Assembly: GCA_963737155.1 (NCBI GenBank)
Contig: CAVTRN010000001.1
Span: forward strand, 864,001-928,000
Length of the DNA stretch: 64,000 nucleotides
Direction: 5' to 3'
From: Nitrospirota bacterium
GTDB lineage: Bacteria > Nitrospirota > UBA9217
The notes under the pieces are model-generated. The model was not told the DNA's origin, did not search any database, and was given only the letters and a program-made list of their open reading frames with translations. The translations under genes and the position numbers were made by a program. Position 1 is the first letter of the stretch. Each line of letters starts with the position of its first letter. This document shows, piece by piece, positions 1 to 64,000 of the stretch.

Positions 1-1
1 A

Positions 2-745
2 GCAACAACACCAACGCCCAAGTGGAAATTTACGACAGAAGGTGCAGTGTACTCCTCTCCGGCCATCGGAGCAGACGGGACCGTGTATGTGGGCTCGGAA
101 GACGATTACGTCTATGCTATAACATCCAGCGGCACGCTCAAGTGGCGCTATCTGATGGGAGGCGAAGTGGAATCCTCCCCGGCCATTGGTGCAGACGGGA
201 CCGTGTATGTGGGTGCGGATGACGATTATGTTTATGCTATAACTCCAATCGGTACTCTCAAGTGGCGCCATCTGACGGGAGGCGCAGTGCAATCCTCCCC
301 GGCCATTGGCGCAGACGGGAGCGTGTATGTGGGGTCGAATGATGGTAATGTCTATGCTTTAACCCCCAACAACGGTACAATCATATGGAGCTATCCGACA
401 GGAAGCGCAGTGGATTATTCCTCCCCAGCCATCGGTGCGGACGGGACCGTTTACGTTGGATCATCTAATGGTAATGTATATGCCTTAGCCCCTAATGGCA
501 CACCAACACCAACCCTCGAGTGGATCTATACGACAGGAGGAGCGGTGGACTCTTCCCCGGCTATCGGTGCGGACGGGACCGTTTACGTGGGTTCGGATGA
601 TAATAATATTTATGCTATATACCCTGATGGCACATTCAAGTGGGATTTTTCGACATCTAGTTCTGTAGAAGCCTCCCCGGCCATCGGTGCTGACGGGCAC
701 ATTTACGTGGGGTCGGATAATGGCGAATTCTTTATTATGAAATGA
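2..745 (+). CDS. PQQ-like/BamB-type beta-propeller repeat protein, C-terminal part (5' end outside window)
   Basis: Frame open from base 2; six ~40-aa repeats SSPAIGADG(T/S/H)(V/I)YVG with W-containing blade ends (LKWRY, IIWSY, LEWIY, FKWDF). Confidence 0.85.
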   Translation, partial: ATTPTPKWKFTTEGAVYSSPAIGADGTVYVGSEDDYVYAITSSGTLKWRYLMGGEVESSPAIGADGTVYVGADDDYVYAITPIGTLKWRHLTGGAVQSSPAIGADGSVYVGSNDGNVYALTPNNGTIIWSYPTGSAVDYSSPAIGADGTVYVGSSNGNVYALAPNGTPTPTLEWIYTTGGAVDSSPAIGADGTVYVGSDDNNIYAIYPDGTFKWDFSTSSSVEASPAIGADGHIYVGSDNGEFFIMK

Positions 746-762
746 AGAAAGATGCTTTGAAT

Positions 763-790
763 GAGGCGGGGCATGGCCCCGCCTCTTTTT
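763..790 (+). terminator. Rho-independent terminator
   Basis: GAGGCGGGGC-ATG-GCCCCGCCTC perfect 10-bp stem followed by TTTTT, just after the propeller gene stop. Confidence 0.85.
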
Positions 791-1002
791 GAAGATATGG
801 TGCACAATCGAATTGCTTCTCGATGTTTGACAAACGTACTATCCTAGGGAAATCTTATTCATGATTCTCCCAATGTTCTTTACTCCTATCACAAAATTAG
901 CATTGCAGAACAGAACCGGCTGAAACAGTAAAATATCTCCTACCAATACGCTAATCGGAAGATTCAGCTCGCACTTTCATCTGATGACCGAAAGACTTCT
1001 TC

Positions 1003-4000
1003 ATGACCGCTACTGATGATTCTGCAAAAGAAAAAATCCTCGTCGCCATGCGCGCATATCATGGGGGCAAGGTGTATCTCATGGGTCCTTCAGGGCTTGT
1101 CGACGCGGGGTTTAGCCTCTATCACGACAATGAGGTTTCATCGATCGAATGGGACAGGAACTTTGCGTGTCTTCATGTCCGGATAGGCCATGCCGGCCGC
1201 GTGGTCGTGAATGTCCGGATCAGGGAAGGCCAGCTTACGTTTTCCTGTACCTGCTCACGAGTAAATAAGGAAAGCGGCTGCGAGCATACGGTCTGTGCGG
1301 TCCTGACTCTCAAAAACCTGTTGATGCCCGAGGTGTTCAAACCAAAAACTCCAAATCCCGCGTATCGCCGAACGTTGCTGGCCGGGTTAACCGGGGCCTT
1401 ACGGGATACCCGGAAAACAAAGTCTAATGCCGGTTATTCCATTGTCCTGGAGCGTAATGACACCGGGGTATCCGATGTCTATGTGGCAATGGGAGGCGAG
1501 CGGCTGACAAAGCTTGCAGACATACTCCGGTCCCCTGTACTCGAGCTTGCAGCTGCCGATTTGCATTTTCTCCAAAAGATCGATGTGCTTATCGGGTTTC
1601 TGAAGCGCAAGAAGAATAAATATCCGGTCATCATCAGGATGGAGGGAAAAGACGCGGAAGCAGAATTCGAGTCCACACTGTTTCCCGAAGCTTTCACCGA
1701 GCTTGCGCTGAACGGCGAAGAGGTTTCCGTAATCAAAGGCCTGCGAGATCTGGACCTGCTAAATTTGCGATTCGTCCTTTTCGGTGATCTTGCATTTTTC
1801 CCCGAGATGGGAAAACTGGCGGTGGTTGAAAACACAAAGGGTTGGGAAACATGGCGAGCATTCGAACGCGAAACTAAAACAACCATACATGACGGAGGTG
1901 GATCCGAGCCCGAAGGGGCAGTCCGTTTCTCCATACCGGTCGACCGGTTCGAAATCATGCAGCACGCTTGTCTGGCAGGCGTGAGCACTAAAGGAAAAAA
2001 GGACATACTCTTTACGCTCAACGGGAAAAAGGCCTGGCCCGCCCCAATAGCCCTCGAGCCGCGCATGACTATCATACTGCCGGAGAAGAGTGCTGGTTCA
2101 GCGCTCCTGCGCGCGGAGTGCGCGCACGGTGCCATTGCCGGTTCGATCGATTTTCGCCGCTTCCGTTTCTTTGAGGATCTCACCCTGTTGTTGTTCCGTA
2201 ATTCGCACGCTAAAAAAAGCAGGGAAGCGCTGGTGTGCGCCTTTTTTGAACTTATGGATGCAAAGTCGGATGCTCAGTCCGAAAAAATCATCAGGACCGC
2301 GCTTGATGAAGGCGAAATCGTGAAGCGCGAAATGCGGAACGCTGCACGAGCCCTCCTGCAGCCGCACCGGCGCGGGCGGAAAACAGACGATGAGCAGGTG
2401 TTCGCTCAAGGCGGCAAATGGCACATTGCTTTTCACGACAACGAACGCGAAGCGCTCCTGTTCAGGATTCCTTACGAGGTCTTTGGCTGGGAGCTCTTCG
2501 AAAACGCGGCAACCACCGGCAACATGCGCGTTCCGGCTGATCTTCTCCATGACCGCCTCCCCCTGCTATGCGACCGCTTTTCGAACCATGGCATCGGGCT
2601 TTTTCTGAAGGGAAAGCCGGTGCGGCAGGCGCGCTGGGAATTTGCGGTGACCGCCTCACGAAAAGCGGACATAGATTGGCTCGAGATAAAGCCGGAAATT
2701 CGGTGCGACGGCAGGCTGGTGGACGATATTTCACTGGGCGCGCTCTTTACCGGCCGCAACGTTGTTGAAGAAGACGAATTTATTCAAATACTCGATGCAA
2801 ATACGCAAAAAGTCCTTGCGCGGATAATGGCCGTATACCGGGCCTCCGAAGCGCGTGGCAAGAATGAGCGCGAGCCTGTGCGCGTACCCAGACTCCAGAT
2901 TCTCGACTGGGCAGCGCTCCGGAACAGCGGTGTAACCGTCTGGCTTCCGCCCGAGGACGAGTCTCTCGTCGAGCGTCTGCTGAATTTCAAAAAGATCGAG
3001 GACAAACCGCTCCCGGAAGGGCTTCAGGCAACGCTTCGACCCTATCAACGGGAGGGTTACTCCTGGCTCGCCTTTCTGTATGAACATCGTCTCGGTGCCT
3101 GCCTTGCCGATGACATGGGGCTCGGTAAAACCGTTCAGGCCATCAGTCTCTTGGGCGGCATCCATGAAGGCATTGTGGAGTCTCAAAGGGGCGCCGGGGG
3201 TCTTCCTCATCTGATTGTCGTGCCGCCCAGCCTGGTGTTCAATTGGGAGCAAGAGCTGAACAGGTTCTATCCCCGCCTCAGGGTCCATATCTACACCGGT
3301 AGCGTGCGAAGCGACGACTTTGACAATTCCGACGTGGTGCTGACGACCTATGGAACTGCCCGGCGGGATATAGAGAAGCTCAAGGACAGGCAGTTTCATG
3401 TAATTATTTTCGATGAAGCCCAGACCATCAAGAACCTCTACGCCGATACGACCGGCGCCATACGTCGGCTGCGGGGTTTTTTCAAAATCGCGATGACCGG
3501 CACGCCGGTGGAAAACCATCTGGGCGAATATTACTCCATCGTGGATCTTGCCGTGCCGGGTTTACTTGGAGAATATGACCGATTCAGGCCCCTCATCAAG
3601 TCCAGTACCACCGCGGACCTTGATGTTATTATCGGGAGGACGCGGCCCTTTGTGCTCAGACGCACGAAGGAAGCGGTGCTCTTGGACCTCCCCCTCAAGA
3701 CCGAAATGGACTTCTACCTCGATATGACGGAGGAGCAGAAGGCGCTCTATCAAAAGACGGTGGAGCAGGTGCGAAGGACTGTTGACGAGGCATACCAGAT
3801 GAAAATTTCCTCCCAGGCCAGGATTATCGCGCTCACGGCCATCTTGAAGCTCCGGCAGATCTGCATTGCCCCTCGGCTTGCCGACCGGGAACTCGCGGGG
3901 GCTTCTCCGAAAATGGATTTTCTGATCGCGCAGCTTCGGGAATTGATGGACGAAAACCACAGCACCCTTGTGTTCTCTCAGTTTACCTCCGTTCTTGACA

Positions 4001-4473
4001 TTCTCGGCGAAGCGTTGGACCGGGGCGGGATCCACTATTTTCGTCTTGATGGGTCCACACCAACGACAAAACGGAAAACACTGGTGAAACAGTTTCAATC
4101 AAGCGAAGGGCCATCAGTTTTTCTTCTTAGCCTCAAGGCGGGCGGCCAGGGATTGAATCTGACGCGGGCTTCCTATGTCTTTCACCTTGATCCCTGGTGG
4201 AATCCCGCGGTGGAGAGCCAGGCCTCGGACCGGGCGCACCGCATCGGCCAAAAGAACAAGGTGACAATTACGAGACTTCTCATGCGGCATACTATCGAGG
4301 AAAAGATGATGGAGCTGAAGAAAAGAAAGGGGGCGCTTTACGATGCCATTCTCGGCGATGGAGCGATGATCAACAAAAGCACCGCAATTTCGCGCGACGA
4401 TTTTGTTTTTCTGCTGGATTCGACGGAAAATACGGAAAACCAAAACGGGCGGCAGTTATTAAAACCGATTTGA
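1003..4473 (+). CDS. SNF2-family helicase/ATPase with N-terminal SWIM zinc finger
   Basis: SWIM CTC...CEH; LRPYQ, LADDMGLGKT, DEAQ, TGTP.EN, FSQF, SLKAGGQGLNL, DPWWNPAVESQASDRAHRIGQ. Confidence 0.93.
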   Translation: MTATDDSAKEKILVAMRAYHGGKVYLMGPSGLVDAGFSLYHDNEVSSIEWDRNFACLHVRIGHAGRVVVNVRIREGQLTFSCTCSRVNKESGCEHTVCAVLTLKNLLMPEVFKPKTPNPAYRRTLLAGLTGALRDTRKTKSNAGYSIVLERNDTGVSDVYVAMGGERLTKLADILRSPVLELAAADLHFLQKIDVLIGFLKRKKNKYPVIIRMEGKDAEAEFESTLFPEAFTELALNGEEVSVIKGLRDLDLLNLRFVLFGDLAFFPEMGKLAVVENTKGWETWRAFERETKTTIHDGGGSEPEGAVRFSIPVDRFEIMQHACLAGVSTKGKKDILFTLNGKKAWPAPIALEPRMTIILPEKSAGSALLRAECAHGAIAGSIDFRRFRFFEDLTLLLFRNSHAKKSREALVCAFFELMDAKSDAQSEKIIRTALDEGEIVKREMRNAARALLQPHRRGRKTDDEQVFAQGGKWHIAFHDNEREALLFRIPYEVFGWELFENAATTGNMRVPADLLHDRLPLLCDRFSNHGIGLFLKGKPVRQARWEFAVTASRKADIDWLEIKPEIRCDGRLVDDISLGALFTGRNVVEEDEFIQILDANTQKVLARIMAVYRASEARGKNEREPVRVPRLQILDWAALRNSGVTVWLPPEDESLVERLLNFKKIEDKPLPEGLQATLRPYQREGYSWLAFLYEHRLGACLADDMGLGKTVQAISLLGGIHEGIVESQRGAGGLPHLIVVPPSLVFNWEQELNRFYPRLRVHIYTGSVRSDDFDNSDVVLTTYGTARRDIEKLKDRQFHVIIFDEAQTIKNLYADTTGAIRRLRGFFKIAMTGTPVENHLGEYYSIVDLAVPGLLGEYDRFRPLIKSSTTADLDVIIGRTRPFVLRRTKEAVLLDLPLKTEMDFYLDMTEEQKALYQKTVEQVRRTVDEAYQMKISSQARIIALTAILKLRQICIAPRLADRELAGASPKMDFLIAQLRELMDENHSTLVFSQFTSVLDILGEALDRGGIHYFRLDGSTPTTKRKTLVKQFQSSEGPSVFLLSLKAGGQGLNLTRASYVFHLDPWWNPAVESQASDRAHRIGQKNKVTITRLLMRHTIEEKMMELKKRKGALYDAILGDGAMINKSTAISRDDFVFLLDSTENTENQNGRQLLKPI

Positions 4474-4479
4474 CGCGGT

Positions 4480-4756
4480 AAGACGGACATCTTCCGGAAC
4501 ACACCCGTGAACATGACAAGCTGCAAGACAATGATAATAACTTCAATATCTGGCGATGATCGCCGGTATGATATCGATCCCCTGGGAATGATGTGCTCCA
4601 CTATCCTGAGATGATATTTAGGCGCAACCTCCGTCATCTACGTTGCAGCCCCATAATGAGCGAATATGAGGTTTCCCCTCCGAACAAAATCTTCAGCACT
4701 CGCAGGTGAACTGACCCCGACCGATGCAAAGAGAAGTGCTGCCACAATCTTTTCAT
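4480..4756 (-). pseudogene. Possible decayed secreted-protein gene downstream of the rhodanese
   Basis: ATG at 4756 after GAGGAATAAG; a one-base shift after MK gives a signal-peptide-like IVAALLFASVGVSSPASAEDF, then an in-frame TAG. No family recognised; end coordinate approximate. Confidence 0.3.
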
Positions 4757-4757
4757 C

Positions 4758-5102
4758 TTATTCCTCATCAGAATGGCCACCCACCCGCCTCATCGGGTAT
4801 CCTGCCTTTTTCCAGCCTTCTACCCCGCCGCCTAGAACACTGACATTCTGAAATCCCTTCTCCATATACTCTGCCGCCCGACCGGCGGCACTCGCCTCTT
4901 TTGCTCAAGCACAATAAAAAATAATTTCCTGTTCGTTGGAAAAAGAGGCGATCTTATTTTTAAACTCATTTAACGACATAGCCCCTTCAAGATGCGCATT
5001 CCTGAACTTTTCCTCGTCCTCATAAGCACAGACAAGGATGGCTTGTCCGGATAGGACTTTTATTCTTGCCTCTTCAGCAGGAATCCTTACGGGTTCTGCC
5101 AT
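4758..5102 (-). CDS. Rhodanese-domain protein, probable selenoprotein (in-frame UGA at 4905-4907, motif FYCA-U)
   Basis: ATG at 5102 with GGTAGGAA upstream. The ORF track stops at TGA after IIFYCA, but the frame continues AKEASAAGRAAEYMEKGFQNVSVLGGGVEGWKKAGYP...TAA(4758), the canonical rhodanese C-terminus. Confidence 0.85.
4872..4890 (-). promoter_or_regulatory. Candidate bacterial SECIS hairpin
   Basis: TGCCGCC-GGTCG-GGCGGCA, 7-bp stem; the apical loop starts with G and lies 21 nt after the UGA. Confidence 0.75.
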
Positions 5103-5739
5103 ATTCCTACCCCCTGGATTGACGGTTGTAATATTATATTTCAAGTATAACACAGGTAGGAAATGAGGTAAGGTTGTCCCCCGCCAATCTACAAAAGACA
5201 TTTCTGAATAGAGCCAACTCAAATTCTTCATGATGCAACTTATAAAAAATTCACTCCAAAATCTGGTAAAGGGAATAAGGGTGTGTTCCTCCAGGCGTTT
5301 ATGGATAGGGATATTAAGTGGTATAGAGATGCAAGGATTATAACGATAAAGGTTCAGTCAATGGGACGACTGTCAGTTTTAGGGGGCCATCGTCACAAAT
5401 TACCTTCTGTAACCTTCTAGCCCCAACGAGAATTCTCCAGCAAACAACGCTTAAAATTTTTTCATTTTTTTATAATCACCTTATCGCTGCAATCCTCGCA
5501 TACGACCACTACACTGACATATACATCCTGTGTTACTCTTGTCAAGGATCAATTTCTTCAATTCCTAATATTATTATCTCGTATGGAGTGCGAAACAGTG
5601 TGTTCGCTGTTCCACTAAACTACATAACGATTGATATGAAACGATTCATATGAATCCGAGGTGCTTTAAGATGTCCACTAAACGTATTCTACCATGATTA
5701 TGGAGCCCCCTTAACCGTTCAAAGAATGCTCTAACACTG

Positions 5740-8736
5740 TCATTTCAATTGAAAGTCAGCACGGAGGTTGCTAACTTTGCCTTTTCCGTTTACAAGAGTC
5801 CCGGCCCCTACTATGAAGATGCGACCCGGCTCTATCTGCCCCGACTGCAACAGGTAGGCTTCGACCGCACGCGCGCGCTCTGCTGCCAGCTCCTTCAGGT
5901 CGTCATCAGTTACCTTCAGGTTGGCTAACATGAGCTTCTCCATCTCAGACACGGGCAGGTCTTTAGCGATGCCGATAAAATTACGAGGCTTTGGAAACTT
6001 TTCTTCCTTGTATGCTCGCTTCAGGAGCAGGGGATATTCCTGGGGCGTCACGGTTACTGACCCGAGGGAGGAGATGTCACCATTTTTTCCTGCCAGTTGC
6101 CTGATCTTCTGAGCTTTGATTCTTATTAACAAGAGGCTTTGCTTCAGCCCATCACGGTCTTTTTCTGGGTCTGCGTTGCCGATAATGTCCATCTTAAGCG
6201 CGGGTCGGTCGTGAAGTGCTTTCTCAAGAATATCGAGCTTCTTGATTGTATCGGTCGTCAGGGCCGCCGAACCGGCCTTGAACTCTGCATACCCAAGCTG
6301 CTCATTACTGCCGAAGATGGCGCCTAGAAGCGCAAAAGGAGATGTGGCGGCCTTTTCAAGAAGGTTCACGATGACTTTGAGGATGACGCCCTGCACGCTG
6401 AACTTGGGATCTCTCAGTTCACCCGATACGGGTATGTCGAGCTTTATCTCGCCGTTGCGATCTTTCAGAAGCGCCACAGCCAGTCTCACGGGCAACGATG
6501 TTGCATCAAGGCTTTGAACATGGTCCCCGAAGGTGAACTGGTCCAGGAAAATATTGTTCTTTGCATCGAGCTTGTTCTTATTGATAAGGTATTGAAGCTG
6601 AAACGAGAGATTTCCTTTCTGGATCGTATAGCCGGCGTAGTGTCCTGAATATGGGCTGAGCGAGGTGAGATCCATGTCCTTGAAATCTGCCTTAAGATCT
6701 ACATACAGATCATTGCGAAGCGGGTTTACCTTGCCAGTGATCTCAAGGGGCGCCGATTCATTATATTTTCCGCTGAGTTCGAATACGCCGAGTATGTTTT
6801 GCTCCGACGAGAGTCCGGAAACGTTACCGCTGATCTCGCTCAGGTTCGAGGTGAACCGCGGTTTGATGCTGCGGTCGGTAAAGTTAACCGTACCTCCCTT
6901 GAAAATGATCTTGTCGATGCGAACACTATAAGGATGCGATTGCAGCTGCCTGTCTGCTTCCGGGGCCCATTTTTTTATGGCCTCCTGTCTCGGAGCAACG
7001 TTGTTCGAGTCGGGTGTCTCGGGCTTGAATGCCTCCAGCAGATTTATCGTCCGGTCCTCATTCATAGTGATTTGTGAAGAAAAATTGGATAGTGCAATTT
7101 CGCCGATGCGCAGAGACAGCGGAGCGGAGCGAGCTTCTATTCCTCGCACGAAGAGCGCGTTCCACTTGAATAGATCTTCTGCATTCTTTTTGTCGAGCAA
7201 GGAGAACCTCTTGATGCTGAGTCTCCCGCTGACGGATGCACGCAGCTCCTCCGCGTTTTTTCGTCCTACGATAAGGCTGCCGCTCGCGGTCAACAGACCG
7301 TCAGCAAGTAAAACCTGCGTTCGTCCGGCTAGATAGGGTTGCAGAAGCTTGAGACGGACATCATCGACTTTCGCCGCGAGGTCGGCGGCAAAAGGATCCG
7401 GTGTGAGGTCGCCGTTGGCCGAAGCAGATCCTCCTTGATCGATGCGGAAGGATAGCGCGACTGTCCCTTTTGTGTTTTTTTCAGTAGAAATATTTTGCGC
7501 TTTAAACTGGATCGCGGAGATGGTGGCTCCAAAAGGCTCTACGAGACTCTGATCCGCTATTTTAACGGTATAATCATCAACGACGAAGGACTTTAGCGCT
7601 ATAGTCCATGGAGCAGCAGCGTTTTTCTCCTCAGCGATTCTCTGGGGTGGTGCTGCCGGGGATGACTCCAGCAGCGGATTTATATTCATCCGGCCGTTCT
7701 TCAAACGGGAGATTGTCAATCGACCCTTTTCGGTTGTAACAGCCCCGATGTCAATTTTTCTTCCTTCAAGATCGAATAAAATGTCTTTAACGCTCAAAAG
7801 AGGAATGTTGATAAACTGCGATCCCTTCTCCCGGGTGCTTATCCCAATGTCCCTGATCCGCGTTTCGCCGGTCAGAGCAAGAACCGGCGCGTGTTTGGTA
7901 TACTCGTGGTAGGTAAGCCTCATCATTATGTCGAGTTTTCCTGACAGCACCTTGATTTTGGGCTGTACGGGTGCGTAAGCCAAATATTTGGGGATGTCTA
8001 TATCTTTGAGCGCAATATCCAGCGACGTCTCTCGAGAGTCAGAGAATATCTTGGATGCGCCGTTGATGATCACCTGCTTGCCGTCTATCAGCGCGCGAAG
8101 CGAAGGCTGAACAAATGTATCGACATAGGCAGGAAGGTTTGAAATGAAAGGTATCGAAAGATCTATCTGCTTTATTTCGTGCTTCGCTGCAGCCAGTCGA
8201 TCGTCAAATACGATGTCACCATCTTTGATCTGGATATTGCTTAATGAAAATACCAAGGGCTTGCTCGGTTTTTCGGACACGGTGGCTTCCTGCGTAGAAC
8301 GGAGTCTGTCTACGAGCGGAGAAAAACTATATGTATTCATATTTGTTCGTATCATATGAACATAAGGCTTTTCAAGCTTGACCTCTCCGATTACCGGCCC
8401 TCCTTTGAATAGTGATATCAGTTTTGTGTCAACATAAAGTTTATTGAAAGAAATAAAAGTGGCTTGACCGTCAGCTTCCTTGATCTCAAAGTTATTGATA
8501 ACTATCGTAAAAGTATAGGGATTGAAACGAATCGATTCGAGATTTACGGCTCGGCCGAGCTGTACGCTCAATTTTTCCGTCGCAATCTTCTTGGCATAAT
8601 AAGGCAGGATGAAAAATCCAGAAATCGAGTAAATGACAAAAAAAGCGAGTAACAGGGTACCTGCCAATCGAACCTTGTGTGTTTTGAGTAGGTTATAACG
8701 GCCTAAAGAATATTTTTCGTGCTTGGGGCTGTTCAC
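5740..8736 (-). CDS. DUF748 (AsmA-like) repeat protein with OmpA-like C-terminal region
   Basis: N-terminal TM anchor, RFNPYTF, IPFISNLP, LPVRLAVALLKDRNGEIKLDIPVSG, LAAERARAVEAYL. Confidence 0.85.
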   Translation of the reverse strand: MNSPKHEKYSLGRYNLLKTHKVRLAGTLLLAFFVIYSISGFFILPYYAKKIATEKLSVQLGRAVNLESIRFNPYTFTIVINNFEIKEADGQATFISFNKLYVDTKLISLFKGGPVIGEVKLEKPYVHMIRTNMNTYSFSPLVDRLRSTQEATVSEKPSKPLVFSLSNIQIKDGDIVFDDRLAAAKHEIKQIDLSIPFISNLPAYVDTFVQPSLRALIDGKQVIINGASKIFSDSRETSLDIALKDIDIPKYLAYAPVQPKIKVLSGKLDIMMRLTYHEYTKHAPVLALTGETRIRDIGISTREKGSQFINIPLLSVKDILFDLEGRKIDIGAVTTEKGRLTISRLKNGRMNINPLLESSPAAPPQRIAEEKNAAAPWTIALKSFVVDDYTVKIADQSLVEPFGATISAIQFKAQNISTEKNTKGTVALSFRIDQGGSASANGDLTPDPFAADLAAKVDDVRLKLLQPYLAGRTQVLLADGLLTASGSLIVGRKNAEELRASVSGRLSIKRFSLLDKKNAEDLFKWNALFVRGIEARSAPLSLRIGEIALSNFSSQITMNEDRTINLLEAFKPETPDSNNVAPRQEAIKKWAPEADRQLQSHPYSVRIDKIIFKGGTVNFTDRSIKPRFTSNLSEISGNVSGLSSEQNILGVFELSGKYNESAPLEITGKVNPLRNDLYVDLKADFKDMDLTSLSPYSGHYAGYTIQKGNLSFQLQYLINKNKLDAKNNIFLDQFTFGDHVQSLDATSLPVRLAVALLKDRNGEIKLDIPVSGELRDPKFSVQGVILKVIVNLLEKAATSPFALLGAIFGSNEQLGYAEFKAGSAALTTDTIKKLDILEKALHDRPALKMDIIGNADPEKDRDGLKQSLLLIRIKAQKIRQLAGKNGDISSLGSVTVTPQEYPLLLKRAYKEEKFPKPRNFIGIAKDLPVSEMEKLMLANLKVTDDDLKELAAERARAVEAYLLQSGQIEPGRIFIVGAGTLVNGKGKVSNLRADFQLK

Positions 8737-9089
8737 ATTGCGCCTCCCGATCAGCTAATATATATTCTATCCAAGGTAGAAATGAATGGCAAGGCCAGGC
8801 AAAGATAGATGTTACTAAAGTGCACTTTATAGAGAGGGTCGTTCTTACATGGCATCGCGGCCAGAATGGCAAAGAACTTGCGATAGATGGTTTTCTTGCT
8901 ATATAAATAATGCTGGAGGGAGTGTAACAAACAGGATTCGAAATTATCTGGATTCTTAAAATGGATATATATTATTTCCAACTAAGTAAGCTTGCATGCA
9001 TAACAAGTCCGCAAATAGCAATAAATGCGCATTTTACGCTATCAACACATTATCAGAAAGCGCCTGCGCGAAAAAGCTTCTACCGGTGT

Positions 9090-9600
9090 GAGGTGTTTCT
9101 GTTCATAAACGGATTTGAACAAGTCTCAATCGATGATGGCGAAGACATTCGCAACCTTCGGCTAGTCGACCAAAAGCTCTGGGTAGCCTTGGGCTGTCCA
9201 GCGCAGGGCATCGAATTTGACCGGAAAACCATCGATTGCCTTGATACGAATCAGGAAGGTCACATTAGGGTCCCAGAAGTGCTTGCCGCAACTGACTGGC
9301 CCATTGCCTGCTCAAAGATACTGTAGTCTTGGCAGTAAGAAAAAGGTTGCCCCTTTACCGCCATTAACGATGCTATTGATGAGGGGAGGACGCTGCTGAA
9401 AAACGTGCGACGCATGCTTGGAACCTTGGGGAAAAAGGATACCGACGTCATCATTGTGGAGGAAACGGACCACGTGGAGGAAACCCTGTTCAAAAAGCCG
9501 TCCAGCGGGAACCGGTTCATCACAACCGACGCTTCGGATGATGAGCAGATCCGTGGGGGGGCTATAATGACCCGCGCGGAGCCCATCGGAAAGGCGGGGT
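9090..9600 (+). pseudogene. Frameshifted remnant of a conserved large hypothetical protein (EF-hand-like motif)
   Basis: Fragments GFEQVSIDDGEDIRNLRLVDQKLWVALGCPAQGIEFDRKTIDCLDTNQEGHIRVPEV and RRMLGTLGKKDTDVIIVEET are separated by stops and shifts; family recognised from memory only. Confidence 0.55.
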
Positions 9601-10148
9601 TATGCTAATCCTGAGAATATCCGAGGGGCATTCAAACCAGCAGATTGCGAGAAAACCAAGCACATCTCGCTGAGTCTCAGGAAACGCTCGTGTCTGCGAC
9701 TTAGATTCTGAGCGGTTGTTTGCATTACTCGGTCGGTATCGATCAGACTTCTAACACGCTGATCATCGTCAACGTATGGAAGTTGATTACAGATGGAAAG
9801 GGATGAAACGCTGGTCTCTGTGCGGTGGGAGTCGGCGGGCGAGTTTGCCAAACAGGGTATGATATTTGAGGATCCGATTGCTAACTATGGAACACTTTGT
9901 TTGACAGATCTAGGTGTCGCAGGCATTTCCAGGCCATCGACAGCCGCAATCATTATGAGACGTCTTGTGGCATGTTGTTCCCCTCAAACGCCTTGATGCG
10001 GATTATGCTTGAAAAAGCATACAGTGCGAGGGGGATATGAGCTGGTATAGCGATAATAGAATTTCCCTTCTTCGCTCTTGAATAGTATGGATCATGGTCG
10101 TATTATATGTTATATAAGTAAAGATATTGACGTCGGCAGAAGGGGACC

Positions 10149-10808
10149 ATGAGCTATTCAGTCATTTTTCGGAGATTCGGTCTAATGGTTTTATGTTTGT
10201 CCCTTTCTGCAACGGCTTTCGCCGGGGAACACGGCGCTGGCGTTGTACTGGCTGGAAATGGCGTTGTCCCTTGGGAAGTAAAAAAAGATAACCTTATTCC
10301 GCCAAAGGTGAATGAAAAATATATCTACTATGATATCTGCGGATTGTGCGAAACAGACCTCCAATGCGACCTAAAGAAAAAATGCATCAAGTGGACTGAC
10401 GGAGAAAAATATGATTCCGTGACGAGTTGGGAAATAAAGTGGGATTACGTTCGCAGCCGTGCTCCCGGAGTTTGCTCAGCCGAAGATTTTACAGTCACAG
10501 TTAACGTCGTTTTTCGCCTGCCCAGATGGCAGCGAACCAACGCCGTGCCGCGAGCGCTTGCGGACAAATGGGATACGTACATGAAAAACCTAATGACGCA
10601 TGAGAATGGGCATCGCGACCTAGCTGTTGCCGCCGCCACTGATCTGTCACGCGATGTCGCCGAATTGGCCCCGGTCCAGACCTGTGATGAACTTGACCGA
10701 CGCATAGATGCCCTCAGCCGCATCCGGATGAGAAAATTAGATGAGGCTCAGAAAGAATACGATGAAAAAACAGAGCATGGTAGGAAGCAGGGAGCTGTTT
10801 TCCCCTAG
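10149..10808 (+). CDS. Secreted DUF922-family putative Zn-dependent protease
   Basis: Signal peptide ending ATAFA; HENGH (HExxH); C-terminal YDEKTEHGRKQG. Confidence 0.8.
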   Translation: MSYSVIFRRFGLMVLCLSLSATAFAGEHGAGVVLAGNGVVPWEVKKDNLIPPKVNEKYIYYDICGLCETDLQCDLKKKCIKWTDGEKYDSVTSWEIKWDYVRSRAPGVCSAEDFTVTVNVVFRLPRWQRTNAVPRALADKWDTYMKNLMTHENGHRDLAVAAATDLSRDVAELAPVQTCDELDRRIDALSRIRMRKLDEAQKEYDEKTEHGRKQGAVFP

Positions 10809-11184
10809 CATTATTGTCCGTTGAAATCATTTCGGTTGAAAACACTTCTCATGGGAATAATATAAGGCAGGCATTGCGGTAAACTGCCGGATCATTTGAG
10901 CGACATGAAAGTTCAAGATCCTTCTCACCGACTCGAGCAAATAACCAGAAGAATACCTCTACTCCTTTTCCTTTTTCGAAAAGGTATTTCGCTCGATGCT
11001 TGATTCAGAAATAGTCCCCAGCTGTCTCCAAAGTTTTTAATAGTTCCTACCCCCCACAGCATAGGTGTATTCAAGCGTACGGGGGGACATCTATCATTTT
11101 TTCTCTTTGTGCCGTAAGGTTTGGATACTCCGTACGCCAATCGCTGATAATGGTTACTAGCCACGAATAACAGGAGGGCAAACA

Positions 11185-11628
11185 ATGGAAGCATTTGCAT
11201 GTTTCAACAGAAAAAGTCTCGAAACCTTGTTACCGCATAGAGGAGCTGCACTCAGAAAAATCGACGGGGTGTTTTACAATTTCGAGACTCCAAACATGCT
11301 GATCGGGCTCAAAGAGATCTGGATGGATGATCCGGATTTAGAAGGTCATTTTCCTCAAGCGCCTACTTATCCGGGATACGCGCAAGACGAATTTGTGTGC
11401 CTCGTAGCTGCGGCACTCATTCCGATCGCGATTGAAGGCTTGAAGACGGATCCACACGTTGTTCAGAAGATCGTCCGATATAAAAAGAACGTCGTCCCCG
11501 GTGACCAGCTCATTGCCGAGGTTAGACTGAACGGAAGACGCGGCAAATTTTTTATGTTCTCCGCCGATATTAAAAACCAGAGTAAAGAGGTTATCGCTGA
11601 ATATGAAAAAATTATCGGGGCGGTTTAA
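11185..11628 (+). CDS. FabZ/FabA-like hot-dog fold dehydratase
   Basis: LLPHRG...ID, GHFPQAPTYPG, VVPGDQL; SD AGGAGG. Confidence 0.75.
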   Translation: MEAFACFNRKSLETLLPHRGAALRKIDGVFYNFETPNMLIGLKEIWMDDPDLEGHFPQAPTYPGYAQDEFVCLVAAALIPIAIEGLKTDPHVVQKIVRYKKNVVPGDQLIAEVRLNGRRGKFFMFSADIKNQSKEVIAEYEKIIGAV

Positions 11629-12134
11629 AGATCAATTAAAATTGGAATCCAGGGGGCAAGGATTGGTGTCCAAAATTGACATCCAGGGATTCACTTTGGC
11701 TGTATACACTTGGATCATATCGTCACTGACTACCATAAGACATTGTCGCCCAATGGAAGTTAAATATGATATTCGCATATTTGCTGCAACGCGTAACGTT
11801 GAATTTCGTTTCTAATATTAATCTCTATTTTTTGACGTATGCGGGGTTTATCAGTAAGTAGGTCAAGTAGGTCAACGAAACGAATTTCGCTGCAGTGTGA
11901 TAGCAGCGCTTTTGCGGGTAAAGGGAAATAACTCCCCCCTCAACCAATCATCCACGAAAACAGTTGGTTTTGAATTATGTATTATATTCAGGCAGTCTAA
12001 TACCAAAGATTTTCATGTGTAATCAGGAGGAAAAGCACTGCGAATTGAAAAAACACACACATTTTCCCCCCTTTTATCAATCGGAATCTTTATTGATGGA
12101 TCACTCCCCTAATCACGACAGAAGTTGTGACACA

Positions 12135-12323
12135 TCAGGCCGCTTTTTTCAGTTTTTCGAGCACGTTCTTCAGCGTTGCCTCGTCCATTTTTAGCTCATC
12201 GCGGTTTTCTTTTCGCATTCCAGAGGCTACCAGCTCCCTGATCTGCGGTATCGTTGTCTCCTGCAGTTCTTGAACGAGCAGGTCCCGCTCCTTCATGTCC
12301 AAATCGACGATCATACGACTCAC
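12135..12323 (-). CDS. Small helical hypothetical protein
   Basis: 62-aa charged amphipathic ORF; AAGAGGTG could serve as SD for an alternative ATG at 12314. Confidence 0.6.
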   Translation of the reverse strand: MSRMIVDLDMKERDLLVQELQETTIPQIRELVASGMRKENRDELKMDEATLKNVLEKLKKAA

Positions 12324-13502
12324 CTCTTTTCTTTTGGAACGTTTATTCTGAATAATTAAAGTATAGCACTTGACAAGAAATTAAGGAGCCCCTTTAGCTT
12401 GTCACGATACTGGCTAATATACGTACGAAAATAAATATCAAAGTTCAAAAGGCTGCCCTAAATGAGCTAATCTAGGATAACCCAGAATAGAGGAGAACTC
12501 GGAGAGGCACAGGTGTAGAAATGTTTTCTCATCGTTAACGTCCTCGCGCAAGGCCATACTACAAGTCAAAACAGAGATAAAGAGACTTACCCGAGAAGCG
12601 TGTCTTATAATTCTCTTGCAGGAATATATCAAGAATCTCAATAGCATAGCTCGAGGCTGGATGAGCTACTTCCTTTATCGCAACTGCAGCAGGCAATTGT
12701 AAAACCTCAAATACTATTTTGGGACAAGAGTTTGGTGGCACCTCATACGTAAACGCGGTAAGAACGGATGGGGTACGCGATTTATACAACCGGCTATCTG
12801 TACAAACTTGGGTTCTTTAAATGACGACGATGCTCCTTGAAAGATCACGACGAAAACTGCGGGATGAAGAACATGGGAAAGTCCTTTTCGGGAAAACTGA
12901 ACATAAAGATTGATACAGAGCAATGGTTGGTTAATGAGGAACTGCCAAACCATAGGGATAGAAACAGATAGGCAAAAAAGAGAAAGCAGACTCAACTCGC
13001 AGACCACCCATGGAAACGATCGTTTAAGTCCGGCCCGAGATACATCAGTACAGCTTCCCGTTGCTTGCTAAAAAAGCGGACATTTTTACTTTGCCTTGAC
13101 AAACCCATTCGACACCCATTCGAGATCCATTGACATCTCGCTTTGTCAGGAATATATTCTTTACAAAAAATCAATAAAGGTCGTCGAAGCCGGGCTCCAC
13201 TATGCTTACTTCGTGCGCGCATTACACTTTGATATTTAAAAATGTGCGATAAAGTAACATTATTACAGAATGTTGCGATGCTCATAGGTTCTATTATTCT
13301 TGGTGTTATCGGGCCCGATGGACTAATTCGCACCGAAAAATTTATGTTTATTTTTCCGAAATAATCCTTCTGTAGGCTGCACGTTGGGAAACTTTAATCG
13401 AGCATACATCAGAATCATCGGGCAAAAGATTGTCATTAAATTGATTCAAATAAACTAGTAAGATAATATCTGCAATGCGTATTACTTGTGCAAGGAGTTT
13501 TC

Positions 13503-14183
13503 ATGAATATTCTCGAAGCGCATAGCATTTCCAAAACTTACATAATTGTTAGCCGAAGCATCACGGTTCTTAACGATGTTTCCCTTGCCGTGGCTCAAGG
13601 AGAATTTTTGGTTGTGGAAGGAGAAAGCGGAAGCGGAAAGTCAACACTCCTGTCGATTCTATCGGGGCTTGACTCGAGCGATCAGGGCCGTGTTCTAATC
13701 GACGGAAAAGACATTACTAACCTGCATGAGGACGAGCTAGCGCCGCTCAGAAATACTACCTTTGGCTTTGTGTTCCAATCGTATCACCTCGTTCCATCTC
13801 TCACGTGTCTGGAAAATGTGATGTTCCCCGCCGAGCTGCGAGGCGATGTTCGCGCGCGCGATAAGGCCGAACTTCTTCTCACACGGGTAGGACTTTCCGA
13901 ACGGGTTGCCAGTTTTCCCTACCAGCTGTCGGGTGGTGAGAAGCAACGATGTGCTATCTGTCGCGCCCTGATCAACAATCCGAAGATCATTTTTGCAGAT
14001 GAGCCGACCGGCAACCTCGATTCGGTTAATGGCAAAATCGTCCTAGATTTGCTTCTTGAGCTCCACCGAGAGCGGCATGCGACCCTTGTTCTCGTAACCC
14101 ACAATCAGGAAATCGCCCGCATGGCCGACCGGGTTGTTACGCTCCAAGACGGCAGGATCATTGCGAGTATTGCTCATGCTTAA
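13503..14183 (+). CDS. ybbA: ABC transporter ATP-binding protein (YbbA/LolD-like)
   Basis: GESGSGKST, LSGGEKQR, ADEPTGNLD, VTH; SD AAGGAG before ATG 13503. Confidence 0.9.
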   Translation: MNILEAHSISKTYIIVSRSITVLNDVSLAVAQGEFLVVEGESGSGKSTLLSILSGLDSSDQGRVLIDGKDITNLHEDELAPLRNTTFGFVFQSYHLVPSLTCLENVMFPAELRGDVRARDKAELLLTRVGLSERVASFPYQLSGGEKQRCAICRALINNPKIIFADEPTGNLDSVNGKIVLDLLLELHRERHATLVLVTHNQEIARMADRVVTLQDGRIIASIAHA

Positions 14184-16791
14184 CATCCATCTCATTCGTC
14201 GCCAGATAAGGGCATCGGCTCACCAGTCATGCATTCTCATACTCTGCGTGGTTCTATCGATGATTACCTTGGTATCTCTCGGCGGTTTCAGCCGGAGCGT
14301 CCACTTGTCTTTTCTCCATGATGCCCGAGCCCTCCATGCCGCCGACATCATTATTCATTCTCATTCTTCCATCTCACAGCGCCTTCTCGACTCCTTGACA
14401 GCCTTTGAACAACAAAAAGTTATCGAAAAAGCGCGGGTCTATGAGTTTTACTCAGTAGTACAAACCACTAAAAATCCTAAGTGGAGCGTGAGCCGGGATG
14501 AAAAAAAAGGAGAGACAGGGACTTATAGGAGGGAACGTCGGCTTCCCGACGAAACCAGTGCAGCGATGTATTCGAAAGCAGAGTCCTCTACAGGTGAAGA
14601 ATCTCTTCTGTCCAGCATCAAAGTGGTGGAACCTGGATATCCCTTCTACGGCGCATTGGAACTCGATTCTGGACGACCATTCCGTGAAGTACTGACCCAA
14701 GGAAGTCTCGTTGTAGAGCAGTCTCTCCTCGACCGCCTCCACATCAGAGTGGGCGACAGGCTCAGGGTTGGGAGCGCAGTTCTTACCATCCGAGACGTTG
14801 TACTCCAGGAACCCGACCAGCCGGTAAATTTCTTTGCCTTGGGACCACGTGTCTTTGTTTCCTCAATAGACCTACCCTCTCTTGACCTCATCGGCAAAGG
14901 AAGCAGAGTGGACTATACCATCCTCGTCAAAGTTCGGAATGAGAAAGAAATGGAACGGATTGCGAATCAGCTCCGGGACGCATCAATGAAGAACCGGGAA
15001 CGGGTCGAAACCTACCAGACGGCCGACTCCGGAGTGAAACGGTTCTTCGATAATTTCCTGTTTTTTCTCAACCTTATTGGCATATTTACGCTGCTTCTGG
15101 CGGGTATTGGCATCCAGAGCTCTCTGATTGCTTTCCTGAAAGAGCAGGAGCATACAATCGCCATCATGAAAGTAGTTGGTTCGCGGAGCCGTTTTATTAT
15201 CACCCACTATTTTATGGTAGTAGCGGTTCTCGGCTCTATCGGGACAATCATCGGCATTCCAGCAAGTTTTTTGCTTGAAAAGATCGTACTCGGCCTATTT
15301 AGAGGGCTCATTCCCTCAAATGTGGAACTGACCATTTCTAGAGGCGCCGTGGTTGAAGGGCTCATAATCGGTTTTCTGGTAGTAATTCTCTTCACCGCTC
15401 TTCCCCTTTTGCGCCTCAAGGAAGTTAAGCCCCGTGCCATCTTCGGCAAAGAGGAACAGCGTTCGATACAGAGTCGCACAACATGGCTCACCGGCAGCGC
15501 AAGTGTCATCTTTTTCATTCTCATCGTTCTCTGGCGGATTCGGGAGTTAAAAACTGGCATATACTTCGTCTTCGGCTTAGGACTACTCATATTAATATCC
15601 TTTGTCTGCTCAGAAGGGACCATTCGTCTGTTAAAGATAGTGAATGCGAAGAATCTTATTCTAAGGCAGGCCCTGAAAGGACTTTTTCGCCCCGGCAACG
15701 CGACACGGCCGATAATCGTTACCCTCACAGCATCTCTGGCCGTTCTTTTCTCAATAACCGTAGTGGAGAGAAATCTGAATGCTACCTTCATCCGCTCCTA
15801 TCCGCCGGACGCCCCCAATCTTTTCTTTATTGATATTCAACCTGGGCAGAAGGAAGCTTTCGCTCGTGACCTTGCGATACCGACGATATACTATCCATTG
15901 ATCCGGGGGACTATCATCGCTGTAAACAACGAACCGATTGACCGAGAGGCAGAACGGCACAAGCATGGGGACAACCTTGCTCGGGAGTTTAATCTAACCT
16001 ATCGTGAGAACCTACTGGAAGACGAGCGGATTGTAGAAGGAAAAAGTTTATACCGCGATGACTGGCCAGAAATGCAGGTTTCAGTCCTGGACACGGTATT
16101 TAAGATGAAGGATTTAAAAGTCGGTGATACGATCACTTTCGATATACAAGGGATACCGTTTGAAGCAAAAATTTCAAGTGTGAGAACCAGGACCCGTTCG
16201 GTGCTCCAGCCTTTCTTTTATTTTGTTTTCCCCGAGAGGGTCCTTAAGGATGCGCCCCAGACGCTCTTCACCGCTGTCCGAGTAGAAAAAAAGCAGATTG
16301 TCCCGCTTCAAAATCTAATCGTTTCCCGCTATCCGAACGTGACCGTTATCGACGTCACTGAGACGGTGCAGGTATTCGCAAGGGTCATGGATAGACTCTC
16401 GTCGATTGTCCGTTTCTTCACCCTTTTCAGTATCATCGCAGGCATACTTATCATCATAAGCTCCGCATTTGCAACCCGATACACTCGCATTCGAGAAGCG
16501 GTCTATTTCAAGATCCTGGGCGCGCGCGGACGTTTTGTTCTGGCTGTCTTTACCTGGGAAAACCTGCTTATTGGTCTTGTAAGTGGTCTCATCGCTTTTG
16601 TTCTCGCCCAAGCAGGAAGTTGGCTTATTTGCCGATACGCTCTAGATGTACCCTACAAACCGTTTTTGGGCATAAGTGTCCTTATGATTATCGCAATGAC
16701 AACCCTTGTGATTGCTGTCGGTCTCGGGGCCTCTCTCTCGATTCTTCGACAAAAACCCACTGCTTTCCTACGGGAACAGACTGAGGAGTGA
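14176..16791 (+). CDS. ybbP: FtsX-like double-domain ABC permease (YbbP-like)
   Basis: Overlaps the ATPase stop; GYPFYG, APNLFFIDIQP, REFNLTY; two sets of TM helices. Confidence 0.87.
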   Translation: MLNIHLIRRQIRASAHQSCILILCVVLSMITLVSLGGFSRSVHLSFLHDARALHAADIIIHSHSSISQRLLDSLTAFEQQKVIEKARVYEFYSVVQTTKNPKWSVSRDEKKGETGTYRRERRLPDETSAAMYSKAESSTGEESLLSSIKVVEPGYPFYGALELDSGRPFREVLTQGSLVVEQSLLDRLHIRVGDRLRVGSAVLTIRDVVLQEPDQPVNFFALGPRVFVSSIDLPSLDLIGKGSRVDYTILVKVRNEKEMERIANQLRDASMKNRERVETYQTADSGVKRFFDNFLFFLNLIGIFTLLLAGIGIQSSLIAFLKEQEHTIAIMKVVGSRSRFIITHYFMVVAVLGSIGTIIGIPASFLLEKIVLGLFRGLIPSNVELTISRGAVVEGLIIGFLVVILFTALPLLRLKEVKPRAIFGKEEQRSIQSRTTWLTGSASVIFFILIVLWRIRELKTGIYFVFGLGLLILISFVCSEGTIRLLKIVNAKNLILRQALKGLFRPGNATRPIIVTLTASLAVLFSITVVERNLNATFIRSYPPDAPNLFFIDIQPGQKEAFARDLAIPTIYYPLIRGTIIAVNNEPIDREAERHKHGDNLAREFNLTYRENLLEDERIVEGKSLYRDDWPEMQVSVLDTVFKMKDLKVGDTITFDIQGIPFEAKISSVRTRTRSVLQPFFYFVFPERVLKDAPQTLFTAVRVEKKQIVPLQNLIVSRYPNVTVIDVTETVQVFARVMDRLSSIVRFFTLFSIIAGILIIISSAFATRYTRIREAVYFKILGARGRFVLAVFTWENLLIGLVSGLIAFVLAQAGSWLICRYALDVPYKPFLGISVLMIIAMTTLVIAVGLGASLSILRQKPTAFLREQTEE

Positions 16792-16899
16792 TGAGCTGAA
16801 ATAAGCGAGTACGTTCAACTTGGCATTAATTCACGATCGACTAATATGCTTTTGAAAACGTGGCACAGATCTTCAACGATTTTGGGAAAGAGGTAACTT

Positions 16900-17574
16900 A
16901 TGAATGGTTCGACTATGCATTCAGCGGGAACGATCCTTATCCTGTTGCTCCTTCTTCTCGGATGCAAACGACAGAATGAAACGGCGTTGGCCATTCAACA
17001 CGAGCAAGCTGTTTATGACGGAACAATAGTGGCGGTGGGCGACAGTCTCACGGCGGGTTTAGGCGTTAACGAAGAAGATGCTTATCCCGCCCAACTCGAA
17101 AGAAAACTCCGTGCAGCAGGATATCGCTGGCGAGTTATAAACACAGGCATCGGTGGTGAAACCAGTAGTGGGACTCTCTCTCGCGTCCATTGGGTGCTGA
17201 AGCTCAAGCCCGACATCGTTATCCTCGAAACCGGTGCCAATGACGGGCTTCGGGGAATTAACCCGCAGGTAACGAGAAAGAACTTAGATGAAACTATTCG
17301 CATCCTGAAGGAGAACAATGTTGTCGTGGTGCTAGCCGGCATGCGAATGCTCACAAATTTGGGACGTCGATTCACCGACGAGTTCTACTCTAACTATCCA
17401 GCTGTCTCTGCGAAGTATGATATCGTGCTGATCCCTTTTTTTCTAGTGGGAGTTGCAGGTGATCCGGCTCTCAATCAATCTGACGGAATCCACCCTACGG
17501 CAGAAGGCTACCGGATCGTCACCGGGACAGTTTATCCTTACGTGCTGAAGGCGATTGAGCGGATAAAAAAATAG
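16900..17574 (+). CDS. tesA: GDSL arylesterase/thioesterase (TesA-like), lipoprotein
   Basis: GDSLTAG, GANDG, DGIHP; lipobox LLGC; standard partner of YbbAP. Confidence 0.9.
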   Translation: MNGSTMHSAGTILILLLLLLGCKRQNETALAIQHEQAVYDGTIVAVGDSLTAGLGVNEEDAYPAQLERKLRAAGYRWRVINTGIGGETSSGTLSRVHWVLKLKPDIVILETGANDGLRGINPQVTRKNLDETIRILKENNVVVVLAGMRMLTNLGRRFTDEFYSNYPAVSAKYDIVLIPFFLVGVAGDPALNQSDGIHPTAEGYRIVTGTVYPYVLKAIERIKK

Positions 17575-17869
17575 GACGCCCCTGGCAAGAGGTCAAATCG
17601 TCACCGTTACCGGAGGCACTCCTCAAGTCACCCTGCAGTAAATTGCCACATTTACTTCCAAAGGATCGACGTCTTCTTGCACAATCACGTACAATTATGC
17701 GTTTGGTACGCGTTCAGTTTACCGGAACGATAATAGTTCCATGCGGTTTTGCAGGTTGCCCCTTTTATTTCGCATAATCAGATAGCCTTAGATGGCATAA
17801 TATAGCACAACGTATCTCAAGCTATAAATGTATTATCGAAGTTTCGCTATACTCATTTCCCCGTATAAA

Positions 17870-18320
17870 CAGATCATCTTTTCACAATGAGAACGGGATT
17901 TTTGTATCCCTGAGAATAACGTCGAAAGTAACTCTGCTGAGAACAGCTGCACTGAGCTTTTGCCATGGGATCCTATTACAATGAAGCCGGCTTTCAATTT
18001 TTTATCTTCCTTCACAATTTCCTCCACGGGATGCCCCGCTTTCATTACCGTTTCTCAATGAATGCGACTCCGTTTGCATATTTATTCTATTTCCTCCATG
18101 AAAGATGTTGCCGCCTGTTTCAGGTAATCTTCGATAGGTTCTGTTAAATAGGTTGGGGATGACGCAGAAGGGGTAGACTGACTTACCACAAAGCGTCTAT
18201 CAATGACGTTAGGCAGCGTTAACGAAGCACCTGTCTGCTTTGCTAGTTCGACTGCATATATTGCCGCTTTTTGCGCCATCTTTGAGCCATCTGTTGATAC
18301 GAGTAGACTTGAAATTATAA
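17870..18320 (-). pseudogene. Universal stress protein (UspA) pseudogene
   Basis: LLVSTDGSKMAQKAAIYAVELAK...EEIE* then, in another frame, GHPVEEIVKE...IVIGSHGKSS; internal stop, frameshift and no clear start. Confidence 0.8.
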
Positions 18321-19026
18321 GCTACCCTTTACTCTCCTTAAGTTAATATGATCCAGCTTTTCAAATTTCTCTTTTGTTATCTTGCCCATGACAGAACGTT
18401 GCTTGAGCATATCGGGCGGTCGTTCTTCTCGTCAACCGGCCATTAAAGTCATATGATAAAAGGCGCCGAAGATGATTAATGCTGAGAAAAGATTGATAAA
18501 CAATCATCGTCACTCCATTCCCCTTTCCGCGAATTATCAGCACCTCATTGTCTCCTTTATTTCTCGGGATATTCAAAAATGGCAAAGAAGGAGTCGAGCA
18601 GGCTAGCAATTATATATCCTCCACGCGTAATTTATACAGCACAGGAGACTCCACTTTTCGATCTAAGAGCACCCCTGAGATTAGTTTAACGGTGATATTT
18701 CTACTTTTCACTTTATGCAATAATTTTCTGGTATAACACTCGATTTTAAAAACGATGTTCGCCGCCGGAGACCATTTCAACCATAAGAATGTCAGTAACG
18801 AAAGAATTAAACCAATTCCTCTTGCGAGCAGGGATGTTTAATACTTCAGAAAATCTGTTCAATATGGTTTCCCATTTGCGCACTGGACTGCAATTCTTTA
18901 AGCGCTCTCTTGCAAGCAATATCTATGTTTTCATTGCCTCTCTTCGAGCGGTTTCTGACAGGATAACCGTTGACACCTTCACATTCTGGCGTTTTGGACA
19001 GTAATATCTCTACTTATAAGAAAAGT

Positions 19027-19060
19027 AAAGGCGGAAAGGCTCACGGAGACCTCCGCCTTT
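19027..19060. terminator. Probable terminator downstream of the His-rich protein gene
   Basis: AAAGGCGGA...TCCGCCTTT inverted repeat with A/T flanks. Confidence 0.65.
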
Positions 19061-19081
19061 ATTTGTGATAGGCTAACGAAT

Positions 19082-19429
19082 TTACACTGTCAGATTGACA
19101 CTATTGTTCGTTGCCGGCATGGAGTTGGTGATGGTGTTGGCAGCTGTACTGCTAGTCCCGGAATTAGTAGCACTCATCTGGTAATGATGGTGATGATGGT
19201 GGTGACCCTGGATGCCCTGGGTGCCCTGGGTGCTCTGCTCGAGGTTGGCGATGTCAGTCTGAACTTGAGTTAGAGCCTGCTGCATCGCTTGTTGCGATAA
19301 GGAGACCTGGTCTTGACTACCTGAGCTAGTCGGATTCTTCATGGTTTGGATGTCGCTTTGAAGAGTCTGAAAGTCACTATTCAGAGCGCTGATGTACTGA
19401 TTATTGCTGCCGACCGATTGAATAGACAT
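19082..19429 (-). CDS. Small Gln/Ser/Thr-rich protein with His7 tract
   Basis: SD GGGAGGTG before ATG 19429; QGTQGIQGHHHHHHHY; own promoter and terminator. Confidence 0.8.
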   Translation of the reverse strand: MSIQSVGSNNQYISALNSDFQTLQSDIQTMKNPTSSGSQDQVSLSQQAMQQALTQVQTDIANLEQSTQGTQGIQGHHHHHHHYQMSATNSGTSSTAANTITNSMPATNNSVNLTV

Positions 19430-19483
19430 GCTTTTCACCTCCCTTCAATGGAACGATTTATCTGTTGTTATATATACAGTGTA

Positions 19484-19500
19484 AGCAAATTACATACCAA
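19484..19500 (-). promoter_or_regulatory. sigma54 (-24/-12) promoter
   Basis: TTGGTATGTAATTTGCT (GG-N10-GC); palindromic enhancer-like sites at 19585-19599 and 19614-19630. Confidence 0.7.
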
Positions 19501-20021
19501 AAGTTTAGAGAAACGACTCTTTATTAAACATAGCAATAAGAACATGTTAGAGTGTAGGGTAAATGAACGATAGATCTACGGTCCAGGAAATATTTTCCTA
19601 TTATCTTTCATTCGGGGAAATATAATCCCACTGTTTAGTCGAATTCAGGAAGATATATATTATTGGAGGGATAGATGAACTAATCAATGTGACAGGGAAA
19701 TTTATTTTGTAATCTGCTAGAAACAGAAACCGTCAGCTAAGAATGTGTTCCCTTGTGGAACTTAATTCTTGTACAGAGGTTTCGCATGAATAATGTTGAT
19801 GGAGTTAGGAGTTTTGTCGATTTAAGAAAGCTAATTTCATTTCTACTGAGCAATTGGTGGTTAGTCTGGACATCGCCAGCGAGAATCGCAACACCTTCTT
19901 TGGCATAGCAACCGATACTGCATGAAAATGGCTTTACATCGACTAAACTGCCAAGTTATATAGCATTGAATCCTTTACACAGCGTACTCTATGTGATTAC
20001 ATAACTTCCCTGAAAATTTAT

Positions 20022-20570
20022 AAAAAACATCCTTGAATACCCAGCAGCTTGCTGCTGGGATGAAAAGGATATCCTGACGAGTCTGGATGATTTTCTGATA
20101 CAATACGGGCCATGAGCCCATTGAGAAGAAGCAGACATTGTGTCTATGATCTCAAGTACCATTTCGTATGGATACCGAAATATCGTAAAAAACTGTTCGA
20201 CGATCGGATGACGAAACGATTGAAAGAAATCTTTCGTGAGATAGCTGAACAGTACGATTTGGAAATAGATACGATGGAAGTCATGGATGACCATGTACAC
20301 TTGTTTTTGGTTGTTCCTCCGAAGTATGCGCCTGCGAAGGTAGTACAAATGATTAAAAGTATCTCCGCCAGAATAATGTTCCAAGAGTTCCCGGAGATAA
20401 AGAAAAAGCTCTGGGGAGGGGAACTGTGGAACGATGGTTACTTTGTCCGTTCGGTTGGCGACAAAGTAACGGCGGAAGTGATTAGAAACTATATTCGGTA
20501 TCAGCATGATGAGCAAATAGGTTTTAGATTCTAGTCAAAATGCCTCGCAGCTTGCTGCGGGGTTATTTAC
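20022..20570 (+). mobile_element. IS200-type element (tnpA only)
   Basis: Subterminal hairpins CCCAGCAG-CTTG-CTGCTGGG (20040-20059) and CCTCGCAG-CTTG-CTGCGGGG (20543-20562) flank tnpA; exact ends approximate. Confidence 0.85.
20112..20534 (+). CDS. tnpA: IS200/IS605-family Y1 (HUH) transposase
   Basis: YHFVWIPKYR, DHVHL (HUH), LWNDGYFVRSVG, IRNYIRYQ catalytic Tyr. Confidence 0.95.
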   Translation: MSPLRRSRHCVYDLKYHFVWIPKYRKKLFDDRMTKRLKEIFREIAEQYDLEIDTMEVMDDHVHLFLVVPPKYAPAKVVQMIKSISARIMFQEFPEIKKKLWGGELWNDGYFVRSVGDKVTAEVIRNYIRYQHDEQIGFRF

Positions 20571-21326
20571 TCAATATAGTTGACCATGATTTTCAAATAA
20601 TTCGTGTTGCGACAAGGATTTATCAGAGGGGTTCTATTATCGGTGTCAAAGAATAATGAGCAGATTTCTTTTATCAAAAGCGAAGCAGAAGACCATGGGC
20701 GTAAGTGCGTGTGTATCTACTCGTCTATTGGAGACAATATTTTTTACAAAAATATTGAAATGCTAAATCCGGTACGAGCCATGAGAGCAGTCGGTTCATA
20801 ATCAAATTGTGTAAAAATCAATAAGGAAACAAAGATGGGCATAGTCTTCCTGATACGAGTTCTGAACTGATTTATAGTTGCACTGCACAATATGTATTTA
20901 ATGATCACGTCTGGCAATGGTTATATCGTATGTCACGGAGTGTGAAGTGGAGTGTAAGATGTTTCGACAATCAATATAACCTCGGATGCAACGATTACCT
21001 CTTGGAAATTATTATCATCACCTGAGATTTCTTCCAGTAAATTTTTTTATGATATCGGTTTTCCTTTAAGTCAATCGATCTGAAAATTCATTTAACGGAA
21101 CTTTAATATTATATTAATAATCTTGTAATACTTCAGGCGTATTGTTCTCCAAAGAAGCTTTCCTTCTTTTGTTCTTCAAGGCCAGCATAGGTTTCTTCGA
21201 TACAGAAGATTTCCTATTGTTTATTGTTGCAGGAGGTTGGAGAAGGGGGGCGTTTGCTGGAACAAGTCGAATATAAGTTTAAATCGCTGAATAGCGTTTG
21301 AAAAACTGGGAACTAGGGAGGTGTCT

Positions 21327-21491
21327 ATGCCGGAACAAAGCGTAATGACGGTTACCCCATACTTGAATGAAGTAGAATCAGCGCAACTTGCCGCAGCCGT
21401 CCAAAGGCTTGTGCTGGAACTAGGCTTTCCTCCGAGAGAAGTAGACCGCTCATACCGGGAAAGTCTTGCATATTTCCTCAGACAGACTTAA
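21327..21491 (+). CDS. Small hypothetical protein, 54 aa (below the ORF-track cutoff)
   Basis: Strong SD AGGGAGGT; MPEQSVMTVTPYLNEVESAQLAAAVQRLVLELGFPPREVDRSYRESLAYFLRQT*. Confidence 0.45.
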   Translation: MPEQSVMTVTPYLNEVESAQLAAAVQRLVLELGFPPREVDRSYRESLAYFLRQT

Positions 21492-22088
21492 GGATGGTAT
21501 CAACGACCTACAGTCGTTATATTCAGAATTGACATTGTACTGCGGGAATCGTCATAATTAATTTGTTGCAAATGTAGATTTGCGCACAGATCGCCAGCCA
21601 CAAAAGAGCTGCACGAATCAAAGCGTGAGAACGGATCGTTTATGCGTCACGAACAATAATTCTTCTTCTCTCTCCTGTAAACACCACACTATTACGGTTT
21701 GCCTGCATTCGCGCCAATCGAGGGTCCCGGGGATCTGCTGGACTTCCCCAACTAAGTAAAAATATGCTATAGTCGATCAGGCTTTTAATTATCTTGCGCA
21801 AGTTTGGATAAGGTGAATTTAAAGCTTATTGACTATGATCAATCTATATTATATTAATTGTAGCCATTACAAGTAGCCGCCTTTTGAGGGTATAGTTCCG
21901 GTAACATGAATTATGAGTCAACGAAATAATTCAGGATTCGCTTGGGTAGATCGAAAAGTATTGTTAGAAATTTTGACGTTGTGATATATTCATCAGATAT
22001 GATGTGTTTCCGATAGTCCATAATAGGTTCATCATTCGAAAATTGCAGAGCATATATAGAAGGATACCATTCACGCAGATTTGCAGAA

Positions 22089-23672
22089 ATGAATTTAGAT
22101 AGCAAATATTCTGATAAAATCGATGATAAAAAGTATCGTCGTCGCATTCTGTCATGGTCTTTATACGACTGGGCTGATCATGCCTACATTACCACGACAG
22201 CGACAACTTATTTCCCACCATATTATCTCGCGATAGCCGCGCCCGCATTTATGAAAGCCGGCACTGTACTGACCGGTGATGCGGCTAAAGCCCTGGCACA
22301 GGAGACGGCCTCTGACATATTTGCCTTCACGATCTCCTTTTCCCTCTTCGTTGCGGCGATCCTTGCTCCGATCGTAGGCACCTACGCTGACATAACCGAT
22401 CAACGAAAAAAAATCCTCGTAAGAATATCAGTTGTCGGTGGAATACTCGCTTCATCGATGTTCCTGCTGAAAACCGGCATGTGGATACCTGCACTGTTGT
22501 TATATTTTTTTACCCAGATCATCATTAATATCGCCTTGGGACTGAACAGCAGTCTCTTGCCTCACATAGCGCTTCCGGAGGACATGAACCGCGCGTCAAG
22601 TCTTGGTTATGCAATGGGCTATATCGGGGGGGGCCTCCTACTTGCCATCAATACAGGCGTCTTTCTCTTCGCTGATCGGCTTGGGATTAGCAATGACTTT
22701 GCCATACGGATGGCTTTTTTTTCCGTCGGGATATGGTGGATCGGCTTCATGGGCCCCTTTGCGATAAGCGTTCCGGAACCGAGAATACAGTCTCTGGCCA
22801 GGAAAAGAAGTAGGACGCCGGTGCGCGATTCATTTGTCCAGCTCGCCAAAACCGCTCATGATATCAGTAGGTACCGCGAGCTTTTCAAAATGCTAATTGC
22901 ATTCTGGTTCTACATGGAAGGAGTTGGTGCGATCATCCTTCTTGCAACGATCTACGGTGCGGTTCTCGGACTTGATATGACAGTACTCATTGGAACACTG
23001 CTCATGACGCAGTTGGTAGCCTTCCCATATGCCATTATATTCGGCCGAATCCCTGATTCTGCTAACACGCGGCGAAGTGTCTATCTATCGATGGTACTTT
23101 GGACGGCGACGACTCTGCCTTTGGCGGGTATCTATGCAAAGAGCATCGGTCCCATCAGCGTCCTATTTACATTGCTGATTCTCGCTGTTGATCAGATCAC
23201 GGGAATAGTTTTCTCACTGACGCTCGGGCGTTTTCTTTTTTCCGGTCTTGTCAAAAAAGTAGATGCGAAACGAGCTGTCATGCTCGGGCTCGTCATATAT
23301 ATCATAATCCCGGTCTGGGGTTTTTTTCTGACAACAAAAGCAGAGTTTTTCATGATCGGATGGCTCGTAGGCACAGTTCAGGGCGGTACACAGGCACTGA
23401 GTAGAACAATTTATGCAAGGCTCTTACCTCCTTCCAAATCGGGAGAGTTCTTCGGACTTTACGGGTTGAGCGAAAAGTTCGCAGGAATTCTCGGACCATT
23501 GCTGTACGGTGCAGTAGGTCAAATCACCCACAGCCCTCGGTCAAGCATATTGTCCATCGCCGTTTTTTTTGTCATCGGCATTATCTTACTCTGGCGGGTG
23601 AATATCGAAAAAGGTGCAAGGATTGCTGCAGAAGAGGAGCATAGAGTTCAGTCTTTACTCACGGTGTTATAG
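22089..23672 (+). CDS. MFS transporter, UMF1/Atg22-like family
   Basis: SWSLYDWA, SSLGYAMGYIGG, GGTQALSRTIYARL, SGEFFGLY. Confidence 0.88.
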   Translation: MNLDSKYSDKIDDKKYRRRILSWSLYDWADHAYITTTATTYFPPYYLAIAAPAFMKAGTVLTGDAAKALAQETASDIFAFTISFSLFVAAILAPIVGTYADITDQRKKILVRISVVGGILASSMFLLKTGMWIPALLLYFFTQIIINIALGLNSSLLPHIALPEDMNRASSLGYAMGYIGGGLLLAINTGVFLFADRLGISNDFAIRMAFFSVGIWWIGFMGPFAISVPEPRIQSLARKRSRTPVRDSFVQLAKTAHDISRYRELFKMLIAFWFYMEGVGAIILLATIYGAVLGLDMTVLIGTLLMTQLVAFPYAIIFGRIPDSANTRRSVYLSMVLWTATTLPLAGIYAKSIGPISVLFTLLILAVDQITGIVFSLTLGRFLFSGLVKKVDAKRAVMLGLVIYIIIPVWGFFLTTKAEFFMIGWLVGTVQGGTQALSRTIYARLLPPSKSGEFFGLYGLSEKFAGILGPLLYGAVGQITHSPRSSILSIAVFFVIGIILLWRVNIEKGARIAAEEEHRVQSLLTVL

Positions 23673-23967
23673 TACCTACCCAGCCGATAGCAGCAAAACG
23701 ATTTGTCTTGTCCAATTCATCAAGTTATTTTGGGGAGAAATGCATAGCACGGCGGGTCCTACAGTAAATGAAACTCATGCGGCCATACTGGAATATCCTG
23801 TTACAGCGGAAACGTACAAAGCGTCCTCGATAATCTGGGACTGGATAAATGTCGCTTTTCATGCACGCGTACAGTTCTGCGACTCCAAGACATCTCTAAG
23901 TTTTGGCCGGGACTTTGGGTAACAATAATACGGAATGACACCTTTTTGCGAGGAATGGAGTAAACTG

Positions 23968-25437
23968 TCATTGTTTGATACCAGTGCCTATGTCATTTTC
24001 TTCAGCATTCCACCATCCTCCGCCAAGTGCCACAAATAGAGCGGCCGTATCCTGATAACGCTCAGCCAGAGCTTGAAGATAACCGATCTGCGCCTGATGG
24101 TACTGGCCATCTGCAACAAGAACCTGAAGATAGCTGGCCGTGCCAGCCTGGTAGTTCGCCTGAATCAATCGTAGGGTATCCTCCGCCGCATGGAGCGCAT
24201 GAGACTGAGCGTGCACCATCTCTGCATCATGTTCCAGAGCGCGCAGTGTATCGGCTACTTGCGCAAAAGCGCTGAGAACAGTCTGGCGGTAATTTGCTAG
24301 AGAGAACTGATAGGCATCAAGAGCGGCCTGCCTTCCGTACCATAACGTTCCGCCACGGAACAGGGGGGCGCTAATGCTTCCACCCAGGCTCCAAAAGGTG
24401 CTGTTACTTTTAAAAAGCTTATCGGTAGTATTACTTCCGACACCGTAAGATCCGTTCAATGTAAAGCTGGGGAATAATGACGCGGTAGCCACTCCGACTT
24501 CAGCGCTGGCACTATGGAGCTGCGCCTCAGCGGCGAGAATGTCGGGACGTTGACGAACGATCTGCGAGGGCAACGTTATCGGCAGCTCGCCGGGAAGCGT
24601 GAGGTCCGTCAGCTCGACCTGCTGCGGAATCCATTCCGCCGGCGTGCGGCCCACCAGGGTTGCAATCAGGTGCTCCGTCTGGCTTATGTTCTGGCGGAGC
24701 GGCGGAAGCGTTGCTTCATAAGAGGCAAGCTGACTCTGGAGACTGAGTACGTTCGCGTACGAGACCGTTCCAGCTTGCGCCTGAAATTCGGTAAGCTTGA
24801 TTTGTTCCCGTTGTAGACCGATCAGTTGCTCCGTGGCCTTGATCTGTTCTTGATAACCTGCCTTCGCTATCATGGCATTAACAACATTACCGGATAAGGC
24901 TATGTATGTTGCCATAACCTCAGCATGTTGAAAATCCACCTGGGCGCCGAGACTTTCCACGGCGCGGCGCTCTCCTCCGAAAACATCGAGGGTATAGCTG
25001 ACCGTAGCCGAAAGGGTGAACAAATTAAAAATGCTGCTTGGGGTAATTCCTCCTTCAGCGGCCGAAGAAGATTTTTGTCGAGATGCACCCAAACCGGCAT
25101 TCAATTGGGGATAAAATACACCATAGCCTGCGCGAAGGTTATCTTGGCTTTGGCGCAGGCCAGCCTGTGCCGACAGAAGGTTTTGATTGTTAGCGATGGC
25201 TTCTTTTACAACGGCGTCGATTTTGGGAGAGTTAAAAAGCCGCCACCAGTCCGAAACGATCTTGGCACCCTGTTCAAAGTATTGCGCCTTTCCGTCCGCT
25301 AGTATCGTCGCGGTCGGCGTTGTCCCGGTGGTGTAGCTCTCGATCGACGGCGGTTTGGGACGCTCAAAATCCGGCCCCACGGCGCAACTGAGTATACAGC
25401 ATACCAATACGGCGCACAGCCCCTTGAGACTGGACAT
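23968..25437 (-). CDS. NodT/TolC-family outer-membrane efflux lipoprotein
   Basis: Lipobox ILSCAVGPDF, DWWRLF, RQRPDILAAEAQL, ALGGGWW; SD AGAGGA before ATG 25437. Confidence 0.9.
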   Translation of the reverse strand: MSSLKGLCAVLVCCILSCAVGPDFERPKPPSIESYTTGTTPTATILADGKAQYFEQGAKIVSDWWRLFNSPKIDAVVKEAIANNQNLLSAQAGLRQSQDNLRAGYGVFYPQLNAGLGASRQKSSSAAEGGITPSSIFNLFTLSATVSYTLDVFGGERRAVESLGAQVDFQHAEVMATYIALSGNVVNAMIAKAGYQEQIKATEQLIGLQREQIKLTEFQAQAGTVSYANVLSLQSQLASYEATLPPLRQNISQTEHLIATLVGRTPAEWIPQQVELTDLTLPGELPITLPSQIVRQRPDILAAEAQLHSASAEVGVATASLFPSFTLNGSYGVGSNTTDKLFKSNSTFWSLGGSISAPLFRGGTLWYGRQAALDAYQFSLANYRQTVLSAFAQVADTLRALEHDAEMVHAQSHALHAAEDTLRLIQANYQAGTASYLQVLVADGQYHQAQIGYLQALAERYQDTAALFVALGGGWWNAEENDIGTGIKQ

Positions 25438-25538
25438 CTGTGTCCTCTTGATGCTGGCCTTCTTCGGTATTTTCGAGCAACCTGTCAGTTTTTGTCGATA
25501 CAATGACATTGACCTTTCTCGGAAAATGTTTCTTGCAT

Positions 25539-26495
25539 TCATTGTTGAGTGCCTGTACTTTTTGTCTCTTTTTCTGCAACATAAACATCCACCAGTTCAC
25601 CCGGATAAACATTGATATCTGGTAGCTTCTTAAACCTGAATATAACCGGCAATACTCTCACATCTACCGTTTCATGTCTTTCATCCGATAACTCAATTTT
25701 AGGCGATATATAAGGCTGTATCCGCACGAATTCAAGAGGAAAGCTGATATTCGTGCCTCGAATAAACATTTGCGCTCGCATTTGTGACGTTTCAGGCAGT
25801 TTGGATACGAGTATCTCGTCAATATAGCATCTGACGTTGATATAGGCTTGTGAACTTCCCATGACAAGGATCGGGTCAAATCCCTGCGTATAGCTATCGT
25901 ACGTGCCTTGCGCGGATATATAACTGCCGACCGCGCCATTGATCGCCAGGATCGTGCCATTTGCAGGTGCTTTTACAGTGTACTTATACAGCAATGCTTT
26001 GGCAAGTTCGTACTGTTTTTGCGCTAAGTTGATATTTGTTGTTGCCACTTTTACTGCATTTTCCGCGTTATCCAGATCGTTTTTAGCCACGGATCTTGGA
26101 TCCAGTTCATATGATTTCCTTATTTTGTCAAGTTGGTCCTGAACGTTTTTGAGATTTGCGATCGCGACTTCTATCTGTGATTTCTGCTGCTCGACAGTTG
26201 CCCTCTGAATGGAATCCTCGATCCTAAACAGCGGGGTACCTTTTTTTATGATTGCTCCCTCGGAAACCAGGATTTGTACGATAACTCCCGGAACCTCTGG
26301 ATATATATTAATGTTCTCGCCGGTTCCTTGATAACTTTCAACCATGCCATCGGCATAGATCCCCTTTGCATAGGGGTTGGAAGCCGGATTGAACGCAGGG
26401 GGCATAGGTTTCTGCTCTATGCCGAACATGTAGGCGCTCCCGAGTCCGATCAGCAGGCCGATGATCGCAGCGATGAATATCACCTTATTCCTCAC
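25539..26495 (-). CDS. HlyD-family periplasmic adaptor
   Basis: N-terminal TM, lipoyl-like halves (VPGVIVQILVSEG; VKAPANGTI), coiled hairpin, VDVRVLPVIF. Confidence 0.85.
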   Translation of the reverse strand: MRNKVIFIAAIIGLLIGLGSAYMFGIEQKPMPPAFNPASNPYAKGIYADGMVESYQGTGENINIYPEVPGVIVQILVSEGAIIKKGTPLFRIEDSIQRATVEQQKSQIEVAIANLKNVQDQLDKIRKSYELDPRSVAKNDLDNAENAVKVATTNINLAQKQYELAKALLYKYTVKAPANGTILAINGAVGSYISAQGTYDSYTQGFDPILVMGSSQAYINVRCYIDEILVSKLPETSQMRAQMFIRGTNISFPLEFVRIQPYISPKIELSDERHETVDVRVLPVIFRFKKLPDINVYPGELVDVYVAEKETKSTGTQQ

Positions 26496-27189
26496 GTGGT
26501 CCTCCTTTTTCGATGCCGGTGATTTTGCCGTCTTCCATTTTCATGATTTTGTCGGCGTATTCAAATATTCTGCTGTCATGGGTAACGATGATGATGCACC
26601 GATTCTCATTGAGGACATTTTTCTTGACGAAATCCACAATTCGTCTCCCCGTGTCACCGTCCAGCGATGCGGTTGGCTCGTCGAATACCAGGATATCAGG
26701 GCTGCTGGCGATCGCTCTGGCGATCGCCACCCGTTGCTGCTCCCCGCCGCTTAATTTGATCGGTTGGAGATACGCACGATCTTTAATTCCTACTATTTCA
26801 AGATACTCCATGGCCTTGTTTATGGATTCATCCCAGTCGCGCCTTTTCAGGATAAGGGGGATCGCCACGTTTTCAACTGTTGTAAGCCGCGGAAAAAGGT
26901 GGTAATCCTGAAACACGAATCCAACCTTGTTAAGTCTGAAATCGGCGATCTGGTCGCTTGGCATGCTCCAGATATCCTTGTCCTCGACCAGCACTGTGCC
27001 CGAATTCGGCTTGAGAATCCCTGAAATCAGACTTAACAAGGTTGTTTTTCCGCTGCCTGAGGGGCCCTCAATGTAAAACATTTCCCCAAAGTTGGCTTCA
27101 AAACTGACGCCCCGCACAGCAATCGTCTTTGCTTCTCCTTCGCCGAACCATTTGATCAGTTCGTGGGCTTTTACCGCCACAATGGCCAT
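26485..27189 (-). CDS. ABC exporter ATP-binding protein
   Basis: GPSGSGKTT, LSGGEQQR, DEPTASLD, VTHD. Confidence 0.92.
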   Translation of the reverse strand: MAIVAVKAHELIKWFGEGEAKTIAVRGVSFEANFGEMFYIEGPSGSGKTTLLSLISGILKPNSGTVLVEDKDIWSMPSDQIADFRLNKVGFVFQDYHLFPRLTTVENVAIPLILKRRDWDESINKAMEYLEIVGIKDRAYLQPIKLSGGEQQRVAIARAIASSPDILVFDEPTASLDGDTGRRIVDFVKKNVLNENRCIIIVTHDSRIFEYADKIMKMEDGKITGIEKGGPREE

Positions 27190-27190
27190 A

Positions 27191-28327
27191 TTATCCTCTG
27201 AAAATGTCGAATGGTTCTATCTTGAGAACTTTTCTAACACCGATATAGCTTGAAATGCCGGCGATGATCACGACCATGACAAAGGCGAAACCGAGGTTTA
27301 CATACGTTATTCTGGCTGCGTAGCTGGGCAGCCTGAGTCTTGCCATCGTGATTATGAGGGAGGCAAGACCGATACCGAGGCCGTAGCCGGTAAGCGACGT
27401 AAAAGTCGCTTGGAACAGAATCATAATTACCAGTTCCTTCCCCTTTGCTCCGATCGCTTTTAAAGCGCCGAATTTTTCCAGATTTTCAAGGATGAAGGTG
27501 TAAAATGTTTGGCCTGAAATGGATAAGCCCACGATGAAACTTATTACCGTCATGATGAGCACATTGATGCCCAGCCCTGTCTGGTACTTATAAAAAGTAG
27601 AAGTCTTATCCATAAATTCTTCATTTGTCAGCGCCTCGTACCCAAGCTGCGCTACCTGCTGCTTGATATACGGCACATCGTCATCGCTCTTCGGCTCGAC
27701 CAATATAAACGCGGTGGTAAATCTCGCGGACGGTATATAGGTGATAGCCCTGTTATACGTGGTGTAGAGGGTCGGCACTCCAAACAAGCCGCTGGTAGCG
27801 ACTTTTGCAATGCCGGTAATGACTCCCCGGTGATCGTTTATTTCGAACTCAGTTCCGATTTTGGGATTTTCGAGCTTGGGGAATTCCGCATCCTTAACCA
27901 CAATGAAAGCATTTTCTGCATAGATATCATCGATATTTCCTTCGATGAGCGCAGGCCTTCCATACAGGCTGGCGTCGTCCAACCCGAGAACCGTCACCGA
28001 TTGATAGACGCCATCGCGCAGCTTTACAAGCGCCCCAGCGGAATAGAGTGGTACTGCGTATTTGACGCCATTGATGCTCCGTACTGCGTTTAATACATAA
28101 TCCGGCAGAGGGATGCTATTCTGCGGGGTATTGACGGCCGGGTCTATCACCCAAAGCTTGGCACCTATGTTTAGGACAGTGGCAGACGACCGGTGCAGAA
28201 TGCCAGCGAACATCGACGTCATCATCACCATCAAAAAGACCGCGAATGTTATGCCTACGAGCAAAGCGACGAATTTACCCTTGTCATTCACTAACAACTT
28301 ATACGCGATTTTGAGAATCCCTTTCAC
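27191..28327 (-). CDS. ABC exporter permease (FtsX/DevC-like)
   Basis: GTG start after GGAGAA; GITFAVFLM, FGALKAIGA, KIEPFDIFRG. Confidence 0.88.
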   Translation of the reverse strand: MKGILKIAYKLLVNDKGKFVALLVGITFAVFLMVMMTSMFAGILHRSSATVLNIGAKLWVIDPAVNTPQNSIPLPDYVLNAVRSINGVKYAVPLYSAGALVKLRDGVYQSVTVLGLDDASLYGRPALIEGNIDDIYAENAFIVVKDAEFPKLENPKIGTEFEINDHRGVITGIAKVATSGLFGVPTLYTTYNRAITYIPSARFTTAFILVEPKSDDDVPYIKQQVAQLGYEALTNEEFMDKTSTFYKYQTGLGINVLIMTVISFIVGLSISGQTFYTFILENLEKFGALKAIGAKGKELVIMILFQATFTSLTGYGLGIGLASLIITMARLRLPSYAARITYVNLGFAFVMVVIIAGISSYIGVRKVLKIEPFDIFRG

Positions 28328-29084
28328 AGCTGTTCTCCATTTATGGCACGGCGACGCGAGTGTTGGCGACTGGTCTGTTAGCGCTACCGATGATGACGGG
28401 AGTGTTTCGTGTTTGCGAAGCACTCATCTGAAAATGAGCTGGAATACGACAGTCATATGATACGCCTGAACTTACACAGTATCTGCTTCGAGGGCGACTC
28501 TCCGTAATGTCAAAGGGAAGACTCAGATGGCCTTATTTTAGCATATTTTCTGGCTTGCCGTTAAAACTCGATCCGTGACCTGTCTTGTGCGTTATTCGGT
28601 CGCAAAGCCGGTGAGGTTGTATTAATAAACCGCTTCTCATGCACGGTCAAGTCTAATCCGCAATCCACGATCATCACAAATGAACTGTTTAACGTTGTGA
28701 TCGCCCATGGCTGCATCCTGACATGAAACTGCAGCATCCGTCGTGAAGGCTATTAAGTATTTCGAGAAAGATCATTACTGGCCGGAATGCACGGAGAGCC
28801 GGTATTTTGATGATTGCATGTGCATCTTCATCTAGCAATCCTCTTTAATGAATCTTTGAAATAGGCTTGTTTTATGCTCACAAATTTTCTACATCATTAT
28901 TAAATAGACAATAGATTCAGTAAGTCTCTCAGCTTTCAAAAGTGATACCCTTTCATATTGACCCAGTTGGATTCATAATGACCCGGTCAGATTGATCAAT
29001 CAAGTATCAAAAACTTCTTCGTTAATCGCCTCAACTAACTGTAAATGTTATTTTTTTAAGCGCCTGAAGAGCATCAATTCTCCA

Positions 29085-29100
29085 TGGCATAGTGCTTGCT
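29085..29100 (+). promoter_or_regulatory. sigma54 (-24/-12) promoter
   Basis: TGGCATAGTGCTTGCT, near-consensus GG-N10-GC. Confidence 0.65.
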
Positions 29101-29775
29101 TTTATAAGGTAAGATAATTCTATGCCGAAACCAGAAGCTGTTATTCCTCTGCAACGAATCCAGAGCACAAATAGAAGGAGATGCATGATATTCTGCCCGG
29201 TCTTTTTTACAAGCACACAGCATTCTTTCTCGTCGGCTTGGAGCACTACATTCCCATTCAGCTCCAGATCAAAGAGTCGGAGCGATCGATTTCATATGTT
29301 GTGTTCCTTGTTCCAGCACGTTAAGGACGTTAATCCTATGCATCAAAACGGATTGGTCTGTAAATATAACAAAATATTCCGTTCAGTAACTGAAGCGGAT
29401 GCAGATGATGCTCGTCTCGCGTAAAAGAACGCAAGAGAAGAAGAGCGGCGTTTGAAAATGATCACACGTGAAGAAATGCAAGAAATCCTTAAGGGGTCTC
29501 AGGCTGGGCCCTACCGGAGTGCCAAGGGGTAGCAGTCAGCCCAGCGCCATACGCGCTGAATCGACCCCTGTTCATAGATGACGAATCTCGTTATCGGCAG
29601 CACGAATGATCCGTTATTTAGCGATTTCACCGCCGACGGTTTCTGGGATCTCTTGGCGAAGTTAAGTTATTCACGTCCAAACAGCTCATTGGAGGCGGCT
29701 TCTGTTTAGCCCAGGCTGCATCTTCCAATGTTGCCCGTCTGTTGCTGTAGCACCAGGACTTGGAGGCAGGTATAT

Positions 29776-30261
29776 ATGACAGATCGCCACAATGACACCC
29801 ACAAGCCCACTGAATCGCCAGGACGTGATCAGCAGCAGGAGATCCTGTTAGTTGATGACGACAATTCAAACCTGATATACATGTCTGAGATCCTGCGGAT
29901 GAGCGGCTATGTCGTCGCATCTTTTCACGATGCGCCTTCAGCCCTTTTGGCGATTCGCGAAGGTATCAGGTTCGATCTCGTGATAACCGACTATCGTATG
30001 CTCGGTATGAACGGCTTGGAATTTATCGAAGCCCTGAGACGTCTGCTTCCCGTTGTGCCGGTGATCATGCTCACCGCTCACGGCGACATCGACACCTATT
30101 TCAAGGCGCTCAATCTAGGCGTCTTCGAATACGTCCACAAACCATTGAAAAAAAGCGAGATTCTCAGAATCACAAAAGTGGCACTGGACAAGGGCATGCA
30201 AGTGGGGGTTCCCTCCGTTCGGGGGCTCGGACAGCCCATCCTGGTCGATAAAGAGCAATAA
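29776..30261 (+). CDS. Single-domain response regulator
   Basis: LLVDDD, ITDYRMLGMNG, LTAHG, YVHKP; SD GGAGG. Confidence 0.9.
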   Translation: MTDRHNDTHKPTESPGRDQQQEILLVDDDNSNLIYMSEILRMSGYVVASFHDAPSALLAIREGIRFDLVITDYRMLGMNGLEFIEALRRLLPVVPVIMLTAHGDIDTYFKALNLGVFEYVHKPLKKSEILRITKVALDKGMQVGVPSVRGLGQPILVDKEQ

Positions 30262-30283
30262 CTATGTACAGCTCCTTCCAGAC

Positions 30284-31501
30284 ATGGAAGAGCAGCTAAT
30301 GCAAATTTTATTATCAAATGGCATTGACTGCATGGTAAGAAATGGAAATATTATGAGCGATAATTGTACAATTGAATATTCGACCGAGGTTAGAGACAAT
30401 GAAATGTGTCGTATCACTCCTTGGGACAATCAACATCCTGATGGCGAGGCTCACCTTTGTTCTTGTGTAAACCATAAAAAATTATCATTTCATACTGATA
30501 ATAAATTATGCATATGCTCATGGGATCAGGAAATCGAAACACATTCAGGACGGTCGTGTTCACATGCCATCGGAAATAAATACTACGAAATTCTTCCCAG
30601 AATAATGGTGGATGATAAAGATGCGATTGCCGAAGCAATTAAAAAAAATAAGGCAATAATATGTAAGGGTTACTCATTCAATTGTTTGGCGGGATGTATT
30701 AGGGCTGATATTCAAATTATGCCCATAAAACCGGACGGTTGTAAACAAGTTGAACTGGTAAAAGTCTTGATCCAGCCCTATTCAGTGTGCGCGGCGGAGA
30801 AGAAACTACATCATTCCCAGAAATTGATTGACATCGGCAAGATAGCATCCACCTTGGCTCATGGTGTACGAAACCCGCTGAATGCGATTAAAGGCGCCGT
30901 TGTTTACCTCAGGGAAAAATACCGTACCGAGGAGACACTCGCCGAATTCACCGCTATCATGGAAGATGAGATAACGCGCCTCGAGAATTTTATCACGAAT
31001 TTTCTGAGTTCATCAGTCTCGGAAACGGATCAGCGCTTAACAGACATAAATGCGTTATTGAAGAAAGTCGAAGTCTTCACCTCTCTCCAGATGTATTCGC
31101 GTAATATTCAATCGCGGTTCGAGTTCGGAGAAATTCCTCTCATCACCATGAATTCCTTTCATCTTGAGCAGGCAATTCTCAACGTCATGAATAACGCGAT
31201 CGAAGCAATGCAGAACGGCGGGAAGCTGAGCATTAAGACGGACACAGTAGAATGCTTCAGCAGTCCTTTTATCGTCATCGCAATCTCGGACAGCGGCCCC
31301 GGGATGGCCGATAAAAACCCCGATGACATCATTCCCAGCAGCAACGGCAATGGGAGGGGATTTGGCCTCTCCATCATCAATGAAATTATGAAGCACTATG
31401 GCGGTCATATGGAGATAGACAGCAAGAAAAATGAGGGAACAACGATTTCATTATTCATTCCTAATCGTACACTCATAACCTCGTCAGGACGCACATCGTA
31501 G
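30284..31501 (+). CDS. Cytoplasmic sensor histidine kinase with Cys-rich PAS-like N-terminus (start uncertain)
   Basis: H-box LAHGVRNPL, N-box NVMNNAIEAM, DSGPG, GRGFGL. Confidence 0.85.
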   Translation: MEEQLMQILLSNGIDCMVRNGNIMSDNCTIEYSTEVRDNEMCRITPWDNQHPDGEAHLCSCVNHKKLSFHTDNKLCICSWDQEIETHSGRSCSHAIGNKYYEILPRIMVDDKDAIAEAIKKNKAIICKGYSFNCLAGCIRADIQIMPIKPDGCKQVELVKVLIQPYSVCAAEKKLHHSQKLIDIGKIASTLAHGVRNPLNAIKGAVVYLREKYRTEETLAEFTAIMEDEITRLENFITNFLSSSVSETDQRLTDINALLKKVEVFTSLQMYSRNIQSRFEFGEIPLITMNSFHLEQAILNVMNNAIEAMQNGGKLSIKTDTVECFSSPFIVIAISDSGPGMADKNPDDIIPSSNGNGRGFGLSIINEIMKHYGGHMEIDSKKNEGTTISLFIPNRTLITSSGRTS

Positions 31502-33166
31502 TAATAGTCAACGACCCGACTGCTTTCCCACTGCCCCCAGTAACCACAGACGGTGCGACAGAAAATTCGAGCAAGCAATCGGCGAAGCGAGCAGCTGTTG
31601 CTTGCGTCTCCGATAACGTGGCCGTAGCTCAAAACATGGGCCAACAAAGTCGTCTTCTCCGACGCATTCTTTCTATAAGTTAAAGGAAGATTGGCGTCCC
31701 CTCCGCGCTACTAGAATTACCTCTTGATACGGACTCCATCCCGAACGCACGGAGAGGCCGACACCGAATGATAAGCGGGTTGGAGAAGTCCCACGTCCCT
31801 GTCCCCTCAGGCTCCAATGGGCCCAGTCCTCATAACGGGAAAAAAGAAGAGGGTGTAATGCAGTTTGATGCTCACTATCAGCGATGATGCTTTCGCTGTT
31901 GAATATGCTGGCACCAACCAATCCATTGAATCGGAAGTGATTTATGTGCCAGTACTTAAAACTCCGCACCCCGATCCATGTGGCCGATGCTCTCGCACTT
32001 TATGTTCTATGCCGTCATCGGAAGCGAACTGAGGAAATTACTCGCAGGGCTGTGTGTTGTCAAATCGCTCGACGTATCGTTGCCAGGCAGGCGATAATAA
32101 AATCACAGTATGAATTTATATAGAGAAATAATCCTAGCTATAAAAAACCTTTGGGCTGTGCCGACGATCCTAGGAAATAGGGATTCAAAGATTGTAAGTC
32201 TGGAGCCATCCCATAGTGACGCTTGCAACGCTCCATGTCCGACAGGAACCTTTCGGTCAGGATATGGGAGGACGGGCTTCGCGCTTTTGTAAACGTCAAT
32301 GACCGTGCCAGAACTTCTGGCATGGTGATTACGAGTTCCGTTTAGAATCGGTATGAATGCTGGTATTCAACGATTACATTTAAATTTTGTTTTTGTGATG
32401 AAATGCCCTTTATATACACATTATCGAAGTTTAGCAATACTTCAGGTGGTGAGCAAGGCGCCGAAGGACCTACAGCTGTTTTTATGAAAGACTGAGGCTG
32501 CCGATGCCGAACAACCGAAGTTAGTTCAAGATGTGGTGCCGACTTTTTTTGCCACCTCTGCGAATTAACATGCTGATTTATGGGAACTTTTCATATTTTA
32601 AACTACGGAAGATGGGCTGGCTCCGATGAAAAAAGAGGATAGGGATCACGAATCATCGGAGGAAATGAAGTGGAAGAGTTTATCAAGCCCTTCCGCCCCC
32701 GATGTTTGATTTTGTCCAAATAAGACGCCAGATTTAAACTAGCCATATTGTTTTGCAATTTCAATTTGTTACGGTAGCTTACCGATAAGTCGGATAATAT
32801 CTGGAAGACAATGTTATTACACGAACTAACAGAAGGAGAATGATATTTTTACCCTTTTTATTTTCTTCGTGTCTTAATTAACTCAAACGCTTACCACAAG
32901 GTTTTTTCGAAACCTCCTCATTATTTATAATGTAGTTGGCATAAAAAAAACCATTTGATTCAAGATAAAATTTATTTTTTAGTGATGTCTATGAAGAAAA
33001 GCAAGAGTAGTTACGAGATGGCAAACCTTAGGGATACCGATTCCGGAATTCGTTTTTGTCGCTGTTGCTAAAGCAACCGGGGTTACAGCCGAATATAAAA
33101 ACGTTAGCGCAAATTAAAAAACATCCGTTGGAACATGATCTTCTCACGCTGTAAAACGATATTTCA

Positions 33167-33195
33167 TTGAAATACTCAAGAAAAAATGCTACAAT
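33167..33195 (+). promoter_or_regulatory. sigma70-type promoter upstream of mdtA
   Basis: TTGAAA-17 nt-TACAAT with extended -10 TG. Confidence 0.55.
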
Positions 33196-33316
33196 GCCGT
33201 TTTACAAATCATCTTTGCAGCCTCCATTTATTGTCGGTCACAAATCCAGCTATTCTTAGAGTGGCGCTGCATAATGAGCAGGCATATATCCGCATTATTG
33301 AGGAGTACCTGAGACC

Positions 33317-34540
33317 ATGGTGTCTATGCAAGATTCTCATGATAACCGGAAGGACCGCATCAACTCTTCGGTATTCCATCGGAATCGATGGCTGATGCTT
33401 TTTGTGGTTTGCCTCCTGATCATCGGGGCATATATTTTCTTGAACAGGGTAGATCGGAAGGCGCGTGCGGCCCAGCAAGGACCGTCATCGGCGCCGGCTG
33501 CCCCGGTTTCGGTGGCCCCGGTGAAAAAGGAGGATTTTGGCGTTTACCTTCCCGGCCTTGGCGCTGTCCTATCGTTCAACACCGTCACCGTGAAGACCCT
33601 CGTTGACGGTCAGATGACTAAAGTCCTTTTCCGGGAAGGTCAAGTTGTAAGTAAAGGCGAGCTCTTGGCCGAAATCGACCCGAGACCGTTCGAGGTCCAG
33701 CTGACCCAGGTGGAAGGTTCATTAGCCCGCGATCAGGCTCTATTGCAAAACGCCAAGGTCGACCTGGAGCGGTATAAGGACTTGGTCAAGAAGGATCTCA
33801 TCCCCACACAGCAGCTTGACACGCAGCAAGCCTTGGTGCACCAGTACGAAGGCATGGTCAAGACCGACCAAGGCCAGATCGACAGTGCGAAGCTGCAGCT
33901 GGTCTACGCCCACATTACATCACCGATCAGCGGCCGCATCGGCCTGCGCCTCGTGGACCCGGGCAACATTGTGCATGCGGCCGACGCCAACGGGCTTGCA
34001 GTCATCACCCAGGTACAGCCAATCGCGGTGATTTTCTCCATACCTGAAGATAATCTCCCGCAGGTATTGAGTAAATTCAAGAGCGGGGTACGGCTGACGG
34101 TCGAGGCGTACGACAGGGAACAGAAGCAAAAAATCGCCACCGGCACCCTTTTGACGATAGACAACCAGATCGACCCGACCACGGGTACGGTCAAACTCAA
34201 GGCCGTGTTCCCGAATACGAACAATGAACTTTTTCCGAACCAGTTTGTCAATGCACGCCTTATCATCGAAGTCAAACACGGCGCAATCATCGTGCCTGCA
34301 CCCGCCATACAGCGGGGGCCCGAGGGCACATTCGTTTATGTGGTGAAAGCAGACCAGACGGCGGCACTGCGTCCGGTCACCATCGGGGTCACTCAGGAAG
34401 GTAACGCATCCATTACGACTGGGCTGTCTGGTGGCGAACTCGTCGTGGTAGACGGAGCGGATCGACTGCGCGACGGAAGCAAGGTTGAAGTAGTGGGCCA
34501 AAACAGCGGGACCCCGAATCCTCAAAGGCAAAGCAAATGA
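33317..34540 (+). CDS. mdtA: RND efflux membrane fusion protein MdtA
   Basis: [41 protein letters not shown]. Confidence 0.9.
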
Positions 34541-37500
34541 ACATCTCCCGCATCTTCATTGAGAGACCGGTTGCAACTACCCTCTTGATGATCGCAATTC
34601 TTCTTGCTGGAGCGGTAGCGTACAAGCAGCTTCCGGTTTCTGCCCTGCCAGAGGTTGATTACCCGACCATCCAGATCAGAACGTTCTATCCTGGTGCAAG
34701 CTCCGAGGTCATGGCCACCTCCATTACGGCACCGCTCGAGCGCCAGTTCGGCCAGATGCCGGGTCTTACCCAGATGACCTCGGCGAGCTCTGGAGGCAGT
34801 TCGATCATCACGCTGCAGTTCAGTCTCGACCTTTCACTCGATGTTGCCGAGCAGGAGGTCCAGGCTGCCATCAACGCGGCTTACTCCTTTCTGCCTCCGG
34901 ACCTCCCGACCCCGCCGGTCTACAGCAAAGTAAACCCCGCAGACACGCCGATCTTGACCATGGCGCTCACCTCAAATACGTTGGCTCTCCCGCAGGTTGA
35001 AGATATGGCGGACACGCGGTTCGCCCAAAAAATTTCCCAGCTGCCCGGAGTTGGGCTTGTGAGCCTATCTGGCGGCCAGCGTCCTGCAGTCTCTATTCAC
35101 GCCAATCCCACGGCTCTTGCGGCCTACGGCCTGACGCTTGAAGACGTGCGAACTGCCGTTACTGCCGCGAATGTCAACGAGGCTAAGGGCGGCTTTGACG
35201 GCCCGCGCCAGGCGTATATCATCGGCGCGAACGACCAGCTCTTTTCGAGCAAGGATTATCGGCCGCTTGTCATCGCCTATCGCAACAACGCTCCGGTACG
35301 CCTGTCCGACGTCGCAGATGTGGTGGATGATGCCGAAAACGTGGACGAGGCCGCCTGGATCAATACGTCTCCCGGTGTGATCGTGAATATCCAGCGCCAG
35401 CCGGGCGCCAACGTCATCGAGGTCGTTGACCGGATCAAAAAACTTTTGCCGCAGCTCCAGAATGCATTGCCCTCGTCCATCAAGGTCACGATCCTGACCG
35501 ACCGTACGACAACCATCCGGGCCTCGGTAAGGGACGTCGAGTATGAGCTGCTGCTTTCCGTTGCGCTAGTCATTCTCGTCATTTACCTGTTCCTGCGCAA
35601 CCTCCCGGCAACGACCATCCCGAGCGTTGCCGTACCGCTTTCCCTCGTCGGCACCTTCGGCGTGATGTATTTGATGGGCTTCAGCCTGAACAACCTTTCG
35701 CTTATGGCCTTAACGATCTCGACGGGTTTTGTCGTCGATGATGCGATCGTGATGATCGAGAATATTTCCCGCTATGTCGAAGAGGGGGAAACGCCGAAGC
35801 AGGCAGCCCTCAAAGGAGCCAGGCAGATAGGGTTCACGATCCTCTCGCTCACCGTATCGCTCATCGCGGTGCTTATCCCGTTGCTGTTCATGGGGGACGT
35901 GGTCGGCCGCCTCTTCCGGGAGTTCGCCATCACTCTGGGAGTCACGATCCTGATTTCAGCAATCGTTTCATTAACGCTTACGCCCATGATGTGCGCGCGG
36001 ATACTGAAGCATGTTCCCGAGGAAAGGCAGGGAAGGTTCTACCATACGTCCCAGCTTTATTTCGACAGGATCATTGCGGCTTACGGGCGGACGCTAAAAT
36101 GGGTTCTTCAGCACCAGACAGCGACGCTCGCTGTTGCCGTGAGTACGCTGGTCCTGACTGTGCTGCTCTATGCTATCGTTCCGAAAGGTTTTTTCCCCGT
36201 CCAGGACACAGGAGTGATTCAGGGGATATCGGAAGCGTCGCAGTCGATCTCCTTCCCTGCCATGTCCGAACGGCAGCAGGAGCTTGCCAAAGTTATCCTC
36301 AAAGATCCAGCCGTCGAAAGCCTTTCTTCCTTCATTGGCGTGGATGGGACCAACACGACTTTAAACAGTGGAAGGATTCTGATCAACCTCAAGCCATTGA
36401 ACAAGCGGGATGCGAGCTCGATCGAGATCATCAGGCGCCTCCAGCCTGAATTGGCCAAAGTCGAGGGCATCACGCTCTACATGCAGCCCGTGCAGGACCT
36501 CACGGTGGATACAAAGGTGAGTCGCACCGAGTTCCAGTATACGCTCGATGACCCCAATACCGACGAGTTGAAAACGCTGGCGCCGAAGATGATCGATGTA
36601 CTGCACACCCTGCCAGAGTTGCGCGACGTGAGCACCGACCAGCAGGACCTGGGGCTCAGGGTGGCGCTTTCGATCGATCGGAGCACTGCTGCGCGGTTCG
36701 GTATCACGCCGCAGAACATCGACAACGCGCTCTACGACGCCTTTGGCCAGCGCCAGGTGTCCACGATCTTTACCGAGCTGAACCAGTATCACGTCGTGCT
36801 CGGGGTCAAGCCTGACTTCCAGCAAGGGCCTGGCGGATTACAGTCGATCTATCTGAGCGGGACGAGCGGCAGACAAGTTCCGCTCGCTGCAATCACTCAG
36901 GTATCGGAAACAACAGGTCCCCTGATCATAAACCGGCAGGGCCAGTTTCCTGCCGTGACAGCTTCGTTCAACCTTGCACCGCAGGCATCGCTTGGTGAGG
37001 CAGTTGACGCGATCGAGACAGCGGCACGGCGATTGAATTTCCCTCTGAGCTTCCACGGGAGTTTCCAAGGTACGGCCCAGGCATTCAAGGCCTCGCTGAC
37101 CAATGAGCCGCTTTTGATTCTTGCCGCACTCATAACGGTCTATATCGTGCTGGGCGTATTGTACGAAAGCTACATACACCCGGTTACGATCCTTTCAACG
37201 CTTCCCTCGGCAGGGGTCGGTGCAGTGCTTTCGCTGATGCTCTTTCATACCGAACTCTCCGTCATCGCCATTATCGGCATCATCCTTCTGATTGGTATCG
37301 TGAAGAAAAACGGCATCATGATGATCGACTTCGCGCTTGAAGCTGAGCGCAAGGAAGGAAAGAGTCCTGAAGAGGCGATCTACCAGGCCTGCCTCCTACG
37401 GTTTCGGCCGATTATGATGACGACCATGGCCGCGCTTTTGGGAGCATTGCCCTTAGCGCTCGGGCACGGGGTGGGGTCCGAACTCCGCCGCCCCCTCGGC

Positions 37501-37620
37501 ATCTCCATCGTAGGCGGACTTATATTCAGCCAGGTCCTCACCCTTTATACGACACCGGTCATTTACCTCTGGTTCGACCGGCTTGCAGGAAGGGTTAAAG
37601 AAATCCGTTCCAAAAGCTAG
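34537..37620 (+). CDS. mdtB: RND efflux permease MdtB
   Basis: [50 protein letters not shown]. Confidence 0.92.
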
Positions 37621-37667
37621 ACAATTATACGAAGTGAAAGAATAAAAGGTTGAAGAAAAGACAGCAG

Positions 37668-37911
37668 TTTTTACCGCAGAGAGGACGCTGAGAGAATTGA
37701 TTATTCATTCGCCAGAAAACTGAATAAATAGATTTACCTCATTTAGCAGCGAAAATTTTGGGAGAAGAAAGGAAGAAAAAAGACGGCGAAAAGGGGTTAA
37801 AGACTATAAGAATCTTTTGTTTCTCCCTTCACCTTATCCTGGTTTTCGAGCTTGAGAGTTTTTATGTTTGAATTTATTCACTGAACTTTTCCGCTTTTTC
37901 TGCGGTGTAAA
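37668..37911. repeat. Degenerate foldback/MITE-like insert between mdtB and mdtC
   Basis: Nested inverted repeats ACCGCAGA (37673-37680)/TCTGCGGT (37899-37906) and TGAATAAAT (37721-37729)/ATTTATTCA (37872-37880) in an AT-rich gap. Confidence 0.5.
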
Positions 37912-37947
37912 GTTTTTTCTGATAATGGATATCGGAACGGAATCAGA

Positions 37948-40900
37948 GTGAACATTTCAGCAGTATTCATTAAGAGACCGGTCGCAACAACGCTCCTGAC
38001 GTTGGGACTCGTGCTCTCCGGAGTGTTAGCTTTTCGTATGCTCCCGGTGTCGCCGCTTCCCCAGGTGGATTTCCCGACGATTTCGGTGCAGGCATCGCTT
38101 CCAGGCGCAAACCCGGAAACCATGTCCACGTCGGTCGCGGCTCCCTTGGAACGTCAGTTCGGTCGCATCGCCGGCGTTGCGGAAATGACGTCAACCAGTA
38201 ATCAAGGCTCGACGGGCATCACTCTGCAGTTCGACCTGAACCGCGACATCGACGGAGCGGCGCGCGACGTCCAGGCTGCGATCAATGCCGCGAGGGGTTA
38301 CCTGCCTGCCAACCTTCCCTCGAACCCGACGTATCGGAAAGTCAATCCCTCGGACGCACCCATACTCATTCTTGCCCTTACCTCGGATACGAAGACCCGG
38401 GCGCAGATGTACGATGTGGCCTCTTCCATCCTCGCGCAGAAGCTTTCCCAGGTGGGCGGGGTGGGACAGGTGTTCGTAGGAGGGAGTTCCCTGCCGGCAG
38501 TACGCGTCGAATTAAGCCCCATGGTGCTCTCGAAATACGGCATTAGCCTGGAAGACGTGCGAAGCGTACTAGCAAGCACGAACGTCAACTCGCCCAAGGG
38601 GCAATTGGCGTTTGGCAACAAAACGTGGGACATTCAAGCGAACGACCAGCTGAGAACAGCTGAACCATATTTGCCCCTGGTTGTCAGGTACCAGTCAGGG
38701 GATGCGGTGCGGCTTAGTGACATAGCTGACGTGAAGGAATCGGTAGAGGACCTGCGTAATGCGGGGTTCGTGAATGGCAAGCCGACCGTAATGGTCATCG
38801 TGTTTCGCCAGCCCGGCGCAAACATAATCGAGACCGTGGACAATGTGCGAGAGCTTCTTCCGCAGCTGAAAGCTGCCCTGCCCAGCGATATCGACCTTTC
38901 GGTTGTACTCGACCGAAGTCCGTCGATCCGCGGCTCGCTTCGGGACGTCGAGTGGACGCTTCTGGCGTCGGGCGTGCTCGTGATCCTCGTGGTGTTCTGG
39001 TTCCTGCGGCACGTACGTTCCACGATTATTCCGGCAGTCGCGGTCGCCGTCTCCATCATCGGCACCTTCGGCGTGATGTACCTTTGCGGCTACTCGCTCG
39101 ACAACCTCTCTCTTATGGCGCTCACGATTTCAACAGGGTTTGTGGTCGACGATGCAATCGTCGTCCTAGAAAACATCACCCGCTACAGGGAGAAAGGGGA
39201 ATCTCCCTTCCAGGCCGCCCTGTCCGGGACCAAAGAAATCATCTTCACGGTCCTGTCCATGAGCACCTCGCTTATTGCTGTGTTCATCCCTATTCTCCTC
39301 ATGGGCGGCATGGTGGGCAGGCTCTTTCGTGAATTTGCGGTAACGCTTTCGGCGGCAATCATGGTCTCGCTCCTCGTATCACTCACCACAACGCCTATGA
39401 TGTGCGCAATGATCCTGAGGCCCGAAAAGCAAAGTACACACGGCATCCTGTTCCGGTTCAGCGAATGGACGTTTAATTGGATGCACGAACATTACGAAAG
39501 GAGTCTTCGCTGGGCCCTCGGTCACGCCCGCTTCATGCTTGCTATCATCGTGATAACGGTCGTGACAAACGTGATTCTGTTTATCTACGTGCCCAAGGGG
39601 TTCTTCCCAGATCAGGACACGGGGAGGATTGCCGGAATCATCCAGGCGGCGCAGGACACATCGTTCCAGGCAATGCAGGGAAAACTACTGGACATTGTTA
39701 ATGTGATTAAGACGGATCCAGATGTTGACTATGTGATTGGCTTCACGGGCGGAGGCGGAGGGTCAACGACAAACACAGCACGGATGTTCATCTCGCTCAA
39801 GGCCTTTGGGAAGCGAAATAACAGCGCTGCACAAATCATCGCGCGTCTGCGCAAAAAACTGACCGGCGTGCCCGGGGCACCTACATACCTTCAGCCGGTG
39901 CAGGACCTGCGTATCGGAGGGAAGATCAGCAATGCGTTCTATCAGTTTACGCTCCAGGGTGAAAACCTTGCGGAGCTGAACGAATGGGGCCCGCGCGTGC
40001 TTCAGAAGCTGAAAAAGATACCGCAACTGGTCGACGTGAGCAGCGACCAGCAGAGCAGTGGGCTGGAGTCTACGCTTATGATCGACCGCGCCTCCGCTTC
40101 GCGGATGGGCATTACCACGAAATCCATCGACGATACGTTATACGATGCTTTCGGTCAAAGACAGGTTGCGGTCACCTATACGCTTTTGAACCAATATCAC
40201 GTAATCATGGAGGTCGAGCCTCGCTTCTGGCAGCGGCCCGATACGCTCAAAAACATCTACGTTCCTTCATCCAGCGGTCTACTCGTCCCCTTGGGCACTT
40301 TCACGCATTATGAACAGACTGCAACGGCGCTTGCGGTAAACCACCAGGGTCAATTCCCCTCGATTACAACGTCGTTCAACCTGGCACCCGGTGTGGCGCT
40401 CGGCGACGCCGTTAAGGCGGTCGAAGAGGCCATGCTTCAGATGGGCATGCCGCCGAGCATCAGGAGGATGTTCTCGGGAACTGCTCAGGCGTTCAAGGAC
40501 TCCCTTACCAATGAGCCACTTTTGATCCTTGCCGCGCTCATAGCGGTCTATATCGTTCTTGGCATATTGTACGAAAGCTATATCCATCCGATCACGATTC
40601 TTTCGACACTCCCCTCTGCGGGCGTGGGTGCGTTGGTCGCTATGATGATCTTCAAAATTGACCTCAGTGTGATAGCCATCATCGGGATACTCCTTTTGAT
40701 CGGCATTGTTAAGAAAAACGGCATACTGATGGTCGATTTCGCTCTGGATTTGGAGCGCAGGGAAGGGAAGAGCCCGGAAGAGGCGATTTATCAGGCCTGT
40801 CTCCTGCGGTTCAGGCCGATCATGATGACGACCATGGCTGCTCTTTTGGGCGCCCTGCCTCTTGCCGTGGGCAATGGTGTGGGATCGGAGCTCCGTCGAC

Positions 40901-41058
40901 CGCTCGGCATTGCTATCGTGGGCGGACTGATCTTCAGCCAGATGCTCACGCTATACACGACACCTGTGGTATACCTCTATCTTGACCGGTTTAGGATTTG
41001 GTTCGAAGCTCAGCGAGGCGGGAGAAGGCGAAATAGCATGGGACGAGATTCCCTATAA
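37948..41058 (+). CDS. mdtC: RND efflux permease MdtC
   Basis: [40 protein letters not shown]; follows mdtB. Confidence 0.92.
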   Translation: MNISAVFIKRPVATTLLTLGLVLSGVLAFRMLPVSPLPQVDFPTISVQASLPGANPETMSTSVAAPLERQFGRIAGVAEMTSTSNQGSTGITLQFDLNRDIDGAARDVQAAINAARGYLPANLPSNPTYRKVNPSDAPILILALTSDTKTRAQMYDVASSILAQKLSQVGGVGQVFVGGSSLPAVRVELSPMVLSKYGISLEDVRSVLASTNVNSPKGQLAFGNKTWDIQANDQLRTAEPYLPLVVRYQSGDAVRLSDIADVKESVEDLRNAGFVNGKPTVMVIVFRQPGANIIETVDNVRELLPQLKAALPSDIDLSVVLDRSPSIRGSLRDVEWTLLASGVLVILVVFWFLRHVRSTIIPAVAVAVSIIGTFGVMYLCGYSLDNLSLMALTISTGFVVDDAIVVLENITRYREKGESPFQAALSGTKEIIFTVLSMSTSLIAVFIPILLMGGMVGRLFREFAVTLSAAIMVSLLVSLTTTPMMCAMILRPEKQSTHGILFRFSEWTFNWMHEHYERSLRWALGHARFMLAIIVITVVTNVILFIYVPKGFFPDQDTGRIAGIIQAAQDTSFQAMQGKLLDIVNVIKTDPDVDYVIGFTGGGGGSTTNTARMFISLKAFGKRNNSAAQIIARLRKKLTGVPGAPTYLQPVQDLRIGGKISNAFYQFTLQGENLAELNEWGPRVLQKLKKIPQLVDVSSDQQSSGLESTLMIDRASASRMGITTKSIDDTLYDAFGQRQVAVTYTLLNQYHVIMEVEPRFWQRPDTLKNIYVPSSSGLLVPLGTFTHYEQTATALAVNHQGQFPSITTSFNLAPGVALGDAVKAVEEAMLQMGMPPSIRRMFSGTAQAFKDSLTNEPLLILAALIAVYIVLGILYESYIHPITILSTLPSAGVGALVAMMIFKIDLSVIAIIGILLLIGIVKKNGILMVDFALDLERREGKSPEEAIYQACLLRFRPIMMTTMAALLGALPLAVGNGVGSELRRPLGIAIVGGLIFSQMLTLYTTPVVYLYLDRFRIWFEAQRGGRRRNSMGRDSL

Positions 41059-41391
41059 AATCCTGTGACGGCAGCTTATATCGCCTTTCGGACGGGATAC
41101 GATACTGTTCATTTTCACCAGCCATACTTTGTTGCCTGACATGTCGTATCTCGCGACGAAACGAACGCTTTACGACGTATTCGACGATAGAGGCACCCCG
41201 AACGATATGTCAAGCCTTCTCTTTTTAAAGACAGCGTATGCCAGGGATTGAAGCCTGTTTCCTTCAATAATGATTACGTCAAGGACAACGCCGGAGTTTA
41301 AGGCTGGCATTTCAAATAAATAAGAAAAGAAGAGGGAATATCCTCTTGTCCCCCTTGTGAAACGCAAGTTAATAATACTGAAGTTCCTATC

Positions 41392-42267
41392 TTATGCGCT
41401 AATAAACAGCGCCCTTTCGATGGATTTGCGGTCCAGCATTTCTCCTATGACCACCAGACGGCTGTCCCCTATGTCCTTTTCAAACGGCGCCCTCTTCACC
41501 TTTTTGTAGACACTATCGAACAGATAGGGACCGTGGCTGGTATTGATCAATGCTTTGGCGCGAGCAACGGGCCCGAATTTTCCTCCGGCGATATCGTTGA
41601 AGACGCGGCTGATTGTTGTGAAGTCCATTTTTTTCTCCATTCGAATGGAGAGGGTCTCGAACCGGAAATGACAGTCGTTGCGACGGATCTCGCGGTGTGC
41701 CGGTGCTTCAGGCAGGGAAATACTGGGCACAGCGTTTACGGTTCGGAGAAGTACGGCACGGGGATTGATGGATCCGACCAGCTGCTCCGTGGCGGAGATC
41801 AATGCCTCCTGGGCGAGGTCGGTTTTGTTCAGCAGGAGAATGTCGGAATTCTCGATCTGGTCCTGAAAGAAGCTCCCATACATCCCTGATTCGCTCAGTT
41901 CCAGAAACTCCACAACGTCGATGATCCCAATGACCGACGCCCCGCCAAAGCCTGCGGTCTCGAGCGCTTCCAGCACACCCGAGGGCGATGCGACGCCGCT
42001 CGGTTCGATTAGCAGGCGTTCCGGAGAAAACTGTTTCACAATCCTCTGGATCGTCGTGATGAGGTCGAACTTCAGCGTGCAGCACACACATCCACTCGGC
42101 AGCTCTACGGTCTCGATGCCGCCAGAGGAGATTATCTCGCCATCGATGCCGACTGAGCCGAAATCGTTCACCATCACTACGGTTTTTTCTCCTACGCCCT
42201 GCAGAATGTTCTTGATGAACGTAGTCTTGCCAGAACCCAGTAATCCGCATACCACTGTTGTTTTCAT
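41392..42267 (-). CDS. CobW/COG0523 (G3E) metallochaperone GTPase
   Basis: GLLGSGKTT, NDFG, GCVCC metal motif, IEPSG, NKTD, CobW_C-like tail (RAKA...SRLVVIGE). Confidence 0.9.
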   Translation of the reverse strand: MKTTVVCGLLGSGKTTFIKNILQGVGEKTVVMVNDFGSVGIDGEIISSGGIETVELPSGCVCCTLKFDLITTIQRIVKQFSPERLLIEPSGVASPSGVLEALETAGFGGASVIGIIDVVEFLELSESGMYGSFFQDQIENSDILLLNKTDLAQEALISATEQLVGSINPRAVLLRTVNAVPSISLPEAPAHREIRRNDCHFRFETLSIRMEKKMDFTTISRVFNDIAGGKFGPVARAKALINTSHGPYLFDSVYKKVKRAPFEKDIGDSRLVVIGEMLDRKSIERALFISA

Positions 42268-42338
42268 GATTTGTCCTTACTTGTACTGATGATTCCCTTT
42301 TTGTCTCAATGGATTGAGCAACATTTTCATTTACTCTC

Positions 42339-42353
42339 GCAACGACAATGCCA
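42339..42353 (-). promoter_or_regulatory. sigma54 promoter for the CobW-like gene
   Basis: Minus strand TGGCATTGTCGTTGC (GG-N10-GC), about 70 nt upstream of the start codon. Confidence 0.75.
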
Positions 42354-42481
42354 CGAACTTAGCTTCTCAAAAATTACGGCACCGCATCACAGGGGTTAAT
42401 GTTACATTGCCATTTGAGCAATCTCTTGATTAACAGTAACATAAATAGCGGCTCTTAGTAGTATGAATAGAATGAGTAGCC

Positions 42482-42519
42482 TGGGGAAAAATGCCCCGCT
42501 GGGTGGGGAATAATTCTAC
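42482..42519. promoter_or_regulatory. Tandem palindromic enhancer (UAS) candidates
   Basis: TGGGGAAAAATGCCCCG and TGGGGAATAATTCTAC, starts 22 nt apart, between two divergent sigma54 promoters. Confidence 0.55.
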
Positions 42520-42755
42520 TATTTTAGATACGGAGAAGATCGCAAGTTATAATTTGATGCTCCTCAACGACATCCTGTGCGACCTTTTTTCCCGGGTTCA
42601 CGACTTTCTCACGAGGGCGGATGCGCGAAGACGAATTAATTAAACCAATTTTGTCTATCATTACCAGAGTTTACCGTTTGCTACTCCAATTACCTCGCAT
42701 CTCTGAATTGTTACTTTTGAGCAGTCGAATATCCTTCTCTGCCGATTTATTTCTG

Positions 42756-42771
42756 TGGCATCACTGTTGCA
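42756..42771 (+). promoter_or_regulatory. sigma54 promoter for the methyltransferase operon
   Basis: TGGCATCACTGTTGCA (GG-N10-GC, TTGCA). Confidence 0.8.
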
Positions 42772-42786
42772 ATTGATTGCCACGTC

Positions 42787-43119
42787 ATGAAGAAGACCAT
42801 CCTTTGTTCCTCCAATTCTATATTAATAAAAAACCTATATGGCATGTTAAGAGACGAAGGGTACCAAGTGGAAACCATCGAACATCCGGCCATGGCAGTG
42901 CAAATGGTCATGCGGAAGCGGTATGATTTTATTATTATCGATTCAGAACCGTTCGGACTATCCGGAGAAGATGCGGTCAAGATCATCAAGACCGTTGCTC
43001 CCGAAATACATGTCCTTTTCGTGGGGAGCGACTCCCGCGAAGACTACCGGCAAACCGCCGTACCACCGGTTGATCTCGAGATGCTAAAACGAACAATTCA
43101 CAATATGGCAATTGGATGA
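42787..43119 (+). CDS. Atypical (pseudo-)receiver domain protein
   Basis: CheY-like pattern (LRDEGYQVET, YDFIIID, GEDAVKIIK) but lacks the N-terminal acidic pair and the KP lysine. Confidence 0.7.
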   Translation: MKKTILCSSNSILIKNLYGMLRDEGYQVETIEHPAMAVQMVMRKRYDFIIIDSEPFGLSGEDAVKIIKTVAPEIHVLFVGSDSREDYRQTAVPPVDLEMLKRTIHNMAIG

Positions 43120-43148
43120 GTCATTCACTTGAAACGAAGGGAGATGCT

Positions 43149-44177
43149 ATGAAACCGAAAGAGGTATTGTTCAAGGCATTCGAGGGAGGTAAGACGGACA
43201 GGCTTCCTGTGACGCTTTTCGGCGCAGGTATGTGGAGCATCAAAGGCTGGGGCACATCGTTTGAGGCCCTCGCGCGCGACGCGGATACAATGACTGCGGT
43301 ACTGGTCGATATGAGCGCCAAACTACAGTGTGACGCAGTTTACGCCGGCTCGGGTTACAATAATTTTCATATCTCGGCGCTCGGCGGCAAGATAAAATTC
43401 CGGGAAATGGGCGCTCCTGATCTGGAAAATCACTTTGTGAATACCGAGGACGATCTCGCGAAGTTGGACTTGAGAGAACTTGATAAGGACGAAACGATTA
43501 ACACCGTTAAGAAAGCGCTGCGCCAGACTAAGGCAAAAATCGGTGATACCTATGCGGTGACCATGACGGCCTGGGGCCCCTTTACACTCGGGGCGAGGCT
43601 GGTCGGTGAAGAGACGATGATGAAAGCCACTTTTAAAAAGCCCGCTTTTGTCGAGAAGGTCGTGAATTTTGCTACGGATGTCCTGATTCATTTGTATGAA
43701 CCTCTTGTGGCCGATAAAACGCTCGAATTAATCAGTCTTGCCGACCCGACCGCGTCAGGCGACCTTATTTCCAAAAAACAGTTTGAGAAGTTCGCCGTTC
43801 CTTATCTCAAGAAATTCACCGACTGGGCAAAGTCGAAGGGCGTCCACACACTCGTTCACATTTGCGGTAACACCACGGATCGCTTGGACTTGTTCCCGCC
43901 AACGGGCGCAAGCTGCATTAGTCTGGATCACAAAACAGACATGGTAAAAGCGAAGGAAGCACTTCACGGTAAGATGTGCTTTGGCGGGAACGTTGATCCG
44001 GTTAAGATCATGCTGAACGGCTCCGTTCAGGACGTGGAAAATGCGTGCAAAGATGTGATCAAGGCAGCTGGCACAGATGGAGGTTTCGTGCTCATGCCGG
44101 GATGTGACATTCCACCGACCATTCCCTATGCAAATATCCAGAAGTTCATCCAGGTGGCGCATGAGTGGAAAGCGTAA
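43149..44177 (+). CDS. MtaA/CmuA (MT2, UroD-fold) Zn-dependent methyltransferase 1
   Basis: GPFTLG, ADPTAS, HICG and PGCDIP (HxC...C zinc ligands), GNVDP; SD AAGGGAG. Confidence 0.9.
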   Translation: MKPKEVLFKAFEGGKTDRLPVTLFGAGMWSIKGWGTSFEALARDADTMTAVLVDMSAKLQCDAVYAGSGYNNFHISALGGKIKFREMGAPDLENHFVNTEDDLAKLDLRELDKDETINTVKKALRQTKAKIGDTYAVTMTAWGPFTLGARLVGEETMMKATFKKPAFVEKVVNFATDVLIHLYEPLVADKTLELISLADPTASGDLISKKQFEKFAVPYLKKFTDWAKSKGVHTLVHICGNTTDRLDLFPPTGASCISLDHKTDMVKAKEALHGKMCFGGNVDPVKIMLNGSVQDVENACKDVIKAAGTDGGFVLMPGCDIPPTIPYANIQKFIQVAHEWKA

Positions 44178-44308
44178 CTTAAACGGTGCAAAAGGAGGTG
44201 AGGCGTTCGGTTAACACAAAAGGAGGTTAGTCAATGGGGATTATTGAGGTGTTGAAAAAACTGTTTTCCCGGGCACAACGTGCAACGGGCAAAGGGGAGG
44301 TAACAAAC

Positions 44309-44752
44309 ATGGCAGACAAGAAAATGACGTTGGAAGAAGTGAACGAGTACATGAAAAAGCAGTGTGGGTTCGTGCCACGCATGTTCCAGATCATCAACAC
44401 CGTTACACCGGAACCGGGCAGGACCTTTGCCGATTTTTACGCCAGCATCTTTGGCGATGGCGCCTTGTCCCGCAAGGTGAAAGAGCTGATGTTCATGTCT
44501 GGTGGCGTTGCTTACTGCTCGCCGCGCTGCATTATCCACGTGATCCCTGCGATCAATGCTGGTGCGACCACGGGCGAAATTTTCGAGGCCGCATCGGTTG
44601 GCATGATCCTCGCCGGTTTTGTGCCAGGTGGTCCCGGGATTCCCTACGCCTTTGAATACGCGCTGAAGTGCCTCGATATAGAAGCGAAGTTCCGCAAAGG
44701 CGAGAAGTGGGAGTACCTGCCGCAGCCGAAGTTCGATCATGGTGTGTTCTAA
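44309..44752 (+). CDS. Carboxymuconolactone decarboxylase/AhpD-like protein (alternative in-frame start 44234)
   Basis: GALSRKVKELM, YCSPRCIIH, AINAGATTGEIFEA. Confidence 0.8.
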   Translation: MADKKMTLEEVNEYMKKQCGFVPRMFQIINTVTPEPGRTFADFYASIFGDGALSRKVKELMFMSGGVAYCSPRCIIHVIPAINAGATTGEIFEAASVGMILAGFVPGGPGIPYAFEYALKCLDIEAKFRKGEKWEYLPQPKFDHGVF

Positions 44753-44764
44753 CTCTATCTTTGA

Positions 44765-44796
44765 GGGGGAGCATTCTGGAAGCTCCCCCGTATTTT
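44765..44796 (+). terminator. Intra-operon hairpin (terminator or RNA-stabiliser)
   Basis: GGGGGAGC-ATTCTGGAA-GCTCCCCC followed by GTATTTT. Confidence 0.55.
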
Positions 44797-44977
44797 GGAC
44801 TTATTATTTATCACGCACAGAAACAAATAAAAAAAGCCATTTATCGCGAAGACGCAAAGAGCTCTAAGAACTTCTGAAATAATATTTAAGAATACTGCGT
44901 GTCTTGGTAGTCCAATTCGGTTTTGACTTTATATGACATTGTCAGAACTGCACTGGTTAAAGAAAAGAGGAGCGAGC

Positions 44978-45925
44978 ATGTTCCGATTAAGCAAAGAACA
45001 AAAAGTATTCACCATGGCTGGCATAAGGGTCGGTGGACAGCCGGCCGAAAACCCCCCTCTCCTGATCGCCTCGATGTTCCATAACAAGGATCGCATCGTG
45101 ACCGACCGGAAGGGGAACTTCGATCGCCAGAAGGCTGCGGACCTCATCAAAACGCAGGAGCAGCTTTCGGCTTCCACCGGCATTCCGTCCATGGTTGCCA
45201 TGGTGGCGAACACGCCAGAGGAAGCGAAGATTTACATCGATTTTTACCGCGAAACGACAGCCATGCCTTTTGGCATCGACATGTGGGTCGCGGAAAAAAG
45301 GGCACAGGCCACCGAATACGTGGCTAAGCTCGGTCTTCAGGACAAGTTTCTCTACAACAGCATTACTCCCTGGGACAAGGACATCAAGGGCCAGGTCCAA
45401 AAGCTCAAGGATCTCGGCATCAAGCACGTTGTAGTCCAGGCATTCGATGATGCCGATCAGTCGCCCGTGGGCCGCCTCAAGTCTCTCGAGAAGATGCTTT
45501 CCCAGGGCGCAGATGGCTTCGACACCGTTATTGTCGATACGTCGGTTATGAACCTGCCGGCCACGTCGTTCTCCCTCGTTGCAAACCGCATGATCAAGGA
45601 GAAGTTCGGCCTTCCCTGCGGCGGCGCCTATTCCAACGGTACGCACATGTGGAAGGAAGCGAAGACCCTGTGGAGTCTCGATGGATTCAAGGCCATGGAC
45701 GCCGTTATTCAGGGAATGGCTTCGGTGATGTGGAGCGACTTCAACTTCTACGGCCCCATCGTCACGGCGCCGCGTATCTTCCCTGCCGTGGCCGCAGCGC
45801 ATATTCTGCTGAGCACACTGGTCTACGATGAAACGCAGAAATTTTCGGACACGGCAAATTTACCGATTAAACAATATTTCGGCGATTTTATCAGTAAGCT
45901 GACGACAGGGGGCACGAGGAAATAA
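44978..45925 (+). CDS. mtrH: MtrH-family (MtrH/CmuB/MtgA-like) methylcorrinoid:pterin methyltransferase
   Basis: MFRLSKEQKVF..AGIRVGGQP.ENP.LLIASMF....IVTD, YNSI, IKEKFGLPCG, FYGPI..A..IFPAVA; no other mtr subunits in the window. Confidence 0.85.
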   Translation: MFRLSKEQKVFTMAGIRVGGQPAENPPLLIASMFHNKDRIVTDRKGNFDRQKAADLIKTQEQLSASTGIPSMVAMVANTPEEAKIYIDFYRETTAMPFGIDMWVAEKRAQATEYVAKLGLQDKFLYNSITPWDKDIKGQVQKLKDLGIKHVVVQAFDDADQSPVGRLKSLEKMLSQGADGFDTVIVDTSVMNLPATSFSLVANRMIKEKFGLPCGGAYSNGTHMWKEAKTLWSLDGFKAMDAVIQGMASVMWSDFNFYGPIVTAPRIFPAVAAAHILLSTLVYDETQKFSDTANLPIKQYFGDFISKLTTGGTRK

Positions 45926-46059
45926 GCGAATACAAGAAAACGGCTTTTTTCACGTACGAGCGACCGGGTGTCTAAAGAAGGAAGGCATGTTATTATGGCG
46001 GCCCGGGATGCTCCTAGCGCGTTGGACTTGAATTTGATTGATGTTTTTAAGGAGGATAC

Positions 46060-47091
46060 ATGACAACGAGTATGACTGCACGAGAACGGGTTCTGAAGCT
46101 CTTTGCCGGCGAAGACGTTGACCGGCCGCCGTGCTTCAGTGGCATGGGAAACGTGACCACCGAGGGCCTGAAAGCGCTGAATCAGAAATTTGCGGCCACG
46201 CATCTGGACGCCAAGATGATGGCTGCCGCGGCAGCCTCGACCTATCGGCTCTTCGGGTTCGAGTGCGGCGTGGCCCCCTTTGACCTCTGCATCGAGGCCG
46301 AGGCCCTTGGCTGCGAGATAAATGTGTACGCTCATTCCGAGGACCTGCTGTATCCCACGATCAAGAAAAAGCTGATCCACAACGAGGCCGAGATGGAGAT
46401 TGCCATCCCTTCAAACCTTACCGGGCGCGGAAGGGTGCCGCTCATGCTTGATGTGATCGGGCTCATGAAGAAGGACATCGGCAGCGAGGCCGCAGTCGGG
46501 TCCTACGTACTCGGCCCCTTTACCCTGGCAGGCCAGGTCATGGAGCTGAATGATCTTCTGAAGCTCTCCTTCAAGAAGCCGGACAAGATTGGCAGGCTGC
46601 TCGACCAGCTTTCGGATGTGATTATCCAGGTCGCAGGACAGTACGAAAAGGCAGGCGTCGACTATATCACGGTGCGGGAGATGGGCGCGACTTCTGATGT
46701 TCTCTCCCCGCGGGTGTTCAAGAGCCTGATTCTTCCCTATCTCAGGAAGATTTTCGAGAAAATAACTGTCCCGAGCGTGCTCCATATCTGCGGCAAGACG
46801 AACGACATCGTTCCTTTCATGGCCGAAAGCGGAGCAAAAGCAATCAGCGTGGACCAGAAGAACGACGTGGCTGAGACAAGGAAGAAGCTCGGCCCCAGAG
46901 CGCTCGTGTTCGGCAATTACGACCCCTACAATGTGCTGGTCGCGGGAACGCCTGAGCTGGTGCGTCAGACCATGAGGAAATGCATGGACGACGGCGTAAG
47001 CGCGGTATGGCCCGGTTGCGATATCTGGCCCACGGTCCCGGCGGAAAATTTCAAGATAATGATGGACGAAGTCAGAAATTACAGGAGGTAA
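46060..47091 (+). CDS. MtaA/CmuA (MT2) Zn-dependent methyltransferase 2
   Basis: MTARERVL, PFDLCIEAEALGC, GRVP, GPFTLAG, HICG and PGCDIW zinc ligands. Confidence 0.9.
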   Translation: MTTSMTARERVLKLFAGEDVDRPPCFSGMGNVTTEGLKALNQKFAATHLDAKMMAAAAASTYRLFGFECGVAPFDLCIEAEALGCEINVYAHSEDLLYPTIKKKLIHNEAEMEIAIPSNLTGRGRVPLMLDVIGLMKKDIGSEAAVGSYVLGPFTLAGQVMELNDLLKLSFKKPDKIGRLLDQLSDVIIQVAGQYEKAGVDYITVREMGATSDVLSPRVFKSLILPYLRKIFEKITVPSVLHICGKTNDIVPFMAESGAKAISVDQKNDVAETRKKLGPRALVFGNYDPYNVLVAGTPELVRQTMRKCMDDGVSAVWPGCDIWPTVPAENFKIMMDEVRNYRR

Positions 47092-47095
47092 TACC

Positions 47096-47788
47096 ATGGC
47101 AACGGAAGAGAAAAAGAAAGAACTCTTGGAAAAGCTCCGAAACGCCGTGATCCAGTATGATGAGGACACAGCCAAAGAAGCGGCCAATGAAGCGCTCAGC
47201 ACGGGCATGAATGCAAATGACGCCATCTTTAACGGACTCGTGAGCGGGATGGTCGAGGTGGGCCGCATGTTCGAGGCACAGGAGTACTTCGTGCCGGAAC
47301 TGCTCATGTGCGCCGATGCGCTCTACGCCGGCCTCGACATCCTGAAACCCCACGTGACGCAGCTCGACCTCGGGGTCAAGGGATCGGTGGTGATCGGGAC
47401 CGTCGAAGGCGATGTGCACGATATCGGCAAGAACATTGTCAAGATGATGTTCGACGTGGCCGGCTTCACGGTTTATGACCTGGGTCGCGACGTGCCCCTT
47501 GACAAATTCGTGCAGGAGCAGCTCCGGACTGATTCAGACCTGGTCTGCCTCTCGGCCATGATGACCACAACCATGACGGGCATGAAGAAAGTGATTGACG
47601 ATCTCCGAACCAGGAACCCGAATGTCAAGATAATGATCGGCGGTGCTCCCGTGTCTCAGGACGTGGCCGATAAATACGGCGCCGATGGCTACGCAAAGGA
47701 TGCGACGAACGCGCTCAAGGACGCAATCAACATGATCAGTTCACTCAAGAAAATGAAGGACGAGGCTGAAGCACGGAAAGCGAAATGA
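47096..47788 (+). CDS. Methyltransferase cognate corrinoid protein (MtaC-like)
   Basis: Cap domain EYFVPELL; base-off His-on motif GDVHDIGKNIV, LSAMMTTT, IGGAP, GADGY. Confidence 0.95.
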   Translation: MATEEKKKELLEKLRNAVIQYDEDTAKEAANEALSTGMNANDAIFNGLVSGMVEVGRMFEAQEYFVPELLMCADALYAGLDILKPHVTQLDLGVKGSVVIGTVEGDVHDIGKNIVKMMFDVAGFTVYDLGRDVPLDKFVQEQLRTDSDLVCLSAMMTTTMTGMKKVIDDLRTRNPNVKIMIGGAPVSQDVADKYGADGYAKDATNALKDAINMISSLKKMKDEAEARKAK

Positions 47789-48477
47789 ACCGGCTAATCA
47801 GGAAAGACCTGCTCGACCACGGCGCCGCAGTCGTCGGCTTTGCCGGGCTGCGGGGATTTTTGAGCGGAGAAATCGCCCATCTGGCGACTGCCGTGTCCAT
47901 CGGTGTGGATCGGAAGCTGAACGAGGACACACTTAGCCTGCTTATGAAGCTCCAAAAACGGGCGGTGCGGTTTTTGAAGTCCCGGGGCTATCGTACTCTG
48001 GCGATCCCGCCGGACTCGGACCGGGGGAAAGGGACTTTCATTTCAAAGCTCTACTCCCTGTTCAACCATAAGATGGCTGCTACCTCCGCGGGCCTGGGGT
48101 GGATCGGGAAGAATGGCCTCCTGATCAGCACGGAGTACGGACCGCGGCTTTCGCTGGTTACGGTGCTGACCGACGCCTCGCTCGATCCGGATGTTCCCAT
48201 GGAGTACAGTCTGTGCGGCGACTGCACGCTTTGCATGCAGTACTGCCCGTCGCAGGCGATCACGGGATTGGAATGGTCCCGGTCCTCGCCCTTTGCTGAA
48301 CTGGTGAAAACGGGCGCCTGCAGGAGCCACAAGGCGGCCAAGCGGGCAACAGACGGGAAACCTAACTGCGGGCTGTGCATCAATATCTGCCCCTATGGAA
48401 GACCGGTTGAAACCGAACAGGGAGTCAAGCTTAAGAAAAAACAGGCATCCGACAAGACACACAGCGGGCAGCAGTGA
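47785..48477 (+). CDS. QueG/reductive-dehalogenase-like 2x[4Fe-4S] protein
   Basis: HKMAATSAGLGWIGKNGLLI..EYGPR..L..VLTD, CGDCTLCMQYCP, C...CGLCINICP. Confidence 0.8.
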   Translation: MNRLIRKDLLDHGAAVVGFAGLRGFLSGEIAHLATAVSIGVDRKLNEDTLSLLMKLQKRAVRFLKSRGYRTLAIPPDSDRGKGTFISKLYSLFNHKMAATSAGLGWIGKNGLLISTEYGPRLSLVTVLTDASLDPDVPMEYSLCGDCTLCMQYCPSQAITGLEWSRSSPFAELVKTGACRSHKAAKRATDGKPNCGLCINICPYGRPVETEQGVKLKKKQASDKTHSGQQ

Positions 48478-48501
48478 AAGCATTTATTGGGGAGGCAGTG
48501 A

Positions 48502-50484
48502 ATGACCAGAAATTATAAAGTGATTTTCCAACCTGCGGGTAGGCGCGGCGAAATAGAAGAGGGTAGGACTATTCTGCAGGCCGCGCAATCCCTGGGCGTT
48601 GATATCGAGGCGCTCTGCGGCAACAAAAAGGTCTGTGGCAAATGCAAGGTCCGCATCGAAGAGGGTTACTTCGAGAAAGACAACATTGATTCGGGAATGG
48701 CGCATATTTTTCCCGCCGAGCCATCGGCTGATGAGCTGAAACACATTAAACCGCAGGACGGGCCAGGGATCAGGCTGGCGTGCCAGTGCGAGATCCGGGG
48801 TGACGTCAAGGTCTTTGTTCCAGAACGCTCACGGGCCGGAAAGCAGGTCGTGCGCAAGGCGGCCAAGGAGCTCACGATCGCGATCGACCCTGCGATAAGG
48901 AAATATAATGTCGACCTCAAAGCGCCGACGCTTCATGATATGACCACCGGAGATTGGGAGCGCGTGCTCACATTTCTAGAGGAGGACTACGGCCTCAAGG
49001 GGCTGACCTTCGATTATCTTGTGTTGAAGGACATCCAGGACGTCCTGCGCAAAGGCGACTGGAAGGCCACGGTTACGGTATGGATGGACAGGGAGATCAT
49101 CAAGATCGAGCCCGGCTTCGTTGAAGCGATCTACGGTCTTGCTGTCGATGTGGGTACAACGACCTGTGTCGGCTATCTCACCGACTTGACCACGGGGCAG
49201 GTGGTGAATACCGAATCGATGATGAACCCCCAGGTGCCTTACGGCGAGGACGTCATGTCGCGGATTACCTACGCCATGAGCAATCGAGACGGACTCGAGA
49301 CCATGCAGAAAGCGATTATCCAGGGCCTGAACGAGATTATCGAGCGTGTCGTTGTCGATGTTCATAAAGACGGCCCGGAACCCGGGCGGGTAATCGACGA
49401 CCTAACGATCGTTTTCAACACGGCCATGCATCATATATTCCTCGGTCTGAACCCCGAGTACATAGGGCGCTCGCCCTTCATACCCGCAGTCCAGAGTTCG
49501 CTCGACATCAAAGCGCGCGACCTCGGGCTCAGAATTAACCCTGCATCCTACATTTATGTGCTTCCCATTGAGGCGGGTTTCGTAGGTGCCGACAACGTAG
49601 GTGTGCTGATCGCCGAGGAACCCTATAATCAGGACGAGAACGTGCTGATTATAGACATCGGCACGAACGGCGAGTTGCTGCTCGGCAACCGGAACAGAGT
49701 CTGCTCCACATCTTGTGCCACTGGCCCAGCCTTCGAAGGCGCTCAGATCAAATTCGGCATGCGCGCCGCGCCGGGGGCTATCGAGACCGTTGAGATCGAT
49801 CCGCTGACTAGGGAGCCGCGCTATAAAGTGATAGGCAAGGCGGATTGGCATACCCATATTCAGCAGGTAAACGCCAAGGGCATCTGCGGGTCAGGCATCA
49901 TCCAAGTCGTGGCCGAGATGTTCAAGGCCGGCATTATCGATAAATCCGGTCGGTTCGTGATGGACCTGGGTACACCGAGGGTCAGGAAAGATGCTGAGGG
50001 CAAACCGGAATACGTGCTTGCTTGGGCTTCGGAAACCTCGATCAGCCAGGAAATAACCGTCACCCAGGGGGATGTGAGAGCGCTGCAGCTGGCGAAGGGG
50101 GCACTCTACACCGGGGCCAAACTCATGATGAAGCGGCTGGGAATCACCCAGCTCGACCGCGTCATCCTGGCCGGCGCCTTTGGTAGCCACATCGACCGGG
50201 AGGCCTCACTTACGCTTGGCATGTTCCCCGATTGCCCAATCGACAAGATATATGCCGTGGGCAACGCGGCCGGAGACGGTTCGCGTATGGCGCTACTGAA
50301 CAGGAGCAAACGGCGCGAGGCAAGCGAACGCGCGCGATGGGTTGAGTTCGTTGAGATCGCCACGGACCCGTTGTTCGAGCGGGAATTCATGATGGCTATG
50401 CATATTCCGCACATGAAGGACAAGTTCCCGAACCTGAAGGAACTGCTTGATAAGTCGAAGAGCCCCGTGGATATCAAGGCATAG
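48502..50484 (+). CDS. ATP-dependent reductive activator of corrinoid proteins (RACo, ASKHA/DUF4445)
   Basis: N-terminal [2Fe-2S] CGNKKVCGKC...RLACQ; DVGTTT, NPQVPYGEDVMSRI, GFVGAD, DIGTNGE, GICGSG, LAGAFG, GNAAG. Confidence 0.93.
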   Translation: MTRNYKVIFQPAGRRGEIEEGRTILQAAQSLGVDIEALCGNKKVCGKCKVRIEEGYFEKDNIDSGMAHIFPAEPSADELKHIKPQDGPGIRLACQCEIRGDVKVFVPERSRAGKQVVRKAAKELTIAIDPAIRKYNVDLKAPTLHDMTTGDWERVLTFLEEDYGLKGLTFDYLVLKDIQDVLRKGDWKATVTVWMDREIIKIEPGFVEAIYGLAVDVGTTTCVGYLTDLTTGQVVNTESMMNPQVPYGEDVMSRITYAMSNRDGLETMQKAIIQGLNEIIERVVVDVHKDGPEPGRVIDDLTIVFNTAMHHIFLGLNPEYIGRSPFIPAVQSSLDIKARDLGLRINPASYIYVLPIEAGFVGADNVGVLIAEEPYNQDENVLIIDIGTNGELLLGNRNRVCSTSCATGPAFEGAQIKFGMRAAPGAIETVEIDPLTREPRYKVIGKADWHTHIQQVNAKGICGSGIIQVVAEMFKAGIIDKSGRFVMDLGTPRVRKDAEGKPEYVLAWASETSISQEITVTQGDVRALQLAKGALYTGAKLMMKRLGITQLDRVILAGAFGSHIDREASLTLGMFPDCPIDKIYAVGNAAGDGSRMALLNRSKRREASERARWVEFVEIATDPLFEREFMMAMHIPHMKDKFPNLKELLDKSKSPVDIKA

Positions 50485-50514
50485 CAGCGGCAACCGGGCA
50501 GGTGAAAGGCGGCC

Positions 50515-50829
50515 ATGACAAAAGTCGTTGTACATTCGGGAGCGTGTGGTTTTATTGTTACAATACATGCGGTGAAGAGCACAGGAGGAACAATAACGCT
50601 TCGTATCGATACGGACTGCGAGATGGTAAAAAAGATGCTCGAGGACATCTCCGTTCTTGACCGGTTCGCGGCGCTCACCGCCTTCCAGCACAATCCCGTG
50701 TATCGCTCTGCAGCAAAACACCTGAAGCATGTTGCCTGCACCGCGCCAGCGGGAATCATAAAGGCGATCGAGGTCGAGGCTGCTCTAAACGTGCCAAAAG
50801 ACGCAGATATCTGCTTCGTGAAACCATAG
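50515..50829 (+). CDS. Small Cys-containing protein (DUF6951-like)
   Basis: GACGF, TDCEMV, HVACTAPAGIIKAIEVE pattern; family name from memory. Confidence 0.7.
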   Translation: MTKVVVHSGACGFIVTIHAVKSTGGTITLRIDTDCEMVKKMLEDISVLDRFAALTAFQHNPVYRSAAKHLKHVACTAPAGIIKAIEVEAALNVPKDADICFVKP

Positions 50830-50960
50830 CATCTGTCCGGCGCCTGGAGCATGCAGAGGGAAAAGACAAAAACCGACCGTTCATGGGTGGCGAACGCGCC
50901 GGCTGCATGGCCACCTCGAGTACATCAGCGTGTTATACTTAGTTTACGCGTGCTGAACGG

Positions 50961-51656
50961 ATGGATGTCATGGGGAAAATACTTATCACCGCAGCGTACT
51001 TCGTATTCGCTGTGTTCTGGATACGGTTTTTTACTCACGCGTTGATATGGTGGAATGCCGCATCGCGATTCCGGGGAACCGCCGGGCAGTCGATCCGGCC
51101 CTCCATGAAAGCATACGCGCTCACGGCAATGGACATGGTCTGTTTCGGGAAACTTCTTATGGTGAACCCGGCGCTCTGGCTGGGCGAGTGGGTATTCCAT
51201 GTCTCCTTTGTCCTGGTGTTGTTGAGGCATTTGCGGTTTTTTTTAAATCCTGCTCCTGAGTGCATATGGTGGGTCCAGACACCAGGCCTGATAGCCGGCT
51301 ATATCCTGCCGGTGTCGCTAGTCTACATCATGCTCGTCCGGTTTTTTTCAGGAAGGGAACGCTATACTTCACCGGCAAATATGTTTCTCCTCGGCCTCGT
51401 GCTTGTCATTAGCTCGCTCGGCGTTGCAATGCACCTGCTGTTCAAACCGAACCTTGTGGAGGTGAAGCTGTTCGTCCTGGGCATCCTGAGCTTCAGGCCT
51501 GTTGCAGCGCCTGAGAGCTTTCTGTTCGCGATTCATTTCTGCCTGGTCCTGGTCCTGATTCCCTTTCTCCCCACTCATCTTTTCTTTGCTCCCTTCGTGA
51601 TGATGGAGGCAAGAAAGCGGGAGCAGGCATTGCGTCTGGTAATGCATGAAAAATAA
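50961..51656 (+). CDS. NarI/DsrM/HdrE-like membrane b-type cytochrome
   Basis: About five TM helices with paired His: WVFH...LRHLRFF and AIHF...PTHL. Confidence 0.8.
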   Translation: MDVMGKILITAAYFVFAVFWIRFFTHALIWWNAASRFRGTAGQSIRPSMKAYALTAMDMVCFGKLLMVNPALWLGEWVFHVSFVLVLLRHLRFFLNPAPECIWWVQTPGLIAGYILPVSLVYIMLVRFFSGRERYTSPANMFLLGLVLVISSLGVAMHLLFKPNLVEVKLFVLGILSFRPVAAPESFLFAIHFCLVLVLIPFLPTHLFFAPFVMMEARKREQALRLVMHEK

Positions 51657-52863
51657 GCGTTCGTTCACAGAAGAGCTTCTCCCCCAACAGATCCTCGAAA
51701 TCGGTGCCTGTACTCGGTGCGGCGAGTGCCTCAAGCACTGCCCTGTTCAGGACGTGACGAGCAATCCCTCGATCTCCCCGCCTGAGAAAATCCGCATGTT
51801 TCGTGAATTTATCCGCTCTACCGATGGACTCAAGTCAACGCTCTTCGGGTCCGGGAACGTGGATCGGAAGCTGCTGGATGACTTTACCCGGGCGGTATAT
51901 GAATGTACTACGTGCGGTGCTTGCGGCCAGAATTGCCCGGTCGGCATCTTTACGCAACGTCTCTGGCCCATGCTTAGGAAAGAGATGGTCAAGCGGGGGC
52001 TTGGACCAATTGGCGCCCAGGCGAACATACCGAAGGCGATCATGAGCAGCGGCAATCCCTATGAGAAGCCATCGTCTGAACGATACCATCCGTGGTTCCC
52101 GAGATATGTGAAAATAGCGGACCGGTCGGAAATAGCCTATTATGCCGGTTGCACTGGTGCGTATGAAGCGCAGCCCATGGTTCGTGGTGATATCCTTGTG
52201 CTTGATGCGGTCGGAGCGCCCTTTACCATGCTTCCCCCGGAGGAAGAGGTCTGCTGCGGATTTCCCCTCTTCATTACCGGACAGCACGACCAGCTCACGG
52301 ACCTCATTATCCGCTTGGTGAAGGGATATGAGGCGCGGGGAGTGAAGATCTTGGTCTGCTCCTGCCCCTGCTGCGTGAATATCATGACCAGGGACTGGCC
52401 CCTGTTCTATGGCAAGTCGCTGCCCTTTAAGATACGGCACATTACGCAATATGTCTCTGATGCGATCAAGGATGGCAGACTGCGTGTGAAAAAGGAGCTG
52501 CGCGAAGCAGTGATCTACCATGACCCGTGCTACCTCTCGCGCGGTGTAGGAGTAATCGAGGAGCCGCGAAACGTGCTGAGGAGCATCCCGGGGCTTACTC
52601 TGCTGGAGTTCGAACACCACGGCGTCAACTCCCGTTGCTGCGGCTCGGGAGGGGCGGCAAGAAAGGTCTACAATGATAACGCGATCGCCATGGGCAGGCT
52701 AACGATCGACGAAGCGGTGGCAAAGAAGGCTGACCGGCTGATCCTAAGCTGCCCGGCCTGCTATGCCAAGGTAAACGAAGCCATGCAGGGACACAAGAAC
52801 CAGATCCGGATCACGGATATCATGGAACTGGTGAGCATCATGATTGAAGGTGACAGATCATGA
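51646..52863 (+). CDS. HdrD/DsrK/GlpC-like Fe-S oxidoreductase (2x[4Fe-4S] plus two CCG domains)
   Basis: CTRCGECLKHCP, CTTCGACGQNCP; YYAGC..VCCG..CPCC; YHDPC..RCCG..CPAC. Confidence 0.88.
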   Translation: MKNKRSFTEELLPQQILEIGACTRCGECLKHCPVQDVTSNPSISPPEKIRMFREFIRSTDGLKSTLFGSGNVDRKLLDDFTRAVYECTTCGACGQNCPVGIFTQRLWPMLRKEMVKRGLGPIGAQANIPKAIMSSGNPYEKPSSERYHPWFPRYVKIADRSEIAYYAGCTGAYEAQPMVRGDILVLDAVGAPFTMLPPEEEVCCGFPLFITGQHDQLTDLIIRLVKGYEARGVKILVCSCPCCVNIMTRDWPLFYGKSLPFKIRHITQYVSDAIKDGRLRVKKELREAVIYHDPCYLSRGVGVIEEPRNVLRSIPGLTLLEFEHHGVNSRCCGSGGAARKVYNDNAIAMGRLTIDEAVAKKADRLILSCPACYAKVNEAMQGHKNQIRITDIMELVSIMIEGDRS

Positions 52864-54119
52864 GTCATTTTTCTATTCGTTGTAGGAAGTGCGACAAAAC
52901 CCTTGAGAACACGTACTGTGTCTTTTGCGAACATTGCGCTGACGCGCTCTTGGTGACGGATTATCACCAGGCTCATTTCTCAGAACGCGCGGCCGGCGGC
53001 GCATGGCGATTCAACTGGCTGCCGGTGCACGAACCGCAGGCGGCTCAGCCCGGTCCCGTGGTGTACCGGTCCCAGGGTCTTGCCTGGAGTCTTGGTCTGG
53101 ATAATCTGTTTATTGCCTTTAACGGCTACTGGCCCGAACGCGGAGCGTTGCTCGAGACTTGTACATTCAAGGAATTCGAGGCGGCCGTCGTGCTCCAGAA
53201 TGCCCGTGAGAACGGTGTAGAAGGCCTGGTTGTCGCTTCTGCTGGAAACACGGCCCGGGCCTTCGCCCATCTTTCTGCGGTCACGGGTTTTCCGGTTATC
53301 ATTCTCGTGCCGCGAATGTGTCTCATGGAAATGTGGTACCTTGAAAGCAAAGCCACGATAGCTACGCTCGCGTTAGGTGACGGTGATTACGCCGATTCCA
53401 TCGATGTTGCCAAGCGGGTCGCCGCAACAATCGGGTTCCCCTTCGAGGGCGGCGTTAAGAACATAGCCAAGCGCGACGGTCTCGGCATCGTGATGCTCGA
53501 GGCGGTCTCGACGATTGGGAGACTACCTGACCACTATGTCCAGGCCGTGGGAAGCGGCACAGGTGCAATCGGCACCTGGGAAATGGCGGAACGTTTTGTC
53601 AAAGATGGACGTTACGGCTCCCGACTGCCTCTCATGCACCTCGGCCAGAATCTGCCATTTGCACCGATGCTTCATGCCTGGGAGCAGGGCAGCAGGACAC
53701 TGTTTCCCGACGACTTGAAGCCGGAGTTGATCTCTCGGATCACGACGCGGGTCCTTTCGACCCGCTATCCCGCATACTCGGTCATCGGCGGTGTTTACGA
53801 CATGCTCTCCGCAACCCGCGGAATCATGTATGGCATTGAAAATGACGAAGTCTATGCCGGCATGGAAATGTTCCAGAAGGCCGAAGGCATCGACATCGTT
53901 CCCGCCTCGGGCGTTGCGGTCGCCGTGCTCCGGGAGGCCCTGCATAGGAGGGCCATTAAAAGCAGCGATACTGTTCTCCTGAACATTACGGGCGGCGGAG
54001 AAGCGAGACTGCTGCAGGACAGAAAGACCCATGCTGTTGTGCCGAAGTACATATCCAGGAACATCACCGAGAGAGAGGTAGAGGATCTGCTGTGCCACAA
54101 CCTGAAGAAAAACTCATAG
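52860..54119 (+). CDS. Cysteate synthase (threonine-synthase-like PLP enzyme, Methanosarcinales type)
   Basis: AFNGYWPERGA..ETCTFKEFEA, ASAGNTARAF, EGGVKNIAKRDGLG, QAVGSGTG, LNITGGG. Confidence 0.85.
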   Translation: MSHFSIRCRKCDKTLENTYCVFCEHCADALLVTDYHQAHFSERAAGGAWRFNWLPVHEPQAAQPGPVVYRSQGLAWSLGLDNLFIAFNGYWPERGALLETCTFKEFEAAVVLQNARENGVEGLVVASAGNTARAFAHLSAVTGFPVIILVPRMCLMEMWYLESKATIATLALGDGDYADSIDVAKRVAATIGFPFEGGVKNIAKRDGLGIVMLEAVSTIGRLPDHYVQAVGSGTGAIGTWEMAERFVKDGRYGSRLPLMHLGQNLPFAPMLHAWEQGSRTLFPDDLKPELISRITTRVLSTRYPAYSVIGGVYDMLSATRGIMYGIENDEVYAGMEMFQKAEGIDIVPASGVAVAVLREALHRRAIKSSDTVLLNITGGGEARLLQDRKTHAVVPKYISRNITEREVEDLLCHNLKKNS

Positions 54120-55234
54120 ACTTGCTCAGGAAGAACGGAATTGATTTTACCGCATCGCTTCCCTGCGAGAAGATTAAAACCCTTCTTGACCTGGTGGATC
54201 GGTCCTTCCCGCATGTCCCCCTCACGCGCGAGGAAGAAGGCGTCGGCATATGCGCCGGCGCTGCGCTCGCTGGCAAAAAACCGGCCATCTTCATCCAGAG
54301 TTCCGGCATCGGGAACATGATCAATGCCCTGCTGTCGCTCACGGCATTCTATGAACTGCCTCTTGCGCTATTTATCAGCAGACGGGGCATCTACCAGGAG
54401 AAAATCGAGGCTCAGTTCCCCATGGGCCAGCGGCTTCCGTCAATCCTGGATGGCGCAGGGATCGGCTATTCGGAAATCAACACTGTTGATGACCTCGCCG
54501 TTGTTGACGTTGAGTTGCCGGAGGTCTACCGAAAGAACGTGATTCATGCTTTCCTGCTAAATCCGGCAGTGTGGGAAAACTCGGATTGCCGATCACAGAC
54601 TGCGAATTGCGGATTTAAGCAAAAAAAAACCGGTGTTCAGAATGCATCACCAATCGTGCCGCATGCATTGCGGCCAATACTCACACGGTATGAGATTTTG
54701 AAAACCATTGCTCCCTATCTTGACGGCAAGGCAGTTGTGTGCAATCTCGGATGGCCCTCCAAGGAACTGTATGCAATCAAGGACCAGCCATCGAATTTCT
54801 ACATGCTCGGTAGCATGGGCATGGCCACGCCTATCGGCTTGGGCATCTCCCTCACGTCATCCAAAGAGGTGGTCGTGCTCGATGGCGATGGAAGCCTGCT
54901 CATGAATCCCGGAACACTGGCGACCGCTGCCGCTGCCGCACCCCGGAACCTGATGATCATCGCCATCGACAACGGAGCTTATGGCTCGACAGGAAACCAG
55001 CCGACACTGACGGCATCCTGCACGGACCTGGAGCAGGTGGCGAGGGGATTCGGATTCAGGGAGACGGTGAAAGCAGCGTCAGAAAAGGAATTTGTAGAGG
55101 TTATGAAACAGCATCTGCAGGGTGTTGCCTTTATCCATGCCCTGGCAATACCGGGAAACAAGGATGTGCCGAACATTCGACTCCATCATCTTGAGATCAA
55201 AAAGCAGGTGCAGGATTTTTTGAACAAACCATAA
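54092..55234 (+). CDS. comDE: Sulfopyruvate decarboxylase, fused alpha+beta subunits
   Basis: ComD half: SLPC, PLTREEEGVGICAGA, QSSGIGNMINAL. ComE half: NLGWPSKEL, NFYMLGSMG, TPP motif DGDGSLLMN...IDNGAYGSTGNQ. Confidence 0.87.
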   Translation: MPQPEEKLIDLLRKNGIDFTASLPCEKIKTLLDLVDRSFPHVPLTREEEGVGICAGAALAGKKPAIFIQSSGIGNMINALLSLTAFYELPLALFISRRGIYQEKIEAQFPMGQRLPSILDGAGIGYSEINTVDDLAVVDVELPEVYRKNVIHAFLLNPAVWENSDCRSQTANCGFKQKKTGVQNASPIVPHALRPILTRYEILKTIAPYLDGKAVVCNLGWPSKELYAIKDQPSNFYMLGSMGMATPIGLGISLTSSKEVVVLDGDGSLLMNPGTLATAAAAAPRNLMIIAIDNGAYGSTGNQPTLTASCTDLEQVARGFGFRETVKAASEKEFVEVMKQHLQGVAFIHALAIPGNKDVPNIRLHHLEIKKQVQDFLNKP

Positions 55235-55247
55235 CGATGGCAGAGAC

Positions 55248-55847
55248 TCATAACCGCCCCGAAGTTCCGTATTCCCGGACATAAACCTTGATAGCCCTGA
55301 GGATTATCCAGTCAAGGGTGACGTTGTTCTCCTTCGCGATGCTGATCAAGGCATCGATCGTATCTTTGTCAATGACGGGTATGTCTTGCGGTTTAGCCGT
55401 CTCCGCAGCCGCTGTTTCCAATTCCGCTGCTTCTAATAATTCCTCTCCTGCTTCGGGATTCCGTTTCAGATGTTCCCGCCGCAGCATGTCCGTCAATTCC
55501 TGCACGTTGCCGCCCTGAATGGCGCTTCGAACATCCCCGGGAACATCCCCTGCCGTGATCGCTTGCTCAGGTATCGCGCCTTCCAGCGGCTGCCGCAAAT
55601 TTAACTCCGGCGGTGCTCCCTGAGACATGCCGGTCATTCCAAGCATCATGGTCACCAAGTTCCTGGCATATTCATTATCAGGCATTTCCTGCTTGAGCAA
55701 CTCATCAAGTTTGCCTTCCACCATGGCCGCTGCCATGCGGTCTGCTGTCAGGGATTCACGGTTCTCGCTCTTCTCGGACGACTTTTTCCAGCCGAATGCG
55801 GTGGTCGGCGGCGTAGGTAGAGGTTTGTTCTTATCTGTTTTTTTCAT
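55248..55847 (-). CDS. Hypothetical protein with possible C-terminal ribbon-helix-helix-like segment
   Basis: 199-aa ORF with GAGGGG SD; C-terminus IDKDTIDALISIAKENNVTLDWIILRAIKVYV. Confidence 0.7.
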   Translation of the reverse strand: MKKTDKNKPLPTPPTTAFGWKKSSEKSENRESLTADRMAAAMVEGKLDELLKQEMPDNEYARNLVTMMLGMTGMSQGAPPELNLRQPLEGAIPEQAITAGDVPGDVRSAIQGGNVQELTDMLRREHLKRNPEAGEELLEAAELETAAAETAKPQDIPVIDKDTIDALISIAKENNVTLDWIILRAIKVYVREYGTSGRL

Positions 55848-55954
55848 AGCCCCTCACATAAACTGATTATAATTACGTGATACTAAGGATTAAGCCTGAG
55901 ATCAATACAATAGACCGCACTGTCCGTGGGCGACCAGGTTGTGAGCTCAATGCG

Positions 55955-56899
55955 TTACCCCGTTATTGCGATCCCATCGTGATAATGCTCTTTTTCGGGA
56001 TGAATGTGGTCGATAATCTCCCGTGAGAAGATCCGATCCGGCCCCACAGCGGAGCCGATATATCCTCTTTTTTCTAAAACCGGCACGAACTTCATGGTCG
56101 AAGCGATATATTCCCCCGTCAATTGGGCGCAGTATTTTGGCGAAACCGCAAGCGTATCTCGTACAAATTCCTGATCGATGATGCCGACGAAGTCCGCGAT
56201 CGCGAGCGCGGCATCTGACGGATGCTGTCTTATAAACGCGGTGGCCTCCTCATGAAGGAGAAGGAACCGTTCCACGGTCTTCTTTTCTGCCTGCAGGAAT
56301 CTCCGGTCAGCCACGATACCGTAGCTCGGGTTGGCAGGCCAAAGCAACGACGGGGGGTACAATATCTTACCACCGGCAAAGCGCTTGATGGCGACGGCGA
56401 GCGCGGGAGTACCGAATGCTGCCGAGACCTCATCATGAACAACGGCTTCGGTTACCAGATCAGCCCATGGATAATTGACGATCGTGACCTCCGAACCCAG
56501 ATCATATCGCTCAATACAGTCCTTCAGGATGACGTCATGGATCGATCCTTTTCCGGGCACGCCGATTCTTCGTCCCCGGAACTGCTGCAGGACCGCGCGC
56601 AAATCCGCCCCCTCGGCATGACCCAGCCATTGAGACTTACCGGCCATGACCGTTCCTTCCATGTGGCCGCCTGCCAAGCAGATTACGTCGATACCCTGTG
56701 CAATACCGATAATCGCCGGAGGAAGCCCGATATAGGCAAGATCAAGCTCGCGGTTCTGAAAAGCCTGCATGATGGCAGGACCGGTACCCAGCAGCTTCCA
56801 CTCCACCTCTGCCTCAAGGCGGGCATTGGTGTTTCCCTTTGCCATCAACAGAATCGCTGTATGATAAAAGGTCGACAGATGACCTATCCTGATCTTCAC
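55955..56899 (-). CDS. SsuA/NrtA/THI5-like substrate-binding-fold protein without signal peptide
   Basis: GTG 56899 with AGGAG SD; IRIGHLST, GPAIMQAF..ELDLAYIGLPPA, IGVPGKGSIHDV; in-frame TGA shortly upstream. Confidence 0.82.
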   Translation of the reverse strand: MKIRIGHLSTFYHTAILLMAKGNTNARLEAEVEWKLLGTGPAIMQAFQNRELDLAYIGLPPAIIGIAQGIDVICLAGGHMEGTVMAGKSQWLGHAEGADLRAVLQQFRGRRIGVPGKGSIHDVILKDCIERYDLGSEVTIVNYPWADLVTEAVVHDEVSAAFGTPALAVAIKRFAGGKILYPPSLLWPANPSYGIVADRRFLQAEKKTVERFLLLHEEATAFIRQHPSDAALAIADFVGIIDQEFVRDTLAVSPKYCAQLTGEYIASTMKFVPVLEKRGYIGSAVGPDRIFSREIIDHIHPEKEHYHDGIAITG

Positions 56900-56940
56900 T
56901 GATGGTGATGCTCCTGCGAGCGAGTCTGAGTCCTGTAACA

Positions 56941-56969
56941 ATATTAATCTTGATCTGCTTCGAAGTCAA
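56941..56969 (-). promoter_or_regulatory. sigma70-type promoter for the binding-fold gene
   Basis: Minus strand TTGACT-17 nt-TAATAT. Confidence 0.5.
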
Positions 56970-57096
56970 CAAACTTGCAAAGCCCTCAAATTGCTTTTTT
57001 TGCCGTTTACGGTGCATGTCGGAAACCCGAAGTCTGGCAGCGAACAAACTCCTTTCTAGTTGCCCGTCCTGTTATGCTGTGTTACTATATAATAAC

Positions 57097-59127
57097 ATGA
57101 AAATCGTACTTGACAAGGACAGTTCGGAGGTGCTCAGAACGCTCGACGTGCTGGGCATGCCCGCGTTTATTGTGGATCGACAATGGACTATCCTATCGTG
57201 CAATGACGGAGTGTCTTCTTTTTTTGAATACGACCGGTCAGATATTATCGGCCGCAATATTGAAAAATACATATCTCTCGATACTATCCTCCGGGAGCGC
57301 GAAATAATGGGCACTTCTCCGACTGCCGATGCTGCCCTGGACGGTGAAGCTTCGCCGTCCCTCCGCTCGTTCTGCTTCCGCAGGCGCAGGAGTCCCGTAA
57401 CGTCTCGGATTGCCGTCATTCCAAACAGAAAACACCGGCCCGAAAGGATGATTGTCGTAGTACGTGATACACCGAACCGCGAAAACCCATCCTCGGACAT
57501 TATTTCCGCCATCCAGAGCAACAGCGTTGCTCAGGGAGAACTAATAAGTGAGCTGAGCAGTATTATCAACTCCAGTCTAAGCATTGGGACGATCTTCCGT
57601 ATGGTCGTGTCCGAACTGCGAAAGATCATCGATTACAGCAGGGCAAGTCTCCTGCTGTACAACGAAAAGGACAACAACCTCACGATTTTCGCATTGGACA
57701 CGGAAATGAAGACGGTGATGAAAAAAGGAGTGAAGGCCCCCATTGAAGGCACAAGCGCGGGCTGGGTTGTGCAGAATAACAAACCATGGATCAGCCATGA
57801 TCTCAAGGACACCCTGTTCGCCCTGGACAGGAAGCTCATGGCCGAAGGCATTCGCTCGACGATTAGCATTCCTCTGTTCCACGACCGCATGCTCGGCGTG
57901 TTCAATTTCGACAGCACTGAGCCGTTGCAATATGCCGAAACGGATCTTGATATTCTGCTGCCTGTTGCAAAGCAGATCGCCATTGCCCTCGAGAACGCAC
58001 TCCTCTTTGAGGAGATCTCGAAGGAAAAAAAGGAATGGGAGAGGACCTTTGACGCGATCACTGACATGGTCTGGATCGAGGATGGAAGGCAGCGCGTGAT
58101 CCGCGCTAATCATGCCCTCCTCGCAAGGACTGGCTTCGCAAAGGTAGAGGTAGCTGACAAGCTATGCACCGAGGTCCTCGACAAGGTCGGTATCGCCGCT
58201 ACCAGCGGCTGTCTCTGCTCCGAGATGCTATCCTGCCGGATACCGGCGTTCCGGGAGCTGAAGAGTGGAACAGGCGGCATCTTCCATTTCTGGGTTTACC
58301 CGCTCATCGATGAAGAGGGGCGGCTCTACGCAATCGTCCACTATCTGAAGGATGTAACATCCCAGAAGCGCATTGAGCAGCAGCTGATCCGTACAGACAA
58401 GCTTGCCTCTCTCGGTACGTTGGTGGCCGGCGTGGCACATGAGATCAACAATCCTCTGGGGATCATCGCGGGTTATTCCGAGGCTCTCCTCGACCGCGCG
58501 GGGAACAAGGCCCTGACCGGGGTCTGGGAATTCGAGGATTTCCCCGAATATCTCAAGACCATCCACAGCGAGATTTTCCGCTGCAAGGGGATTCTGAAAA
58601 GCCTGCTCGAGTTTGCCCGTCCATCCGGAGGAACGTTCCGGGAGATCGATATTAACGAGCTGATCAAGGAAGTACTGCTCCTGCTCCAGCACCGCGCTTC
58701 GCGCCTGAAACACTCTCTCGTGCTGAACCTGAATCGGGATGTTCCTAAGATTTACGCGGATGCTGGAAGCCTCCGGCAGCTGTTGATGAACCTTCTGCTC
58801 AATGCTGTCTACTTCACGCCTGAGGGTGGGAGCATCTTCATCAGTACCGAACAGGACGACAGCGTGCAGGAGGCGAGGTTCGAGGGATGCCTAAGCCGGG
58901 TGTGCCTCTCTGTTGCCGATACCGGGGCAGGCATCCCGGCGGATCTTCTGGACAAGGTCTTCGACCCTTTCTTTACCACTAAACCGGTGGGCGAAGGTAC
59001 CGGTCTTGGTCTCACCATCTGCCACCGGATCGTGGAAGAGCATGGCGGCGTTATTGACGTGGAAAGCGAACTCGGCAAAGGCGCGCGATTTATCATAACG
59101 CTGCCGTCGATCTCATGCAGGGAGTGA
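57097..59127 (+). CDS. Cytoplasmic PAS-GAF-PAS sensor histidine kinase
   Basis: GAF (SAGWVV...IRSTISIPL...QIAIALENA), WERTFDAI PAS, AHEINNPL, DTGAGI, FDPFFTTK, GTGLGL. Confidence 0.92.
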   Translation: MKIVLDKDSSEVLRTLDVLGMPAFIVDRQWTILSCNDGVSSFFEYDRSDIIGRNIEKYISLDTILREREIMGTSPTADAALDGEASPSLRSFCFRRRRSPVTSRIAVIPNRKHRPERMIVVVRDTPNRENPSSDIISAIQSNSVAQGELISELSSIINSSLSIGTIFRMVVSELRKIIDYSRASLLLYNEKDNNLTIFALDTEMKTVMKKGVKAPIEGTSAGWVVQNNKPWISHDLKDTLFALDRKLMAEGIRSTISIPLFHDRMLGVFNFDSTEPLQYAETDLDILLPVAKQIAIALENALLFEEISKEKKEWERTFDAITDMVWIEDGRQRVIRANHALLARTGFAKVEVADKLCTEVLDKVGIAATSGCLCSEMLSCRIPAFRELKSGTGGIFHFWVYPLIDEEGRLYAIVHYLKDVTSQKRIEQQLIRTDKLASLGTLVAGVAHEINNPLGIIAGYSEALLDRAGNKALTGVWEFEDFPEYLKTIHSEIFRCKGILKSLLEFARPSGGTFREIDINELIKEVLLLLQHRASRLKHSLVLNLNRDVPKIYADAGSLRQLLMNLLLNAVYFTPEGGSIFISTEQDDSVQEARFEGCLSRVCLSVADTGAGIPADLLDKVFDPFFTTKPVGEGTGLGLTICHRIVEEHGGVIDVESELGKGARFIITLPSISCRE

Positions 59128-59254
59128 CACCGTGAAACCTTGGGTCAAAGGAGACTTTGAAGTCTCGGGTTTCCCTTGGAGGGAAAGAGGAACTTAGATG
59201 CAGGAATTACGGAGCACGATGAAGCCGCCCGTGTTAAGGGAAAACAAATTGCTT

Positions 59255-60589
59255 ATGATCAACATTCTCGTCGTGGACGACGAAGAGCCCTTCAGAAGGC
59301 TCCTGAAAAAAGAACTTGCCCGTAAAGGATATTCAGTGGAGGTCGCGCCCGACGGTAGCGAGGCTTTGCGCCTTCTTCGCGACCGTTCCTTCGATGTGAT
59401 CCTGCTCGACGTGGTCATGCCCGGAGTGGACGGTATTTCGCTCATGAAACAGCTAAAGGAGGAACCGAGCGCGCCGGCGATCATCGTGCTAACCGGCAAG
59501 GCCACTGTGGAAACGGCGGTAGAGGCCATGAAGAACGGCGCTCATGACTATCTTACCAAACCCTACAAGCTCGACGAACTTGCCATCGTGATCGAGCGCA
59601 CCTATGAGTTCAGGAGGCTGTCCGTCAAGAGCAAACTCCTCGAACAGGAGTTGGTTAGGCAGGAGGCGCCTTTCGAATTCATCGGGAAAAGCAGACAGCT
59701 CCAGGATATACTCGCTCTCATCCAGAAGGTGGCGCCGACTGATTCGGCGGTGTTTGTCCAGGGAGAAAGCGGGACGGGTAAAGAGCTGGTAGCGAACACG
59801 GTATGGCGCTACAGCGCCAGAAAGGATGCTCCCTTCATCGCACTCAACTGCGCCACCCTGTCGGAAAACCTGATTGAATCCGAGATTTTCGGCCATGAAA
59901 AGGGAGCATTCACCAGCGCCTACCAGTTGAAGCACGGGCTTGTAGAAGTGGCTGACAAGGGAACGCTGTTTCTGGACGAGATCGGCGAAATGCCCTTCGG
60001 GCTCCAAGCAAAGTTCCTGCGTTTTCTTGATGCTGGCGAGTTCCGTCGGGTGGGCGGGAACAAATCACTATGCGCCGATGTGCGCATGATTGCCGCTACC
60101 AACAAGGATCTCCTGGCAATGATCAAGGCCGGAACGTTTCGCGAAGATTTGTACTACCGGCTGAATGTCATCAATATCACGATCCCCCCCCTTCGGGATC
60201 GGAAGGAGGACGTCGGCGATCTGGCAGGGCATTTTCTGGACAAGTATACGAAGAAGCTTGCAAAACCCATTACTGCGTTTACATCAGAGGCAACGGATTT
60301 GCTTTCCGCCTATCGGTGGCCTGGCAACGTGCGGGAGCTCGAAAATGTAATCGAACGTGCGGTGATCGTTTGTGAAACGGGCACGATTGGTGCCGAGGAT
60401 CTCTCCATCTCGTCTTACTCCGCGATTGACGACATGAGCGTCAATCCGTCGCTTGAGGAGATGGAAAAAAATTACATCCTCAGGGTCCTGAACGAGACTG
60501 CCGGCAACCAGTCCAGGGCAAGCCAGCTACTGGGCATCGATCGCAAGACCTTGTATCTCAAATTGAAAAAATACGGTATTAATCCATGA
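59255..60589 (+). CDS. sigma54-dependent NtrC-family response regulator (REC-AAA+-HTH)
   Basis: VVDDE, LLDVVMP, GESGTGKE, ESEIFGHEKGAFTSA, FLDEIGE, WPGNVREL, Fis HTH LGIDRKTLY. Confidence 0.95.
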   Translation: MINILVVDDEEPFRRLLKKELARKGYSVEVAPDGSEALRLLRDRSFDVILLDVVMPGVDGISLMKQLKEEPSAPAIIVLTGKATVETAVEAMKNGAHDYLTKPYKLDELAIVIERTYEFRRLSVKSKLLEQELVRQEAPFEFIGKSRQLQDILALIQKVAPTDSAVFVQGESGTGKELVANTVWRYSARKDAPFIALNCATLSENLIESEIFGHEKGAFTSAYQLKHGLVEVADKGTLFLDEIGEMPFGLQAKFLRFLDAGEFRRVGGNKSLCADVRMIAATNKDLLAMIKAGTFREDLYYRLNVINITIPPLRDRKEDVGDLAGHFLDKYTKKLAKPITAFTSEATDLLSAYRWPGNVRELENVIERAVIVCETGTIGAEDLSISSYSAIDDMSVNPSLEEMEKNYILRVLNETAGNQSRASQLLGIDRKTLYLKLKKYGINP

Positions 60590-60597
60590 GCGGAGAA

Positions 60598-60725
60598 TAG
60601 GCGCGAAGCGCCAAGAGGGTTACGACGAGCTGGGGGCGAAAACCTTCAGAAAGCAGCCGTCGAGAACCGTGAAATTCCCGCTACAATCGCGCAAGCGATT
60701 TAAAGGCGGGATGCAGGACAGTTCA
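60598..60725 (+). other. Highly structured intergenic element resembling an IS200/IS605 right end or omegaRNA scaffold
   Basis: Three consecutive stem-loop domains ending in GTTCA (see findings). Confidence 0.45.
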
Positions 60726-60729
60726 TAGA

Positions 60730-60758
60730 TTGACAAACATCTTCAGGACTGATACAGT
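60730..60758 (+). promoter_or_regulatory. sigma70 promoter for the MBL gene
   Basis: TTGACA-17 nt-TACAGT with extended -10 TG. Confidence 0.65.
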
Positions 60759-60768
60759 ACTGCCAACG

Positions 60769-61548
60769 ATGAGCATGATCGCAATCTCCCTCCAATCCGG
60801 TAGCAACGGCAACTGCATTTACGTCGAGACCTCGGGCGTCAAGCTTCTTTTCGATGCAGGGATCACAGGTACACAGACGGAAGAGCGGCTTGCGGCGCAG
60901 GACCGCAATATCCGTGATGTCGATGCCGTGATCATCTCCCACGATCATTCCGACCACATCCGCCATGCCGGCGTACTTCAACGAAAATATGGTCTACCGG
61001 TTTACGTGACGCCAGCCACGTTCGCTGCGGCGTCCTCCCGGTGCGCGCTCGGGAAAATGACCGACGTTCGCCACTTCCGATCCCACGACAAACTCCGATT
61101 CGACGACGTGATTGTGTACGCCATTCCCACGCCCCATGACGGCGTTGACGGGGCCGTCTTCGTGATCGAGGCTGGCGGGAAGCGGCTTGGTATCTTGACG
61201 GATCTCGGCCATGTGTTCAAGGACCTCATCCATCTGGTATCCTCGCTGGATGCCGTGTTTCTCGAAAGCAACTACGACCCGGAAATGCTCGCGCACGGTC
61301 CCTATCCCGCTTATCTCAAACAGCGCATCAAGGGGCCGCGTGGTCACATTTCGAACTTCGAGGCTGCTGAGGTCCTGCTTCGTGCATCAGCGGAAAAGCG
61401 TCTTCAATGGGCTTGCCTTGCCCATCTCTCCGAACAGAACAACCATCCCGACGTCGCTCTCAAAACCCACCATGAGGCCATCGCGGGAAAGCTGCCCCTT
61501 TTCGTAGCCGATCGCTACCGTGCATCCGGCATCCTGACGGTTTCGTAA
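60769..61548 (+). CDS. MBL-fold metallohydrolase (YycJ/WalJ-like)
   Basis: SGSNGN, SHDHSDH, PHD, TDLG, ESNYD, GHISN, AHLSEQNN. Confidence 0.9.
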   Translation: MSMIAISLQSGSNGNCIYVETSGVKLLFDAGITGTQTEERLAAQDRNIRDVDAVIISHDHSDHIRHAGVLQRKYGLPVYVTPATFAAASSRCALGKMTDVRHFRSHDKLRFDDVIVYAIPTPHDGVDGAVFVIEAGGKRLGILTDLGHVFKDLIHLVSSLDAVFLESNYDPEMLAHGPYPAYLKQRIKGPRGHISNFEAAEVLLRASAEKRLQWACLAHLSEQNNHPDVALKTHHEAIAGKLPLFVADRYRASGILTVS

Positions 61549-61658
61549 AACTCGTGCAATTGCTCACAACTCAGGTTATCGGCGCGGTCTTCCACATTGG
61601 ATGATCAAGGCTGAGCATGTTCGCCGTCAGGGAAAGGAAATGCAAGGAAGATTGCAGA

Positions 61659-63272
61659 CTATTTTTTTTTCAGGACGATCAGCATCCAGAGGAACAGCAC
61701 TCCGCAGATTCCGGCAGCCCAGGCGCTTTCATGGCTAAAATGGTTGATGTCAAACACAACCGTTGCCATGCCCGCAGTTGCCACCAGGATCGCAAAAACA
61801 AAACCTTTACCGATGCGGTGGATTTTCTGCAGTTCTGTTACGATGTGCTGCGACATGATCTCGACGCGCGTCTCTCCGCGGCTCGTGGTCACGAGAAAAT
61901 CTGCCACGAGTTTCGGCAGTTTCAGAATCGCACGGCTGGAAGTGACGGTCTGCTGGAGGACGCCCGCGGCGGTAAACTCTTCCGCCTTGATGAACCGTTT
62001 GGCAAAAGGGGCGGCGATTTCGATGATGTTGGTTTCGGGGTCGAGACGGGAGCCGAGTCCGTTCAGCATACCAATCACTCGCCCAAAGAGGATAAAGTCA
62101 TTCGGTATCTGAATCGACGGTGAGAGTTGGACCGCCTCTTGGATGTCACGGCCGATTTCCTCGATATCCATGGCCTTGAACTCGGAAGCCGAGATATCGC
62201 GATATTTTCCAAAGATCTTGTCCACGAAATGCACAAGGGGCTGAATGTCCTTGGTGAGCGGAATAAATCCCATGTCCACGAGGGACCGGACAAGGCCGAG
62301 TGAATCGCGGTCAACGATAGCCGCAAAGCCGCGGCGTAGACTCTCCCTCCGCAGCGTCGATATGCGGTCGACCATGCCGAAGTCCACGAGAATGATTTCC
62401 GGGCCAGGCTTCACGAAGATGTTGCCAGGGTGCGGGTCGCCATGGAAAAGGCCGTCGAAGAAAAACATCTGGGCATAGGCCTCGGCGAGAAGGCGGGCCA
62501 CTTCTTTGCGGTCGATCCCCGCCCGGTCGATCCCTTCAAAATCCGTGATCTTGATGCCGGCAATATACTCCAGGCACAGCACCTTTGATGTCGTGAAAGG
62601 CCAGTAAACGACTGGTATCTTGATTCTGGAGTTGTCGGCGAAGTTACGCGCAAAGGCCTCCGCATTCTTACCTTCTTGGATATAATCAAGCTCTTCCTGA
62701 ACGATGCGCGCGAATTCTGAATAGATAACGTCGAGATTAATCTGGCGGAACAGCACACGCAGGATCCGCAGCACGAACTTCAACGTTTTCATGTCCGCGG
62801 CGATCACCTCTTCGATGCCGGGATACTGGACCTTGACTACGATGCATTCGCCGTCCCTGAGGCAGGCACGATGGACTTGGCCGAGGGAAGCCGAAGCGAT
62901 CGGTATTTCGGTGAACGAAGAAAAAACCTCGTCCACGGGGCCCAGCTCTTCGACAAGGCGTTGGGCGATAGCGCTAAAGGGGGCGGGCGGAACCTGATCC
63001 TGGAGCTTCGAGAGTTCGTCAGTATATTCCTCGGGAAGGATGTCCACGCGTGAGGACATGAACTGGCCGATCTTGATGAGGACCCCTCTCATCTCGAGCA
63101 TTCGTTCGCGGAGCATGCGTGCGTTCACGGCATGGAGGCGTTTGAGACGCGCTTGCCGCAGTGCGGGAGAAGCGAACAGACTCCTGAAGGAATGGAATTT
63201 GTAGCTCACGAGGATCGTGAGGAACAAGCGCACACCCTGCAGGAACCGGCTCCAGTAATTGAAAAAATTCAT
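61659..63272 (-). CDS. ABC1/UbiB/AarF-family atypical kinase
   Basis: IKIGQFMSSRVD, LQDQVPP, ASASLGQVHRA, VKVQYP, ELDY..EG, FHGDPHPGN, DFGMV. Confidence 0.93.
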   Translation of the reverse strand: MNFFNYWSRFLQGVRLFLTILVSYKFHSFRSLFASPALRQARLKRLHAVNARMLRERMLEMRGVLIKIGQFMSSRVDILPEEYTDELSKLQDQVPPAPFSAIAQRLVEELGPVDEVFSSFTEIPIASASLGQVHRACLRDGECIVVKVQYPGIEEVIAADMKTLKFVLRILRVLFRQINLDVIYSEFARIVQEELDYIQEGKNAEAFARNFADNSRIKIPVVYWPFTTSKVLCLEYIAGIKITDFEGIDRAGIDRKEVARLLAEAYAQMFFFDGLFHGDPHPGNIFVKPGPEIILVDFGMVDRISTLRRESLRRGFAAIVDRDSLGLVRSLVDMGFIPLTKDIQPLVHFVDKIFGKYRDISASEFKAMDIEEIGRDIQEAVQLSPSIQIPNDFILFGRVIGMLNGLGSRLDPETNIIEIAAPFAKRFIKAEEFTAAGVLQQTVTSSRAILKLPKLVADFLVTTSRGETRVEIMSQHIVTELQKIHRIGKGFVFAILVATAGMATVVFDINHFSHESAWAAGICGVLFLWMLIVLKKK

Positions 63273-63382
63273 ACTTGATTATACCAGATTGTGCGCCGGA
63301 AGGGTATCGAAGAGAAGAACGGGGAGCGTGGGGCAACCGCAGTGTACGGATAGAAAAACTGAACGACCCTGCACGTTGAATG

Positions 63383-64000
63383 TTACGTAAAGATCCCGAT
63401 GACTGCACCGGTCATGCAGGTGGCGAGGGTGCCAGCCATGATCGACTTCATCCCGAGTCCGACAATTTCGTTCCGTCGTTCCGGCGCGAGGCTCCCCAAG
63501 CCGCCTATAAGGATGCCGAGGCTGCCAAAGTTCGCGAAGCTGCTCAAGGCGTAGGCCATGATCAGGCGGCTTCGGTCATCAAGCGCGCCAGCCGGCAGCT
63601 TGGCCATCTCGATGAACGCCAGGAGTTCGTTCAATATCGTTTTCGTGCCCATGAGGAAGCCCGCGGTCTGCGCCTGCGGCCAAGGAATGCCAAAGAGCCA
63701 GACAACCGGAGCCATGATGTAGCCGAGGATTCTCTGGAGCGTAAGGGGTTGTCCCCCCACGTTCGGAAGGAGACTGATGAGCAGGTTGGCCAGGTGAACG
63801 AGAGCTACCATCACCACGAGCATCGCGATGATGTTTAGGAGGAGATGGAGGCCGTCTATGGTTCCGTTGACCACAGCGTCCATGGAACTCGTTGACGTCT
63901 GCTGGGGGACGAGGCTTCCGGCAGTTTCCTCGCCCGTTTCAGGCACCATAATCCTGGCGATCGTAATGGCAGCGGCCACATGGATGAAGGAAGCGGTCAG
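63383..64000 (-). CDS. NupC/CNT-family nucleoside:cation symporter, C-terminal part (5' end outside window)
   Basis: GTKTILNELLAF, YALSSFANFGSLGILIGG, AGTLATCMTG. Confidence 0.9.
   Translation of the reverse strand: MTASFIHVAAAITIARIMVPETGEETAGSLVPQQTSTSSMDAVVNGTIDGLHLLLNIIAMLVVMVALVHLANLLISLLPNVGGQPLTLQRILGYIMAPVVWLFGIPWPQAQTAGFLMGTKTILNELLAFIEMAKLPAGALDDRSRLIMAYALSSFANFGSLGILIGGLGSLAPERRNEIVGLGMKSIMAGTLATCMTGAVIGIFT

Follow-up and report, generated by a model that had tools for sequence, protein, structure and literature searches.

A conserved Nitrospirota operon joining cysteate synthase and ComDE to corrinoid methyltransferases: possible synthesis of coenzyme M or a closely related thiol without ComF

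Introduction

The phosphoserine-dependent coenzyme M (CoM) pathway of Methanosarcinales and Methanomicrobiales consists of cysteate synthase, aspartate aminotransferase, the sulfopyruvate decarboxylase ComDE, and MMP16/ComF. Cysteate synthase and ComDE are described as adjacent in Methanoculleus (PMC4045070). Published work on Methanosarcina indicates that cells supplied with sulfide can do without a dedicated ComF: M. acetivorans without MMP16 is reported to require CoM only when sulfide is absent, and an earlier report cited there describes the abiotic formation of CoM from sulfide and sulfoacetaldehyde (PMC12068725). According to the same paper, this backup route may require L-ASST, likewise a COG1900 protein. 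The soluble methyl-transfer system of Methanosarcina comprises MtaA/MtbA/MtsA, corrinoid proteins, RamA, and HdrDE.

Bacterial systems offer partial parallels. Xanthobacter makes CoM with XcbB1-E1, a route described as running from PEP through phosphosulfolactate and serving alkene metabolism (Wu et al. 2022, PMC9457059). Type 1 mlp clusters, as presented in the preprint of Kountz and Balskus (2023, PMC10418091), occur in strict anaerobes and combine several MtaA-like His-Cys-Cys methyltransferases with a corrinoid protein, a RACE-type activase, and sulfur-related accessory genes; they lack a tetrahydrofolate methyltransferase, and the cluster descriptions cited here report no CoM-synthesis or Hdr-like genes. 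We found no published description of a bacterial CoM-type cluster like the one presented below.

We analyzed a 64,000-nucleotide stretch of Nitrospirota DNA (here called the window, to which positions refer). As in the phosphoserine pathway, a cysteate synthase gene and a fused comDE gene are adjacent here, both products score above equivalog cut-offs, and sulfite would come from the cell's own sulfur metabolism. Unlike in that pathway, the host is bacterial and lacks MCR, a methyltransferase/Hdr-like operon surrounds the genes, and COG1900/MMP16 occurs in no carrier genome searched. The parallel with Xanthobacter would be the synthesis of CoM by a bacterium, although by an entirely different route, without ComA.

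Results

The PLP-dependent cysteate synthase (52860 to 54119, + strand; 419 aa, ATG start) scored 460.2 bits with TIGR03844 (cut-off, 324.9) and matched PF00291; orthologs with 63 to 88% identity were found at 60 loci. The TPP-dependent fused ComDE (54092 to 55234, + strand; 380 aa, GTG start) exceeded the cut-offs of both subunits, with 185.1 bits for ComD (TIGR03845; cut-off, 148) and 229.9 bits for ComE (TIGR03846; cut-off, 221.5). A preliminary description of the window had made the same assignments, naming threonine synthase and phosphonopyruvate decarboxylase as the identities that would undo them. Such a misassignment is scarcely credible. All threonine synthase models scored far below their cut-offs on the PLP enzyme (top, 88 versus 303), and a separate ThrC-like gene lies at C2:1149486-1150607. 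The ComE half exceeds its cut-off by just 8 bits, and the phosphonopyruvate decarboxylase model still gives 213.8 bits, but this is below its cut-off of 312.5. Furthermore, no PEP mutase was found in the genome (top score, 118.7 versus a cut-off of 319.55), which disfavors a phosphonopyruvate decarboxylase. The proposed phosphoserine-dependent route is thereby supported and, judged by gene content, is the sole predicted source of sulfopyruvate in this genome, which has no ComA. In a Heimdallarchaeota relative, the cysteate synthase gene is preceded by one for PAPS reductase, a sulfite supplier.

Both reported gene junctions proved real. The TGA of the CCG protein gene (52861 to 52863) and the ATG of cysteate synthase (52860) share an ATGA. 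The cysteate synthase TAG (54117 to 54119) lies beyond the ComDE GTG (54092), giving a 28-nt overlap, and a GAGGA stands 7 nt 5' of this GTG. The ComDE start position is kept in all 52 related loci holding both genes, which overlap by 25 nt in 28 loci and by 28 nt in 24, and this start is an ATG in many of them. This conservation indicates that the overlap is not an artefact of ORF calling. The 4-nt overlap between the CCG and cysteate synthase genes is kept in 17 of the 52 loci, the rest having small gaps, as counted on the longest ORFs.

The two genes form the tail of a 13-gene, 12.4-kb operon of the sigma-54 type, syntenic in about 40 to 50 relatives. The neighbors named in the preliminary description (cytochrome b and CCG, QueG-like, AhpD-like, and binding-fold proteins) are all present; the conserved operon context, the DUF6951 gene, the B12 fold of the QueG-like protein, and DsrAB-derived sulfide had escaped it. 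A -24/-12 promoter-like element, TGGCATcactgTTGCA (42756 to 42771, + strand), lies 16 nt 5' of the first gene and has one mismatch to TGGCAC-N5-TTGCW; of the 10 relatives inspected, 6 have a GG-N10-GC element ahead of the cluster. A 110-aa receiver-domain-only protein (42787 to 43119, + strand; PF00072, 37.9 bits) has orthologs in 6 loci with upstream flank; its stop codon runs into the start of MtaA1. A sigma-54-dependent response regulator (59198 to 60589, + strand; PF00158, 225.8 bits; PF00072 and PF02954 matches), with orthologs at L010, L011, and L059, probably activates the operon promoter. A PAS-GAF-PAS histidine kinase, recognized by profile matches (56902 to 59127, + strand), stands beside the cluster solely in the closest relatives (L009 to L011).

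Three genes on the - strand flank the operon. A CobW/HypB/UreG-family GTPase (41392 to 42267; PF02492, 135 bits; ZigA and CobW models below cut-offs), divergent from the operon, is likely a metallochaperone; orthologs were found upstream of the cluster at L020 and downstream of ComDE at L034. Convergent with ComDE is a conserved 199-aa protein (55248 to 55847; no Pfam or NCBIfam match); many loci carry a homolog of it (38 to 71% identity) downstream of the cluster. An NMT1/SsuA-fold protein (55955 to 56941; PF13379, 60.3 bits; SsuA_fam, 84.4, below the cut-off of 163.5) showed no obvious signal peptide by eye.

The upstream part of the operon, all on the + strand, encodes corrinoid methyl-transfer proteins. 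MtaA1 (43116 to 44177) is a URO-D-superfamily corrinoid methyltransferase (PF01208, 203.6 bits) with a His-Cys-Cys zinc site; it falls below the cut-offs of all NCBIfam MtaA/MtbA models, retains HxC and C in alignment with MtaA of PDB 4AY7, and has H248, C250, and C330 conserved in 44/44 sequences. An MtrH-family methyl-pterin:corrinoid methyltransferase (44933 to 45925) scored 324.2 bits with NF002142 (cut-off, 287) and 183.8 with PF02007; a natural MtrH-MtaA2-like fusion exists (P0121). MtaA2 (46060 to 47091) belongs to the MtaA/CmuA family of methylcobamide:thiol methyltransferases (NF004889, 265.1 versus 244; TIGR01463, 247.7 versus 235.4), matches 4AY7 (M. mazei MtaA) with 157 bits, and keeps H242, C244, and C320 in 44 to 45 of 45 sequences. 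It is followed by a corrinoid (B12-binding) protein (47096 to 47788; PF02310 and PF02607 matches; TIGR02370, 205.9, just below the cut-off of 215.3) and a small QueG/RdhA/MMACHC-fold protein (47785 to 48477) with two [4Fe-4S] motifs. The latter is below the QueG and RDH cut-offs, and none of its eight Cys varies across 35 sequences. Its AF2 model (pLDDT, 79.5) resembles QueG (Foldseek E value, 5e-10), RdhA (6e-8), and MMACHC (3e-4); this B12-processing or B12-reductase fold fits the corrinoid half better than CoM synthesis. A RACo-type corrinoid reductive activase (48502 to 50484; PF14574, 316 bits; PF17651 and PF17650 matches; AcsV, 481, below the cut-off of 800) ends this part. Links to C1 metabolism include acetyl-CoA synthase in the genome, FolD within the cluster at L040, and MTHFR adjoining it at L059. 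A second URO-D/corrinoid cluster of the genome contains no sulfonate genes.

As in Methanosarcina, these are URO-D-fold His-Cys-Cys zinc methyltransferases, with M. mazei MtaA as the nearest solved structure, accompanied by a corrinoid protein and an activase. The differences are that the activase is of the RACo type, that a soluble MtrH-type pterin methyltransferase stands in place of membrane Mtr, that MCR is lacking, and that MtaA2, below the MtaA equivalog cut-off, groups with bacterial proteins. The same set recalls the Type 1 mlp clusters, including their strictly anaerobic hosts and sulfur-related accessory genes, apart from MtrH. The His-Cys-Cys zinc sphere is given as a mark of S/Se-methyltransferases, the Cys ligands being replaced in O-demethylases (Kountz and Balskus, PMC10418091). 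Thiol-type corrinoid methyltransferases in the same conserved operon are the best argument for a thiol product. In favor of a thiol, MtaA2 exceeds the cut-off of the "methylcobalamin:coenzyme M methyltransferase" subfamily; against CoM itself, it scores 245.8 with the MtaA_Meth equivalog (cut-off, 400), and the genome has neither MCR nor another CoM-dependent enzyme of known specificity. The closest relatives of MtaA2 outside the clade (41 to 58% identity) belong to Anaerolineae, Desulfotomaculum, Desulfobacterales, and Dehalococcoidales, groups in which CoM is not known, so the thiol substrate could be sulfide, methanethiol, selenide, or another compound. Sulfide-, methanethiol-, and selenide-type substrates have been proposed for mlp clusters in the text cited here (PMC10418091).

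Downstream, again on the + strand, lie the genes for DUF6951, cytochrome b, and the CCG protein. DUF6951 (50515 to 50829; 104 aa; PF22263, 98.5 bits) has invariant C11, C35, H72, and C75 in an alignment of 37 sequences. Its AF2 model (pLDDT, 94) is weakly IscU/SufE/SufU-like (Foldseek E value, 0.012; VIA Z, 6.5, where unrelated folds give Z 5 to 6); the DUF6951 profile failed to match the genome's own IscU. The M. acetivorans control genome, too, has a DUF6951 match, a feature shared with Methanosarcina. A membrane cytochrome b-like subunit of the NarI/DsrM/HdrE type (50961 to 51656) has orthologs matching PF02665 and keeps H80, H90, H192, and H206 in 48/48 sequences. The HdrD/TfrB/DsrK-like CCG protein (51646 to 52863; PF02754, 76.4 bits in two stretches) carries two ferredoxin [4Fe-4S] and two HdrB-type CCG motifs, with all motif Cys invariant in 39 sequences. 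Its top family matches, TfrB (180.5; cut-off, 385) and DsrK (96; cut-off, 400), are thiol-disulfide enzymes and count for a thiol, though both are below cut-off, a difference from HdrDE, with which the pair shares a membrane cytochrome b and a two-CCG iron-sulfur subunit. The arrangement likewise resembles DsrMK with DsrC of sulfate reducers, in which a NarI-type cytochrome b and a CCG protein are accompanied by a small cysteine protein. Unlike there, DsrM (60.5 versus 300) also scores below cut-off, the small protein is DUF6951 rather than DsrC, and canonical dsrAB lies elsewhere in the genome.

An HdrD-like reductase in the operon would also suit a thiol (CoM or a relative) acting mainly as a low-molecular-weight redox buffer, with the methyltransferases loosely connected, the AhpD-like protein as a thiol-dependent peroxidase or reductase, and the cytochrome b/CCG pair as a quinol-driven disulfide reductase. 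The AhpD/CMD-like protein (44234 to 44752, + strand; PF02627, 26.8 bits) has a C95-x3-C99-x2-H102 motif whose Cys and His are conserved in 32 to 33 of 33 sequences; its true start is probably M26, since many orthologs have 146 to 148 aa. In methanogens, comDE overexpression is reported to protect against oxidative stress (2025, PMC12713407). We nevertheless regard the redox-buffer function as improbable: the AhpD-like gene lies between two methyltransferase genes rather than adjoining the reductase, the cluster lacks a peroxiredoxin partner, and it has a dedicated two-component sigma-54 system and no obvious stress regulator.

Among loci with enough flank, the neighborhood is well conserved: ComDE in 50/51, CCG protein in 48/53, cytochrome b in 45/50, DUF6951 in 46/48, RACo in 42/46, corrinoid protein and MtaA2 each in 41/43, and MtrH in 38/40. 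Cysteate synthase and MtaA2 are both present in 36 and both missing in 23 of 64 class genomes; assembly gaps or low completeness account for 4 of the 5 mismatches, leaving one high-quality genome as the sole possible exception. One cluster (L020) lacks cytochrome b and the CCG protein, which counts against the CoM reading. Common ancestry, and not a common function, could explain the synteny among relatives. The operon might consist of two unrelated modules: an mlp-like, CoM-free methyl-sulfide or methyl-selenide:tetrahydrofolate methyltransferase system, and a DUF6951-cytochrome b-CCG-cysteate synthase-ComDE half supplying sulfoacetaldehyde for taurine, isethionate, sulfoacetate, or another sulfonate. 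The bacterial affinities of MtaA2 fit this, as do the second corrinoid cluster, the 132-nt gap 5' of cytochrome b, the CCG/cysteate synthase gaps in many relatives, and weak matches of the AhpD-like and CobW-like proteins to selenoprotein-related NCBIfam models; the cited preprint connects His-Cys-Cys UroD methyltransferase clusters of bacteria without CoM with the metabolism of methyl-sulfur compounds or methyl-selenide (PMC10418091). This explanation is rather unlikely, given that the block is gained and lost together and that scans of the + strand from 50484 to 50961 found no promoter-like or sigma-54-like element. Moreover, a search for the sulfoacetaldehyde consumer Xsc found none (top score, 341.6; cut-off, 676.4), and neither taurine nor isethionate synthesis has a use for a disulfide reductase.

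ComDE occurs in bacterial sulfolactate degradation. A catabolic or respiratory module would pass imported sulfonates through sulfopyruvate and sulfoacetaldehyde, with the PLP enzyme as a cysteate-converting lyase and the cytochrome b/CCG pair helping to release or reduce sulfonate sulfur for DsrAB, which the genome encodes. In three relatives (L033, L043, and L061), SsuA-family binding proteins (191 to 195 bits; cut-off, 163.5) and their ABC partners, SsuABC-type transporters, lie within the cluster, a sulfonate signal that also favors the CoM reading; neither this window nor the majority of relatives has such a transporter there. Against catabolism, the PLP enzyme reaches equivalog level with the model of the cysteate synthase that consumes sulfite in biosynthesis, the Heimdallarchaeota arrangement supplies sulfite, and the desulfonating enzyme searched for, Xsc, stayed below cut-off. 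A catabolic role is therefore distinctly improbable.

The window has no COG1900-type last-step protein, as the preliminary description had noted. The genome (4.84 Mb, 100% complete) has no match to COG1900/DUF39 (PF01837), and the MMP16 model TIGR03287 gave only ferredoxin-domain matches of at most 31 bits there. PF01837 had no match in any of the 64 genomes of the host class and occurred in 10 of 401 sampled Nitrospirota genomes, all from two families without cysteate synthase; none of the 70 cysteate synthase-bearing genomes of that sample has ComF (COG1900/MMP16). Since it is absent from the genome, the class, and every sampled carrier, the suggestion of a canonical enzyme encoded elsewhere is refuted; the enzymes, the route, and the absence of ComF stood. 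DsrA and DsrB, encoded away from the operon, would provide sulfide. L-ASST, as a COG1900 protein, is absent too, which counts against the sulfide-backup precedent.

Discussion

Our best reading, offered tentatively and with a little less than even confidence, is that MCR-less, DsrAB-bearing Nitrospirota make CoM or a close thiol analogue and use it with methyltransferases and a disulfide reductase, the final thiolation proceeding without ComF, driven by sulfide and possibly aided by DUF6951 and the CCG protein. From the gene identities, operon structure, synteny, co-occurrence, and ComF absence reported above, we infer the function of the operon, its thiol product, the use of that product, and the last step.

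Anaerobic, DsrAB-bearing, MCR-less Nitrospirota would inherit or lose the sigma-54-controlled operon as a single block. Phosphoserine and sulfite would be converted to sulfoacetaldehyde by cysteate synthase, a putative housekeeping aminotransferase, and ComDE, and sulfoacetaldehyde to CoM or a very similar C2 sulfonate thiol. The last thiolation may use the cell's own sulfide, uncatalyzed or promiscuously; alternatively, DUF6951 may carry the sulfur and the CCG protein supply the reducing power. MtaA1, MtaA2, MtrH, the corrinoid protein, the activase, and the QueG/CblC-fold protein would form a corrinoid methyl-transfer system in which the MtrH-type enzyme is the predicted methyl-tetrahydrofolate methyltransferase. 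At least one MtaA-like enzyme would use the thiol to accept or donate methyl groups, joining methyl-thioethers and methyl-tetrahydrofolate, and the cytochrome b/CCG pair, a candidate membrane quinol-linked HdrDE/DsrMK-like reductase, would regenerate the thiol from its disulfide.

The presence of archaeal-type CoM-precursor genes in anaerobic soil Nitrospirota hints that bacteria may use a methanogen cofactor, and the absence of the only known last-step enzyme hints at a new way to make CoM.

Results

The cluster ends in two genes that the preliminary description had assigned to a cysteate synthase and a fused ComDE, overlapping each other by 28 nt and joined to the preceding CCG gene through an ATGA. 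Both junctions are present in the sequence. The ORF listing gives a 419-aa ORF at 52860-54119 (+) and a 380-aa ORF at 54092-55234 (+). The ATGA at 52860-52863 contains the TGA of the CCG gene, the cysteate synthase gene stops with TAG at 54117-54119, and ComDE starts with GTG at 54092, with GAGGA upstream. The longest ORF of the downstream gene has the same start position in 52/52 related loci holding both genes, indicating that the overlap is real and conserved. It measures 25 nt in 28 loci and 28 nt in 24, and the start codon is often ATG. The 4-nt overlap between the CCG and cysteate synthase genes is kept in 17 of these 52 loci.

The enzyme identities proposed earlier also stand. Against the cysteate synthase equivalog TIGR03844, the PLP enzyme scored 460.2 bits (cut-off, 324.9), with residues 4-395 aligned to model positions 1-394, the full length. 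All threonine synthase models were far below their cut-offs (best, ThrC at 88.1 versus 303), and a separate ThrC-like gene is located elsewhere in the same genome. By family, the PLP enzyme is a cysteate synthase, with formation of L-cysteate from O-phosphoserine and sulfite as its predicted activity. Cysteate synthase was reportedly the subject of Graham et al. in 2009, and MJ1681 is said to be that of White in 2019. The TPP enzyme passed both subunit models, TIGR03845 (185.1 versus 147.95) and, marginally, TIGR03846 (229.9 versus 221.5), and fell below the cut-off of the phosphonopyruvate decarboxylase model TIGR03297 (213.8 versus 312.5). Profile searches detected neither a PEP mutase over the cut-off nor ComA in the genome; hence, the decarboxylase lies outside phosphonate metabolism, and no source of sulfopyruvate other than cysteate is apparent. 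By family, the genes thus lead through cysteate to sulfoacetaldehyde. The window's cluster has no aminotransferase gene, and the cysteate aminotransferase is assumed to be a general aspartate aminotransferase. Gene contexts in distant relatives fit the assigned chemistry: a PAPS reductase gene precedes the cysteate synthase gene in a Heimdallarchaeota relative, and a class I/II aminotransferase gene follows it in a Dehalococcoidales relative. The Dehalococcoidales genome was considered as a bacterial case of the full archaeal route and rejected, as it has cysteate synthase and COG1900 and lacks ComDE.

The two genes close a row of 13 on the same strand. Upstream of them lie, in order, genes for a receiver-only protein, MtaA1 of the URO-D superfamily (43116-44177), an AhpD-like protein (44234-44752), an MtrH-family methyltransferase (44933-45925) scoring over its subfamily cut-off, MtaA2 (46060-47091), a corrinoid protein, a QueG-like iron-sulfur protein, a RACo activase, DUF6951 (50515-50829; absent from the preliminary description), a cytochrome b, and the CCG protein (51646-52863). 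The signals around this row are those of co-transcription. A sigma-54-type element, TGGCATcactgTTGCA, lies 16 nt upstream of the first gene, similar elements precede the cluster in 6 of 10 relatives inspected, and a PAS-GAF kinase and a sigma-54 response regulator are encoded downstream. Scans for sigma-70 promoters and terminators stayed at chance level, and no above-chance signal breaks the gene block. An Rfam search of 40000-64000 at E values up to 0.1 returned no match, arguing against a riboswitch before the cluster or within the 50484-50961 gap. The sequencing runs listed for this DNA were of soil DNA, at shares no higher than 0.33, and none was of RNA. Beyond the cluster, 55248-55847 (-) encodes a protein of 199 aa that matches neither Pfam nor NCBIfam; homologs of it (38-71% identity) occur downstream of the cluster in many relatives. 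The window also carries two large AcrB-type RND pumps with a membrane-fusion protein (33317-41058) and a MacB/FtsX-type ABC efflux set with an outer-membrane factor (23968-28423); the G+C content is 0.40-0.51 in its first half versus 0.52-0.57 in the cluster region.

The 60 closest loci come, with one exception, from MAGs titled Nitrospirota, Nitrospirae, Thermodesulfovibrionia, or Ca. Sulfobium. One cluster copy, 80% identical, is filed under a Betaproteobacteria MAG (locus L012), probably through a binning error. Some relatives hold two full copies (loci L009 and L011 of one MAG; contigs 40 and 16 of class genome G028), whose cysteate synthases are 86-88% identical to that of the window. In genomes G007, G032, G046, and G049 and loci L033, L061, and L062, the cysteate synthase or CCG gene is split into at least two pieces or has in-frame stops, which may reflect assembly indels or true decay.

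We then considered the last step of CoM synthesis, for which the preliminary description had seen no enzyme in the window and had suggested a search for COG1900. The canonical enzyme, ComF (MMP16, COG1900), is represented by PF01837 and TIGR03287. PF01837 had no match in the window's genome (4.84 Mb in 2 contigs, 100% complete), and TIGR03287 gave ferredoxin-domain matches alone, of at most 31 bits. PF01837 was likewise found in none of 64 genomes of the class, 34 of which have cysteate synthase over the cut-off and 4 more fragments of it. In an even sample of 401 Nitrospirota genomes, 70 carry cysteate synthase, spread over at least 13 families, and 10 have PF01837, all from two families without cysteate synthase; none of the 70 carriers has PF01837. 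Taken together, the counts for the genome, the class, and the phylum sample indicate that the absence of ComF is systematic and not an assembly gap.

Chadwick et al. 2025 (PMC12068725) show that MMP16, a COG1900 protein, is the primary CoM synthase. They also report that a Methanosarcina acetivorans MMP16 mutant requires CoM solely in the absence of sulfide, refer to older work in which sulfide and sulfoacetaldehyde yielded CoM abiotically, and leave a non-orthologous backup enzyme in methanogens possible. These genetics provide a precedent for a ComF-independent last step. Profile searches found DsrA and DsrB in the window's genome, and an organism with DsrAB has sulfide at hand. However, the sulfide-dependent backup in M. 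acetivorans may need L-ASST, which is missing here too. The DsrA match (contig 2, 1107884-1109035; 566 bits) contains one in-frame TAG, which may stem from a boundary effect, an error, or recoding.

To determine how far the genes travel together, we scored 60 cluster-type loci, counting each gene only in loci with enough flank and using tblastn as a second view. ComDE was present in 50/51 loci, CCG in 48/53, cytochrome b in 45/50, DUF6951 in 46/48, RACo in 42/46, the QueG-like protein in 39/43, the corrinoid protein and MtaA2 in 41/43 each, MtrH in 38/40, and the AhpD-like protein in 32/40; several of the misses are split ORFs. Across the 64 class genomes, cysteate synthase and an MtaA2 ortholog occur together in 36 and are both absent from 23. 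MtaA2 occurs without cysteate synthase in 3, two of which (G025 and G045) have ComDE fragments at contig ends, and in the third (G051) the contig stops 4 kb beyond MtaA2. The converse applies to 2 genomes, both 65-68% complete. The sulfonate genes are thus conserved as a block with thiol methyltransferases, a pterin methyltransferase, and a disulfide-reductase-type complex. Since related genomes are not independent, these counts show inheritance or loss as a block and not statistical association.

Variants of the cluster were also observed. FolD lies inside it in L040, and MTHFR adjoins it in L059. L033, L043, and L061 carry insertions of true SsuA-family sulfonate ABC transporters, and L033 has a second cytochrome b/CCG pair. 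The cluster of L020 lacks cytochrome b and CCG. A CobW-type GTPase adjoins the cluster in the window, L020, and L034.

In alignments to M. mazei MtaA (PDB 4AY7), both MtaA1 and MtaA2 retain the HxC...C zinc ligands, and these ligands are conserved across orthologs. According to a preprint by Kountz and Balskus (PMC10418091), a His-Cys-Cys sphere marks S- or Se-methyltransferases of this superfamily, while O-demethylases replace Cys. On this basis, both proteins are of the thiol type and not methoxy-aromatic demethylases. MtaA2 missed the equivalog level (MtaA_Meth, 245.8 versus 400; MtbA, 180.1 versus 600) and passed only the subfamily models NF004889 and TIGR01463; MtaA1 passed none. At the 50%-cluster level, the nearest relatives of MtaA2 are bacterial (Anaerolineae, Desulfotomaculum, Desulfobacterales, and Dehalococcoidales), and none reaches the methanogen MtaA equivalog cut-off. 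A homolog search with MtaA2 returned close orthologs alone (at least 83% identity). A natural fusion was found on a 33-kb NCBI contig: in a homologous protein of 662 aa (P0121), residues 4-309 form an MtrH-family domain, and residues 324-661 form an MtaA2-like one that shares 58% identity with MtaA2. The fusion links the two methyltransferases in the Rosetta-stone sense. The QueG-like protein models as the B12-binding fold of QueG/RdhA/MMACHC; in our reading, it handles cobamides for the corrinoid system and is not a CoM enzyme.

Contig 2 of the same genome carries another corrinoid methyltransferase cluster (approximately 690-703 kb; L074). It encodes MTHFR, a PAS kinase and a LuxR-type regulator, two URO-D proteins, one of which shares 49% identity with MtaA2, a CobW-type GTPase, a CbbQ/NorQ-type AAA protein, a 903-aa protein without a family match, DUF2284, and a corrinoid protein, and it has neither MtrH nor sulfonate genes. 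In the window, the AhpD-like protein and a CobW-like protein (41392-42267) have weak NCBIfam selenoprotein-associated matches, all below the cut-offs (arsenosugar-associated peroxidase-like, ArsM/AhpD selenoprotein, GSU3128, and CobW-related selenoprotein). These recall the selenium link proposed for mlp clusters.

In the CCG protein, the Cys residues of two [4Fe-4S] ferredoxin motifs and two CCG motifs are invariant (n = 39 sequences). Its best family matches, TfrB (180.5; cut-off, 385) and DsrK (96.1; cut-off, 400), both fell below the cut-offs, and its profile matches include no HdrD or HdrB model. Four His residues of the cytochrome b are kept in 48/48 sequences, suggesting that it binds heme. 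DUF6951 has invariant Cys11, Cys35, His72, and Cys75, and its predicted model reached a pLDDT of 94. The top 45 or so Foldseek hits were IscU, SufE, SufU, CsdE, or NifU, at weak scores (best E, 0.012; TMq, 0.53), and VIA placed IscU at Z 6.5, with domains of unrelated proteins close behind at Z 5-6. An hhalign comparison to the IscU of this genome did not support a relationship (probability, 0.07), and the DUF6951 profile had no match among PDB sequences up to E = 10. The predicted model resembles IscU/SufE/SufU sulfur-acceptor or scaffold proteins only weakly. A complex prediction of the CCG protein with DUF6951 scored 0.01 and gave no verdict. Among 14 control genomes, DUF6951 (PF22263) exceeded the cut-off in M. 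acetivorans alone. Atlas clusters place it in Thermodesulfobacteriota and Chloroflexota as well, and it was found in 0/251 sampled genomes of the class containing the Dehalococcoidales MAG.

Discussion

[quoted passage not shown] We propose tentatively, at a little short of even likelihood, that a CoM-type thiol is made in these bacteria and used with methyltransferases and a disulfide reductase. Sulfoacetaldehyde would be thiolated to CoM or a close analogue, and methyl groups would pass between this thiol and the corrinoid protein, in either direction, through MtaA1, MtaA2, or both. MtrH would link this transfer to tetrahydrofolate, and the cytochrome b/CCG pair may keep the thiol reduced or couple its disulfide to the quinone pool. 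Four points restrain our confidence. An enzyme of proven CoM specificity is absent; the MtaA2 relatives sit in bacterial groups from which CoM is not known; L-ASST may be required; and the synteny may be inherited, not functional. The main rival, two adjacent modules, is considered less likely than this reading, and still less weight goes to a function of the thiol as redox buffer, to a catabolic role, and to misassignment of the enzymes.

A more specific version of the proposal, which we consider improbable, is an MCR-independent CoM metabolism in sulfate- or sulfite-reducing Nitrospirota. DUF6951, as sulfur carrier, and a menaquinol-linked, HdrD-like CCG/cytochrome b pair, as electron source, would form a CoM synthase not homologous to ComF. 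CoM would carry methyl groups between methyl-thioethers and tetrahydrofolate through soluble MtrH and MtaA, with a coupling of its disulfide to the quinone pool. DUF6951 and CCG were suggested as candidates for the missing enzyme by gene order, by the requirement for both a sulfur donor and a reductant, and by the weak fold hint. Such a synthase could be the kind of non-orthologous backup enzyme that Chadwick et al. left possible.

Among published concepts, those nearest to the cluster are the methanogen pathway, Methanosarcina MtaA and HdrDE, mlp clusters, and the unrelated bacterial Xcb route. Cysteate synthase and ComDE are shared with the archaeal CoM pathway, whereas ComF and the MCR consumer are missing (PF02249 had no match in the genome, which also encodes acetyl-CoA synthase). 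MtaA1 and MtaA2 share the URO-D fold and His-Cys-Cys ligands with MtaA, MtbA, and MtsA but do not reach equivalog-level scores. Two ferredoxin motifs, two CCG motifs, and a four-His membrane cytochrome b are shared with HdrDE, whose substrate is CoM-S-S-CoB. The type 1 mlp cluster is defined by Mlp2 and Mlp3, a corrinoid protein, and RACE, with no H4folate methyltransferase; the architecture here is similar, but MtrH is present. The Xcb route of bacterial CoM synthesis (PMC9457059) is unrelated to the genes described here. The literature searched yielded no account of the cluster genes in Nitrospirota, Thermodesulfovibrionia, or Sulfobium, though supplementary tables of PMC12068725 and PMC10418091 might list such bacteria, and no description of DUF6951 was found.

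In abundant anaerobic soil and groundwater Nitrospirota, archaeal-type CoM precursor genes are joined to thiol methyltransferases and an Hdr-like reductase in a conserved operon. If our reading is correct, it would assign CoM or a close analogue to a bacterial physiology new for this cofactor, probably the cycling of methyl-sulfur or C1 compounds in connection with sulfate reduction, and would provide a first functional context for DUF6951. It would also call for caution in using comDE, cysteate synthase, or mtaA as methanogen markers in metagenomes. Finally, these bacteria would offer a natural ComF-free system for finding the alternative last step hinted at by methanogen genetics.
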